Positions 1 through 64,000 of a DNA stretch of 64,000 nucleotides are shown here, piece by piece (within the stretch, counting starts at the first letter, position 1; each line of letters begins with the position of its first letter). Position numbers and translations under genes: made by a program. This stretch comes from Squalus acanthias (taxonomy: Eukaryota). Under the pieces are notes generated by a model that was given only the letters and a program-made list of their open reading frames with translations, was not told the origin of the DNA and did not search any database. The DNA is taken from NCBI GenBank assembly GCA_030390025.1, contig CM059431.1:117802001-117866000 (forward strand), read 5' to 3'.

Positions 1-801
1 CGTCTCCGCCGCATCTGCTCTGATGATGCCACCTTCCATACCAGTGCTTCCGACATGTCTTCCTTTTTCCTCAACCGAGGATTCCCCTCTACCGTGGTCG
101 ACACGGCCCTCGACCGTGTCCGTTCTATCTCCCGCACATCTGCCCTCACCCCTGCCCCTCCCTCCCGGAACCACGATAGGGTTCCCCTTGTCCTCACCTT
201 TCACCCCACCAGCCTCCACATTCAACGGATCATCCTCCGCCATTTCCGCCACCTCCAGCGTGATCCCACCACCAAACACATCTTCCCCTCACCTCCCCTT
301 TCAGCATTCCGCAGGGACCGCTCCCTCCGCGACACCCTAGTCCACTCCTCTACCACCCCCAGCACCCCTTCCCCTTCGCCCGGCACCTTCCCGTGCACGC
401 GCAGGAGATGCAACACATGCCCTTATACCTCCCCTCTTCCCACTGTCCAGGGCCCCAAACACCCCTTCCAGGTGAAACAGCGATTTACTTGTACTTCCTG
501 CAATTTAGTATACTGTATTCGCTGCTCACGATGTGGACTCCTCTACATTGGGGAGACCAAACGCAGATTGGGTGACCGCTTTGCGGAACACCTCCGTTCA
601 GTCCGTAAGGGGGACCCCGAGCTCCCGGTGGCCTGTCACTTTAATTCACCGCTTCACTCCCACTCTGACCTCACCGTCCTCGGCCTAATACACTGTTCCA
701 CGGAAGCTCAGCGTAAACTCGAGGAACAGCACCTCATCTTTCGTTTAGGCACGCTACAGCCCTCTGGACTCAATATCGAGTTCAACAATTTTAGATCATA
801 A
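1..801 (+). CDS. Penelope RT C-terminal region plus GIY-YIG endonuclease (5'-partial, frame open from base 1)
   Basis: RLRRICS...PLVLTFHP, CxxxxCxxC, FTCTSCNLVYCIRCSRCGLLYIGETKRRL..RF.EH, GTLQPSGLN. Confidence 0.9.
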   Translation, partial: RLRRICSDDATFHTSASDMSSFFLNRGFPSTVVDTALDRVRSISRTSALTPAPPSRNHDRVPLVLTFHPTSLHIQRIILRHFRHLQRDPTTKHIFPSPPLSAFRRDRSLRDTLVHSSTTPSTPSPSPGTFPCTRRRCNTCPYTSPLPTVQGPKHPFQVKQRFTCTSCNLVYCIRCSRCGLLYIGETKRRLGDRFAEHLRSVRKGDPELPVACHFNSPLHSHSDLTVLGLIHCSTEAQRKLEEQHLIFRLGTLQPSGLNIEFNNFRS

Positions 802-1078
802 CCTCAGCTCCAATCACATTTATATTTTATTTTATCCACCCTTTTATTTGTCCCCCCCACCCTTTTTTTTCCTCCTAGAAGCTGGCAGCTGTCCTTCATT
901 CTGCCAGTAGATTTCACACTTCATTCAGCCTTAATCTGTCACATTAATACCACCTCTAGCCTTGCATATCTCTTAATGTCTCTTAATGTCTCTTCATCTC
1001 CTCCTTTGTTCCTTTATCCCCTCCCCCTTTTCCCAGCTTTACCCTGGCCTTAAATCTATTTGATTTCCAGCTCTTCCC

Positions 1079-1115
1079 AGTTCTGATGAAAGGTCATCGA
1101 CCTGAAACGTCAACT
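1079..1115 (+). ncRNA. Minimal type I hammerhead ribozyme
   Basis: AGTT-CTGATGA-A-AGGTC atc GACCT-GAAAC-GTC-AACT: intact core, stem II hairpin, palindromic ACGT stem III, AGTT/AACT stem I. Confidence 0.85.
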
Positions 1116-1249
1116 CTCTTTCTCTCTCCACGGATGCTGCCTGGCCTGCTGAGTTTTTCCAGCGTTTTCTGTTGTTATTTCGGATTTCCAGCATCTGCAG
1201 TATTTTGCTATCGCATCGAAGAAGCCAATTTAGGTCAGCAAGGATTGAA

Positions 1250-1490
1250 ATTACCGGATTTACTTCAGTAAGCAGAATTTGGATGAGTCAGAGTTTATAG
1301 AGGGTGAGTTTAGAAGGACTACAGCGAGGGCGTTAGAGAAATCAAGTCTTGAGGTGACAATATAGTAGATAACTGTTTCAGCTTTGGGGGGAGTGAGATA
1401 GGGGCAAAAATGAAAGTAAGTGATCTTGGGGTGACCTGGATGTAGGGTTTGAAATGCAGGTCTTTGTTGAGTGGGAGATCTTAAGGCTGA
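1250..1490 (-). mobile_element. Degenerate L2 LINE fragment
   Basis: Translates to ETVIYYIVTSRLDFSNAL, matching the L2 SRLDY-N-LL motif. Confidence 0.6.
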
Positions 1491-1639
1491 TTCACCAATC
1501 AGGTGCTCCTGTAGTGTAATACTGCTCACAGGATGCACCAGTTAGGTAATCAATGTCAATGTTGAAGTCAAGGACATTTGTGTACTCTACTGTATATTTT
1601 AGTGTATGAATGTTGGCAGCTTTAGTTGTCACAGCACTG

Positions 1640-2095
1640 TCCCTGGTGCTAGTGCTTGCAATCTCACCCACATTAAGTCCTACACAACCAGCACCTTTGA
1701 CCTCTCCAAGCTCCATTGGCTTTATATTCTCCAGCATGTCAATTTCGCCCCCTTTGACTTTATGAAGTCTCTCTATGGCCTTTCCCTATCCTACCTTAGT
1801 GACCCCTGTATGCACCTTCTGCTCTTCTAACATCAGACCTCCCCTTGCTCCTCACTGCCTTTTCTCCACCACCAGAGACTCAACCATCATGCCTCTACCT
1901 TCTGAAATTCTCTATTCAGTTCCCTCCACTTTTTCAGCTCACTTCCTGCTTTCACAAGGCTCTTCAAAATATTCCTCTATGAATGTACCTTTGACCCCTT
2001 CCATCCCGCCCCCTCCCCAATACTCCTTATTGTGAAGTGCTCTTAGATGTCTTCCTGCATATGAGCAGTGCTATATAAATGCAAGTTGTTGTTAT
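1640..2095 (+). mobile_element. Degenerate L2 LINE 3' end
   Basis: LHWL motif; ends in ctatataaatgcaagttgttgtt, an L2-type tail. Confidence 0.55.
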
Positions 2096-2182
2096 TGCAT
2101 GACACATAATGTATTCCTCTTTCTAAAGAATAAATGTGTTGGTTGACAGCCTCATGGAATTATGGTAGCTCTAGGCCTTCCT

Positions 2183-2830
2183 GGGCTATATTTTGCCAGG
2201 TCCCTGTATGTGAGTCAACCACATCTATAACATTGGGCCGGATTTTCCGATTGGAGGCTTCCTGCGGGCGATGCCTCTGATCGGGAAAAATCTACGCTGG
2301 CTCCGTAGGTCCCGAGACTTGCGATCCTGGGCCTCTGCTCTACGAAATGCACAGAGGCCCAGGTATCCCAGGGGCGCAGGCGTTCCTGGGATCACATGGG
2401 CCATGGGGAACCAATCAAAGAAGGGAATACCCTTCACACTTTTGACAGGTCTCCACGCACGGATCTGTCAAAAGTATGAATGGGGATCACTTAAAAAACA
2501 GTTAAACATTAAATATATATATTTTTTAAATCACATATTTAAAGTTAGTTAAAATTACATTAAATTAAATATTTAAAACAAAAATTTAATTTTTTGAAAA
2601 AAATAATTAAAGTTTTTTACGGGGCTAGATGTAAACTTACCTTTTTTAAAGTATTTTAAATTATAAATGAGAGAAAAACATTTTATTTTCTATTTTTTTA
2701 AACTCTTATGCTGGTAAAAAGCAGGCCTTATGCAGGCTTTTACCAGGCGTAAGATTTTTAAAGGTTTTCAGCGGGCGGAAGTTGTGCGGAAAGCGGAACT
2801 CTCCACCCGCGGAGGCCCTTTTCCCGTCCA
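2183..2830. mobile_element. Non-autonomous DNA element fragment (AT-rich core, internal hairpins)
   Basis: Same architecture as 54384-55148 (TTTGACAGG..CTGTCAAA hairpin, AT block, AAACTTACCTT); right TIR not seen. Confidence 0.55.
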
Positions 2831-3506
2831 CCAAAGTGCAGAACACAATGGTCACGTTAAGCTGTTCTAACCTATTATCAGAATCACTCATCTCCTCACT
2901 CTCTGCGGTAAAATGACATAGACATTTGAATTAATCTGGACAAACAATTCGGGTAATTTGACAGCCATGCTTTTTGGGAGTGACTCTTACTAATCACAAC
3001 AAATTAGTCAGAAATCTTGAGGTATAATAATGGCAAAGTGAGAAGCTCTGCCATCACTGTAAAGCATAACAGATAAACGTTGTTTAGGAAAAGAAACGCT
3101 GAACATAAATGTTGCTCAGATTTGACGTAAGTCCAAATGAAACATTAAACAAATGGGTACTTAATTGGATACCGTACATTCTGCCTGTCTTCAGTTATGA
3201 ACATTTACATCACATGCTATTTGCAAAAGAAATTTGACACCTCAGTACATATTCTGCAGGTCTAATTGTGGAATCAACAATTATCAAAGTTAATTTTGTG
3301 AAACATCTGTATTCTTTTATTAGTCCCTGGTTCCACTGCAGTCACGCCACTTTATGTGCAAATTCAGTATGAAAAAGTACTTCGCGATGAGGTTTCTAAT
3401 TATTTTTCTACCAGTTTTCAACTTTCCCGTCAATTCCATTAGGTATCATCATCTCCAGACATGTTTTATGAAGGACTTGATCAAATGCTTTTTTTCAAAA
3501 GTGTAA

Positions 3507-4396
3507 GGGGGAAAAATTCAATTGGTTGTGCCTCCCGTTACCGCCTTAAGAGGGCGCTAATGGGGTGCAAAGCAACTAGTGCCCGGGCGTGGCGATGTTT
3601 GCGCCGCTCGCGAAATTAACCAGACATTTTGCAGCGGTGCTAAACACTACTGCCACGATCTCCTGCGCCGGCAGATCGTGACGTCAGTCGAGTGTGCAAC
3701 GCCCTGGTAGCGCCCCGGAGCGGATATTGAGTGGCGCCCCCTGCCTTACCGCCTGCCGCTAGCAACGACAGGTTGAGGGGAGCATTTTGCAGTCAGGAAG
3801 GGACTGGGGGAGCGCTATTTAAAGGCGACTGCTTCCTGCCTTTTTTTGTTGGTGACATTTTTGAACCACGCCTGCTGAGAGAGAGAGAGAGACTTCTGGA
3901 GAGATTCAACGCTGTGTGAAGGAGTTTTGGTACTGAGCAGCACTTTGCAGGTTCATTTTGATCTGCCCTTCCTTGTATCGATTTAGAAGAGAGTGTGGGG
4001 GTTGCACTCTGAGCTCTTTCCCTAGGGCTCTCCATTGTTCTTTCCAGCAGATTTGATGTACAGGTCTCTCCAGGCTGAGATTCAAGGCTGCAATGAGCAG
4101 GATGTGGATGGAAAGCAAGATCAACCCTCCCCTTTAAGAACTGGCCGGCGCCATTGTGTCTGTGTTCCATTGCTGACTGACATCACATGAGCTTTGCCAG
4201 CGCTCTGAGTTAGCGCCTCGCTCCTCGGCCTTTGCGCCTTAAGACAGATGTGTAGCGCCTGATTTAGCGCTCCAATCACCTCCAGGGGCGATAACAGTCA
4301 ATTTTGCAGTCAGAGGCGATAATTAGCGCCAGGTGCTAATCTTTGCACCCGGCCGATAATTGCGCCCTAAATGGGGCGATACTGAATTTCTCCCCC
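3507..4396. mobile_element. PIF/Harbinger MITE (~890 bp), copy 1
   Basis: TIRs GGGGGAAAAATTCA / TGAATTTCTCCCCC; TAA TSD on both sides. Confidence 0.9.
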
Positions 4397-4796
4397 TAAA
4401 TATCAGGGCTAAGATTATCTGCTCCAGAACAATCCTGGTACATCTTCGGCAAGCCAGGAGTTCCATCTCCCATAAGAATGTTTCCCTGGCCCAAGTCAAA
4501 TTTCCAGGGTTAAATCAATGGAAATTGATTTGACCAGGTGAATAATATTTTTATATTCCTGTACCTCCCTACCAGCTCCATTGTTTATTTGAATCACTTT
4601 TTATAGAAATATTAACTATGCAAATGAAAATCTGTAGCATGCTTTGCAAATTTGTCAATTACTAGTACATGGCTCACTGTCAATTACCAAGTACAGCATT
4701 GTCTGTACAGCATTTTCTGCACTGTTCTCGAGTCCACAAAATTCATTTAGTAGGCCGTAATTAGAAAAAAGACACGCTATATTAAATTAGGGCACT

Positions 4797-5520
4797 ATGA
4801 TTAAAGGTAGCATAAAATTACAAAGAGTTATTAATAGATTAAATGAATGGGCAAAACTGTGGCAAATGGATTTCAATGTAGGCAAATGTGAGGTCATCCA
4901 CTTTGGACCTAAAAAGGATAGAACAGGGTACTTTCTAAATGGTGAAAAGCTAGAAACAGTGGAGGTCCAAAGAGACTTGGGGGTCCATTTACATAGATCA
5001 TTAAAATGTCATGGACAAGTACAGAAAATAATCAAAAAGGCTAATGGAATGCTGGCCTTTATATCTAGAGGACTAACATACCAGGGGGTAGAAGTTATGC
5101 TGCAGCTATACAAAGCCCTGCTTAGACCACACCTGGAGTACTGTGAGCAGTTCTGGGCAGCACAACTTAGGAAGGATATATTGGCCTTGGAGGGAGTTCA
5201 GTGTAGATTTACCAGAATGATACCTGGACTCCAAGGGATAAATTACGAGGAAAGTTTACACAAATTAGGGTTGTATTCCCAATAATTTAGAAGGTTAGGG
5301 GGTGATATTAAAGGGAACTGATAGGGTAGATAGAGAGAAACTATTTCTGCTGGTTGGAGAGTCTAGGACTAGGGGGCATAGTCTAAAAATTAGAGCCAGG
5401 CCTTTCAGGAGTGAAGTTAGGAAACACTTCTACGTGCAAAGGGTGGAAGAAGTTAGGAATTTGCTTCCGTTTTTATTAACCAAAGGCAGTAATGGATATG
5501 GGGCAAAGGCGGGTATATAG
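4797..5520 (+). mobile_element. CR1 LINE 3' fragment
   Basis: WQMDFNVGKCEVIHFG...RPHLEYCEQFW, CR1 ORF2 C-terminus. Confidence 0.9.
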
Positions 5521-5739
5521 TGCTAACCATTTGTCCCATAGGTGTCAATTACAAAGGCACCGCTTATAACGTATTAAGCACAAAGCACGCCGGCTATTTC
5601 ATTCAGTTCAGTACTTAACGACTTTTTAATAGCCGCATTTGTTATGACGACATCCAATCAACATCTCACTTTCCAACAGAAACAGAACCAGAGGCAGAAA
5701 CAGAACCAAGCCATTGTAGTGGAGGTTGACCTGATCTCG

Positions 5740-6395
5740 CGGTACATGTATCAGCTGACTGAAGTTGCCCGAAGTCCCCAGTGCCTCCCGTAGTTGTTAA
5801 CAATGTGAGAGAGAGGATTGGCAGGGTTGGGGATCGCGGGGGGAGGGACGGTGTCGGCCAGGGATCGGGGGGGGGGTGTCAGCCGGGTATCAGGGTGCGA
5901 GGGGGGTGTTGGCTGGGGTTCGGCAGGGGCGGAGAGATGATCGGGGCCAGCCTCATCATCATCGTTGTGGGGGGAGGCCTGGGAAGGCGATCGGAGGCCT
6001 CGTGAGGGGGTCTCCGATCGCGGGGGGGTGGGTATGGTCGGGTCCCTGGATCCAGGAGGTAGGCATAAAGCCATTTACCTCTTGGATGCAGCAGTCCCCG
6101 CCTCGGTTTATTTGCCAGGTTTCCCGAATTGTGTGAAACCCATCCACAGGCAGTTAAACACAAAATGGAGGGGGAAAAAAGAGGCTTCCAGCCTCATTAC
6201 AATATTTAAATAGAGGTAACGCCCCCTGGCAACGGGTTGGCTGCCCGCACCCCCCCCCCCCCCTCCTGTCCCGCCTCCGGCGAAACCGGAAGTGGGCTAG
6301 TTGGAGGTGAGATCAGGTCAGGAATCCCATTTTTAACACTTTAACAGCCCCCACGCTCCAAGCTCACTCATATTTTTAGTGGAAAATTCTGGCCG
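5740..6395. mobile_element. GC-rich Harbinger-type MITE fragment
   Basis: Ends in AAAATTCTGGCC, as 11677-12407 does; left end not defined. Confidence 0.45.
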
Positions 6396-6397
6396 TA

Positions 6398-7017
6398 GAG
6401 AGACGGAAAGGTTTAGGGAGGGAATTCCAGAGCTTAGGGCCTAGGCAGCTGAAAGCACGGGCGCCAATAGTGGAGCGATTAAAATCGGGGATGTGCAAGA
6501 CGCTAGAATTGGAGGAGCGCAGATATCTCAGAGTGTTGTAGGGCTGGAGGAGGTTACAGAGATAGGAAGGGGCGAGGCCATGGAGGGATTTGAAAACAAG
6601 GATGAGAATTTTAAAATTGAGGCGTTACTTAACCGGGAGCCAACGTAGGTCAGCGAGCACAGGGGTGATGGGTAAACGGGACTTGATGCGAGTTAGGATA
6701 CGGACAGCAGAGTTTTGGATGACTTTAAGTTTATGGAGGGTGTTAGATGGGAGGTCAGCCAGGAGTGCATTGGAATAGTCAAGTCTAAAGGTAATAAAGG
6801 CATGGATGAGGGTTTCAGCAGTAGATGAGCTAAGCAGAGGCAGAGTAGGGCAATAGGCGATCTAAGTAATAGCGCGGATATGTAGTTAGAAGCTCATCTC
6901 GGGGTTAAATACAACACCAAGGTTGTGAACAGTCTGGTTCAGCTTCAGACAGTTGCCAGGGAGAGGGATGGAGTCGGTGGTTAGGGAACGGAGTTTGTGG
7001 CAGGGACTGAAGACAAT
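6398..7017 (-). mobile_element. L2 LINE fragment
   Basis: Minus strand encodes LIHAFITFRLDYSNALLADLP. Confidence 0.75.
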
Positions 7018-7039
7018 GGGCTACAAATTAAAATTCAAG

Positions 7040-7932
7040 GGGGGAAAAATTCAGTTGGTTGCGCCTCCCGTTAGCGCCTTAAGAGGGCTCTAATGGGGCG
7101 CAAAGCATCTAGCCCCCAGGCGCGGCGATGTTTGCGCCGCTCGCGAAATTAACTAGACATTTTGCGGCGGCGCAAAACAATACCGCCACGATCTCCTGCG
7201 CCGGCAGATCGTGACGTCAGTCGTGTGCGCAACGCCCCGGTATCGCCCCAGAGCGGATATTGAGTGGCGCCCCCTGCCTTACCGCCTGACGCTAGCAACG
7301 ACAGGTTGAGGGGAGCGTTTTGCAGTCATGAAGGGACTGGGGGAGCGCTATTTAAAGGCGACCACTTCCTGCCTTTTATTGTTGGTGCCATTTTTGAACC
7401 ACACATTCTGAGAGAGAGAGAGAGAGACTTCTGGAGAGATTCAACGCTGTGTGAAGGAGCTTTTGGTACTGAGCAGCACTTTGCAGGTTCATTTTGATTT
7501 GCCATTCCTTGTATCGATTTAGAAGAGATTGTGGGGGCTGCACTCTGAGCTCTTTGCCTGGTACTCTCCATTGTTCTTTCCAGCAGATTTGATGTGCAGG
7601 TCTCTCCAGGCCGAGATTCCAAGCTGCAATGAGCAGGATGTGGATGGAAAGCAAGATCAACCATCCCCTTTAAGAAGTGGTCCGTGCCATTGTGTGTGTG
7701 TTCCATTGCTGACTGACATCACATGAGCTTCGCCAGCACTCTGAGGTAGCGCCTCGCTCCTCGGCCTTTGCGCCTTAAGACAGGTGTGAAGCACCTGATT
7801 TAGCGCTCCAATCACCTCCAGGGGCGATAAAAGTCAAGTTTGCAGTCGGTGGCGATAATTAGTGCCAGGCGCTAATCTTTGCGCCCGGCCGATAATTGCG
7901 CCCCAAATGGAGCGATACTGAATTTCTCCCCC
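7040..7932. mobile_element. PIF/Harbinger MITE, copy 2
   Basis: Colinear with 3507-4396; same TIRs; AAG TSD. Confidence 0.9.
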
Positions 7933-8364
7933 AAGGGCTTTACGGCACCCGTTACCAGCAAAAAATAGTGAAAAGGGGGCGGCTGGTGGTGGGTCCTGCA
8001 GTGTCCTCCATTATCCCTGGCCCAGCAGCGATGCCGCTAAGATCCATTGCCCTGCAAATTAAAATGAGAGCGAGGTGATGCCCGTCGCCGTGCAACGTTG
8101 ACTTAACGTCACCACGGTGAACTTGGACTTTGTGTTGAGATCAGCGCTGGGTTAAAGCTTGCCATGTAAACCTAGCATGCAGCAGACTGACAGAGGGAGA
8201 CACACATCTTTCAGGTAAGTTTGTGTTTAAGCTTAAGGACTGTTTTTTTTTGATTTTACTGAAGCAGTGTCTTGCTGCGATAGATGTTAAAAGTTTTTTA
8301 AGTGTGTAGGGAGTGCTGCTGGATGCTTGCAAGGCCTTGGATGGTAAAGGAAGGCCTCTGGGAA

Positions 8365-8507
8365 GACAGAAAATGCTACAAATACTCAGCAGGTCAGGCA
8401 ACATCCGTGGAGAGAGAAACAGAGTTCACGTCTCAGGTTGAGATGCTGCCTGACCTGCCGAGTATTTCCAGGATTTTATGCTGTCATTTCAGATTTACAG
8501 CATCCGC
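8365..8507. repeat. Two inverted Penelope pseudo-LTR fragments
   Basis: 8365-8438 matches the reverse complement of about 1100-1170; 8442-8507 matches 1134-1200 directly. Confidence 0.65.
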
Positions 8508-8509
8508 TC

Positions 8510-8773
8510 GCAGAGGGAAGAGGAAGATGCAGAAGAGGAAGAAACAGAAGAGGAAGAAGCCGAAGAGGAGGAAACAGAAGAGGAGGAAGCCGAAGAGGAG
8601 GAAGCAGAGGAGGGGGAAGCAGAGAGGAGGAAGCCGAAGAGGATGAAGCCAAAGAGGAGGAAGCAGAAGAGGAGGAAGCAGAAGAGGAGGAAGCAGAAGG
8701 AAGGATGCAACTCAGACAGCCCCTTTCTGGCCGAGTTATCCGGGATGGAATCATCTGCATGAGGTTCCAGTGA
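8510..8773 (+). pseudogene. Harbinger transposase C-terminal acidic tail with expanded 15-bp repeat
   Basis: (GAAGAGGAGGAAGCA)n then ..SGRVIRDGIICMRFQ*, like the tail ..SARSVRDRLIRFCFQ* ending at 43437. Confidence 0.7.
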
Positions 8774-10659
8774 CCACAACCCTCATTCTCCTTTCAACAT
8801 TAGTTCCATACCTTACCTTCCGTCTGTTACTGACCATCACAGTATCCTCTTGGCCACAATGCTGAAATAAAAGCCACCACAAAGCAAACATTCCACTGGC
8901 AACTCTTGAGGTGGCTACAAATTTTCCTCCAAAGTCTTAGGTTTTCCAAATATTTAGTTGGAGGAAATTACTGTTCATCCGGTACTGGCTGTCGGACGAG
9001 AAGTCAGACAACTTAGAGACGTGGAGGGGTCGAGAGAGGTGGTGGTGAGGTAGAGCTGGGTTTCGCCAGCGTACATACGGAACCTGACACTGTGTCACTA
9101 CATAGAATATAAAGCATAGAAACAGGCCATTCGGCTAACCAGTCCATGCCGGCATTTTTGCTCTACTCGAGCCTCTTCCCATCCTTCCACATCTAACTCT
9201 ATCAGCATTACCCTCTATTCCCTTCTCCCACATATGCTTATCTAGTTTCCCCTTAAATGCGTCTATATTATTTGCCTCCACTACTCCCTGTGGAAGCAAG
9301 TTGCACATTTTCACGACTCTCTGGGCAAAGAAGATTCTTCTGAATTCCCTATTTGATTTCTTGGTGACTATCTTATATTGATGGCCTCTAGTTTTGCTCC
9401 TCCCCACAAGGGAAAAACACTCTCTCTGGCCGGAATTTTGCCAGCGCTCAGAGTGCGGGTTCAGAGGCGGGGCCACTGTCAAAATCCAAAGAATTGACAG
9501 CTGGCTGGTAACCCTCTCTAAACCCGCCTCCTTGTCCGTTTCCCAAGTGTCGTTTCTGCCTGTGCTTTGCAGACACGGCACTAAGTAACGGGTCATTCAA
9601 TTGTGCTTGTTAGGAGGGTGTTTAAAGTAATAAAATCCCCATTTTCCCAGTTCCAAAGCATTTTGCCAAGTTTTCCACAAGGTTCCCGTCACTCGGGGAT
9701 CTCGCCAGGTCAGTATGTCGGGTTCTAAACAACTCTACATTTGTTTCAATAGGTGACAGCTGCAAAAGTGGTTTAAAACCTACCATTTTACAGCTGGTCA
9801 CTTTCCAATCTCAGAAACTTCAGCCTTCAGTATTTGGAAGAGATTTTTAAGCTTCATGCACTTTTGAAGTGTTTGGAGTAATCTCTCTATCCACTGTCAT
9901 CTCCTTGGAACAACCTATCTCAACATTGACAGATTACGTCTGTCATCTCAACGTCACCTACCATCTATCCATCTGCATCGGTGCCCTTCAAAAAATCTCA
10001 CCTTGGTCCTCAGAATCCTCACATGATCAGCCCCAACACCAGCAGCACCAGGCACACCAGCAGCACCAACAACAACACCAACCTTCTCCGCAATCAGCTG
10101 ATGCTGCACTGGAAACAGGGCATCATCATCTGTGCAAATTGCTACTCGGACACCAGCGATGGACTCACCATGTCCAGATTAGCTTCATTTAACACTGTAC
10201 ACCCTGGCAGCCACATGATATGCCAGGTTGGCATACCCCACACCAGCACCATAAAGCAGCCCTACAATGTCCAAGCCATTCCTTTCACACTCATCACCAT
10301 TGGGGCGGGGGTGGATGTTATGTCTCACCATTCACTGCAACTCACTAAGACACTTTCAAAGGTGCACACACATCTGTCCAAGAACGCAAAGTGTTGAAAA
10401 TAAAGATTTCAATGTTTGACAGCACATTAACAGAAACTTCACCTGTGCATTGGCTAAAACACCCAAGTGCCCAAGTGTGTTGTTAGTTGGTATGCTTGCG
10501 ATAGGATGAGTGTGAGTGTGAGGGGTGCCTAGTGAGGTGGGGAAGTGATAATGTAGATAGAGAGGGATAGGTGGAGGTGCAAGGTAAGTTAGTGTGAGTA
10601 AGGATGTGCAAGAGTAGGGTAGGGAAGGCAGAGTGATGGGGATGTGATGAGTGGCACAG

Positions 10660-10911
10660 CCTTAACCTGTCACATTAACACCACCTCTTGCCTTGAATAT
10701 CTCTTAATGTCTCTTTATGTCTCTTAATCTCTCCTTTTGTTCTTACATCCCCTCCCCCTTTTCCCAGCTTTATCCTTGCCTTAAATCTATTTGATTTCCT
10801 GCTATTTCCAGTTCTGACGAAAGGTCTTCGACCTGAAACGTTAACTCTGTTTCTCTCTCCACGGATGCTGCCTCGCCTGCTGAGTTTTTCCAGCGTTTTC
10901 TGTTGTTATTT
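10660..10911 (+). mobile_element. Penelope pseudo-LTR fragment
   Basis: Near-identical to about 928-1180. Confidence 0.85.
10810..10846 (+). ncRNA. Minimal type I hammerhead ribozyme, copy 2
   Basis: AGTT-CTGACGA-A-AGGTC ttc GACCT-GAAAC-GTT-AACT. Confidence 0.8.
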
Positions 10912-11676
10912 AGGATGAGGTTGAGTGTGGCTTTGCAGTAACGTTTCATGATCTACTGAGATCATTGAAAGGTTTGCGCCACTGCAGCCTGGTCCTCCTG
11001 ACGACCTCCCTGCTTGTGTCCTCCTATGCAATGTGCAACCAGGCGGCTGCGTTGGTGTCCTGGGGAGGTCTCTACCACCCATTGGAAGGGAAGAGAATCA
11101 CTCTGCGTGCTGTGACTCCCTCCATATGTTCATGGGAGAGCCTGGGTGCAGCCGTGCACCTTTGTGCAGTGCTTGTCAGTGTTTGCAGCACCTCAATGCT
11201 GTAGAACACTGACAGAATAACTGTCAAAATCAATTTGGACATGGCCCCTTTAAGGAAACCGGCTGATGATGCGTCATCAAGTGACCTCATCAGACCCGCT
11301 TCCTAGTAATTGACCGGGAACCTCGCTGGGCGGGCTTAACAAGCCCCACATCGGAATATCTTGTTGGAGGCCAGGATCGACACAGATGCGAGGTCCTCAC
11401 ACGCCACCGACGTCGCCTGCCCCGGACCCGCCGAGGTTGGAAAAATCCAGCCCTCTGTGTTTACTTTATCAAAACCTTTCAGAATTTAAAGACCTCTGTT
11501 AGGTCACCCCTCAGCCGTCTCCTTTCAAGAGAAAATAGACCCATCCTGTTCATCCTTTCCTGATAGGTATAGCCTCGCATTTCTGGTATCATCTTTGTAA
11601 ATCTTTTCTGCACCTTCTCCAGTGCCTCTAGATCCTTTTTATAATATGGCGACCAGAATTCTACACTGTAGCCCAA

Positions 11677-12407
11677 GGGGGGAATTTTAACCTGAAAAAA
11701 TGGTTGGGTTGGGGGCGGGGGTGGGGGAAGTTAAAGTATTAAAAATCTAAATCCCGACCCCAACCCACCTCTAGCCCGCCCACTTTCAGCTTTTACTCAG
11801 GCGGGATGGGGGCGGGGCAGCCAACCCGCTGCCAGGAGGCGGGTTAGCACTTTACATATGATAATGAGGCTGGAAGCCTCTGCTTTAACCTGCTGTGCAG
11901 GTGTAACTGCAGCCAGCCGCGGATCCCGGGCCTCAGGATTCCCGGTAGCTGCAGCGAGGCGAGGATCCTCGTGGAGCAATGCTTGTGGGCCGGGAGAAGC
12001 AGGAGTGCTTCCTCCCGGCCCCCCAAGCTCACCCACCATCAGCCCACCCCATATAAACACCACCTGCCCCACCCCCCACCGGGATTGCGGATCGGACCCC
12101 CGCCCTGTGGATCAGAACCCCCCCACCGGGCTTGGAGTCACCCCTCCCTGGCTTGGAACCCCTCCCACCCCCGGATCGGACGCCGCACCTATTTGTTTGC
12201 TGCGGCCTCCTGTCCAGCGTTCCCCACTCAACTGGAGGCCGGCCTGTCAATCAGGCTGGCTCCCGGGCGGGGAAGCTGCCCATGATGTCACACGCACGCT
12301 GTGGAGTTAAAATTCCACAGCGTGTGGGGAAACCCGGACTTCTGGGTTTCCTGCAGTCTAACGGGTCCCCCCACTTCGGGCGGGTCAGAAATTTTAAAAT
12401 TCTGGCC
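11677..12407. mobile_element. GC-rich Harbinger-type MITE inserted in CR1
   Basis: Ends GGGGGGAATTTTAA / TTAAAATTCTGGCC; CAA TSD; CR1 sequence resumes across it. Confidence 0.8.
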
Positions 12408-15159
12408 CAAGTGTGGTCTAACCAAAGATCGATACAAGTTCAGCATACCTTCACTACTTTTCAATTCTATTCTTCTTGCAATAAACCCTAATGCTTGGTT
12501 TGCATTTTTTATGATCTTATTAACCTGCATCACTACTTTTAGTGATTTATGTATTTGTACTCTCAGATCCATTTGCTCCTCTACCTCATTTAAATTCTTA
12601 TTTTCCAAGTAATATGTGACCTCCTTAATTTTCTTACCAAAATGTAATACCTCACATTTATCTATGTTGAAATTCATTTGCCAATTATATGCCCATTCTG
12701 CAAGTTTATTAATGTCTTTTTGCAATTTGTTGCAGTCCTCCTCAGTATTTAATATCCCCCCCCCCCCCACAATTTGGTGTCATTCGCAAATTTAGAAATT
12801 GTGTTTTTGATTCCAGAGTCTAAATCGTTTATATAAATTGTGAACAACATTGGTCCCAGCACTGATCCTTGTGGGTCACCACTTCCCACCTTCTGCCACT
12901 CTGTGTAGGTACCCTTTGCCCCTACTCTCTGCATTCTGTCTTCCAGACAGCTAGCTATCCATTCTGCTACTTGTTCTCTGACTCCATATGCTCTGACCTT
13001 ATTCATTCGTCTATTGTGTGGCACCTTATCGAAGGCCTTTTGGAAATATAGATAAATTGCATCTAATGCTTTTCTCCAATCTAATACCCTGGTCTTCGTC
13101 ATGCTTATGCCCTTCTCAATTATTATTTTAAAGTGTATTATATTATGGTCAATATTGCCTATATGTTCCCCTACTTTTACTTTTCTTATTTGTTCTGGCT
13201 CATTCCCCATTACTAGATCTAGTAGCGAATTCTCCCTTGTTGGGCTTCTTGCATACAGCGTTAGAAAGGAGTCCTGTATACATGGCAGGAACTCTAGTCC
13301 CTTATCCCCTTTACCTATCTTTTCTAGTCAATTAATTTTGGGGTATTTGAAATCCCCCATGATTATTATTCTATGTTTTTTACTCATTTTTCCTAATTTG
13401 TTTGCATATTTCTTCCTCCATCTCCCTTCCACTATTAGGTGGTCTGTAGACTACCCTTATTAGTGTGATTGATCCTTTGTTATCTTTTATCTCTATCCAT
13501 ATGGTTTCTATTTCTGTCTTACTGATAGCTGCGTCACTTCTTTTTACTGCCATTATGTTACTTCTAATAAGTACAGCCACTCCACCTCCCCTATTTCCCT
13601 CTCTATCTTTTCTAAATATGTTATACCCAGCAATGTTTAATTTCCAGTTCTGATTTTTCTGTAGCCAGGCCTCAGTTATCCCTACTATATCTGATTCCTC
13701 ACAATGTATTATTGTTTTCAGTTCCTGTGTTTTATTACGGACATTGTGTGTAATGCTGTATAGACAGTTTAACTCATTTTAATAACAGTTCCTCCCACTT
13801 TATTTTTTACTAACTTTTTACACTCCTGTTCTATAACTCTATGTATTCCTTGGCCATTTACGTAGTCCCTTAGTTTAGTCTGTCCTATGCTCTCCTTTCC
13901 TGTTCCATTTATATTTCGGCTGGTTTCATTTCTTGTAGATCCCTACCCCGTCTTACTAGTTTAAAGCCTTTGGCACCTCCCTATTTACCCTTTCTGCTCG
14001 GACACTGGTCCCATTCCGGTTCAGTTGGAGTCTGTCCCATCGGTACAGCTCCTTCTTGTCCCAGCTTTGGTGCCAGTGTCCCATGAATAGGAATCCCTCT
14101 TTCTCATACCAGCCCTTCAACCACGTGTTAATTCTCCTGATCTCTCTGTCTCCTGCTTTTTAATTTGGATCCTAACTCCTGTTACTCCCTCAGCAGGACC
14201 AGCGCCTTGTTCCTACCTATGTCATTTGCTCCAACATGGACCACGACAATTGGATTTTCCCCCTCCCTGGAGCAGACAACACACCCTTTGGGTTCTCGTT
14301 CATGGCTGTAGAGGACGCTATCTATCCCCCTAATTATAGAATCCCCTATCACTACCGCATTTCTATTCTGGTCTTCCTCCTCTTGGACAGCCTTCTGAGT
14401 CACAGTGCCTTGGTCTGCATTGTGGCTGTCCTCCCCGTTGTGTTTCTCCTTGTCCTCACAGGTAGAGAGTACATCGTACCTGTTGGACAGGACCAGTGTC
14501 TGCGGGACTTCCTTCTCAACCTCTCCTAAGTCCCCGATACGCGGCTCCCTGACAGTCACACCTTCCCTTCCTGTGCTTTCCTCTGGGGTGTGACTATATT
14601 CTGGATAAAACTATCGAGAAATTCCTCCCCCGCCCTTATGTTTCAGAGTGTTTCTAACTCGCCCTCCAGCTCAATGACGCTGAGCCAGACTGACTGAAGG
14701 CAGAGATGTTTCCTGTAGATGTGGGAATCTGGGACAGTCTCACTGTCCACAAACTCCCACATACTACTGTACAAAAATGAAACGAGTAACTGGTTCTGTA
14801 TAGTTTTTTAAAGTCATTTTCAGTTATTTAAAATAGGGTTACCCTCAGGTGGCGGACTCGACACACTGATTAAAAATGCTTATTTTTTGTGACAAACCCA
14901 TTTTCTGCTATATTAATAAAACTGCACCAGGGCACTACTCTTAAATATATCAAGGAATATTTTGAATGCAAGAAAAGAAAATGAACAATTATATTCTAGA
15001 ACGCTGTCCGGTTGCACTGGTTCATGGACAATCTTACGTTTGTGATTATGCAAATGAGCTCGAACCAAAACTTGAACTATCACATCACACTGAAAAACTA
15101 GCACAATTTTGAGCGCAATTTGCATCTGGATTGCCGATTGCGCCCAAAGCGGAAACTCT

Positions 15160-15530
15160 ACCCCCTATCTTTTATAAAACTGTACATCCTCTGAAACATG
15201 GTGAGCTGCATCACTGGGGATGTACTTTCATATATTAAAAATATCAAAGGATTTAAGGCCAACCCCTGGAGTAACCTGTTCATAACTTGCTTCCATCCTA
15301 AAATTTTCCCTTCATGGGTAGCTGCCAATTTTATATCCAGCATCATTCTTTAACCCCTGTTCCTTAAATTACATCAGCCATTAATTGCTAAGGGAAATCT
15401 TGCCAGAAGCATTCCAAGTATATATTATCAATTTCATTTTCCCATACATTAATAACTTCAAATAAATCTAACAGGTTAGTCAAACATGACCTTCCTTTCC
15501 TGAACCCACGTCGACTGTTCTTTAAAACGG
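15160..15530 (-). mobile_element. Old CR1 RT fragment
   Basis: Minus strand gives RSCLTNLLDLFE. Confidence 0.55.
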
Positions 15531-15677
15531 TTCATTCACTATTTCTTTCAAAAGACTTTCACTTTCACAGCAGAATCTGGCAAATTACCAAGTCAGCACG
15601 GGTATGCATGGGAACATCGCAACTGCGGTTGCATTTCACCTGCCCCTCCCCACAGGGGAATCATCCTTGACATCTTG

Positions 15678-16275
15678 GGCCTGAAAATCCATGGTCCTTC
15701 ATTTCTGGCATAAGTGCCAGGATGTACCTACCAGCAACCTCTGCCGCTGACCCTGCCGGAGTATCTGGGGTCAGGGGGTGGTTGCCTAATTTGCATTTTG
15801 GTGCCGGGTGCCTGCGCCAAAATGGGCACATATCATGCCCCTGCCAGAGGGGCGGGTCAGGAATAGTAACTTCATGCAGCCGCTCGCTGAGTTGCCGAAA
15901 CTACAGGCAGGAAGAATTTTTTTAATAGATTAGTCCGCATCCTTTGCAAGGGGACCGATTAAGGTGAAAACATATTGGTATTTTTGGGGGAGGGGTTCAT
16001 ACCTGCTGATCATCTGTGCTTTGCATCTTTTATTTGTTTTTACTCCTGTCAGCTTCTAATGGTGCCAGTCCTTGTTGGATTATGGCTTTACTGGAAACTG
16101 ACAGCCCCCTCCAGCACCTCATTTAAAGGGATCATTCTTCACGTGAGTGTCAGATGGTGAATGTAGTCGGCTATTACAACCTAAGTGGCGTCACACCCGA
16201 GCCCGATTCTCATCTCCTTGCTGATGCATGTCTGGCAGGGACAGTGAATGGAAGCAGGGGGCGCGGTTGAATTTT
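15678..16275. mobile_element. Possible Harbinger-type MITE relic
   Basis: GGGCCTGAAAAT start and GC-rich body resembling other MITEs here; no clear TSD. Confidence 0.3.
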
Positions 16276-18569
16276 GTCAGGGTTCATCATAAACAGCTCT
16301 TCCAGCTGAGGTCAGGTGACTTAGTACAGCCTTGCCATTCTCTATGGTTCACTTTCACACCAAGGCAATGCATTGACTCATTAAGCCATGGGGGAAGTTT
16401 CCTTCTCAGCATTTTCCCCACTCAATCCTCTTGACACGGTAAAAACATGTCCAGCTCTTGGGTCTCTTTCATTAGGGCTCTTGCTGCCAAAAGTATTGGA
16501 AACTTTCATCTGCTGGATAAAGTAGCTTACGGTACATGTGATAGAATTGTAATTCGATATTAACAATTCTCTGCCTAAACTGAATAACTATGCTCGTATA
16601 GAACAGGTTAAACACATGATCTCATTCCAGTTAGAATAGGGGAGAAGATTCAGCAAGGTCACAGTTATCAAAAAATGGAAAATGAACTTCATAAATGGAG
16701 AAAGATGATCTGATTAAATAATATTGAATTATTTCAGGAATAAATCAAAGTAATTAAGTTGGACAAACCAGGATAATTTGAACAAAATGTAAATTGGCAG
16801 AAAAGAACTTTGAGTGACCTAAGATTTAATTGGTGGGACTTAAATCGATTAAAATAAAAATAAATGAATGAGTTAATGTTTGCTTCCCTTTAACTACAGT
16901 ACACCATAGTAAAAGCTTGCTGATCATATCCGAGAACTGTGTACCTTACGAATGCCTCAGTATCAGTTCCTGCATTTGTAAATTGCACCTTGTATGCTCA
17001 CCAGAGCACAGCAGCTGACATCTGGGGGGGTGGGGGGAGTGATGTTAACACCCAGGAATGGGTGGGTTGGAGTCGGGTGAGTAGTAAAAATACAAGAAAA
17101 TTGAAGCACAACCGCAACCTGGCTGCAACGCGCCCACTTCTGGGTTTAATTGAGGCGCGTTTGGCTGCGTGCGAGTAACCTGCTCGATAACCTGGCGCGA
17201 TAATTAGCACAGGCGGCTCGGCAATTAACACAGTATATAACACGATAGTTACAAGGAAATGAGGGGATTTTCAATTCATTTTAACATTCTTCTGAATTAA
17301 ACACCTCCAGCATGGGTTTCCCGGGGCACGGGAAACTCGCCAGTGAAAAGGAGGCGAGTTTCAGGTGCACTTCATGAGGCTCTTTAAAGTTCAGATTGCC
17401 CGATCTCAATGAAGGCTCAATGCTTACAGCTGCTTTTCCAGTTCCCTCTGACAAACGTTTCACAGAGAGCTATTGTCAGCATGGAGGTTTTTGAGAAGAT
17501 TGGCGCCTTTCAAAGGGACACCAGCAGGATGGGAAGCACCATGGATGTTTTTGACACTACATCAGACGAGGAAGACAAGCACCATGCACGGCAGCGACGA
17601 CGTGCTGTGGTGGGATCACCAAGTGCACAGGAGAGAGGTGCACAGGAGAGAGGAGACCAACAGAGGGGCCGAGGTACTACTCATATCATAGGGTTTACAG
17701 ACAGAGGCTTAGCTTCCTTGGCCTCTCGGAAGAACAGTGCTTGAGATTGAGACTGAGATTGTCACATCAGAAGCCTTCTAGAAGAAGACCTGCTACCTGC
17801 TGGACCTGGTGGTGTCGCATTACCAATGGCTGTGAAAGATACCATTGGCCTCAATTTTTCTGCCTCTGGTTCCTTTTCAGTGCATTGCCAGAGACATATC
17901 GAGTGTCTCGCAGTCTGCTGCACATGAATGCATAAGGCAGGTGACAGATGGATTGTTTGCCAGGGCTGGGAGTAATATAAACTTCTCCTGTGATGACAAT
18001 ATCCAGAATGAGTGCGTACTCGGATTTGCCTCTCTGGCTGGCCTCCAATAGGCACAGGATGCCATTGATTGCACACATGTGGCAATCCAAGCACCACCAC
18101 AGCAACCAGGAGTGTTTATCAACCGCAAGGGATATTATTCCATCAATACACAGCTGGTGTGCAAACACAAGAAGAGGTTCATGCAGGCCACATTCCCTGA
18201 GAGCTGTCATGATGCTTTCATACTGCGGCAGTCAACATTCCAGACCTTTTCGTTCTAGGAACCAGACTTATTGGCTGTTTCATAGGAGGCAATGGATACC
18301 ACCTTCAACCTTGGCTTATGATACCTTTGAGGAACCCCACCAATGAGGCGCAGGAGCGCTACAATGAGAGCCACCTGACCACCAGGTGTGTCATCGAGCA
18401 AGCATTTGGAATGTTGAAGATGCGCTTCAGGTGCCTAGCTAGGTCTGGAGGCACCATTCAGTACTTGCCAGCGAGGGTGTCCAGAATCATAGTGGTGTGC
18501 TGCATCCTGCACAACATTGTGCAGCAGAGAGGATTGCTGGTGGAGGAGGACGAAGGCTCTTATCAGGAA

Positions 18570-19156
18570 TGTAAGACGTGTAAATTTTTACACCAGTCTA
18601 ACAGTACTTAGAGTTCGGACCCGTATTGGAACAGACAACTTGAGACAAAGATTTCAGGGTGACTATCCTTTACTTAAAATCAACAGCGATTACAAGCAAG
18701 AACAAACATGCATACGTATTAACACCAGCGAGTGATTAGTTTGGCGGTGACCAGTAGGTTCTCTTCTCTGTGCGGCCAATCAAGTCACCCGACTCTCTGC
18801 AGCAGCCCCGAGTGTCTTTCGACTGCACTTTTTATACCCCAGAACTTAGCAGGCCGCCCAATGCGTACGTGTCCCAGACCACGTTAACAATGGCCAGTAG
18901 TTGTTTTTCTTTCTCCTCTCCTTATCTGTTCGTCGGTGGGCCTCAAGGCCGGTTACGCCGTTGTCTGCAGAAGTTCCTGTTAACAATGGCTTGAAGGTTT
19001 GTTTTACAGAACTTTCAAGGCCCACTTCCTTATGTGTGATTTTTACTGAACTTGCCCAGTAACACGGCCCTCCGTCTCTCAATGTATGCCGGTCCATTAA
19101 ATTTGGTCAACTTCGAGTTTAGTCAAGTTAATTTACAGCGATGATGTATTCTTACA
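18570..19156 (-). repeat. 3' LTR of element 1 (587 bp)
   Basis: Matches 22864-22875 plus 24444-25021; preceded on minus by GAGGGTGGAC (weak PPT). Confidence 0.9.
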
Positions 19157-19204
19157 AAGTCCACCCTCAAGTGGCTGTGTACCCGAATGTTGGGTCACAG
19201 GCAC

Positions 19205-20625
19205 TTACACCTCGCCATTGTCTTTTTCTTTCCATGTCTTCTGTAACAGCTTGACCAACTTTCACTGTTTGCGTCACCTGTTGACGTGGCAAGTTATTAT
19301 CAGTAAGTATAACACAATCAGCAGCTGAACAATGACCAAGTCATGGGAGATAATCCTTATCCATGGATGATCCTCAATATTCCTATCGATATCTCACCAG
19401 GACGAATCATCCCCAACCCTGGATATTTCCTTTTGTCATTCATGGATTTTCTTGGGCCAAGGTATAATAATGCTTCTGGGACTGATTGACGTGCCTCATT
19501 AACTCTACCAAGTTTTCTTGCCGTGGTGGGATGTCATAGCCGAACCGAGTCACATATTGGTGCAATTGCTCTTTTAACTCATCCTTTACAGTAATATTTA
19601 CTTGCTTATGTGAATAAATGCTTAACAACACCCACGCCCCAAGTCTCACAGGTCTGACTGGGGTAAAACAAAAGATTCCCTGCACAATAGGACAAGTCAA
19701 GTCATTACTGTACTGGTATTCCCAGTGCATAGTAGTCACACAATATTCCCCCTTCCCTAGATATGCAGATCGTACGGGGAGGTGCCACCCTGGAGTCACT
19801 TTCATGGTACAACTCCACACCACCCTATCCCGATTGAACCCACAAGTGGGGGCTGCATGTTCTGCCACATCGTAGGGGCAGATCAACGTATCCCGAGCTT
19901 GAGCGCATCCGGTAAGACCTGGGGCCACCCATGTGGTCCCATCCACTCGGGTCACGTATTGTGGGGGTTCATCATACTTTACTAAGTGGTCTCCCCGACG
20001 CACCCCTATGTTCTCTACATGGAATAGAGGACTTGGAGCTGCGTTATCAGACAGAACGGGATAATATAATACCATCCCTAACAGGGTGATGTTCCTTTCC
20101 TCTGCCAATCATACTCGTGTTTCACCGGGTACACCTGTACCAGTCCTCTGACTTGGCACACAGTCATGGTAAGTTGGCAAGTGGACATCGCCATCAGATG
20201 TTGATCAGTCACCCACAAGGGGAGTTTCCACTCAGCAATGCGCTGTAGGTTTTCTCGGGTGTGTTCCACCAACCAAGACCCATACATTATACATACATCG
20301 TTTCGCGCGGCCTTACTAGAGGTATTCTGGTCCTCCTTTAAAACCTGATTTATCATCTCAGCATGAGATTTTCGATATTTTACCACATCCTGCAGGTGTA
20401 TGGTTATTATTTAATCCGCCTCCAATTCCTTCTGCTCCTGATCATTCATTTCATACAAAATTTTCCTTAAACTGTTTCTAACCGTCTTTACAGATTGGTC
20501 TAGGCTGGCCAAATCAAGGCTATTAATGAGGGAGGTTTCGATGTTAGTTACCTTTAACATAACAGTCTCCCCCAAAAAACTTCTTTGATAACACAGTTTA
20601 GACAGAATCACGTAGACTGGACCTT
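19205..20625 (-). pseudogene. env-like class I fusion glycoprotein relic
   Basis: Frameshifted ORFs 20411-20611, 20078-20386, 19440-20108: heptad region, Cys-rich ectodomain, then HPWIRIISHDLVIVQLLIVLYLLII TM segment and basic tail. Confidence 0.7.
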
Positions 20626-21922
20626 GACAAAAAAAAAAATTTGATTATCCCCATAAATTTCAGATAAATTTCCCTTCCCGAGGGCTTGAGCAGCAACTCA
20701 TATCAATTTACCTAAACAATTTTAATTTCTCAAACAAATTATGTCCAGGCTTGTGATTTAACAAAAGAAAACAAAAGTATTTGCAATTGCGTTTGGATGT
20801 AAGTCTTTTATCTTCCCTCTCGAGCAATCTGTCTTGGAAGATAACACATGACTCCAAATAGTTACTTCCAAGTATTAAAAAGCAATTTTGTCACCATGCT
20901 GGGACATTCGAGATCCATCAATGTCTGCAGATAAGAACTTAAATTCTGCACATTACTAGAGCTCCCACTGCACCTTTCCAGCAAAGTTCAAACTTTGTAA
21001 CACCTTGAAGTCATTTCTATATCAAAGAACCACTCTTGGTAATCTTACACCATCAACATTCATCTGGCTCCCTGCTTAAAAGAAAAAAACAGACAATCCA
21101 TTGCGACTTGCCTACGAGCCCAATGGGTTAATTTGTCAATTCCTGATTCCCTTCTGCCACTGTGTGGAAACATCCACTCTAATTAAAAAACATAAAAATT
21201 TAACAATGCCCAAAATGTTTACAAAACACACAGCTGCATGTGGGGTTAAAAACAGAGTTCACAGCTGCTTGTGAAAAGAGTTAACTTTTTTTTGCATTTT
21301 AAAAGACAAACACAAACATCATCAATCAATGTCAGCTTGTGTCACACAGCTTCTCACAGCTTTCTAATAAATTTTTTTAAACTTTTGCAAAATATAAAAA
21401 ACTGTTACTTTTGCATGTCTTTGTGCCTTTAAAATTTGCAAAGATCCTGATCAATTCAATTCAGCAGGTTAAAACATCAGACATCATTAGTAACACCACT
21501 ACAAACATTCTGTAAAACAAGTCCACATACAACAATAGCATTCTCCTTTTTTTCCCTGGTCACACATACTTGAAATTGGTCAGAATTTTTTTTTTAAATG
21601 CCAATTGTTGATGTGATTGCCTCATGTCTAAAACTAGAGGCTTTCACACAATTTACACCAACCAGTATTTCACCATGGCCATAATAAAAGTCTGGTTTTA
21701 ATAGGTTAATTAACCTCAATAACTCCAATTTAATTCAGAGCAATATCTTAAACTAACTAGTACCACTTGAAAAAGAGGGAGGAGCCACAGCCACAGTAAC
21801 AAAGTAACATTCACACATGCTTTGTAAAAAGACATTAACATTCACACTGAAAACAAAAACATGTAGAACAGCAGAAAAGAGACATGATCTTCCCTTTTCT
21901 CCTTTATTCCATCATAACTATT

Positions 21923-22824
21923 TTATCCTTTTTCCTTGAAACCAATTTTCAATTTCTGATGTTTTCTATTGAATCCCATTCTAAACAGATTCAAAACCTT
22001 AAACTCACAGTCCATATTATATGGGACCTCAATTTCCCAATCTAATGCACCCCAATCCCCGCTCCCTTCACCAGGCGCCAAGTACCGCCTTTGGCGCATC
22101 AGGTTCATGGGCGGAGGCCGAGCTCCCTCCAGTGGGGCATTCCCTGGTCCCTTATCCAATTTTTCATCACCCCCTTCATCAACTTCACTATCACTTTCTT
22201 CACTATCCTGTCCATCCTTCCCAAATGAGGGGGTCATGGCACATACAATGCCTCTTTGAATCTGCAACTTCTCCAATTCCCTAATCCGCTTATTACATTC
22301 AATGTGATCCTCACGGGTGCTCCGTTCCACTAGATCCTGTTTCTGGGTGACCCTAAACTCAACCTTCAGGTCCTCATTAACCTTTTCTGCCTGCTCTGCC
22401 CGATGACTCTGGTTGGACGCCTTCTCCGACCAGACATCACACTGATTCTGGTTATTCATACACTGGCTCTCAAGGTACAGTTCCTTATTACACCATCTCT
22501 CCTTTGCCTTTTCAAACTGCTCTGCGAGCCTTTTCCTACTTTCCCTTTCTTCTTCTAAATCCCTCAGAAGTCGGTTTACCGCCTTATTCGCCAGATCTTC
22601 TATCTCCTTTTGCATCTTAATTTTCATACATTTATCGTTTTTAAACTATCTCTGGAATGCCATTAACCAGATGGCCTTCATCGTCCCTGGCCAACACGTG
22701 GACACTTGTGTCCATTGTTCGGCCTCAGGTCATCCCCGTCTATTATGACCCGTACCCATCCCTCCTTGAGGGGTAACTTCCTTGTCACATATTTCGTGAC
22801 TAACTCATCCATCATCTTTGCCAT
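21923..22824 (-). pseudogene. gag-like N-terminal coiled-coil ORF (frameshifted, truncated)
   Basis: ATG 17 nt after the PBS; charged coiled-coil ORF 21923-22627 then acidic and Pro-rich linker. Confidence 0.6.
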
Positions 22825-22840
22825 TGTTTGTTCCGAGTGG

Positions 22841-22858
22841 GTCCCTGTTCAGGCACCA
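22841..22858 (-). promoter_or_regulatory. Primer binding site, tRNA-Lys(UUU)
   Basis: TGGTGCCTGAACAGGGAC versus canonical TGGCGCCCGAACAGGGAC (two C>T changes), 5 nt from the LTR. Confidence 0.85.
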
Positions 22859-22876
22859 AAATCTGTAAGACATATG

Positions 22877-24443
22877 GGGGGAGAAATTGGGTATCGCCCC
22901 GTTTGGGGCGCAATTATCGGCCGGGCGCAAAGTTTAACGCCTGGCGCTAATTATCGCCTCTGACTGCAAACTTGGCTTCTATCGCCCTGTAAGCATTTTA
23001 TTTCGACTGGCATTAAATTGACAGCAAGACCAATTCTTTTGAAACAATTTGGAATAAGTTTATTAAACACACACACTCATGCACATCAAAACAATAGCCT
23101 ACTGGTATTTATGGACTCTACTCGATTACAACTCATAAGGTAATGGATTAGATTTACACAGACTGGTACTTCCCTGAGTTAAGCAATGCACGCAGCCTTT
23201 TTCCTTGCTTCTTGGTCTGGTCTGTAGAGGGAGGGCTTCTTGTTCTTCCATGTGGTCGTCCAAAGAGAGAGAGAGAGAGAGAGAGCCTTTGGTTCCTTGT
23301 TTTTATATTTTTTAAAGTCCATTGTCTTCTAGTTTAAATTCTTAAGATGCCACGATTGGGTCTTAGATTCTGGCAGTTCTTGATTGGCTTTCCTTTGAAC
23401 ATGTGTCTGTCTGTAGTGGCTGGTGACATTTCTTGCTTAAGTTAATTGTTTGTTGACACCTTTTCGTGGCTCTTGAGTTTCGATGGTGAGTTTCGATGGT
23501 GTCTCTGTGGGGGGTTATCCTGTTATTTAGGTTTCCTTTGTTAAGTTTTGCCCCGCTGCCTTACCCAGGGGAAACCCATACACATCAAATGTATCTTTAT
23601 CTTATATTAATAATCTCAAGTCCATCACACATACAAAACATATATTTTTATTCTTACAGCCCCTAGAGGTGATTGGTACGCTAAATTAGGCGCTTACACA
23701 CCTCTCTTAAGGTGCTAACGCCGAGGAGCGAGACGCTACCTCAGAGCGCTGGCGAAACTCATGTGATGTCAGTCAGCAATGGAACACAGACACACTGGCA
23801 CCGGCCAGTTCTTAAAGGGGAGGGTCGATCTTGCTCTCCATCCACACCCTGCGCATTGCAGCCTTGAATCTCGGCCTGGAGCGACCTGTACATCAAGTCT
23901 GCTGGAAAGAACAATGGAGCGGGCCAGGGAAAAGCACAGAGTGCAGCCCCCATAGTCTCTTCTAAATCAATGCAAGGAAGGTCAAATCAAAATGAACCTG
24001 CAAAGTGCTGCTCAGTACCCAAAACTCCTTCACACAGCATTGAATATCTCCAGAAGTCTCTCTCTCTCTCTCAGAATGCGTGGTGCAAAAATGTCACCAA
24101 CAAAAAAAGGCAGGAAGCATCCGCCTATAAATAGCGCTCCCCCAGTCCCTTCCCGACTGCAAAATGCTCCCCTCAACCTGTCATTGCTAACGGCAGGCGG
24201 TAAGGCAGGGGGCACCACTCAATATCCGGTCCGGGGCGATACCAGGGCGTTGCACGCTCGACTGACGTCACGATCTGCGGGCACAGGAAATCGTGGCAGT
24301 AGTGTTTAGCGCTGCCGCAAAATGTCTGGTCAATTTTGCGAGCGGCGCAAACATTGCTGCGCCCGGGCGCTAGTTGCTTTGCACCCCATTAGCGCCCTCT
24401 TAGGGTGCTAACGGGAGGCGCAAAGCAACCGAATTTTTCCCCC
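22877..24443. mobile_element. PIF/Harbinger MITE, copy 3 (inverted), carrying a solo LTR
   Basis: Reverse complement of 3507-4396; GGGGGAGAAATT / AATTTTTCCCCC ends. Confidence 0.9.
22988..23658 (-). mobile_element. Solo LTR (671 bp)
   Basis: TGTAAG..CTTACA termini; perfect GCCC 4-bp TSD; TATA-like and AATAAA on minus. Confidence 0.85.
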
Positions 24444-25239
24444 GTAAATTTTTACACCAGTCTAACAGTACTTAGAGTTCGGACCCGTATTGGAACAGAC
24501 AACTCGAGACAAAGATTTCAGGGTAACTATTCTTTACTTAAAATCAACAACGATTACAAGCAAGAAACAAACATACATACGTACTAACACCAGCGAGTGA
24601 TCAGTTTGGCGGTGACGAGTAGGTTCTCTTCTCTGTGCGACCAATCAAGTTGCCTGACTCACTGCGGCAGCCCCTAGTGTCTTTCACCTGCACTTTTTAT
24701 ACCCCAAAACTTAGCAGACCTCCCAATGAGTACATGTCCCAGACCACGTTAACAATGGCCAGTAGTTGTTTTTCTTTCTCCTCTCCTTATGTGTTAGTCG
24801 GTGGGCCTCAAGGCTGGTTAGGCCATTGTCTGAAGTAGTTCCTGTTAACAATGGCTTGAAGGTTTGTTTTACAGAACTCTGAAGGCCCACTTCCTTATCT
24901 GTGATTTTTACGTAATATGCCCAGTAACACGGCCCTCCATCTCTCAAGGTATGCCGGTCCATTAAATTTAGTTAACTTTGAGTTTAGTCACGTTACTTTA
25001 CAGCGATGATGTATTCTTACAGGCATCTTTGGATGAGGAGAACATTGAAGTGGAGGAGGAGGACTATGAAAATGGGGCACGCATCGCCAGACTAGCAGCG
25101 TACATTGCTACCAGTGATGCCAGGGATGCCCACACAGCTAGAAGATTCAGTTAATTATTCCAACTGGAACAAATAACAAATGAAAGTCAACACCAGCACC
25201 AATCCCCTGACCCTCCCTTTGCACTATTCAGTCCTTCAA

Positions 25240-28200
25240 CCAGGACCTCTGGATTTCGGATCCCCTGAGGGCCCCGCCAAAGAGTGCTCCACCTGCACCT
25301 GTGCAGAGGCAGACTTGGCCATCGGGAGACAGGGCAGCTAGTCAGGTATTGGCTGAAGGGTGGGTCAATGGGTGATAAGTGAGAGCGCTTTGAGTGGAGT
25401 TCCCACTTGCATGTCCCCTTTCACCATCATCCCTCTCCTGGGTCAGTGTCACATCACTCCTACCACTCTGCTGCAGACCAGATTAGTGACGATCTGTGAC
25501 AGGCTGTAAGGCTATGGATAAGGTCGCTGTCATGCTGTTTAAGATGGCAGACATGTTGGTATCGAAAGTCTACACGGCCATGCAAACAGCCTGAAAGGAC
25601 TCATTTGAGAGCCATGCTTGAATTTCCATGGAGGTGGCCATTCTCTCCATGGCAGACATTCTCACAATTATCTGCGCCAACAATCCACTAGTGATCAAGT
25701 TGGGCTCCTCCATCCTCTCCGCTATTGTGGCGAGTGTGCGTGGCACATCTGTCAGTACCTCGTATAGTTGCTGATACACTCTCCATTCTCGCGTTCTCCT
25801 TCTCAACAATAGGCCCCGGGGTTTTGCATCTGTGTCCAGATGAGCAGAGCTTGGAGAGGATTGCGCCAACATGGACTCTCCACAGCTGTCCCTGCCACCA
25901 GTTTCTGCTTCTGCTAACTTGTGAATTGTGAATCACCAGGTGAAAATCCACCTAACTGTCTAAGTGGACCCACCGAAGTGCGAGAATTTGTGCTGGTGCA
26001 TGGCTATGCGTCCTGTGATGGTGCACCCATCAGAAGAAATTAGGTCCTCTGAGGAATTGTCCTCATGCATGTTCAGTGACATTTGCTGTATGTGTGAAAG
26101 CCCTGGAAGACATAAGAAAGGGATATGAGTTAATCATGGCAAAGTAACAAATTTGACAATCACCATTCTCAATCTTCTCATAGTTCAGTCATTGATGAAA
26201 TAAAGTCAGCATATGTGTGTCAGAGATATTTATAATTCTGTCACCAGCCATCTGCGAGTTACCAGTCTCTGCATCTCCACTGGAGAGCAACGGAGATGTG
26301 CCACTTATCTCCATGCATCCTCCTCTGCATCTGTGAGCTGGATATTTGTGGCGGGCTACCTCCAATTCTATCCATCTCCCTTGCATTTTGCACTCTCTTC
26401 TCCTACAAGGGGTGAAAAAACAAACTTGTGAGAGAGTGAAGATCATGTATTCACCTGATGGATGCAGTGCATTCGGTGAGGGGGACTATGAGATACATGC
26501 ATCACATTGCATAATGATTGGGGTAAGTGGCAACGGGGATGGATTTTTTAAAAATTTATTAACTCACGGGATGTGGGCATCGGTGGCAAGCCCAGCATTT
26601 ATTGCCCATCCCTAATTGTCCTTGAGAAGGTGGTGGTGAGCTGCCTTCCTGAACCGCTGCAGTCCGTGTGGTGTTGGTACTCCCACAGTGCCGCTAGGGA
26701 GGAAGTTCCAGGATTTTGACCCAGTGATGATGAAGGATCGGCGATATATTTCTAAGTTAGGATGGTGTGTGACTTGGAGGGGAACTTGGAGGTGGTGGTG
26801 TTCCCATGCACCTGCTTCCCTTGCCCTTCTAGGTGTAGAGGTCACGGATTTGGGAGGTGTTGTCGAAGAAGCCTTGGCGAGTTGCTGCAGTGCATCTTGT
26901 AGATGGTACACACTGCAGCCACAGTACGCCGGTGGTGGAGGGAGTGAATGTTTAAGATGGTGGATGGGATGCTGATCAAGTGGGCTGCTTTGTCCTGGAT
27001 GGAGTCGAGCTTCTTGAGTTTTGTTGGAGCTGCACTCATCCAGGCAAGTGACAGTAATCCATCACACTCCTGACTTGTGCCTTATAGTTGGTGCAAAGGC
27101 TGTGGGGAGCCAGGAGGTGAGCCACTCCCCACAGAATGCCCAGCCTCTGTCTGCTCTTGTAGCTACAGTATTTATGTGGCTGGTCCAGTTAAGTTTCTGG
27201 TCAATGGTGACCCCCAGGATGTTGATGGTGATGGATTTGCCGATGGTAATGCCATTGAAGGTCAAGGGGAGGTGGTTAAACTCTCTCTTGTTACACATGG
27301 TCATTGCCTGGCACTTGTGTGGCACAATTGTTACTTGCCACATATCAGCATAAGCCTGGATGTTGTCCAGGTCTTTCTGCATGCGGGCACCGAATGCTTC
27401 ATTATCTGAGGAGTTGCGAATGGAACTGAACACTGTGCAATCATCAGCGAACATCCCCACTTCTCTCCTTATGATGGAGGGAAGCTCATTGATGAAGCAG
27501 CTGAAGATGGTTGGTGCTAGTACACTGTCCTGAGGAACTCCTGCAGTGATGTCCTGGGACTCAGATGATTGGCCTTCAGTAACCACAACTAGCTTCCTTT
27601 GTGCTGGGTATGAGTCCAACCAGTGGGGAATTTTCCCCCTGATTCCCATTGACTTCAGTTTTACTAGGGCTCCTTGATGCCGCACTCGGTCAAATGCTGC
27701 CTTGATGTCAAGGGCAGTCAGTCTCGATTCACCTCTGGAATTTAGCTTGTTTGTTTATGTTTGGACCCAGGCTGTAATGAGGTCTGGAGCTGAGTGGGCC
27801 TGGCGGAACCCAAACTGAGCATCAGTGAGTAGGTTATTGGTGAGTAACTACCGCTTGATAGCACTGTTGATGACTCCTTCCATTACTTTGCTGATGACTG
27901 AGAGTAGGCTGATAGGTAGGTAATTGGCCAGATTGGATTTGTCCTGCTTTTTGTGGACAGGACATACCTGGGCAATTTTCCACTTTGTCGGGTAGATGCC
28001 AGTGTTGTAGCTGTACTAGAACAGGTTAGCTAGAGGCGTGACTCATTCTGGAGCACTACAGTCGGAAAGTTGTCGGGGCCCATAGCTTTTGCCGTATCCA
28101 GTGCGCTCAGCCATTTCTTGATATCACATGGATTGAATTGAATTGGCTGAAGACTGGCATGTGTGACAGTGCAGACCTCAGGAGGAGGCAGAGACGCATC

Positions 28201-29007
28201 ATCCACTCAGCACTTCTGGCTGAAGATAGCTGTGAATGCTTCAGCCTTGTCCTTTGCACACATGTGCTTGGCTCCAGCATCGTTGAAGAGGGGAATGTTC
28301 ATGGAGCCTCCTAGTTGTTTAATTGCACACCACCATTCATGACTGGGTGTGACTGGATTGCAGAACTTTGATCTGATCTGGTGGTTGTGGGATCGCTTAG
28401 CTTTGCTTGTAGCATGCTTCTTCTGCTGTTTAGCATGGATACAGTCCTGTGTTATAACTTCACCGGGTTGGCGCCTCATTTTCAGCTACGCCTGGTGCTG
28501 CTCCTGGCATGCTCTTCTACACTCCTTATTGAACCATGGTTGGTCACCTGGCTTGATGGTATTGGTAGAGTGAGGGATATGCCGGGTCATGAGGTTAGAA
28601 AGTGCATTGAAAGTGAAGGATGGGTGCTGCTGAAACTTAAATGGATGTGAGGAGTGATGTGCTCGAGTCTGCTTGGCAAGACAGAGTGAAAGGAGGGAGT
28701 GCGGTTTACACCACAGGATGTCGGTGAATCAGCAAACGTACTCACATTCCTTGACATGGTTATGTCATTAAACCGCTTCTTGCATTGCATCCACGACTGG
28801 GGAGCAACGCTCCTGCTGCTCACCTCCTCAGCTGCCTCCAACCAAACCTTCTTGGTGACAACCGCAGGTTTCTTCCTCCCACTGCTTGGGAAAAGAATGT
28901 CCCTCCTGCTCCTCCTTACTGCAGCCAGCCGTAATTCCAGGGAAGCATCACTAAATCCGGGTGCTATGCAGCCATCCTAAACACCTCTTGGCTCCTCCAA
29001 ATTCCAT
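25240..29007 (-). pseudogene. Harbinger A Myb/SANT-like gene (3 exons, degenerate)
   Basis: APGFSDASLE..QCKKRFNDI then GTGAGT donor near 28746; exon 2 EKRVQNAREMDRIGG near 26400; exon 3 acceptor near 26103. Confidence 0.75.
26555..28586 (-). mobile_element. 5'-truncated non-LTR retrotransposon (CR1/L2 group, distinct family) in Myb intron 1
   Basis: GVPQDSVLAP, MFADDC, HSLHHRRTVAA. Confidence 0.85.
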
Positions 29008-29495
29008 TTCTGCATTGGCGCTTTACATAGTGGACTTGAGATCGCATCACGCAGGTACACATCACGCTCGCTGCCAATTTCAGAGTGGGGTCCTTAAACA
29101 GGTTAAGGCCCCTCATTAACATATACAAGGAACCTGGGGGGAGAAATTCATTATAACCCAAGAATGTTCACTAACTTTAGGAAAGTTTGAGAATTAGCAC
29201 CAGGCACTAATGATTCAGATTGCATGCAAAATTCAGTCTCATTGCACAAAGGAAGGATTGGCAGGCTAAATCAAGCGCTAATGGCCTAGCTCAGTGGCGT
29301 TAAACTTGAAGCTATGACCAATATCAGGTGCAGTCTAATCACAAGTCATTATTGCCACACGCTCTTTCCAGTTCTTAAAGGGGAGGTTCGTTGATGCTGC
29401 AGAACCTCATTCTCAGCATTGCTGGCTGTGCAGCTACCTCAGCGAGCACAAACAGGCCAAGTAGAAGGAGCCAGTCAATTCAATAAGCTGCACTG

Positions 29496-31279
29496 ATGGC
29501 ACATCCATGCCCCAGGGAAAGAGCCCGCAGATGCTGCGATGAGGCATTGGAGGCATTGGTCTTTGCTGTGGAGAGACGGAGGGCGGTGCTGTACCCAGCT
29601 AGTGGCAGGAGGCCCTCGCCGCAAGTCTTCCACACCATGTGGAGGGAGGTAGCCCAGCAGGTCTCGGGCAGCACTGTGGTCCCCAGGACCCACACACAGT
29701 GCAGGAAGAAATTTAACAATCTCACTCGGGTGGTCAGGGTTAGTCAATCATTCAACAAATGCTACATACCACCATCTGTACCACAATCTTCACACAGTGC
29801 CCAAAGCACCACACCCCCAGCACTCACCCACCTTGCACACAATGACAGCTATTCAACTATGGCAGGCACATCACCCAAACACATTGCTCCACACTCACTC
29901 ACACACTTTCCTTCCTCTTGCAGGCCAAGGTGGCTCAAAACAGGAGGGAGCAGTAGCGCACAGGCGGGGGACAAGCCAACACCCAACCACTGTCTGAGCT
30001 GGAGAATCGAGCGCTGCAGATTATTGGGCGCCAGGTGGTGGGCGCCGTGGCCACTGGCGAAGTTGACCCCCTTGGGATAACAACGTATCATCCCTACTCC
30101 TTCTTCTCCCATCCCACTTCCACCTCACTCCACAAGCATTTCGCACTTTCCAGCTAATCATGCTGTATGCATGCATTTCTCCCTTCCTGCCCCCCCCCTC
30201 ATCTTAACCCGACTCTTGTGCCTTTATGCTTTCAGATAATCAGCAAGATCTGAGGAGCCTGTCCCTGAGGGCACAGTTGAGAGCAAGGCAGGAGAAGAGG
30301 AGGAGGAAGAACACACCGCGTCACTGTATGTCTCACCCGCAGGCACCAGCTCAGATACTGGTACTAAGCATTCTTTAGAGGCAGTATAGTAGCGGGATCT
30401 GCACAGGGTGATGCACCAGGGATGAGTGGGCTGCAACAAGGCCAGGGAGAAAGGGCAGCTCGGGGGCCAGCTCCCCAGAGGGCGAGTTTGTGCATGAGTT
30501 CCGCTGCTCAGGACTCAGATGAGGACCATGATGGGGAGGCATTTAGAAGAAGGGTGATGGGCATGCACACGGAGATGATAGGTGCAACGGCAAGGGTGCC
30601 CGAGAGCTTGTCATCAATGATAAGACGCGTGGAGGAGTCCACCTCCAACATTGCACAAGGCTCTGCGCACACCATGGAGCCTATCATTTACAGTCTGCAA
30701 AGGATGGTAGACCCCCAGAGAGACCGTGGCGACCCAGACCTGATGCCGCATGTGATGGGCGATCTGGCAGCTTCCATTGCAGCACAGGCGGAAGCGACGG
30801 AATGTCTTAGTGCTGTAATGCAGTCTATGCTTGGTGGCATCCAAAATCAGACTGCTCTCATGCAGTCTCAGCTTGATGCCACGCAAGCTCTGACTGCTGC
30901 CATCGTGGCTGTGTCTACCACTGTTGACCAGGGCTTTCACGGTGTTGCAGCAGGCCAGCAATCTGTGCTCCAGCCGATTGCTAGGGATGCTGAGGTGCTG
31001 CCCCGGCGGAGTGGCAGTGGGTCAGTGGAGCAGGAAGTTGCTGTCCTCTCTGAGGATGAAAGCATTCCGACTCCCACCACTGCCATTCCGCCCTTGTCCT
31101 TGTCGCTGCCTGTCATCCAGCCAGCCCAGGCTGTGGCCGCCCATACTGAGGTGGTGAAGTCTACAGCCGGGCCTTCCAGGCCCAGAGCTGGTCGAGGGCA
31201 TCCTGCAAGGCCTTCTGAAGTCTCCCGCACGGACACTCAGCAACCTTCCACCAGCCGTGCTGCAGCCAACACTTCATAG
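29496..31279 (+). pseudogene. Harbinger B Myb/SANT-like gene; exons about 29496-29738, 29924-30084, 30236-31279
   Basis: RERARRCC..WREVAQQVS..RTHTQCRKKFNNL; exon 2 AKVAQNRREQ*RTGGG has an in-frame stop; GT-AG introns. Confidence 0.85.
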
Positions 31280-31342
31280 GAGCACTAGAGTAGGCAGGAG
31301 CACTGTAACGAGAGGCACTAAGGGATTGCACATGGGTGAATA

Positions 31343-32008
31343 GGTCACCATTGACCAGAAACTTAACTGGACCAGCCACATAAAAACTGTGGCAACAAGA
31401 GCAGGTCAGAGGCTAGGTATTCTGTGGCGAGTGTCTCACCTCCTGACTCCCCAAAGCCTTTCCACCATCTACAAGGCACAAATAAGGAGTGTGATGGAAT
31501 ACTCTCCACTTGCCTGGATGAGTGCAGCTCCAACAACACTCAAGAAGCTCGACACCATCCAGGACAAAGCAGCCCGCTTGATTGGCACCCCATCCACCAC
31601 CTTAAACATTCACTCCCTCCACAACCGGCACACTGTGACTGCAGTGTTTAACCATCTACAAGATGCACTGTAGCAACTCGCCAAAGCTTCTTCGGCAGCA
31701 CCTCCCAAACCCGCGACCTCTTCCACCTAGAAGGACAAGGGCAGCAGGCGTATGGGAACACCATCACCTCCAAGTTCCCCTCCAAGTCACACACCATCCT
31801 GACTTAGAAGTATATCGCCGATCCTTCATCGTCGCTGGGTCAAAATCCTGGAACTCCCTACCTAACAGCACTGTGAGAGCACCTTCACCACACAGACTGC
31901 AGCGGTTCAAGAAGGTGGCTCACCAACACCTTCTCAAGGGCAATTAGGGATGGGCAATAAATGCTGGCCTTGCCAGCGACGCCCACATCCCATAAACAAA
32001 TTCAAAAT
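31343..32008 (+). mobile_element. 3' fragment of the same LINE family as 26555-28586
   Basis: ATRAGQRLGIL..VMEYSPLAWMSAAPTTLKKLD; matching 3' end. Confidence 0.85.
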
Positions 32009-32170
32009 ATATTGTTGTTGTAAATACATGTTCACTGATTATTGATAAATTTATTCATTCAGTTTGGATTATTTTGTGGTGTCTCTCATTTCAGCTTTGC
32101 GCTGTGATATGGCCTGCGACAGGGATGGAATGATGGGGATGTGGTGAGCAATGGGGATCTGAGGCTTAAC

Positions 32171-33345
32171 TTATTGTAACCGCAGTCTGATGAGGCAGTC
32201 ATGGAGCGCCCTTCCAGAAGTCCGATTGAATGGCTGCCTTCACCCTCGCTCCAGTTCCTCCTCCTTCACCTCGTCTTCCACTTCCTCATCATCCTCCTCC
32301 TCTTCCTCCTTGTCTTCCTCCTGACATGGTCCCGCAATCTCTGGTGGCAAGGGCTGGGCCCTCATGATGGCCAAGTTGTGGAGCATGCAGCAGACCACAA
32401 TGAAATGTGACACCTGCTCAGCCGAGTACTGGAGGGCTCCTCCCGAGCGGTCAAGGCAGCAGGACCATTCCTTGAGCACCCTGATGGTCTGCTCGATGAT
32501 GTTCCTGGTGGCGGCATGGCTCTCATTTTATGAGTGCTGGGCAGGAGTGTTGTGGTTGCAGAGGGGAGTCATGAGCTAGGTGGAGGGCAGATAACCCTTG
32601 TTTCCGTCAGCCAGCTGTGAGCTTAGCATGGTGGCTAGAAGAGTGCTGGCACACTTGTCTGGTGCAGGATGAAGGCATCATGGCTGCTGCCAGGATAGTG
32701 GGCATTCACATTGAGGATTCGCTGTCTGTTGTCACACACCAACTGCACATTAAGTGAGTGGTAGCCTTATCGGTTATGGAAGATCTCAGGAATGTTATGC
32801 GGTGCTCGCAAAGCCACGTGGGTGCAGTCAATGGCGCCCTGCACCATGGGGTATCCTGCTATCCTGGCAAAACCACATGCACGTTCGTCGTGCTTCTCTG
32901 CTGATGGGGAAGGAAATGTAGTCCCTTCTCCTACCATTGAGAGCCTCTGCAACCTCCCAGATGCAGCGATGGATGGCGAACTGTGAGATATATCTCCTGT
33001 TGCAGACTGGAAGAATCCACTGGCGAAGAAATTGAGGGTGACGTTGACCTTGACTGCCACTGGGAGAGCCGTGGTTGCCCTGATCTGAGGCTCGAGGTCT
33101 GGTTGCAGGAGGTGGCAAGTTCTGTGACCACCTCTTTGCTGAAGCGAAGCCTTCTAATGCACTGCTCCTCGCTTAATTGGAGGTAGGAACAGTGCTCTCA
33201 GAATACCCTCGGAGGGTAAGGCCTCCTTTTGAGAGCCCTCATGGCCCTCCTCCTCCCTCTGGGCACATGTTCTAATCTTTCTCGCTGCCTGCGCTCCCTC
33301 CACCTTAGATCCTGGAGGACGAGGTCGACTGCCAGTACAGCCCCC
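32171..33345 (-). pseudogene. Harbinger DDE transposase B
   Basis: [25 protein letters not shown], acidic tail; frameshifted. Confidence 0.9.
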
Positions 33346-34582
33346 ACTAATGTAACCAAGTGTAGCACTTTGATATGTTGTGAGAATAAAAGCAACTAAT
33401 TGTTAGTAGCCACAACACTCCTGACACTAAACAACCTTTTAATAACTGAATTAAACTGTTGCTCAATTGTCAAACTGACAAGGAAGCAGTGAAACAGCAC
33501 TGACATGACAGCTGTGACTCATTACTCATGAACCCTTTAAGTAGCGCCCCTGGAGTCGGCTACTGACTGTTTCAAGCCTCCTCTCACTGTCGCTGTCGGG
33601 GTGAGGCGCTAAGGCAGGGGTCAACAATGAATATTGCAGATCAGGCGCCCAGTGAGCATTGCACGTTCACCGATGTCATGATCTGCCTGGCACTGAAGTC
33701 CCCGGCAGTAGCTTGTAGTGGCGGTGCTATGGGTGGGCCGGATATGGCGTGCATCATTGGATTCGCCTCGCCCCAGCGCTACAGCATCAGCGCCCCGTTA
33801 GTACCCCCGCCAGGCGCTAACTGGAGGCACCAATCAACTTAATTTTCCCCCCCATATGTCTGACTAAGGCGGCTGCCTGGGGCACCTGAATGTTGCCTGT
33901 GTCAACATGGCATCGGACGTATTTCAGGTGCCCTTGGGGTGCGGGACATTTCCCCTAAATTTGAACCACTTTGCCATCATTTTGTGCCTCATAATCAGGC
34001 AAAATGAGGTTGAATTTGGCTCCTCTTATCTTTCTGCTGTAGGTGCTGACTGATTTGCACATTCTTTGTAACATGAAATGCGTTGTTCATAGTTATTTTC
34101 ATTCATAATTCATGCAATTGAAAATGCAGTGAAACAATAATTAAACAATACTGATTTCAGGGTTGCTTTAATATGGTGACAAGTTCCCACAAAGATGTAA
34201 TTGCTTTTTGTGATTACACTGCACAGCAGCTGAGCTCACCCATGCCAATGACAGCAAACTGCTTTTTCAAAGTGTGAAAAACAAACTATTGTAGTAAGAC
34301 TGAAAAAAAGGCAATACCTCCTGTAATTAGTAATATGCCAGTGCTGACTGCAGATTGCAGACTGTATTTCCACTCCTTTCAGCCTCTCACAACTGTTAGA
34401 CATCTGGAGAGATATATGTTGCACATTCTGGGGAGTTAAGGGTTAAGAGTTGAACTTCTTTGTATCTTAAAGCAACAGGCTTCCCAAGATATAAACAGGA
34501 TGTCTTTGAAGTGTTGTGAGGCAAAAGCATGGCTTGTCTTCTGAGATGTAAAGTGCTTGTGTAAGGAAATAAGTGTTAGTAA

Positions 34583-34683
34583 TAAGAACATAAGAAATAA
34601 GAGCAGGAGTAGGCCATATGGCCCCTCGACCCTGCTCTGCCATTCAATAAGATCATGGCTGATCATCGACCTCAACTCCACTT
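34583..34683 (-). mobile_element. Short CR1 3' end
   Basis: taagaacataagaa tail plus CR1 3' UTR. Confidence 0.7.
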
Positions 34684-34686
34684 TAT

Positions 34687-37600
34687 AGCGGTGCTACAAA
34701 GAGCACGAGAGGAGCAGCGAGAGGAGCAGAAGCAGCAGCGCTAGACAAAGCCTTCAAACAGAAAAATCAAGGAGTGACATCACAGGGCAGCAGGGACCTG
34801 AGCGGGAGTGAGAGCGGAGGAGGAGCAAATAAACAGCATCGCAGAGGAAAGCCCGAGAGCAGAGGCAGTGGACCTGAGCGGGAGCAACTCAACAAAGGCA
34901 GAATTTGAAAGAGTGACATCGGAATTGAAAAGTGAGGTCGGCACAAGGGAAGGAGCTGATTGGTGAGTAGCTGGTAAGTGTTTCTAGTTTCCAGTTAATA
35001 GTCTATAAAGTAAAGGAATGACAGGGCAGCTCAGCCCCGTGGAATGCACATCCTGTGCCATGTGGAAAGTCCTGGATGCTTCTCGTGGCCTGGACGAACA
35101 TGTGTGCGGGACATGTCACCAGCTACAGCAGCTCGAGCTCCGGGTTTTGGAGTCACTTCAGAGCATTTGCGAGGCTGAGAACTTTGTAGATAGCACGTTT
35201 CAGGAGGTGGTTACCCCGCAGCTTAAGAGTGTACAGGCAGAGAGGGAATGGGTGACTGCCAGACAGACGAGGAGGACCAGGCAGGTAGGGTAGGAATCCC
35301 CTGAGTGCATCTTGCTCGTTAACTGGTTTTCACCTCTGAATACTGGTGGGGGCGATGGTTCCTCTGGGGAGCGCAGCCACAGCCAAGTCTACGGCACCAT
35401 GGGTGGCTCAGTTGCACAGGGGGGGTGAGGAAGAAGAGTGGAAGAGCAATAGTCATAGGGATGCCAATAGTTAGGGGAGCAGACAGGCGTTTCTGCAGCC
35501 GCAGACGTGATTCCAGGATGGTGTGTTGCCTCCTTGGTTCCAGGGTCAAGGATGTCACTAAGCGGTTGCAGGACATTCTGACGGGGATGGTGAACAGCCA
35601 GAGGTCGTTGTCCATATTGGTACCAACGACATAATTAGAAAGAGGGATGAGGTCCTGCAGGCAGATTTTAGGGAGCTAGGAAAGAGATTAAAAAGCAGGA
35701 CCTCAAAGTTAGTAATCTCCGGATTACTCCTGGTGCCACGTGCTAGTGAGTACAGAAATAGGATAGAACAGATGAATGTGTGGCTGGAGAGGTGGTGCAG
35801 GAGGGAGTGCTTTAGATTTCTGAGGCATTGGGACCGTTTCTGGAGGAGGTGGGACCTCTACAAGCCGGACAGGGTTGCACCTCAACAGGACCGGGACCAA
35901 TATCCTCACAGGGGGGATTGCTAGTGCTGTTGGGGAGGGTTTAAACTAGCTTGGCAGGGGAATGGGAATCTGAGAGTAGATTCAGAAGGGAGAGAAGCAA
36001 AGCTGGAAATGGAAGGCAGAAAATTAATAAGCGAGTTTGGAAGGCAGAGGAAACAAAGGCTAGAAAATAGACAACAAGGGAGTTTGACAGTGCTTAATGG
36101 TATATACTTCAACACAAGGAGTCTAGGGAATAAAGCAGATGAGCTGAGGGCACAGATAGACACATGGGAGTATGATATTATAGCTATTACTGAGACATGG
36201 CTGAAAGAAGGGCAGAAACGGCAGCTCAACATTCCTGGTTACAGGGTTTTCAGACGAGATAGTGAGGGGGATAAAAAAGGAGGGGGGGGTCGCAATATTG
36301 TTTAAAGAAACCATTACAGCTGTGAGGAGGGATGATATCTTAGAAGGATCATCCAACGAGGCCATATGGGTAAACTGAAAAGCAAAAAAGGGCCAATCAC
36401 ACTGCTGGGAGTGTACTATAGACCCCCAAATAGTCAGGGGGGATAGAAGAGCAAATATGTAGGCAAATTTCTGAGACGTGCAAAAATAGGGCAGTAATAG
36501 TAGGCGATTTCACCTTCCCTAATATTAACTGGGATAAAATTAGTGTGAAAGGTTTAGAGGGAGCAGAATTCTTAAAATGCATTCAGGAGAATATTTTTAG
36601 CCAGTACGTAGCAAGCCCAACAAGAGAGGGGACAGTTCTGGACCTAGTTTTAGGGAATGAAGCTGGGTAGGTGGAAAGGGTATCAGTAGGAGAGCATTTT
36701 GGTGATAGTGATCATAATTCAGTTAGATTTAGGGTAGTTATGGAAAAGGAAAAGGATAGACCAGGAATACAAGTTCTCAATTGGGGAAAAGCTAATTTTA
36801 CAAAGCTGAGATGTGATTTAGCCAAAGTGGACTGGAGACAGAAACTTGAAGGTAAATCAGTGTCAGAGCAGTGGGAGGCATTCAAGGAGGAGATAGTGAA
36901 GGTTCAGAGCAAGTCTGTTCCCTTAAAGAATAAAGGTGGGACTAACAAATCTCGAGCTCCCTGGATGTCAAGGGGCATACAGGGTAGGATAAAGAAAAAA
37001 AGGCAAGCTTATGACAGATACCAAGGCTCAATACAGCAGAAATGCTAGAGGAGTATAGAAAGTGCAGGGGTGAAATTAAAAAGGAAATTAGGAAAGCAAA
37101 GAGAGGGCATGAAAAAATATTGGCAAGTAAAATCAAGGAAAACCCAAAGATGTTTTATAAATACATTAAGAGCAAGAGGATAACTAAAGTAAGAGTAGGG
37201 CCTATAAGGGACCATAAAGGTAACCTGTGTGTGGAGGCGGAAGACATGGGTATGGTTCTTAATAAATACTTTGCGTCTGTTTTCACATAAAGAGAGGGAT
37301 GATGCAGAAATTGCTATCAGGGAGGAGGAGTGTGAAATATTAGATGAAATAAGCATAGTGAAAGAGGAAGTACTAAGGGGTTTAGCAGCTTTGAAAGTGG
37401 ATAAATCCCTAGGCCCAGATGACATGTATCCCAGACTGTTAAGATAAGTAAGAGAGGAAATAGCAGAGGCTCTGACCATCATTTTCCAATCCTCTCTGGC
37501 TACAGGTGTGGTGCCGGAGGACTGGAGGACTACTAATGTGGTACCATTGTTTAAAAAGGGAGAAAGGGACAGAACAAGTAATTATAGGCCAGTCAGCCTA

Positions 37601-38977
37601 ACCTCGATGGTGGGAAAATGATTGGAAAAAGTTCTGAGGGACAGGAAAAATCTTCATTTAGAAAGACACAAATTAATCAGGAACAGTCAGCATGGATTTG
37701 TTAAGGAAGATAGTGTCTGACTAACTTGATTGAATTCTTTGAGGAGGTAACAAGGAGGGTCGATGAGGGTAGTGCATTTGATGTAGTCTATATGGATTTT
37801 AGCAAGGCTTTTGATAAGGTCCCGCATGGCAGACTGGTCACGAAAGTAAAAGCCCATGGGATCCAAGGCAAAGTGGCAAGTTGGATCCGAAATTGGCTCA
37901 GAGGCAGGAAACAAAGGCTAATGGTCGAAGGGTGTTTTTGTGATTGGAAGGCTGTTTCCAGTGGGGTTCCGCAGGGCTCAGTACTGGGTCCTTTGCTTCT
38001 TGTGGTATATATCAATGATTTGGACTTGAATGTAGGAAGTATGATTCAGAAATTTGCAGATGATACAAAAATTGGCCGTGTGGTTAATAATGAAGAAGAA
38101 AGCTGTAGACTGTAGGAAGATATCAATGGACTGGTCAGGTGGGCAGAACAGTGGCAAATGGAATTCAATCTGGAGAAGTGTGAGGTAATGCATTTGGGGA
38201 GGGCTAACAAGGCAAGGGAACACACTATAAATGGTAGGACACTGAGAAGTGCAGAGGATCAGAGGGGCCTTGGAGTGCATGTCCACAGATCCCTGAAGGT
38301 AGCAGGACAGGTAGATAAGGTGGTTAAGAAGGCATACGGGATACTTGCCTTTATTAGCTGAGGCACAGAATATAAGAGCAGGGAGGTTATGCTTGAACTG
38401 TATCAAACACTAGTTAGGCCGCCGTCACAATACTGTGTACAGTTCTGGTCACCACAGTACAGGAAGGATGTGATTGCACCAGAGAGGGTGCAGAGGAGAT
38501 TTACGAGGATGTTGCCTGGGTTGGGGAATTTTAGCTATGAGGATAGATTGGATAGGCTGGGGTTGTTTTCTTTGGAACAGAGGAGGCAGAGGGGAGACCT
38601 AATTGAGGTGTATAAAATTATGAGGGGCCTAGATAGAGTGGATAGGAAGGACCTATTTCCCTTAGCAGAGGGGTTGATAAACAGGGGGCATAGATTTAAA
38701 GTAATTGGTAGGAGGTTTAGAGGGGATTTGAGGAGAAATGTTTTCACTCAGAGGGTGGTGGGGGTCTGGAACTCACTGCATGAAAGGGTGGTAGAGGCAG
38801 AGACCCTCATCACATATAAAAATACTTGGATATGCACTTGAAGTGCCGTAACCTACAAGGCTACAGACCAAGTACTGGAAAGTGAGATTAGGCTGGATAG
38901 CTCTTTGTCAGCCAGCACGCACAAGATGGGTTGAATGGCCTCCTTCTGTGTTGTAAATTTCTATGATTCTATGATTC
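34687..38977 (+). mobile_element. Near full-length degenerate CR1 LINE
   Basis: 5' UTR, ORF1 35018-35949 (zinc finger plus esterase), ORF2 to about 38840 (APE plus RT), (TTCTATGA)n tail. Confidence 0.95.
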
Positions 38978-40432
38978 ACACTAAACTGGGCAAATCTGTT
39001 AATGGGTAAAACAACAGAATATGAGTGGGAGATGTTCAAAAGATAATTTAAGGTGATAAAGAACCAGTTTATACCCTGGAGGGGCAAGAGTTCTACTTGC
39101 CAAAAAAAACCAGCCATGGACGACTAAAGAGGTAAGGGACAGCTTAAAATTATAGAAAAAGCATACAAAAATGCAAAAATAGCACAGATCCTGGTGAATG
39201 GGAAAGATGCAAAGAACAGCAAAGGGTCACAAAACAGACAGTAAGAGCTACAAAAAGGGAGTATGAAAAGAAACTTGCAAGGGATATCAAAATCAACACA
39301 AAGAATTTTTACAATTATATTAGGAAAAAGAGGGTAGTCAGGAGCAATGTCGGTCCCTTAAAAACTGAAAGCGGTGATATTATCAATGATAATAAGGAAA
39401 TGGCGGACATGTTGAATAATTACTTTGCGTCACTATTTACAGTAGAGGAAGGGGATAGCATGCCAGAAATCCCAAGGAAACTAATATTAAATCAGGCACA
39501 GGGACTCAACAAAATTAACGTAAGTAAAATAACAGTAATGAAGAAAATAATGGCACTAAAGAGTGACAAATCCCCAGGACCAGATGGTTTCCATCCCAGG
39601 GTTTTAAAGGAAGTAGGTGAGCACATTGCAGATGCTCTAACTATAATCTTCCAAAGTTCTCTTGATTCGGGGACCTTTCCTTTAGATTGGAAAATTGGGC
39701 ATGTCACTCCACTATTTAAGAATGGCGAGAGAAGGAAACCAGGGAATTATAGACCAGTTAGTCTAACATCTATTGTGGGGAAATTGCTAGAGTCTATAAT
39801 TAAGGATAGGGTGACTGAACACCTTGAACATTTTCAGTTGATCAGAGAGAGCCAGCATGGATTTGTGAAAGGTAGGTCATGCCTGACAAACCTGATTGAA
39901 TTTTTTGAGGAGGTGACTAAAGAAGTGGACAGGGGAATATTTATGGATGTTATTTATATGGACTTCCAGAAGGCATTTGATAAAGTCCCAGATAAGAGAT
40001 TGTTAACTAAGGTAGAAGCCCATGGAATTGAGGGCAAATTATTGACCTGGTTAGGAAATTGGTTGAGCGGCAGGAGACAGGCAGTAGGGATAATGGGTAG
40101 GTCCTCAAATTGGCAGGAGGTGACTAGTGGGGATCTGTGTTGGGGCCTCAACTATTCACAATATTTATTAACAACTTAGATGATGGCATAGAATTTAGGA
40201 AACACTTCTACACACAAACGGTGGTAGAAGTTTGTAACTCTCTTCTGCAAATGGCAATTGATGCTAGATCACTTGTTAAATTTAAATCGGGGATTGATAG
40301 CTTGTTGTTAACTATTAAGGGATATGGGCCAAAGGCGGGCATATGGAGTTAGATCGCAGATCAGCCATGATCTCATTGAATGGTGGAACAGGCTCGAGGG
40401 GCTGAATGGCCCACTCCTGTACCTATGTTCCT
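38978..40432 (+). mobile_element. 5'-truncated CR1 LINE with internal deletion near 40190
   Basis: KSPGPDGFHPRVLKE, YRPVSLTS, DFQKAFDKV; 3' end like 4797-5520. Confidence 0.9.
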
Positions 40433-40645
40433 ATATGGTGTATAAAGGGTCATGGTTTTCAACAGTTTGTCAGAGTGTACTCAAAAGATACAGAAACCGA
40501 ATATCCACTCTAAGTATACAGTTAGAGACCGATCACCTTTACTGTATATCAATAAAGTTTGTTTCGTATACTTCACTACGAAGTCTCATGCTTAATCGAA
40601 ATGCGTTGTGTGAACGAGAGGAGAAAGGAGGTTGACTGCCTAACA
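40433..40645 (+). repeat. 3' part of the 5' LTR of element 2
   Basis: TATAAA, AATAAA, ends CTAACA; repeated at 51999-52207. Confidence 0.85.
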
Positions 40646-40647
40646 TT

Positions 40648-40663
40648 TGGTGCCGTGAACTCG
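40648..40663 (+). promoter_or_regulatory. Primer binding site, tRNA-His
   Basis: TGGTGCCGTGAACTCG versus canonical TGGTGCCGTGACTCGGAT, 2 nt after the LTR. Confidence 0.75.
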
Positions 40664-40734
40664 TTCAACGAATACGCAGATGATAAGTATGAATTAATAT
40701 CGATAGCTCCTTGGTTCACGATCGAGGGAATAGG

Positions 40735-41498
40735 ATGGAATTAGACAAAATAGTTGGCTTCTCGACCAAGTTGGTCCCTTTGAAAATTTCTGACTGGATT
40801 AAAAGTAAGGGGGGGACCTTACGGTTTTTCCAAGGAAATTTTAAACGGGAGCTGGGAATAGATTGAGCAGGCACTGGAGAATGTGTAACTGCAGAGACAA
40901 AAAGACAGTAGAGAGAAAATGCTCCTGTTTCAGTAGAAACAAAATGAAAGGAGACAGACAACATACCTGCTGCAAGGGCTTTGTCTGGGAATAGGTGCCT
41001 TGTGGAGAAAGCATGCTCAGACGCAGGCTGAAAATAGGGTCTTGAAGGCAGAAATAGAGAAGCTTAAAGAGGAGTTTGATGCTGTCAGGGTCCATGCTGT
41101 GTAAGCGGCTAATTTGTTCCCAGCTAGTCACAATGCTGTGGTGCAAATGTGTGATGAGAGAGAGGCGTTGGATGATAAAGTGTGCACTTTGGAAGTTGAG
41201 CTGAACAGACTACAGTTAGAAAAGGTGCTGGAATAAGTGTGCCTACAGAAGCAAATACAGAAACAGAATCAAATACAGAAACTGGAACACAAGCAGATAC
41301 AAAAAGACAGTGGCCTTGGCTAATGAAAGAACAGTCTGAGGTGTTGCTCCTTAATTTGGTGAAGGAAGCCGTGGATGAGAAACTGATGCAGAAACAGTTA
41401 GAGATGAAAGGACTGGGAGAAGCTTGCTCAGAAGCATTTAAAGTTTCTGTAGGAATGGGCTGTCTCAGAACTGATGAGATGTTCAGTGAAAAGATAAA
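40735..41498 (+). pseudogene. Degenerate gag-like ORF of element 2
   Basis: MELDKIVGF.. follows the PBS; charged fragments with stops; assigned from position only. Confidence 0.4.
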
Positions 41499-41732
41499 GG
41501 GGGAGAAATTCGGTATCGCACCGTTTGGGGTGCAATTATCATCCGGGCGCAAAGTTTAGCGCCTGGCGCTAATTATCCCCTCCGACTGCAAACTTGGCTT
41601 CTATCGTCTGGAGGTGATTGGAGCTCTAAATCAGGTGCTACACACCTCTCTTAAGGTGCTAACGCTGAGGAGCGAGGCGCTACCTCAGAGCGCTGGCTAA
41701 TGGGAGGTACAAAGCAGCCAAATTTTTCCCCC
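41499..41732. mobile_element. 234-bp deletion derivative of the Harbinger MITE
   Basis: Both TIRs present; AAA TSD. Confidence 0.85.
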
Positions 41733-42185
41733 AAATGGCTAGAAATTGGGCTCCTTTGCCCCTTCCGTTAGTGCCTCTGGAATGGGTTTGCGACCGTACG
41801 CGGCGATATCAACGCCTCCCACTAAATTCAGCTGGAGTTTTGCGGCGGCGTTAAGACATTGCGCCCCCATCTCCTGCGCCCGGAGATCGTGACGTCATTG
41901 CCGTGCATAGCGCCCCGGTTGCACCCCAGATGAAAAGTTCCCTCTTGCCCCCTGCTTGTGCGCCTGTCATTAGCAACAACAGGTAGAGGCGGCGGCTTTC
42001 AGTCGATGTCCGCTGGAGGAGCGCCATTTAAAGGCGTCCACATCCGGTTTAGTTTTCGTTGGCCAACAATGCTGTGTTGTTAATTTCACATAGGAGCGTT
42101 TTGCATTTTAACAAGGGTTCTGGCACATAAAGATTCTTCAGTTTCATTGAGGGGAGATTTGAAAGTGCAATATTTGTATCCATTC

Positions 42186-43437
42186 ATGGGGGCTGCACTG
42201 GCACTGGACCTCACCTTTTAGTGTCAACGTCGGAGGCAACTGAGGCACAGAGAATGAGTGCAAAATGTGGCCAGAGGTAGGAGGGCGAACAGAGCTCTCA
42301 ACAGGAGGCCTTACCCACCCAGGGTAATCTGGCAGCAGAGGTAGGAGGGTGAACAGGGCTCTCAACAGGAGGTCTTACCCACCCAGGGTATTCCGGCAGC
42401 AGTTCTCCCGCATGAATTTCACTGAGGACCAGTGTGTTAGAAGGCTCCGCTTCAGCAAGGGCGTGGTCACAGAGCTCAGCCACCTCCTGCAGCCAGACCT
42501 CGAGCCTGAGATCAGGACCACCACGGCTCTCTCAGTGGCAGTCAAGGTCACCGTCGCCCTCAATTTCTACGCCAGCGGATCATTCCAGTGTGTGACAGGC
42601 GACATCTCCAACATCTCCCAGTTTGCCGTCCATTGCTCCATCCGCCAGGTCACAGATGCTCTGTACAGAAGGAGAAGGGTTCACATTTCCATCCCCATGG
42701 CCAGAGAGAAGCAGCGCAAGCGTGCATGTGGCTTTGCCAGTATAGCGGGCTTCCCCATGGTGCAGGGCGCCATTGACTGCACCCACGTCGTTTGCGGGCA
42801 CTTCATAACAATCCTGAGGTATTCTGTACCTGCAAAGGCTACCACTCACTTAATGTGCAGTTGTGTGCGACCACACACGGCGAATCCTGACCGTCAATGC
42901 CCGCTATCCTGGCAGCAGCCACGATGCCTTCATCCTGTGCCAGGCTGGTGTGCCAGATCTGTTCCAGCCACCACATCAAGCTTGCGGCTGGCTGCTGGGG
43001 GACAAGGGCTATCTGCTCTCCTCCTGGCTCATGACCCTCCTCGGCAACCCCAACACTCCTGGCCAGCAATCATATAATGAGAGCCAAGCTGCCATCAGGA
43101 ACATCATTGAGCAGACCATCGGAGTGCTCAAGCAACGGTTCCGCTGCCTTGGTCGCTCAGGAGGAGCCCTCCAGTATTTGGCTGAGTGTCACTTTAAATT
43201 GTCATCTGCTGCATACTGCACAACTTGGTCATTATGAGGGCGTAGCCAATGCCACCAGGCATAACTCCACCACCTCAGGAGGAGGAGGAGGAGGACGAGG
43301 AGGAGGACGAGGACGAGGAGGAAGAAGAGGAGCAGGAGGAACAGGAGGACGAACATCAGCGATGGAGGAGGCAGCAACTGAATTGGAATTCTGCAAGGTC
43401 AGTCCGTGACCGCCTCATCAGATTTTGTTTCCAGTGA
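42186..43437 (+). pseudogene. Harbinger DDE transposase D
   Basis: KVTVALNFYASGSFQ, GAIDCTHV, YPGSSHDAFI, LLGDKGY, IEQTIGVLKQRFRCL; frameshifts. Confidence 0.9.
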
Positions 43438-43825
43438 CTTTGAGTCCTCGTTCTGTTTGCTGAGCACGTCGCCATCAATGGAGCAAGGAATGCAGACATT
43501 CTCAGGAGGTGGAAAGTGAGAAAGGTTTGTGGTGTGAGGGGGACATGGGATGAGAGAAGGAGAGGGGTTGAAGTTACCGTTTTTGCACTTAATGGGGTCG
43601 ACGTCGCCGACGGCCATTGTGCCTACCACCTGCTGCCCAATGAGTCACTGCACTCGTTCCTCAAGGTCTGAGAGCTGCTGGAGCTGCGCATCACCCCCGC
43701 CTGTTCTGTGGTGCTCCCTCCTATTGTGGGCCTATCATAGAATCATAGAATCATAGAAGATAGGAGCAGGAGTAGGCCATTCGGCCCCTCTAGCCTGCTC
43801 CGCCATTCAATGCAATCATGGCTGA

Positions 43826-46823
43826 TCATCCAAATTCAGTACACTGTCCCTGCTTTCTCCCCATATCCCTTGATCCCTTAGCCTTAAGAAATATATCCAA
43901 CTCCTTCTTGAATCTATTTAATGAATTGGCCTCTACTGCCTTCTGTGGCAGAGAATTCCACAGGTTCACCACTCTCTGGGTGAAGAAATTCCTCCTCATT
44001 TCTGTCCTAAATGGCTTACCCCTTATCCTTAGACTGTGACCCCTGGTTCTGGACTCCCCGACCATCAGGAACATCCTTCCTGCATCTAGTTTGTCCTGTC
44101 CTGTCAGAACTTTATAAGTTTCAATGAGATCCCCTCTCATTCTTCTAAACTCCAGCAAGTATAAGCCCAATCGACCCAATCTTTCTTCATACATCATTCC
44201 TGCCATCCCAGGTATCAGCCTTGTGAATCTTCGCTGAACTCCTTCCATGGCAAGAACATCCTTCCTCAGATAAGGCGACCAAAACTGCACACGTTACTCA
44301 AAGTGTGGTCTCACCAAGGCCCTGTACAACTGCAGCAAGACATCCTTGTTCCTGTACTCAAACCCTCTCGCTATGAAGGCCAACATACCATTTGCCTTCT
44401 TAACCGCCTGCTGCACCTGCATGCTTACCTTCAGCGACTGGTGCACAAGAACACCCAGGTCTCGTTGCACTTCCCCTTCTGCCAATCTATTGCCATTCAG
44501 ATAATAGTCTGCCTTTCTGTTTTTGACACCAAAGTGGATAACCTCGCATTTATCCACGTTATATTGCATCTGCCACGCTTCTGCCCAATCACCCAACCTG
44601 TCCAAATCATCCTGGAGTTTCTCGGCATCCTCCTCGCAGCACACACGCCCACCCAGTTTTGTGTCGTCTGCAAACTTGGAGATATTACATCTAGTTCCCT
44701 TGTCTAGATCATTAATATATATTGTGAATAGCTGGGGTCCAAGGGACCGATTCCTGCGGTACCCCACTAGTCACTGCCTGCCACTCGGAAAAAGACTCGT
44801 TTATTGCAACTCTTTGCTTTCTGTTTGCCAACCAGTTCTCTATCCAAGTCAATACCTTGCCCCCAATCCCATGTGCCTTAACTTTACACGCTAATCTCTT
44901 ATGTGGGACCTTATCAAAAGCCTTTTGGAAGTCCAAATACACCACATCCACTGGTTCTCCCTTATCGATTTTGCCAGTTACATCCTCAAAAAATTCCAAT
45001 AGATTAGTCAAGCATGATTTAAATTTTGTAAATCCATGTTGACTTTGTCCGATCCTGTCACTGTTTTTCAAGTGGTCAGCTATTACATCTTTTATAATGG
45101 ACTCTAGCATTTTCCCCACTACCGATGTCAGGCTTACCGGTCTGTAATCCCCCGTTTTCTCTCTACCACTCTTTTTGAATAGTGGGGTAACATTAGCTAC
45201 CCTCCAATCCATGGGTACTGTTCCAGATTCCATCGAATGTTGGAAGATGATCAGCAATGCATCTACTATTTCTAGGGCCACTTCCTTAAGTACCCTAGGA
45301 TGTAGATTATCAGGCCCTGGGGATTTATCGGCCTTCAATCCCTTCAATTTCCCTAACACCATTTCCCTACAAATACTGATTTCTTTCAGTTCCTCCCTTT
45401 CATCAGACCCTATGTTCCCCAACATCTCTGGGAGGTTATTTGTGTCCTCCTTTGTGAAGACAGAACCAAAATATGTATTTAATTGGTCTGACATTTCTTT
45501 GTTCCCCATTATAAGTTCCCCTGATTCTGACTGCAAGGGACCTATGCTTGATTTCACTAATCTTTTTCTCTTCACATATCTATAAAAGCTTTTACAGTCA
45601 GTTTTTATGTTTCCTGCAAGCTTACTCTCGTATTCTATTTTCCCCTTCTTAATTAATCCCTTTGTCCTCCTTTGTTGAATCTTAAACTGCTCCCAATCCA
45701 CAGGGTTACTGCTTTTTCTGGCCAATTTATATGCCCTCTCCTTGGATCTTATGCTATCCCTAATTTCCCTTGTTAGCCATGGTTGAGTCACCCTTTTTGT
45801 TTTATTCTTATTCCAAACTGGGATGAACAAATTCTGTAGTTCGTCCATGCGGTCTTTGAATGTTTGCCATTGCCTCTCCACCGTCAACCCTTTGAGTGAC
45901 ATTCCCCAATCAATCCTACCCAACTCGCACCTCATACCATCGTAGTTTCCTTTATTTAAATTCAGGACCCTAGTCTCTGAGTCAACTACTTCACTCTCCA
46001 TCCTAATGAAGAATTCTATCATATTATGATCGCTCCGACTTAAGGGGCCTCACACAACAAGATTGCTAATTAATCCTTTCTCATTGCATAATACCCAGTC
46101 TAAGATGGCCTGATCTCTGGTTGGTTCCTCGACATATTGGTCCAGGAAACCATCCCGTAAACACTCCAGGAATTCCTCCTCCATAGTATTGTTACTAATT
46201 TGGTTAGCCCAATCTATATGTAGATTAAAGTCACCCATGATGACTGCTGTGCCCTTATTGCACGCTTCTCTAATTTCCCTTTTAATGCCATCCCCAACCT
46301 CCGCATTACTGTTTGGAGGTCTATATATCACTCCCACTAACGTTTTCTGCCCCTTGTTATTTCTCAGTTCAACCCATACAGATTCCACATCATCAGAGCT
46401 AATATCCTTCCTTTCAATTGTGTTAATCCCCTCTTTAACCAGCAATGCTACCCCACCTCCCTTTCCTTTTTGCCTATCTTTCCTGAATATTGAGTACCCC
46501 TGGATATTAAGTTCCCAGCCTTGGCCACCCTGGAGCCATGTTTCGGTAATCCCAATCAAATCATATTCGTTTACCTCTATTTGCGCAGCTAATTCGTCCA
46601 CCTTGTTCCGAATGCTCCTTGCATTAAGACACAAAGCCTTCAGGCTTGTTTTTTTAACGCTCTTAGACCTATTAGAATTAGTATTTACTGTGGCCATGTT
46701 TGATTTAAACCGTTGTTTTCTCTGACTGCAACTTTTGTTTTTCTCCTTCCTATCTTTTGCTTTTATCCTTGTTTCCCTTTCCTCTGTCTCCCTGCTCAGG
46801 TTCCCAACCCCCTGCCATTTTAG
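43826..46823 (-). pseudogene. CR1 ORF2 (APE endonuclease plus reverse transcriptase), about 3 frame disruptions
   Basis: LNARSIRNK, GITETWL, MGDFN, FQKAFDKVPH, KFADDTKL. Confidence 0.95.
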
Positions 46824-47770
46824 TTTAAACCCTCCCCCAGAGCACTAGCAAACACTCCCCCTAGGACATCGGTCCCGGCCCTGCCCAGGTGTAGACCGTC
46901 CGGTTTGTACTGGTCCCACCTCCCCCAGAACCGGTTCCAATGTCCCAGGAATTTGAATCCCTCTCCCTTGCACCATTCCTCTAGCCACATATTCAGTTGA
47001 AATATCCTTCTATTTCTACTCTGACTAGCACGTGGCACTGGTAGCAATCCTGAGATTACCACCTTTGAGGTCCTATTTTTTAATTTACCTCCTAACTCCC
47101 TATATTCTGCTTTTAGGATCTCATCCCGTTTTTTACCTATATCGTTGGTACCTATATGTACCACGACAACTGGCTGTTCACCCTCCCCTTCCAAAATGCT
47201 CTGTAGCCGCTCTGAGCCATCCTTGACCCTTGCACCAGGGAGGCAACATACCATCCTGGAGTCTCGTTTGCTGCTGCAGAAACGCCTATCTATTCCCCTT
47301 ACAATAGAATCCCCTATCACGATAGCTCTCCCACTCTTTTTCCTCCCATCCTGTGCAGCAGAACCACCTATGGTGCTAGGAAGTTGGCTGCTGCTGTCTT
47401 CCCCTGATAAGCCATCTCCCTCAACAATATCCAAAGCGGTATATCTGTTTGAGAGGGGGATGGCCACAGGGGACCCCTGCACTACCTGCCTGCGCCTATT
47501 ACTCTGCCTGGTGGTCACCCATTCCCTTCCTGCCTGTACACCCTTTACCTGCGGTGTGACCAACTCCCTAAACGTGATATCCACGATGTTCTCAGCATCG
47601 CGAATGCTCCAGTATGCATCCATCCGCAGCTCCAGCGCCGAAATGCAGTCTGTCAGTAGCTGCAGCTGGATACATTTCCCACACACATGGTTGTCAGGGA
47701 CACAGGAAGTGTCCCTGATTTCCCACATAGCGCAGGAAGAGCATGTCACAGCACTGAGCTGTCCTGCCAT
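46820..47770 (-). CDS. CR1 ORF1p, 316 aa: zinc finger/leucine zipper plus SGNH esterase-like domain, intact
   Basis: CSSC..CGKC; VIGDS, LPGA, HIGTND, DGLH blocks. Confidence 0.9.
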   Translation of the reverse strand: MAGQLSAVTCSSCAMWEIRDTSCVPDNHVCGKCIQLQLLTDCISALELRMDAYWSIRDAENIVDITFRELVTPQVKGVQAGREWVTTRQSNRRRQVVQGSPVAIPLSNRYTALDIVEGDGLSGEDSSSQLPSTIGGSAAQDGRKKSGRAIVIGDSIVRGIDRRFCSSKRDSRMVCCLPGARVKDGSERLQSILEGEGEQPVVVVHIGTNDIGKKRDEILKAEYRELGGKLKNRTSKVVISGLLPVPRASQSRNRRIFQLNMWLEEWCKGEGFKFLGHWNRFWGRWDQYKPDGLHLGRAGTDVLGGVFASALGEGLN

Positions 47771-49426
47771 GACTTACCCTTTAATTAATTAATTAAAATT
47801 AAATTTAAATTAAATGGATCCTACCAATTACACTGGAATTATGTGATATACTTAAGGGCCCTTACTTAACAGTAGTCCCCGCTACACAAAGAGAACGTAG
47901 AAGCCACAAAATTTAAGTTTAGAAAAATTGAGAAAGAAAACACTCACCAACCAATCACTTACCTGCTTTTTGGTGACGTCACACTACGAATACTTTTTTG
48001 CTTCCCTCTCCCGGAACCTGGATTTGTAAGCCGCCTCGGGGCTCACCTTAAGTACCGCCGCTCGCCACCTCTGTTCCCTCGCAGGTCCGCTGCCTCTGCC
48101 GCCTCGCCGCTCTAGGCCTCGCTGCCGCCTCGGGGCTCACCTTAAGTACCGCCGCTCGCCGCCTCTGTTCCCTCGCAGGTCCGCCGCCTCTGCTGCCTCG
48201 CCGCCTACAAGAGAAACAAATGTGTTTCAGTCAGAGTCCAGCTATGTGTTTGGGAGATATGCCTGCCATCATTGAATAGCTGTGATTGTGGCAAGGTGTG
48301 AGATGTGGATGTGAGTTTGAGTCGGTGAAGATGTTTGGTGGGTGAGTGGTGGGGGTGTGGTTGTTGGCGCAGTGTGCTCAGACTGAGGTTCAGATGCTGG
48401 TATGTAGGAGCTGTTGAAGCATGTACTCACCTTGACCACCCGACCGAGGTCGTTGAATTACTTGCGGCACTGTGTCAGGCTACGTTCCACAAAACTTCTG
48501 GCTGAGACTTCCTGGGCCACTTCCCTCCACATTGCCCTGAACACCTGAGGCGATGGTCTCCTTCCAGTGGCTGGAACAGCATTGCCCTCCTTCACTCCAC
48601 TCCAACCACCAATGCCTCCAAAGCCACGTCTGTGAACCGACGAGCTCTCTCCCTGGAGTGGGAACAGCCATAGCCATCAGGGGATTCATTTGCTCGCAGG
48701 TCACCTCAAAGTCAGCAATGCTGAAAATGAGCATCTGCACAATGATGCAACCTCCCTTTAAGAGTTGAAAGGAACCAGTGTGAAGGATCATTGCTGAATG
48801 CATTGTACCTGAAATTCATTAGCGCTCTGCTGGTAGCGCCCCTGTAGCACCCCACTGAGGTCATTAGTGCTTGATTTAGCGCCCCACTTCCTTCCTGGGG
48901 CGCTAAAACCCAATTTAGTAGAAATTTAGAATCCTTAGCGCCTGGCGCTAAATTTTCAAAATTTCAAAAGTTAGCGCCCCAAATGGAGCGATATCCAATT
49001 TCACCACCAAAATATGGGAGTTGAAGCATGGACTAAAGGGATGTGAAATGGGAGTTGGACTGCTGAAAATGTTGAGAGAGGCAGTTATAGCAGTTCCTAA
49101 GCATTAACTGAGAAAAGGATTGGGACTCTGGACTGAATATTTAGCATTCCCTTCACCCTTTACTCTATGTCGTTACACTAATCCCGTATACAAGAGGAAA
49201 GTGTTAAGAACTGTGCAGTCGGTAAAAGGCTTGGGTGAGGACACATACTGAGAGCTTGAAAATTTGAATCAGTACAGAATGGGATTCAGTAGAAAACATC
49301 AGAAATTGAAAATTGGTTTAAGGAAAAAAAGATAAAAATAGTTTTGATGGAATAAAGGAGAAAAGGGGAAGCTCATGTCTCTTTTCTACTGATCCACAGT
49401 TTTTTTGTTTTCAGTGTGAATGTTAA

Positions 49427-50475
49427 TGACCCGGTGTGTACGCAGCCAGGGCTGCACATGCGTGAAAACCCGAAATTTGCGATGTCAAAAATCTTCTTGA
49501 CAGATCCTCCGCAACACTCACACACACATCTCACGCCTTGCACACAATGACGGCTATTCAACTGTGGCAGACACAAGGGTCATTAGTTATTAAAATGAAT
49601 GTGATATGTGTGATATGTTTGCAATATTTTGTGGTCTCTCTCATTTCATCTTTGCCAGGAGGATGCTGTGATATGGCATGACACAGGGATGGTATGATGG
49701 GCATGTGGTGAGCAAAAGGGATCTGAGGTTTAGGTCATCCTGCTGTGAGGCTGGAGGTCTGCTTGGAGGAGGTGGCAGAGTTCTGTGACCACCACCTTGG
49801 TGAAGCGAAGCCATCTACTACACTGCTCCTCACTTAAATTAAGGTAGGAGAGGTGTTATCTGAATACCCTCGGGGGGTAAGGCCTCCTGGTGAGAGCCCT
49901 GATGTCCCTCCTCATCCCTCTGCACACATGTTCCCGTATTTTTGGCTGCCGACGCTCCCTCTTCCATTGATCCTGGAGGGTGAGGTGGCCAGTACAGCCC
50001 CCATTAATGTTGGCAAGTGTAGCAGTTTGAATCTTTGAACAATAAATGTAGGTGATTTGCACTTGCCAGAACACTGCTGATAAAAAAGAATCTTGAAATT
50101 ACTCATACAAAGTGATCCACTAGCTGAAACTGACAAGAAACCATTGAAATTGACCTGCCCTGACAGCTGCGAGTGATTAATGCGGATGCCTTGAAATAAC
50201 CTCCCTAGAGCCGGCACCCTGCAGCTGTGCGCCTCCTCTCCCTGTCGCTGTCTGGTCGAGACGCAAAAGTAAGTGGCGAAAATCAATTTTGAAGATCGGG
50301 CTCCCTCACCGACGTCACGATCTTCCTGGCGTTGAAGTCCCCGGTGGTACCTTGTACCGTCATCACAATGGGGGGGTCCAGATTCGCTTCGCCCCGGCGC
50401 TACTGCATCAGCGCCCTGTTACCGCCCTCTGCAGGCACTAACAGGAGGCGCTAACCTACCGAATTTCCCCCCCCC
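49427..50475. mobile_element. Harbinger deletion derivative related to the right end of element B
   Basis: Transposase N-terminus RRPYPPRVFR on minus; ends GAATTTCCCCC. Confidence 0.75.
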
Positions 50476-51047
50476 CCCGCCCCGAGACTTTTATTGTGGC
50501 CATGGTGAAATTCTGGTTGGTGTAAATTATGTGCAAGTCTCTAGCTCCGGACGTAAGGCAATAACATCAATAACTGGCATTTAACAAAAAAATTCTGACC
50601 AATTTCAGTATTCAATGCTTTGAGGTGTCTGTTTATTTATCTTAATGGTATTGGAATGTGTGACCAGAAGAGGGAAAAAGGATGGAATGCTATTTCTGTG
50701 TGCATGTACATGATAAAAGCTGCAAGAAGTTGTGTATCACAAGCTGATATTGATTGATGATGTGTGGGTTTGTCTTCTTTTGAAATGAAAATAAAATTAA
50801 CACTTTTCACAAGCAGCTGTGCTTTTTTTTGTTACTTTCAGATATCAGATTAACTGTTTTAATGCACTAAACAACAACTTTTGCATTACTGACTGTAAAC
50901 ATTTTTTTAAATTTTAAGTTTTTTTAATTTGACAGAAGGGAATTAGAAATTGACAAATGACAAATTAACCTATTGGGCTGTCAGGAGCCTCAATGGATTT
51001 TCTGTTTTTTCTTTTAAGCAGAGGGCCTGATGAGTGTCGATGGCGCA

Positions 51048-51849
51048 CTTTCCATACCTCGGGAGCCTACTGTCAACAAGGGCAGACGTCGATGACGAAG
51101 TCCAACACCGCCTTCAGTGTGCCAGTGCAGCCTTCGGTTGCCTGAGGAAGAGAGTGTTTGAAGACCAGGACCTCAAACCCAGCACCAAGCTCATGGTCTA
51201 CAGAGCAGCAGTGATACCCGCCCTGCTGTATGCCTCAGAGACATGGACCATGTACAGCAGGCACCTCAAAGCACTGGAGAGGTACCACCAACGCTGCCTC
51301 CGCAAGATCCTGCAAATCCATTGGCAGGATAGGCGCACCAACGTCAGTGTTCTCGCTCAGGCCAACATCCCCAGCATCGAAGCTTCGACCACGCTCAATC
51401 AGCTCCGATGGACGGGTCACATCGTCCGCATGCCCGATTCGAGACTCCCAAAACAAGCGCTCTACTCGGAGTTCCGACACGACAAGAGAGCCCCAGGTGG
51501 GCAGAGGAAACGCTTCAAGGACACCCTCAAAGCCTCCTTGAAAAAGTGCAACATCCCCACTGACACCTGGGAATCCCTGGCCCAAAACCGCACAAAGTGG
51601 AGGAGAAGCATCCGGGAAGGCGCTGAACACCTCTGTCTCTTTGCCGGGAGCAAGCAGAAGCCAAGCGCAAACAGCAGAAGGAGCACATGCTAACACAAGC
51701 ACCCCACCCACCTGCCCCTTCAACCGCCGTCTGCCCCACCTGTGACAGAGACTGTAGGTCCCGCATTGGACTCATCAGTCACGTGAGAACTCATTTTTAA
51801 TGTGAAAGCAAGTCATCCTCGGTTCCGAGGGACTGCCTAAGAAGAAGAA
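51048..51849 (+). mobile_element. RTE-clade LINE, 5'-truncated
   Basis: FPYLGS, LLYASETW, LRWTGHIVRMPDSRLPK; (GAA)n tail; GATGGCGCA/GATGGTGCA TSD. Confidence 0.9.
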
Positions 51850-51998
51850 GATGGTGCAAGATTACCAAGAGCGCTTCTTTGATATAGAAATGACTTCAAG
51901 GGGTAAACAATTGCAAACTGTTTACATAGATAGTCTGTTTTCAAAGGATTTGGGAAATAGATACATTATTTTGACATTTTCCTTTGATGTCGTCAAAA

Positions 51999-52207
51999 TA
52001 TGGTGTATAAAGGATCATGGTTTTCAACAGTTTGTCAGAGTGTACTCGAAAGACACAGAAACAGAATATCCACTCTATACAATTAGAGACAGATCACCTT
52101 TACTGTATATCAATAAAGGTAGTTCCGTATACTCCACTATGAAGTCTCGTGCTTACTCGAAACGTGTTGTTGTGAACCAGAGGAGAAAGGAGGTTGACTG
52201 CCCAACA
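51999..52207 (+). repeat. 3' LTR of element 2 (alignable part; true start unclear)
   Basis: Direct repeat of 40433-40645. Confidence 0.85.
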
Positions 52208-52249
52208 GCAACTGCCTCATAATTTGCTACTTTACTCACGTAAAAGAAA

Positions 52250-52470
52250 AGCAGCAAAACTTGCATTTATATGGTATCTTTTATGACCCCAGGATGTCCC
52301 GAAACTTCTTCCAGCCAATGAAGTACTTTAGAAGTGTTATCACTGTTGTACTGTAGGAAACGTGGCAGCCATTTTGCACACAACAAGGTCCCACAAACTA
52401 CAATGTGACAATGACCAGATAATATGATTTTTTAGTTACTTTGGCTGAGGGATAAATATTGTGCAGGACA
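52250..52470 (-). mobile_element. SINE fragment with L2-type tail (DeuSINE-like)
   Basis: acttgcatttatat tail followed by a body I recognise as a common fish SINE; family not verified. Confidence 0.5.
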
Positions 52471-53254
52471 ATTTATTTAATATTTTAATTTACTGCTTTC
52501 AGATGACTTGACATTTATGATGACATTATCCAAATAATATTACATGGCAAAACATCTTGATCTGGTAATAATGCTACCTCACTTTTCTTATTTTCTCATC
52601 TCTTATCAGCTTGATTTTACAATATATGGTACAGAAAATTAAGCAAAATGGTAATATTTTTGAGGGTATGAAGAGTGTCCTGGAGTGGTGAGGGAGTTAA
52701 TGTTCTATATAAATTTTGTAAGTTTGTGCCTATATCAGTGTTACTAACTTTCTATATCAAGGGGGTCACGATCCCAAACAATGGCATAGATTTTCATCTC
52801 CACTGTGGTGTAGAAGCCACCCGATTTTTTTCCAAATCAATCGAATGAAAATTGACGGGTTCTACAATGGGCGGGTGATTCGCACTGCCAGATTACCGCC
52901 CAGGCGCTGAAGATGATGGGAAAAATAGATAAAGAGGAGGTACTTAAAATTTTGGCCGTGCTCAAAGTAGAAAAGTCCCCCGGTCCAGATGGGATGCATC
53001 CTTTGTTGCTGAGGGAAGAAAGGGTGGAAACAATGGAGGCTCTAGTCATGTGAATTGGAAATTCAGACGGAAATTCGACCCATGGAGCAGTGAGACAGTT
53101 AATAGCTACTGGTGAGGCAGGCACATGTTTCCTGATGTGGTATTGTGAGTACCTCTGAATCTAAAATCAATTTTTATTTATTACATTATGCTTTTGAGTA
53201 AGCAAGCAGTATTTGCATCTATTATGAAAAGAATGCCAATTATGGAGAAACACA

Positions 53255-53398
53255 AAAGGCATCAAGGGGTATGGGGAGAGAGGGGGAATATGGTATTGAG
53301 ATAGAGGATCAGCCATGATCATATTGAATGGCAGAGCAGGCTTGAAGGGCCGAATGGCCTACTCCTGCTCCTATTTTTCTATGGTTTCTATGGTTTCT
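53255..53398 (+). mobile_element. CR1 3' end
   Basis: CR1 3' UTR plus (TTTCTATGG)n tail. Confidence 0.75.
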
Positions 53399-54383
53399 AA
53401 ACTGTAAATTAGTTTTAACTTTTGCCACACTGCTGCATGGTTTTTAGTCAGTTGTAACTGCAGTAATTTTGTCTATCCTTACTACCATGATTTGCAAGAC
53501 AAAACGGCGCACAGTTGATTGGACCCCAGGATATCAATTTGTTTGTGACACTTCATTAGCTTCGAAATGTACTCATGGATTTAACCACACATCTGAAATA
53601 TATTCAGGAGAATGTATTAAATTGGACATGATAAATCCAGGCTATATACTGTGTCACCTTGACAGTATAATTTATGAACTTGTTGGACTTGCGTAGAGAA
53701 AGAAAATTACTTTTTAAAAATGTTATAAAAATAACATTGCTTGGTTTTATTCTGCAACAATTTGGACTATGAGTAACTCTTGAAAAGCAATGTTATAGCA
53801 ATTGTTTTAAATACTAGAAATGGAACTACTTAGTAATGGGTTTTCAATACTGTATTACATGTATTTTTTAGATTTATACAAGAAGTGATTTTCAACACAA
53901 AACAAAGTCACTCATGTACAATTAATCCCACTTTAGAACAAGTACGATTTCTCAATGACAAGCTTGTTCATAAGGAGAATTATTTTTGATGAAGTATTCA
54001 TCTTTCTAGAATTACTAATTGGACAACAACTGGGTAGCAGAATCATTGTTATCAACCTACTTGCTTTTACAAAGAATAACCTTTCCCAACGGAATGCAGT
54101 AATTAAAAAATATATATTTTAAATGGCTGGCTTTGGACAACTCAATGAGGAAGAGTCTGGGCATAATACTACATACGAGCCAACTAAGGTGAAACATCAT
54201 CTTCTTCTCTCACCTTTTGTTTGCTGAGGCATTTTTATGTAATTAAGTAATGGATGATTAATGATGCAGACTATGAACAGAATGTACTCACAGAACTGTT
54301 CATTTAACATTGAAGGGACACCAGACCATCTCTTGAAAGCTGTTTCCAACGGTGGTGCGGGGTGGGGGGAGCATTGACACATA

Positions 54384-55148
54384 GGCCTAGAAATTCGCGT
54401 GGCCGGCTTGCCGCGGGGGTAAGGATCGCGCGCGCTCTTACCCACCGCGCCTGCCGTTGTGTTTTCGGCCCACAGGAACTTCGGGTCCCGGGCCTCTCCC
54501 AAGAGCCGGCGCGCAGTGCTTGCGTGTTTCAGGGGCACAGTTAGTGCGATGCGACCCCTGGGATCATGTGGGCCATGGAGAGCCAATGGCAGCAGACCAT
54601 CTTTCATTCATAGATTTGACAGGAGACCTGTCAAATCTGTGAATTGAAATCGGCCCCAAAAGAACAGCTAAACCTCAAATAATTTTTTTTTAAAAAACCA
54701 TCACATTTATAAAATAACTATAGTTAAATAAATTAACCACTTTAAACAAAAATTTTAATTTTTGAAAAAATTAAAATATTTTTAAAAGTTATAAAAATAA
54801 ACTTACCTTTCTTTAAAGTCTCTAAAAAAGATAAACCTGTTGAAAAAAATTTAAAATTATACTTAATTAACTACTTACCTTGTTCAAAAGGGGTCTTACG
54901 CCTCCTTTTTACTAGCGTAGAATCTTCAATACTTACCCTCGCGTTGAAACCTGAAAAAAAATCTAAGTGTGCTGCGTGCGCGCAGCCTCTAGTGCGCACG
55001 CGGTTCACCTAGGAACCGCCCCCTTCACCATACCGGAAGTGCCGGTTTCCCGCGCATGCGCAGTGCATGCAGGAAACCGGCACTTCGGGAATGAATACGG
55101 GTGAGTACGCACTGAGTACTCACCCGAGAACGGCCGAATTTTTGGGCC
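54384..55148. mobile_element. Harbinger-type MITE (765 bp) with internal hairpins
   Basis: TIRs GGCCTAGAAATTCG / CGAATTTTTGGGCC; ATA TSD. Confidence 0.85.
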
Positions 55149-55264
55149 ATAAGATGGGCAAGTTCTGTACTAGATAACTTGAAACCTGGTAAGAGGAACT
55201 GTACTATTTACATCAGTAACACTGTTCTCTTGTCACATCACACTGGTATAAGGTTGGTTTAACA

Positions 55265-55667
55265 ACATAGAAACATAGAAACATAGAAGATAGGAGCAGG
55301 AGTAGGCCATTCGGCCCCTCGAGCCTGTTCCGCCATTTAATGAGATCATGGCTGATCATCCAAATTCAGTACCTTGTCCCTGCTTTCTCCCCATATCCCT
55401 TGATCCCTTTAGCCTTAAGAAATATATCTAACTCGTTCTTGAATATATTTAATGAATTGGCCTCAACTGCCTTGTGTGGTAGAGAATTCCACAGGTTCAC
55501 CACTCTCTGGGTGAAGAAATTCCTCCTCATCTCAGTACTAAATGGCTTACCCCTTATCCTTAGACTGTGACCCCTGGTTCTGGACTTCCCCGCCATCGGG
55601 AACATCCTTCCTGCATCTAGTCTGTCTAGTCCTGTTAGAATTTTATAAGTTTCAATGAGATCCCCTC
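55265..55667 (-). mobile_element. CR1 3' fragment, same family as 43735-48202
   Basis: Near-identical to 43740-44140. Confidence 0.9.
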
Positions 55668-55879
55668 TAACATGAGTGCTGTAAGCCCCTTTTTCTCCTT
55701 TCAAGGAATCAAGATGTTTCCAAGACCTTATTAGGTGGTGATACAAACCATTTGATATTTCAGGATTGTCCACATTTTTTTCTGCCTCATTTGTTGTGTA
55801 TATAGCTGCTTCCATTGCTGTTTAAGGAACCATAAGGAAAGAGACAGACTAAATCGCGGAGCAAGAGGTGACTCTGGAG

Positions 55880-56420
55880 AATTAATTCTGATGAAAATAT
55901 TTACAGGACAGGATGAACTTATCCTGGTTTATCTAGGAGGCATTATGGGAGAAGAACCAGATGAAGCAGGGATGTCATCATGGAGCTATGTGATTTGATT
56001 CCGTGAAGATTCAGCCAGTATTTTTTAGTAATTCCACAAGTTACTGGAGAGACAGAGGTCACAGCAGCTCTGCTTGGGTGTTATTTGAAGCTCTTGGTTT
56101 GACGTAATTGTCATTGAACAGGAACAAAAATGTTGATATTTCATTCTTCATTCTGTATAATTATTTTTTTGGACAGCTGAACAAACAGTTGTCAAAGTGA
56201 TAAACATCCTACGCACTGTTTGGATTTGCACTAGTGCTGGGTGTCCTCCACTGCACAAGCATTAATATAGGGTGCCCCACCGAAATTCTGCTCATTGATA
56301 TAAATCAAAAGGGATTCTGTCCCCACAAGATGTTGGTGATCAGTGATGCACAGAACATTATTATGCTAATTACAGTTGAATTCATTCTAAAGAATTCATG
56401 AGTTCCAACATTATTAAAAC
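55880..56420 (+). pseudogene. Ancient, highly decayed Harbinger transposase
   Basis: SRDVIMELCDLI, VTAAL, GFALVLGVLHCTSINI..INQKGFCPHKMLVISD, colinear with GFP.VQGAIDCTH..NRKG..S.NVQ..CD. Confidence 0.55.
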
Positions 56421-56839
56421 AGCAATAACTGACCTCAACGATGACTATTAGGTAAACAAGTGAACATGTTGATTCATGAAAAATCGGTAAATTGAAGCCA
56501 AACTTAATTACAGACATGCACCTGTAAACAAAAGAGCCGTGGGTACATTAAGTTGCTCAAAATAGGATGAAGATGCTTTAGTGGCATCTTATTGTAGGAT
56601 CGAGTAAATGGGAACAGAATTTTTGCAGTTTGCTAAATGCTCCATCATCATGCATTGCACAGGAGACACCAATTGTGCTCTGATGAAGAATATACATACC
56701 ATGGAAATTCACGAACAAGAACCTCAACTGTCTATTCAGGGGGATAACGTCATGGTATTGTCTAGGAAAATGCACAACCTAAGCACAAAAATCTAATGAG
56801 ACTGATGAACCGTCATCTTGGCCTGTATATATTAGAGTT

Positions 56840-57160
56840 ATGTTTCACAAGATCAGAAGAGGGTGACAGGTGAGGATGGTCATTTGGCCTGTCTTATTTC
56901 ATCCACTTAGAATAACACTAAAGCTCCCCCCATCGCAGCATTCAATTAGTTTTCAAATGATTTCAGGGTTTTTGACTCCACTACTCCATATGGCAGGCCT
57001 TTTCAAATATTGATCACTCTCTGTGTGAAGAAAAACTTTCTGAAATCATTCCTAAATTTGCCTTTTACTAGGTTGAATCTGTGGCCCCTCGTTCTCCTCT
57101 CATGATTTAATTTAAAGTAATTGTCCGGATTTGCCTTTTCCATACTGTTTACTATTTTGG
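56840..57160 (-). mobile_element. Old CR1 3' fragment
   Basis: actctctgtgtgaagaaaaac and ctgtggcccctcgtt are CR1 3' motifs. Confidence 0.55.
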
Positions 57161-59339
57161 ATTAGGTAAATCTGGATAATTATTTTGAATTAAATCTTGA
57201 GAGTAGAACAATTGGGTTGCAAGGAATAACCATCTCATATAATCTGATAAGCATAAACACACCGTCCAAATAAATTTGTATGAAAGAGGATAATTTCATG
57301 ATTGAAACAAAGATACGTAAAATGCAAAATTAATGATGCATTGCAATCCCTTTGTTTATAATCTTTGTCCGAGAGCATGTTTCTCTTTTAATCTTGGAAT
57401 GTCTTCTCACTGGTTACTCACTAGTAAAGGATTGTGTGACCTTAGTTAATCACTTAAAATAGCAGTGCCACTTCAGGGAGGAGTTACATCAAAATTGAAT
57501 GCTCAAATTCCAGGGTGTGGTTACAGTGGTAGCACTAGTTGGTCTCTTTGCATGAGGAAAGGGGTATCTTGAACCAACTGAGAAAACAGTTCTAAGCCTA
57601 CTTTGTGTGCTTCTGTAGATATGACCCAGATGTTCCTCTGTGGTGCTTTTTCCACATGAAATGCATCAGGGCTGGACTTCTGCGTGGCACTGTGTCCTAC
57701 TCTGACTTTGGCAAATCTTCTGCCATCCAGCTAATTGAAACATTGTTGCCTTACTCCTGGTACTTATACCAGGCCCATCAGGTCACCCTCCTCAGGTGGG
57801 AGTGGGAAAACAGCTGTGCATCCTAATTCAGTGCAGAATGGCTGGTGGTGTCGGCTGATAAAGACTAGCGAAAAATATATACTTTTTAATTTTCTGCATT
57901 GCCTAGTGCAATCAACTGTATTATTTTAGAACCCTGCCCCTCTGTCTCCTTAGCAACACTGGACCCCAGGAAAGCAACAGTACTCCTGATGCCCAGCATT
58001 GCTAAGGGCCAAATGACGGTAAATACCTCGGATGATGTTTTCCTATCATTACCCTATAAATTGTGAATGCCTGTGGACGTATTGAATGTTTGCTCTCACT
58101 TCTGGTGGAGAAATTCGGGATGGTGCAATTCCTGCTCTCCTCCACCCCAAAATGGGCAGAAGGAAAAGAGGAAAATCTGAGCCTATAAAAATTGACCCAG
58201 CTTTCAATAAAGATAGAAAAGGCCCCATTTTCCTCTCTATGATGTACCAAGATTTGTTCAGCTGGTTGAAACCAGTCAGCATGGCTCACTAAACTTAGAA
58301 AAAAACTTTACCTGATAAATGACTGCAACCACTTTCTGACATCCTCAATGTCTTACTCAGAACTCATCCTATGTAGCTTACTCCATATATTAGACAGGAT
58401 GACACCACAGTCATTATCGTGATTGAAATATTCTCCACAGTGCATTGCATTGCACTCATTCTGGAGTCCAATACCCCATTCAAATCAAAAAATGATCTTT
58501 CAATATTCTTCAATGTTTGATCTATGGACTTACGAAAGTCCTACATATCCTGGTGAAAACCTGTTAATGCACCTCAGCCACTGGACTCAATATCCAGCCC
58601 CTCTATCATTGGTACACCGTGGCTGCATTATGTGCCATCTACAAGATGCACTGCAGCATGAACTGGCATGAAAACTTCATGGTCTGGTAACCCTCCTTCT
58701 ATTCCAGATGTTGTCTGCAGGTTACACTGCAGCAGGTGGTATGACTCTGTCTTGTGAAGTAGAGGCAATGAAGGTAGGTCATCTTCTGACTTGTTCCGGT
58801 AGATGTGGAGAGGTCTTTAAATGCAGGTCCCAGGGCGGTGACAGGTGCAGAACAAAGGCCTTAGGGTGTCATTGCACTTGCATTTGTTGGCTCCTCATGA
58901 CCTCCTTCTAAAGTCATATGTTTCAAAACCCATCCTCAATGTCAGGCATGGTACAATTTAAATGTAAGAAAAAAACAAGATTAATGAAGAAAAGAATTGT
59001 CAGGAAAAACTCAAAAATGGAAAAATGGCACAATACCGAGCAAAACAACTAATGCATGGAACAAGATGAAGAAAACGGTAATTAAAAACATACAGGGGGT
59101 GAAATTGGATTTGGCCCAAAAACGGGTGGGGGGATTATTCAAAGTGGTGCGGGCAGCACGCAAAATTTGTGCTGCCTGCTCATTACAATAATTGGAGCAC
59201 TGAGCTCAGCGCTAAACAGGCTGCTGGTTGGCTCAGCGCTCAAGAGGGTGGCCAATATGGGGTGCAGTCTACTGGCCAATAACATTTTGCCTCGGCTTTC
59301 TGCAATTCTTAAAGGGGAGGTGCTTTCTTGCAGAAGCAC

Positions 59340-60950
59340 CTCGTTGTCACTGTGGATGCAGCCTCGTCGCAACAGGGAAGAGAAAGGGCATAGCGCTTCT
59401 CAGATGCAGCATTGGAGGCCTTGGGCCAGGGGGTATACTTAAGAAGACAGGCTCTCTAATCGCAGGAGGGCAGGAGGCCTTCTAGACAGAATGGCAGAAG
59501 GCAATGGGATGAGAGAACCCAAGCCGTCAGTGCTATGAGTGTTGCCCCCAGGACCTGGATCCAGTACCACATGAAGTTTAATGACCTCACACGAGTGGTC
59601 AAGGTCAGCAAATGCAGCTTCAAATGCCATATCCCACCAATTGCACCATTAGCCTCACACACTGCTGAATGCACCACACCCCCATCACTCACCTACCAAC
59701 AATCTCTAGCAATCATAACTTATACCTCACAATCATAGTTTCACCTCACCCTCACACACTTTTGAAAGCCTCATACCCACATCTCATATCTTGCAGACAA
59801 GGTCAGCTATTCAACCATGACAGACACATCACCCAAACACATTGCACCACACTCACTGACACACTTCCCTTTCTCTTGCAGGCCAAGGTGGCTCACAACC
59901 AATATGAGCAGCAGCAGACAGGTGGAGGTGAAGCACGTCTGTCGAACCTTACTGCGCTCGAGGAGACTGTGCTGGAGATAACTGGAGGGGCCGTCACTGA
60001 GGCCGTGGTGAGCAGCGAAGTTGAAAGCATTGCTGATGATGGCATGCTCATATCTAATCTATCTTCTCACATCCCACTTCACCCTCATTGCACAATCTTT
60101 TCTCACTTACAAGCTGCTGATGGTATAAGCGGGCACATCTTGCTTTCACACCCCCTCACCACAACCTGACCCTTGTGCATTTCTCCTTTCAGATACCCAA
60201 GAACTGCCAGCAGCCCAGCCTGTCCCCGACCAAGTAGAAGAGGAGAGTGATGGAGAAGAAGAGGCACGGTCACACCATCTGACACTCCCAGGCACCAGCA
60301 CAGAAAATGGCACAGTGCAAACTTTGAGTGTAGTATAGAGGCAGGGTCTGCACATGGTGAGTCACCGGGCATGAGTGGGCTGCAGCCAGGCCAGGGGGTG
60401 AGTTCGCATATGAGTTCTGCTGCACACGACTCTGAAGAGTACTTCAATGGTGCGGCCTTCAGAAGAAGGGTGAAGGGTGCAGTCTCAGATTGCTGCCATG
60501 CAAGCTCAGACTGATGCCATCGTGGCTGGGTTTTCGAGTGGGGAAAGGAGCTTGCAGGGTCTCACAGCAGTCCAGCAATCTGTGCTCCAACAGATGGCAA
60601 GGAATGTAGAAGCGCCGCCCCAGGGGAGTGGCAGTGGCTCCATGGAGCAAGGATCTGCTATCCTCTCTCAGAATGACAGCATTCGTATTCCTACCACTGC
60701 CACTATGCCAGTGCCCTTGCTGCTGCCTGTCAACCAGCCAGCCCAGACTGCTGCCACCCATGTTGTGGTGGTGCAGTCTACAGCCGGGCCTTCTAGGCCC
60801 AGAGCTGCTTGAGGTCATCCTACAAGGTCATCTGCAGTTTCCCGCATGGAAAGTCAGCAGCCATGCTGCAGCCACTGGGGAAGCACTGCATAGGAATACT
60901 AGAATAGGCAAAGGGACACTAAAGACAGACACCAAAGGAATGTACAAAGG
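59340..60950 (+). pseudogene. Harbinger C Myb/SANT-like gene; exon 1 ends 59603, exon 2 starts 59882, exon 3 starts 60193
   Basis: PRTWIQYHMKFNDLTRVVK; AKVAHNQYEQQQTGGG; exon 3 internally deleted. Confidence 0.8.
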
Positions 60951-61126
60951 TGATTAGTTGACTTTGTTATGTAGTATTGGGTTGAAGCATTTAGAAATTA
61001 TATATGGAACACTTGTTTTGTGGTGGCTTTCATTTCAGATTTCTACCCAATAGGATGCTGTAATGCTCCATGACAGAGGGATGGTAAGGTGGGGAAGTGT
61101 TGAGCAACGGGGATCTGGGGTTTCAT

Positions 61127-61226
61127 TCATTGGAACCAGAGGCTAATGAGGCGCTCACGGACAGCCCGTCTGTAATGGGTATCTGCTGCCTGTCTCCTCC
61201 CTTCCTTCTCCTCCCTTCCTCCTCTC

Positions 61227-61257
<31 letters not shown>

Positions 61258-62281
61258 ATCCTCATGAGGTGGTCGCGGAACCCGTGAGGGCAAGGGATAT
61301 GCCCTCATGATGGCCAAGCTGTGGAGGATGCAACAGACCACCACAAAATGGGATGCCCGCTCTGGCGTGCACTGGAGGGCTCCTCCCAAGTGGTCAAGGC
61401 AGCGGAACTATTGCTTTAGCACCCCGATGGTCTGCTCAATGAGGTTCTTCGTGGCAGCATGGCTCTCATTATATGACTGCTGGCCATGAGTGGTGGGAAT
61501 GTGGAGGGGCATCATCAGCCAGGTATAGAGCAGATAGCCCCTGTCTCCAAGCAGCCACCCTCGGGTTTGACGTGATGGCTGGAAGATTGCTGAAAGTCCG
61601 GACTGGTGCAGGATGAAGTCATGATTGCTGCCAGGATATCAGGCATTCACGGTCATAATGTACTGGGTGTGGTTGCACACCAACTGCACAGTAATTGAGT
61701 GGTAGCTTTTGCACTCGCGGTACATCTCAGCACTGCTATGCGGTGCCCGCAAAGCCATGTGTGTGCAGCCGATGGTGCCCTGCACCATGGGGAAGTCCAA
61801 TATCCTGGCAAAGCCACATGTGTGCTCCTACTGCTTCTCTCTGTTCAGAGAGAAGACAATTAAGTCCCTTCTTCTGCAGTACAGCGCTTCTGTGACCTCC
61901 AGAATGCAATGATGTTAGCTATGTCGTCTGCTCCAGACTGGAAGGATCTGGTGGCATAAAATTCAGGGCCACGGTCATCTTGAGGGCCACTGGCAGCGCC
62001 GTCGTCCCCCTGCTCTGAAGCCGCAGGTTTGGTTTCAAGAGGTGGCAGATTTCTGTGATCACGTCCTTGGTGAAGCGGAGTCTCCGAATACACTGCTCCT
62101 GGCTTAAGTGCAAGTCGGAGTAGTGCTCTTGGAAGACCCTAGTTAGGCAAGGCCTCCTGCTGAGAGCCCTCTTGCCCCTCCTCCTCCTCCCTCTGCAAAC
62201 AGCTTGTCCTCTTCTTTGCTGCCTCTACTCCATCTCCCTGTCATGCTGCAGCGCGAGGGGAACTGCAAGTAGAGCCCCCAT
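61127..62281 (-). pseudogene. Harbinger DDE transposase C
   Basis: LSQEQCIRRLRFTKDV, VALNF, CCILHSLA, acidic tail. Confidence 0.9.
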
Positions 62282-62639
62282 GACTGGGAGCAAGTGGGTT
62301 GAGCAGAACCCTTGAAGTCAGAAGCAAGGCCTTCTCCATCTGCAACACCACTCCCTGTCACCTCACCAATTTTAAATAGCTGTAGAAAGCTCCAAACACT
62401 TGCACAAACTTACTCAGAGCCAGTAGAAATCAAAAAGCAAGTTTCCTGAAAGTTGTTGATGATCCCTTTAAATACTGCGGGTGGGGGTCCCTCGTGCAGA
62501 TGAACGCACCTTCAGCTATGTGTGCTTTGGACAGGGCGTGCAGTCAAGCAGCAATGTCCAAAATAGCAGGTGATGTCATGATCTGTCGCATTAGCATTCT
62601 TCTGGTGAATGCAAGCAATGGCCGCGCTACCGACCTGTT

Positions 62640-63320
62640 TGGGTACAAAGTAATCTCCGAGGTGGAACACATAAAAGAAAATCTAGCAAAAAGGATCTCG
62701 CACCCATACCAGAGACCACCTGATTCTCTGAACGTTGAATGGATAGACAATCTGTTGGGCTCCATTACAGGCATGCAATCCTTCCCATTTGATTTTCTTC
62801 TATGTGTTCTGCTCAAGTGATTAGTTAATACCTGAGTGCAAAAGAGGAAGATATGCCCCAAAGACCTTTACCAGTAACTAATACTCTCATCTCCCTTTAA
62901 GAAGCAGCCTTGAGCAAGCCGAGACCTAGAACTCCCATCCATCCAGTTTTATATGGGCCAGGTGCACAGTGTGGGGAAGCCTCGTCAGAAGTAAGATTCA
63001 GCGTTGGACCAGTTTCAATGCATTTCAAATGCCACAGGCAGAACCACACAAAATCAGGCCTGTCATGCATTTGGAACAAATTCTTTTGTCCGTTATTTTA
63101 ACTGAGGCTTTAAACCATTTAAAATATTTGGGAGTTCATTCTGTGGTCCCAAAAAGAGAAATCTCTGTCCATTATGTCCTCCGTTGAAAGGTTCAGCTCA
63201 TGTTTTGTTACTTTCAGTTTCTTGACATTCTCCACTAAATATTTTGCTTAGCATTGTTGGTGAAATTCGTATTATGTGTCAAGTCTGCAATGCCTACCTT
63301 ACTGTATTATTTAACTGCAA
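62640..63320 (-). pseudogene. Probable Mutator/MULE transposase relic
   Basis: Ordered motifs IADLTHNTN, KITDK, PDFVWFCLWH, YW, TNHLSRTHRRK across broken frames. Confidence 0.45.
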
Positions 63321-63754
63321 TTATTTGTACCATGGTATAATTATACATCTTATCCAGTAGATGATTTATTTTGAGGCTGTTTTGGAAAATTTGACGGAAA
63401 AAGCTCGGTGGAGTTTTTCCTGCAAAAGTCTGCTTAAATTGCCTTTCCGTCCACCACCTGGAAAGTAGCCCAGAGGTGATTCATGAGCGATGAAAAATAC
63501 ATCAGTGTTACAAACTCCACTGTGCTGCTTGCAAAGTACGTTGAAGAGTTCACAGCTGACATACATAAAACTACAGCAGCGTCCTCCTTGGAATAGTTTG
63601 ACAGGTAGCAGCATTTAGTAAACTCAACTGTCAGTGTCTTTGTATCAAAATATATATTTCATTAATGTAATGAAATACAGGAAAACATGCGGAAATTATC
63701 CACTCTACCTCCAAACTATACACATTGATGTTTCTTTGACATACATCATTAAGC

Positions 63755-63892
63755 GGTCATGATGCGGAGATGCCGGTGTTGGACTGGGGTGGACAAAATT
63801 GAGAGGTCGCACAACACCAGGTTATAGTCCAACAGTTTTATTTGAAATCACAAGCTTTTGGAGCTATCGATTGCCCCTTCCTCAGGTGAAGT
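63755..63892 (-). mobile_element. Pseudo-LTR fragment of a second Penelope-like family
   Basis: Hammerhead motif followed by AATAAA on minus. Confidence 0.6.
63848..63889 (-). ncRNA. Degenerate minimal hammerhead ribozyme (GAAA changed to AAAA)
   Basis: TCAC-CTGAGGA-A-GGGGC aatcgata GCTCC-AAAAGCTT-GTGA. Confidence 0.6.
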
Positions 63893-64000
63893 AAATAGAT
63901 ACAGAATCGCCAAAGCATATATAGATAGACAACAAAGCATGTGTACCTTACAATTGCAGACATTACATCATTAACCCATGGAATTCCATCTTTGAGGAAT

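Follow-up and report, generated by a model that had tools for sequence, protein, structure and literature searches.

We believe the provirus described here is a hybrid. It has the LTRs, lysine primer-binding site, gag 5' end and env of a retrovirus, and between gag and env it carries part of an unrelated LTR element. We are fairly confident of this reading, in which template switching probably made the hybrid and spread in trans likely followed. The sequences compared below suggest that its family belongs with the true retroviruses, close to snakehead retrovirus (SnRV), and not with the lokiretroviruses. The provirus is real and lies on the minus strand at 18570..25021 of the window, by which we mean the whole 64,000-nucleotide stretch of Squalus acanthias DNA that was analysed. 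This copy is dead. Its parts and surroundings are as follows.

18213..18569, plus strand: host site, a decayed Harbinger-type transposase split by the provirus (Pfam DDE_Tnp_4, E 2e-16)
18566..18569, no strand: left copy of the target-site duplication, GGAA; the right copy is GGCA at 25022-25025 (4 bp, one change)
18570..19156, minus strand: 3' LTR, 587 bp (LTR alignment)
19157..19172, minus strand: purine-rich tract adjoining the 3' LTR, likely the PPT (sequence; putative function)
19289..20540, minus strand: env remnant (tblastn to the natural 586-aa frame, residues 166-586, 65-76%), holding the fusion peptide end, heptad repeat, Cys-rich beta region, second heptad and TM
20540..22013, minus strand: captured AT-rich segment, an interior piece of a separate LTR element, standing in for capsid, nucleocapsid and Pol
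21072..21089, minus strand: splice-acceptor-like pyrimidine tract plus AG within the captured segment (candidate by sequence)
22014..22824, minus strand: broken 5' third of gag, charged, likely a coiled-coil domain, reading in frame into about 30 captured-segment codons
22841..22858, minus strand: primer-binding site, tRNA-Lys(TTT) type (sequence match)
22864..22875, minus strand: final 12 bases of the 5' LTR, severed by a nested insertion (sequence)
22876..24443, no strand: later nested insertion, a 0.9-kb TIR element holding a solo LTR, outside the provirus proper
22988..23658, no strand: solo LTR of another family, ends TGTAAG..CTTACA, perfect GCCC duplication
24444..25021, minus strand: main part of the 5' LTR (LTR alignment)

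The LTRs have TG..CA ends and differ at 43 of 577 aligned bases (7.5%, K2P 0.079). A first-pass annotation of this DNA had put them about 8% apart over the first 300 bp or so; we measure 7.3% there. Perfect 4-bp duplications flank four other copies (L011, L021, L058 and L090). The same annotation was right to call a lysine primer-binding site: the core of the site in the sister copy L011 agrees with tRNA-Lys(TTT) genes of the genome (2 of the 4 loci compared), and the window site (22858-22841) differs from that of L011 at 2 of 18 positions. The coiled-coil ORF it reported is a charged ORF of 240 aa with no significant Pfam match, in which a coiled coil is likely as judged by eye alone. That gag ends ahead of the capsid in the window was overlooked. 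Pfam searches of the window ORFs and 40 locus ORFs returned no gag or env family for the close family.

The env remnant is broken by 2 stops and 5 frameshifts (script count). It lacks the signal peptide, the pre-cleavage subunit and the furin site, which lies at 154 in the natural frame; everything before the fusion peptide is gone, which the earlier account also missed. The junction left by this loss is spanned by 1 of 42 matches, with 1 pattern match genome-wide. The window copy lost the 5' half of its env privately. The claim that the element kept env is true of the family but not of this copy. The Cys-rich block and C-terminal TM segment that were described are present, and the gamma-type motif that was not seen is indeed missing, with neither CX6CC nor an ISD-like motif in any of four long natural env frames (0/4).

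The proposal that Env is F-like fares well when structure is used. A natural relative, 73% identical, was modelled in place of the broken env frame in the window (pTM 0.51, TM-scores 0.34-0.48). Foldseek against PDB ranks hPIV3 F first (E 9e-12), and the best VIA match in PDB is likewise paramyxovirus F (Z 11.3, rmsd 6.8, 313 aligned). The first Atlas match is a PF00523 cluster at 0.93, with Atlas recognition low (1252). In BFVD a foamy Env comes at rank 38; none is among the matches listed for PDB by Foldseek or VIA, which proves nothing against foamy. By sequence, neither Pfam nor PDB gave an F match; in PDB, env and the env profile had no credible match at all, and a word-based homolog search with env gave 1 match. 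The Env of the family is predicted to have an F-type class I fusion fold.

The pol-containing partners that the first-pass annotation had suggested looking for do exist. L012, L026, L047, L088 and L090 are 87-92% identical to the window in the LTR, gag 5' part and env 3' part, and they encode a capsid MHR-like motif, a CCHC knuckle, PR, RT, tether, RNase H and IN. Of the 6 copies examined, 4 have a TGA in frame ahead of PR, and gag-pol would be made by reading through it. The partners are the same age as the hybrids. Window-type hybrids and partners form a single env clade (FastTree support 0.99), 9.1% divergent from each other and 8.6-9.0% within. Pfam finds a dual RNase H (RT_RNaseH and RNase_H) in L012 and L026, a feature that to our knowledge is common to all retroviruses.

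Partner RT is identical to SnRV (P0113) at 72 of 138 positions, the names of P0113 and L107 having been assigned from the published alignment. No other labelled RT is as similar as that of SnRV, which is 46% identical over 216 aa, with walleye virus at 35%. Quick trees place the partner RTs inside the retrovirus clade and separate from Gypsy (SH-aLRT 100). In these trees, which have no bootstrap and no Loki rows, the placement of SnRV is an open fork, and the partners group only with frog and coelacanth Pols named 'NYNRIN-like' (SH-aLRT 89). The nearest named Pols in searches carry the same automatic name, and no Loki protein was among the matches. The RT frame of L040 is Gypsy-type and was rejected as a family member. 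A viral-contig scan with partner RT gave no match.

The element had been called loki-like or Gypsy-like, and neither label is supported. Under the first, the family would either belong to the lokiretroviruses, as their first member from cartilaginous fish, or combine a Loki body with an exchanged RT, and the window copy would be a non-autonomous derivative of it. We consider this unlikely. It is true that the family has an F-like Env with a furin site (RXRR/RQKR), a dual RNase H, and a likely coiled-coil Gag N-terminus like that of Bik-1 (PMC12067270, in the part available). By eye, the partner tether matches Loki-Bsp at about 47 of 117 positions against 22% for SnRV, and partner IN is about 38% identical to Loki-Bsp against 33% for SnRV. 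The nearest named Pols being 'NYNRIN-like' is also in favor, as Loki IN groups with CGIN1 (available part of PMC7947760). RT motifs and identity point the other way. All 13 of the whole Loki RT rows seen have PFG, whereas the partners and SnRV have LPQGF, and by eye the RT matches Loki-Bsp at about 52 of the 138 positions against the 72 for SnRV. PR is short here, but the Loki-Bsp PR precedes RT by about 500 residues. The Env does not decide the matter either. Profile A2 matches SnRV Env at 22.6 bits (E 6e-9; the maximum in 200 shuffles is 1.5 bits) and walleye virus Env matches the env profile at E 1e-9, so an F-like Env is no marker of Loki. We found no paper saying this for SnRV, in a search scope without most subscription journals. 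Of 3 orectolobiform genomes in the Loki survey, 0 were scored as positive, and in the part available no cartilaginous host is listed (PMC7947760).

A further reading would make the family an env-bearing Ty3/Gypsy element (errantivirus-like) or a foamy-like virus, which we regard as quite unlikely. F-type Env is known in Gypsy elements (PMC13524379), and foamy Env has been linked to F (PMC11468914, in part). The best PDB match for RT is foamy (149 bits, against 121 for MLV and 110 for Ty3), but the PDB set held no SnRV or Loki RT to compete; the best PDB match for tether, RNase H and IN is Ty3. Against these stand the dual RNase H and the position of the RT in the retrovirus clade. The partners also have a CCHC knuckle and a stop in frame ahead of PR, neither of which is known from foamy viruses. 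The family also differs from ERV4, having 4-bp duplications and CCHC where the hallmarks of ERV4 include a 5-bp TSD and Gag without a zinc finger (available part of PMC4299795).

This leaves the middle of the provirus. About 1.3 kb of AT-rich sequence had been reported where pol should be; it is there, 1.47 kb long at GC 32-38%. Pol is absent as stated, but "lost pol" understates the change, since capsid and nucleocapsid are also gone and foreign DNA is in their place. All 25 of the donor loci examined have the segment alone, with no match to provirus LTR, gag or env DNA. The donor LTRs (TGTTAG..AACA) and PBS also differ from those of the provirus family. Further downstream than the captured stretch the donor gave weak env-like matches (E 5e-7 and 5e-5). 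These were gone in a filtered search at E 1e-5, and a coding relic in the donor was rejected. Of the copies scored, 27 of 31 hybrids and 7 of 9 that stand alone have the acceptor-like tract. The L086 junction sits at this acceptor, but its ERV side is an overlap with no GT by eye, and splicing was rejected as its origin.

The loss is not unique to this copy. The window-type gag (left) junction is spanned by 8 of 40 scored loci. The right junctions of 44 hybrids fall into three IN classes (10, 14 and 7 loci) and three env classes (6 loci), with 7 singletons. All 40 loci scored for one of these classes span its junction; some classes may in part descend from each other. Shared junctions carry overlaps of 5-10 bases. 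Among 30 close loci picked by env, the foreign segment precedes env in 15, and RT, RNase H or a whole IN core is present in 9; loci were chosen by best score, which favours intact copies. One junction is common to subfamilies 20-21% apart in gag and env, yet only 11% apart in the segment. A loss shared by many copies, together with autonomous partners of matching LTR and PBS, makes this a non-autonomous ERV family, as had been suggested. It is highly improbable that the segment entered already integrated proviruses as plain DNA insertions, accompanied by deletions at their flanks, rather than through a trans-mobilised lineage of hybrid RNA: the genome is rich in nested insertions (two in this 5' LTR) and junctions vary, but the segment is interior only, without donor LTRs or target duplications, hybrids L011, L021 and L058 have paired LTRs and each its own 4-bp duplications, and this idea is already largely refuted because identical junctions recur on many contigs at unrelated sites.

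We therefore return to the hybrid provirus. RNAs of the provirus and the donor LTR element would have been packaged together, and the reverse transcriptase likely switched templates between them. Intact relatives then probably supplied Gag and Pol in trans, allowing the hybrid to spread; we infer this because junctions are shared and capsid and Pol are missing. The family records repeated recombination between two LTR families and offers a candidate cis element. More tentatively, and we think this somewhat improbable, the segment could be a selected cis cassette for splicing, export or packaging, repeatedly captured from a non-coding LTR parasite and moved between the 20%-apart subfamilies, and the family with its frog and coelacanth kin a deep lineage joining a retroviral RT, a Loki-like tether and IN, and an F-type Env. 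If so, F-type Env would be ancestral to retroviruses and Loki alike. Wang and Han left undecided whether it was ancestral to retroviruses or acquired by Loki (PMC7947760, in the part available). The former is favoured by this shark family, which pairs a retroviral RT with an F-type Env whose profile also finds the Env of SnRV and walleye virus.

The known viruses most like this family are SnRV and the SnRV-clade or clade Huo ERVs, including CmiERV lineage I of elephant shark (available parts of PMC4422223, PMC6001957, PMC12193657 and PMC13517186). Like SnRV, whose readthrough is listed in PMC13517186, the shark family joins gag and pol by an in-frame stop, and it shares the RT motifs, a CCHC Gag and a homologous Env with furin site, fusion peptide and heptad. 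Unlike SnRV, it has a Lys PBS, TGA rather than UAG, a shorter Env, a far less degenerate tether (22% identical) and, in the window type, a non-autonomous hybrid. Loki resembles it in the F-like Env with an RXKR-type site, dual RNase H, tether and IN by eye, and coiled-coil Gag head, but its RT signatures differ, the short PR is a feature of the shark family, and no Loki is reported from cartilaginous fish in the available part of PMC7947760. The zebrafish BHIKHARI elements Bik-1 and Bik-2 are LTR families, likewise non-autonomous, from a deep retrovirus lineage of fish, and have a coiled-coil Gag head; they keep the whole Gag and have no pol or env, whereas the shark hybrid loses capsid, keeps env and has foreign DNA (PMC12067270, in part). 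SERV-K/MER11 is likewise an ERV clade defined by a segment recombined from another LTR family, but that segment lies after env, pol is kept and it is a proven export element, while here a candidate cis segment replaces capsid to IN (available part of PMC11379458).

Selection on env after the loss of pol was considered and not accepted. For 10 pol-less copies that share a junction class dN/dS is 0.29, which is not proof because the copies hold two env types, one of them shared with another class, and because they were chosen for good env scores. In the window subfamily env dN/dS is 0.6-0.8, and no lesion is fixed in any group.

The window copy itself likely has no function. Nested insertions hit it later: the TIR element and its solo LTR, together 1.57 kb, split the 5' LTR and were overlooked in the earlier account. 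The TIR element has 42 matches in 29 sequences, the window counted. Beyond the provirus, the acidic tail of the host transposase picks up again at about 25023.

The element works like a non-autonomous endogenous retrovirus, and the AT-rich stretch in its interior is foreign DNA. The first-pass annotation was right that the element is real: its paired LTRs (43 mismatches in 577 aligned bases, K2P 0.079), a PBS of the tRNA-Lys(TTT) type, the AT-rich stretch and an env remnant are all present. The features in the window are these:

25021 to 18570, minus strand: the element
22988-23658: solo LTR
22876-24443, 3507-4396, 7040-7932 and 41499-41700: four matches to a 0.9-kb TIR element

The LTR divergence gives about 18 million years at the mammalian rate used in PMC7947760, and about 180 million years at the tenfold slower rate that PMC4422223 assumes for sharks. 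The element sits in a decayed Harbinger-type transposase and is flanked by a 4-bp target duplication with one base changed. Sharks supply the nearest named proteins, so a cartilaginous fish is the likely host. Its true interior is only 3.7 kb because a later TIR element, itself holding the solo LTR, splits the 5' LTR. That solo LTR has a perfect 4-bp duplication and six terminal bases identical to those of the family's LTR; it has no match in any fetched locus and probably belongs to a related family. The TIR element is abundant, has G-rich ends and also matches in 28 fetched loci. A tRNA-Lys-like motif occurs separately in tandem arrays with a period of about 1.78 kb on contigs C29, C2208, C1484 and C282 (281 exact matches).

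The family is large. With the window LTR as query (912 candidates) all 40 scored matches, self left out, lie at 89-92%, and the env piece has 8,842 candidates, of which 150 were scored as matches. We retrieved 96 stretches of ten kb each and chose 30 close loci by env, 20 from the best non-self matches or close to these and the other 10 by hand. RT, RNase H or a whole IN core is present in 9 of the 30, and in 15 the AT-rich segment lies before env; in the 10 of these 15 where the stretch extends to gag there is no PR, RT or RNase H. Pol-containing partners, which the first-pass annotation proposed to look for, exist: L026, L047, L088 and L090, for example, share 87-91% identity with the window copy in the LTR, the gag head and the 3' part of env. 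Their Gag has a CCHC knuckle and a motif we take to be MHR-like, both behind the point where the window gag stops. An in-frame TGA follows gag in 4 of 6 copies inspected, and then come PR, RT, tether, RNase H and IN. A single env clade holds hybrids of the window type and pol-bearing partners at the same depth. None of the enzymes, and neither capsid nor nucleocapsid, is therefore left in the window type, which would depend on their supply in trans. Two loci of near-identical layout, L069 and L074, lie 0.7 Mb apart on contig C19 in opposite orientation and are likely a segmental duplication.

The view that the element kept env and lost pol is partly correct: pol is lost, but so are capsid and nucleocapsid, and the window copy lacks the env 5' half. 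Sister copies L011 and L049 are about 2 kb longer and still have the segment end, the tail of IN and the 5' half of env. The window env junction occurs in 1 of 42 matches and once in a genome-wide pattern search (3 mismatches). What it removed runs from the signal peptide through the pre-cleavage subunit and the furin site to the fusion peptide start, and the remaining env is broken by stops and frameshifts.

The AT-rich segment is also found standing alone, within an element of about 5 kb that has other LTRs and another PBS, presumably of the His type. None of 25 donor loci examined matches the window family's LTR, gag or env DNA, and no firm coding relic or frame was found in the donor or the captured segment. 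The donor is abundant (541 candidates for its 5' interior); it lies at L079:1612-2335 and in L092, L093 and L096 (element orientation), and L079 holds tandem donor units with one LTR in common.

Of 40 loci scored for the window's left junction, 8 extend across it, which bears out the proposal of a non-autonomous, pol-less family; for another junction class the figure is 40 of 40. Among 44 hybrids the right junctions fall into classes of 10, 14 and 7 loci that rejoin IN, classes of 2, 1 and 3 towards env, and 7 singletons; overlaps are 5-10 bases in most. In three hybrids, L056, L085 and L086, IN is retained upstream, in one case with the whole of pol, and the segment replaces the env 5' part. 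One right junction is common to two subfamilies that are 20-21% apart in gag and in the 3' part of env; their segments differ by 11%, near the within-group 9-10%. Template switching between co-packaged RNAs would be the simplest cause of the hybrids, and the junction classes may be partly derived from one another. The segment contains an acceptor-like site, a putative splice site that 27 of 31 scored hybrids and 7 of 9 scored stand-alone copies retain. Three junction classes end at most about 35 bases after it, a pattern noticed after the fact. In most copies of the L016 class the junction (L016, about 5050-5062), some 35 bases after the acceptor-like site, resembles a 5' splice site, a likeness that may be chance.

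The suggestion of an F-like env holds at the level of predicted structure. We folded, with a 46-row alignment, an unaltered 586-aa Env frame from the related locus L017 that shares 73% identity with the window piece (pLDDT 68, pTM 0.51). Foldseek puts paramyxovirus F first for this model (E 9e-12); 244 matches have an E of at most 0.001, and TM-scores are 0.34-0.48. VIA gives Z 11.3 and rmsd 6.8 over 313 aligned, and all 50 entries listed are paramyxo- or pneumovirus F. Among the matches listed by BFVD are lispivirus, baculovirus and paramyxovirus fusion proteins as well as walleye and feline foamy Env. The first Atlas match is a PF00523 cluster (0.93), with low recognition. Pfam and PDB sequence searches with family sequences found no F match, and CX6CC/ISD is absent from all four long natural env frames.

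As to lineage, the partner RT is nearest to snakehead retrovirus (SnRV) among labelled sequences. It shares 72 of 138 columns with SnRV (computed), and SnRV Env matches the family env profile at E 6e-9, where 200 shuffles reach at most 1.5 bits. Walleye virus Env, from an entry (L110) assigned by its RT, matches at E 1e-9. SnRV-related ERVs are reported from elephant shark (PMC4422223) and as spread across vertebrates (PMC6001957). Against a simple SnRV label stand three things: SnRV lies at an open fork in RT trees that hold no Loki row, the partner RTs fall together with Pols of frog and coelacanth (support 89), and the partner tether is only 22% identical to that of SnRV, whereas it is about 40% identical by eye to that of the lokiretrovirus Loki-Bsp. 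This likeness, and that in IN, may be ancestral states. Membership in the lokiretroviruses, as first proposed, is not shown: the partner RT shares about 52 of 138 columns by eye with Loki-Bsp, and it has LPQGF, as SnRV does, where 13 of 13 whole Loki rows have PFG in the published alignment (PMC7947760). The other early suggestion, a Gypsy-like element, fails, since quick trees place the partner RT among retroviruses and separate from Gypsy (SH-aLRT 100).

The frog and coelacanth 'NYNRIN-like' Pols that group with the family's RT (P0002, P0105-P0110 and P0112) make a candidate for the lineage from which CGIN1/NYNRIN came; frog homologs of Env, 675-723 aa long, were also found. A second family, L031-L040, has 40-42% env identity, and its env frames are long, reaching 715 aa; in the copies scanned, gag-pol includes CCHC, tether, RNase H and IN.

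Follow-up and report, generated by a model that had tools for sequence, protein, structure and literature searches.

The CR1 element and its ORF1-ORF2 junction

The window, by which we mean the whole 64,000-nucleotide stretch of Squalus acanthias DNA analysed here, holds on the minus strand, with the features listed below between 43734 and 47770, an element that, judged from its sequence, is a CR1 LINE of the esterase-ORF1 type. CR1 LINEs typically end 3' in a short tandem repeat of the 8-bp type, without poly(A), and such a repeat was found here together with an SGNH esterase in ORF1 and with an APE endonuclease domain and a reverse transcriptase (RT) domain in ORF2. The ORF1 esterase matches Pfam Lipase_GDSL_2 (E 4.6e-13) and, with profile A1, 4C1B (E 7.9e-47), and by eye the ORF1/ORF2 junction resembles alignment rows labelled LINE/CR1. 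This copy is dead, its ORF2 frame being broken by a stop at 46052. Its features, and the junctions of two further copies in the window, are as follows.

46820..47770, minus strand: ORF1, 316 aa; by the alignment its N-terminus is Cys-pair/coiled-coil-like, and its C-terminal part is an SGNH/GDSL esterase
46823..46829, minus strand: slippery heptamer U_UUA_AAC (T_TTA_AAC); in ORF1 phase, the last base of Gly, then Leu and Asn
46820..46822, minus strand: ORF1 stop, abutting the 3' end of the heptamer; its UA belongs to the -1-frame Leu codon CUA
46698..46829, minus strand: linker in the -1 frame, spanning 44 codons between heptamer and first Met; subfamilies share its phase and openness and differ in its length and sequence
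46803..46812, minus strand: G-run GGGGGnnGGG, sequence GGGGGTTGGG, which begins 11 nt 3' of the heptamer and may act as an unstructured stimulator
46695..46697, minus strand: first in-frame ORF2 AUG in this subfamily; its position varies between subfamilies
46050..46697, minus strand: APE endonuclease part of ORF2 (Exo_endo_phos match)
44712..46022, minus strand: RT fragment of ORF2 (RVT_1 match)
43734..43758, minus strand: 8-bp tandem repeat that closes the element at its 3' end
35940..35949, plus strand: heptamer and TAG in a copy of a second CR1 subfamily, from sequence
13956..13965, minus strand: heptamer and TAG in a copy of a third, more distant CR1 subfamily, from sequence

ORF1 ends GAG GGT TTA AAC TAA, and T_TTA_AAC stands, as the initial annotation had claimed, in X_XXY_YYZ phase (46829-46823) directly before the stop (46822-46820). 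The open -1 frame and the G-rich tract (46812-46803) that it had described beyond the junction were also confirmed: from the heptamer on, the -1 frame reads FK and then LKWQG...FKSN (42 codons) before the Met at 46697, and between heptamer and APE motif it contains no stop, against 4 in the 0 frame and 7 in the +1 frame. Upstream, the -1 frame is closed by a stop ending at 46845, so that it overlaps ORF1 by 25 nt. Across the six frames of the window an X_XXY_YYZ heptamer precedes 35 of 5,940 stop triplets (0.6%); heptamer and stop are present in all three window CR1 copies that retain ORF1 (at 46829 and 13965 on the minus strand and 35940 on the plus strand).

Conservation of the heptamer, stop and phase

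Heptamer and -1 phase, for which the initial annotation had proposed a test of conservation, were both kept when examined across subfamilies. With motif-blind anchoring on the ORF1 protein, the heptamer followed by a UAR stop was found in 88 of 98 copies from the same genome, representing about nine subfamilies, these copies being best-scoring matches for which the DNA queries for S1-S3 included the junction, and subfamilies of common ancestry not being independent samples. Of these own-genome copies, 36 of the 43 recovered by protein queries had heptamer and TAR, and heptamer and UAR stop were present in 5 of 6 bird-type loci, namely those with a bird-type ORF1 end among the 22 loci of a metagenome scan; the remaining loci of that scan ended before the junction or resembled unrelated esterases. 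Copies without the exact heptamer and stop have small changes in individual copies, and in the old subfamily S7 only 1 of 5 copies has both, yet they are present in the S7 majority sequence. The abutting stop is UAA or UAG in 15 of 15 representatives, but these were picked by motif, with a looser G-run filter, so that counts drawn from them are circular; the motif-blind set consists of the 98 copies and the bird-type loci.

In all seven subfamily majority sequences the APE domain lies in the -1 frame, and their linkers, 45-69 codons long, contain in 417 codons no stop in the -1 frame, against 43 in the 0 frame and 33 in the +1 frame. It had been set beforehand that young subfamilies be searched for an ORF2 in the 0 or +1 frame and for linker stops; neither was seen, ORF2 lying in -1 behind a stop-free linker.

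The site is conserved beyond amino-acid need, with synonymous bases fixed and the phase kept. Free synonymous variation at Gly-Leu-Asn was looked for and not seen: the junction codons, counted outside the motif-blind set, are TTA in 10 of 10 cases and AAC in 10 of 10, and the preceding third base is T in 10 of 10 under four different amino acids, against a background in the same ORF1s of 11% TTA among Leu codons, 43% AAC among Asn codons and 23% T at third positions. The invariant Leu of the ORF1 DGLHL motif is written with five different codons, compared with the single codon of the heptamer Leu.

Among ORF1 homologues, 108 of 153 end in Leu-Asn (LN) and 11 of 153 in Gly-Asn (GN), mostly as Gln-Gly-Asn. 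At residue -3, Gln occurs in 10 of 12 GN proteins and 0 of 123 LN proteins, the difference that G_GGA_AAC, as opposed to U_UUA_AAC, would require; the pattern fits a G_GGA_AAC heptamer in the Gly-Asn-ending elements, as read from their proteins. Of the DNA of such elements, two viral-contig scans gave no relative, the 22 metagenome-scan loci included none, and a prokaryote-genome scan gave one 506-nt fragment from which the junction is absent. In LN proteins E/K/M/Q/W are scarce at residue -3 (2/123), and also at -6, -7, -9 and -10 (5-11/123), so part of the signal at -3 may reflect a helix face.

In one cluster of a distant lineage, P0260 ends ...QLSLN and P0271 runs ...QLSKL-FKLVGKGG... into an APE domain, and the LN-stop of the first and the FKL of the second, in two frames, jointly spell the heptamer. 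In the L2-type esterase 4C1B only two residues follow the aligned helix, which leaves no room for an LN tail, and proteins of L2-type look, as read from sequence, end without LN. A set of 29 longer proteins yielded no lineage with a naturally fused single ORF; they were rejected as natural fusions, being mostly multi-exon-style bird gene models or chimeras.

Translation of ORF2

The ORF2 AUG at 46697 proved not to be conserved: the first in-frame Met lies at position 16, 16, 23, 43, 51 or 58, or is absent, in the seven subfamily majority sequences, and at 44 in the window copy. The young subfamily S4 (12 copies, 99% alike) has no in-frame Met before the APE motif, and one intact copy of it combines a 308-aa ORF1 with a 968-codon -1 frame in which the conserved endonuclease motifs NARS (47) and ITETW (72) precede the first Met (166). 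A SART1-type arrangement, with an ORF2-frame AUG that overlaps or abuts the stop of ORF1, was not found at the locus, in the representatives or in the subfamily sequences.

A downstream ORF that often has no usable start, together with a conserved heptamer, makes it most likely that ribosomes slip back one base. We therefore propose, with a probability of roughly 0.85, that esterase-type CR1 LINEs express ORF2 by programmed -1 frameshifting, yielding an ORF1-ORF2 fusion of ~1,270 aa. The observed features, namely a site conserved in sequence and phase, a linker that stays open and an AUG that can be dispensed with, argue for the Gag-Pol-like fusion that the initial annotation had suggested. 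Most ribosomes would end ORF1 at the UAR codon, and a minority, whose P site holds UUA and whose A site holds AAC, would slip back one base onto UUU AAA, read CUA (Leu) across the stop and continue into ORF2. The predicted product at this copy is ...Gly-Leu-Asn-Leu-Lys-Trp..., of ~1,270 residues and at low level; that ribosomes slip, and that they make a fusion protein in small amounts, is what we infer from these features.

Termination-reinitiation, in which ribosomes stop at UAR and restart on a linker AUG or near-cognate codon to give free ORF2p, is the described route for studied LINEs according to passages of PMC5972666. Most subfamilies do retain some in-frame AUG before the APE motif, so that reinitiation could contribute, and the AUG-less S4 has in-frame AUU, CUG and UUG codons. 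Several shark subfamilies also have UGGGA, which we take to be the calicivirus reinitiation motif, inside the G-run; the motif, however, follows the stop, and S3, S5, S7, S9 and the bird-type loci lack it. The AUG that comes directly behind the ORF1 stop (46818) was rejected as the ORF2 start, being in the +1 frame, where it opens 22 codons, and it is absent in other subfamilies. Reinitiation would moreover leave unexplained the invariant UUA and AAC codons with their preceding U, the Q-G-N class, and a -1 phase that stays fixed, with a linker devoid of stops ahead of any start, and we regard it as improbable.

Still less probable is that the heptamer is kept for a C-terminal Leu-Asn or as an RNA signal (termination, packaging or RNP assembly), with ORF2 made from a spliced or internally started RNA. 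Leu-Asn is indeed conserved at the protein level, but a protein requirement does not fix synonymous bases, and the last three ORF1 residues have pLDDT <50 in an AlphaFold model of the esterase, a weak hint given that termini often score low. As to splicing, bird gene models join upstream exons onto ...S-FKLD and donor-like sites occur in the 5' UTR; these models, however, are unannotated predictions whose upstream parts differ from each other, and the junction is preceded by purine-rich sequence with no pyrimidine tract. Contigs from three runs, whose RNA status is only guessed, span the junction without a gap, and no splice-type ends were seen among 15 of 64 joints listed for contigs of four runs, in which strand and level are not readable. 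Transcriptional slippage, or indel artefacts in dead copies, is very improbable, for although G-runs near the junction gain and lose bases in old copies, the same phase is found in young 99%-identical subfamilies and in the intact copy, and T3A3 falls well short of the 9-base runs that PMC5009743 names in connection with slippage.

Candidate downstream signals and comparison with known systems

U_UUA_AAC is the coronavirus 1a/1b slippery site, and of the analogy drawn by the initial annotation the shift site itself holds, whereas no downstream pseudoknot or stem-loop was found. A fold downstream was not borne out: the 90 nt following the site in 15 representatives gave z-scores of -2.3 to +1.6 (-1.66 at the locus), with no conserved structure and no shared fold, and G-quadruplex-enabled folding gave weak two-tier quadruplexes in 6 only. 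Neither this nor MFE folding placed a stem-loop or pseudoknot 5-9 nt downstream, which sets the CR1 site apart from the canonical structure-stimulated cassette. No conserved long-range partner for the G-run was detected either, the best duplexes falling at unrelated places in scans of whole elements for two window copies and of up to ~1.5 kb downstream for the others. G occupies heptamer-relative positions 18-21 in 15 of 15 representatives, themselves picked with the looser G-run filter; the run is visible by eye in crocodilian and chondrichthyan alignment rows and not in some others, and it also encodes x-Gly in the -1 frame. We speculate, at somewhat below even odds, that the adjacent stop promotes the slip together with the G-run at +11, which would act via a bound protein, and that local RNA structure does not.

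[quoted passage not shown] More tentatively again, this family, which leads the retrotransposons of birds and other reptiles in abundance and is a major one in sharks, might, along with more distant esterase-LINE relatives, make a Gag-Pol-like fusion via an undescribed signal. That signal would consist of the heptamer, the stop abutting it and, 11 nt downstream, a G-run to which a protein of the host or the element is recruited; it would date back to early jawed vertebrates, and other lineages would have G_GGA_AAC as a second class of heptamer. Full-text literature searches gave no report of frameshifting in CR1; Haas 1997, Kajikawa 1997 and the Repbase entries, which lie outside them, may mention the overlap. 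The CR1 literature examined does not address the ORF2 translation route. If the frameshift is real, the reverse transcriptase would be tethered to the esterase ORF1p, unlike in LINE-1, a difference of relevance to how the RNP assembles and to cis preference. The calling of intact CR1s would also change: an AUG-to-stop search truncates the endonuclease and would therefore miss potentially active copies, and functional constructs built from such calls would get the wrong N-terminus. A strong shift site without RNA structure would be a new type of natural stimulator.

Canonical eukaryotic -1 frameshifting combines an X_XXY_YYZ heptamer with a stem-loop or pseudoknot lying 5-9 nt 3' of it (Firth and Brierley 2012, PMC3542737). 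Retroviral gag-pol and coronavirus 1a/1b have in common with CR1 the in-phase heptamer and, as predicted for CR1, an abundant structural-type protein upstream and a rare polymerase fusion, whereas CR1 lacks the 3' stem-loop or pseudoknot, has its stop abutting the site and has no detected protease domain. Comparable in geometry is PRRSV nsp2, whose frameshift depends on trans-activation by nsp1beta together with poly(C)-binding protein (Atkins et al. 2016, PMC5009743) and has, instead of an RNA structure, a short motif without structure that lies 11 nt 3' of where the shift occurs; the likeness is one of geometry only, the CR1 motif being G-rich, not CCCANCUCC, and no trans factor being known for CR1. 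Among APE-type non-LTR elements, Dictyostelium TRE5-A and TRE3-A are stated in a passage of PMC5911963 to need a -1 frameshift for ORF2; they belong to another element family and host, and the comparison is by statement and not by shift site. The same ORF1 domain and ORF2 layout recur in esterase-ORF1 CR1 and L2 elements (ZfL2-1, PDB 4C1B; parts of PMC3905857, PMC4120745 and PMC13343379), and the word 'frameshift' has 0 occurrences in the main-text portions of these three papers. With LINE-1 and SART1, as portrayed in sections of PMC5972666, CR1 shares a bicistronic LINE RNA and, as predicted, low-level ORF2 expression; in those elements ORF2p is a protein of its own, begun at the stop or beyond it, whereas in CR1 the slippery site is conserved and the AUG is dispensable.

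The CR1 element and its junction

The junction lies in a near full-length LINE, which is listed here with the other repeats of the window:

about 48200 to 43734, minus strand: LINE holding the junction
47770-46820, minus strand: ORF1, 316 aa, GDSL/SGNH esterase
48030-48204, 5' end of the CR1 element: GC-rich tandem repeat, 94-bp unit, 1.9 copies, 96% alike
55-801, 29496-33853, 42338-43422, 51040-51693 and 59669-62296: other repeats, as repeat pairs within the window

The other repeats presumably comprise a GIY-YIG-like ORF (Penelope-type), several Harbinger-like transposase and Myb-like pieces, and an RTE-like RT end. Two ORFs of 211 and 234 aa (19440-22627, minus strand) look like envelope- and gag-type LTR-element remnants.

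The junction-bearing element is, by its domains and 3' end, an esterase-type CR1. A profile of ORF1 relatives matched 4C1B, the ZfL2-1 ORF1 esterase structure (E 7.9e-47), the closest named ORF1 relatives come from sharks and rays, ORF2 carries APE endonuclease and RT domains, and the 3' terminus is an 8-bp tandem repeat. ORF2 is broken at 46052, so this copy is dead; it belongs to a young subfamily, since 40 scored matches among 3,031 candidates in its own genome are 98-100% identical. The 94-bp repeat is probably a repeated promoter-type unit. On the minus strand, the 5' UTR also holds the palindrome GTGACGTCAC (47982-47973), which we take to be CRE-like, GT dinucleotides at 47962 and 47947 that resemble splice donors and, within 47982-47882, pyrimidine tracts and an AG at 47883-47882; a donor-like site and this AG could delimit a possible 81-nt intron. 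In the excerpted supplement of PMC13343379, two rows labelled dogfish resemble this UTR in palindrome, donor-like sites and pyrimidine tract.

The initial annotation had placed a T_TTA_AAC heptamer at 46829-46823 in ORF1 phase, a TAA stop at 46822-46820, a -1 frame open as far as the Met at 46697 and a G-tract at 46812-46803, all of which we recovered. Up to the APE motif this copy contains no stop in the -1 frame versus 4 and 7 in the other frames, and its first in-frame Met is at codon 44. Of 5,940 stop triplets counted across the window, only 35 follow such a heptamer, and the ORF1 stop does so in all three window CR1 copies bearing ORF1.

Conserved phase and a dispensable AUG

When the ORF1 end was placed via protein residues -45 to -9, blind to the motif, in 98 copies (the best matches in the same genome of three DNA queries spanning the junction and three protein queries), the heptamer followed by TAA or TAG was present in 88 (36/43 among protein-query copies). 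The other ten carried small changes in single copies, four of them from the old subfamily S7. Seven subfamily sets of 4-13 copies were reduced to majority sequences, each of which keeps the heptamer and a TAR stop and places the APE motif in the -1 frame; subfamily S1, whose set did not fit the motif pattern used, is outside this count, and the heptamer is retained in 28 of its 30 copies. Heptamer and phase are conserved across the CR1 junctions of this genome, a point that the initial annotation had left to alignment. In the seven sets the linker between heptamer and APE motif is 45-69 codons long and widely divergent, and over 417 codons it contains no stop in the -1 frame versus 43 and 33 in the remaining frames, counts that are not independent trials as the sets share kinship. 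Linker length has turned over while the -1 phase stayed.

Codon choice is constrained as well: in the 10 representatives of sufficient length, which were selected by motif, ORF1 invariably closes with NNT-TTA-AAC-TAR, where NNT encodes Gly, Ser, Val or Ala; the unbiased figure is the motif-blind 88/98. Across these ORF1s, TTA makes up 11% of Leu codons and AAC 43% of Asn codons, 23% of codons end in T, and five different codons serve the invariant Leu of DGLHL.

The ORF2 AUG, whose conservation the initial annotation had proposed to test, proved poorly conserved. Its position varies between subfamilies, with the first in-frame Met at codon 16, 16, 23, 43, 51 or 58, or absent from the stretch examined, in the seven sets; in subfamily S4, the clearest case, it is absent before the APE motif. 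S4 gave 127 scored ORF1 matches, mostly uninterrupted, and 12 fetched copies, 99% alike, among which those with the APE motif in frame all lack an in-frame AUG upstream of it. One copy is intact throughout: its ORF1 has 308 aa, and its -1 frame stays open over 968 codons, past the RT motif and up to the 3' repeat (predicted fusion, 1,274 aa); in a second the frame is open for 657 codons and the element sequence ends before the RT motif. The first Met of the intact copy, at 166, follows the NARS (47) and ITETW (72) motifs, which we take to hold catalytic residues, so a whole S4 endonuclease cannot be obtained by AUG initiation. The in-frame AUG of ORF2 is dispensable.

With site, phase, conservation, open linker and dispensable AUG demonstrated, the junction is real and conserved and very probably a programmed -1 frameshift, and the ORF1-ORF2 fusion put forward in the initial annotation is favoured, at a probability of about 0.85 on sequence grounds. 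Tandem slippage would take UUA-AAC to UUU-AAA, CUA would be read across the ORF1 stop, and the resulting ORF1p-ORF2p fusion would be scarce relative to free ORF1p. Termination-reinitiation, the route of LINE-1 and SART1, is improbable: the AUG one base past the window ORF1 stop opens a +1 frame of 22 codons (46818-46750, minus strand) and is missing from other subfamilies. The in-frame near-cognate codons AUU, CUG and UUG of S4 would leave a small chance for non-AUG initiation. Less probable still is another role for the heptamer, with ORF2 made by spliced or internal expression; gap-free contigs across the junction occur in three of four public runs, whose status as RNA is guessed, and argue weakly against this. 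Transcriptional slippage or an artefact producing an apparent -1 arrangement is hardly credible.

The junction in other lineages

A Leu-Asn C-terminus ends 86 of 120 ORF1 homologues, among them named proteins from sharks, rays, coelacanth, a mormyrid fish, frogs, turtles, a snake and lizards; the rest are mostly fragments or chimeras. Two pooled searches gave 153 proteins with a DGxH motif 18-45 residues from the C-terminus, ending in LN (108), GN (11), KN (2), SN (2) or otherwise (30, some of L2-type appearance). The residue preceding Leu in LN proteins allows a U-ending codon in 121/123 and is never Gln (0/123), while residue -3 in GN proteins is Gln in 10/12 and allows a G-ending codon in 12/12. 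At the protein level, this pattern would be the covariation expected of G_GGA_AAC versus U_UUA_AAC; other helix positions near the ORF1 C-terminus likewise avoid E/K/M/Q/W. The distant esterase ORF1s P0207, P0235, P0181, P0191, P0156 and P0206 end in Ser-Lys-Asn, Glu-Asn or Ser-Asn and, from protein alone, may represent further heptamer classes (A_AAA_AAC, G_GAA_AAC).

Six loci from metagenome contigs hold an ORF1 end of bird type, so labelled because named stork gene models share FKLDxKGEG. Five have the heptamer followed by TAG, and all three that are long enough and intact have APE in the -1 frame, open from the heptamer; a fourth, L056, is frame-broken. The stork gene models P0287-P0297 join seemingly unrelated upstream pieces to the CR1 -1 frame at S-FKLD, a hint that annotation pipelines meet an ORF2 lacking a start. 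In a distant lineage, protein P0260 ends in QLSLN and its cluster member P0271 continues QLSKL-FKLVGKGG into the APE domain. CR1-type ORF1s under bacterial names (P0008 and L077; Pseudomonas aeruginosa, Providencia alcalifaciens) are probably host contamination of assemblies.

A motif-positive search of the PMC13343379 supplement, in excerpted cells of 400 nt read by eye at 22 of 23 places and having no denominator, found the motif at an ORF1 end in 16 rows among the matches listed, with labels that read as alligator, crocodile, bowfin, bullfrog, chimaera, stingray, coelacanth, sawfish, catshark, dogfish and halosaur, and in an unrelated context in six.

The downstream region and known frameshift systems

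Folding of the downstream region, proposed in the initial annotation and carried out here on 90 nt in representatives and the window copy, revealed no conserved hairpin or pseudoknot; the region is rich in purines, its z-scores span -2.3 to +1.6, and no fold is common to the set. No conserved distant pairing partner for the G-run emerged. The canonical -1 cassette requires a structure 5-9 nt downstream (PMC3542737, in part), whereas none conserved was found at the CR1 site, so this cassette is only half present. What is fixed among the representatives, in sharks and bird-type loci alike, is a UAR stop abutting the heptamer and a G-run that occupies positions 18-22 when the first heptamer base is 1, and so begins at the 11th nucleotide past the heptamer. 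In the -1 frame it reads as an xxG codon (Gln, Arg, Gly or Lys) plus GGG in 15/15 representatives, which were filtered for a nearby G-run, versus GGG at 94/270 downstream Gly codons, a bias that suggests RNA-level constraint. By eye, crocodilian, sawfish, catshark and chimaera rows in the excerpts of PMC13343379 have a G-run, and bowfin, halosaur and one dogfish row have none.

We found no literature report of CR1 frameshifting; there is roughly one chance in three that the founding CR1 papers of 1997 and 2003, Repbase or supplements note the overlap. By term search of the text accessible, 'frameshift' is absent from the main text of PMC13343379, PMC4120745, PMC4316615 and PMC3905857 and carries only other meanings in PMC4255032, PMC6609765 and part of PMC11835228. 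The retrotransposon passages of a 2016 frameshifting review (PMC5009743), in the portion available, cover HeT-A, TART and mammalian LINEs, with CR1 absent and counted at zero occurrences.

LINE frameshifting has precedent, since the accessible part of PMC5911963 attributes a -1 frameshift to the Dictyostelium elements TRE5-A and TRE3-A. In PRRSV, frameshifting relies on an unstructured, protein-bound motif that lies 11 nt 3' of the shift site (PMC5009743, same portion), and because the CR1 G-run has this 11-nt geometry, our leading guess is that the CR1 slip would be stimulated by a protein. A known -1 mechanism would very probably now extend to a major vertebrate retrotransposon family for which we found no such report.
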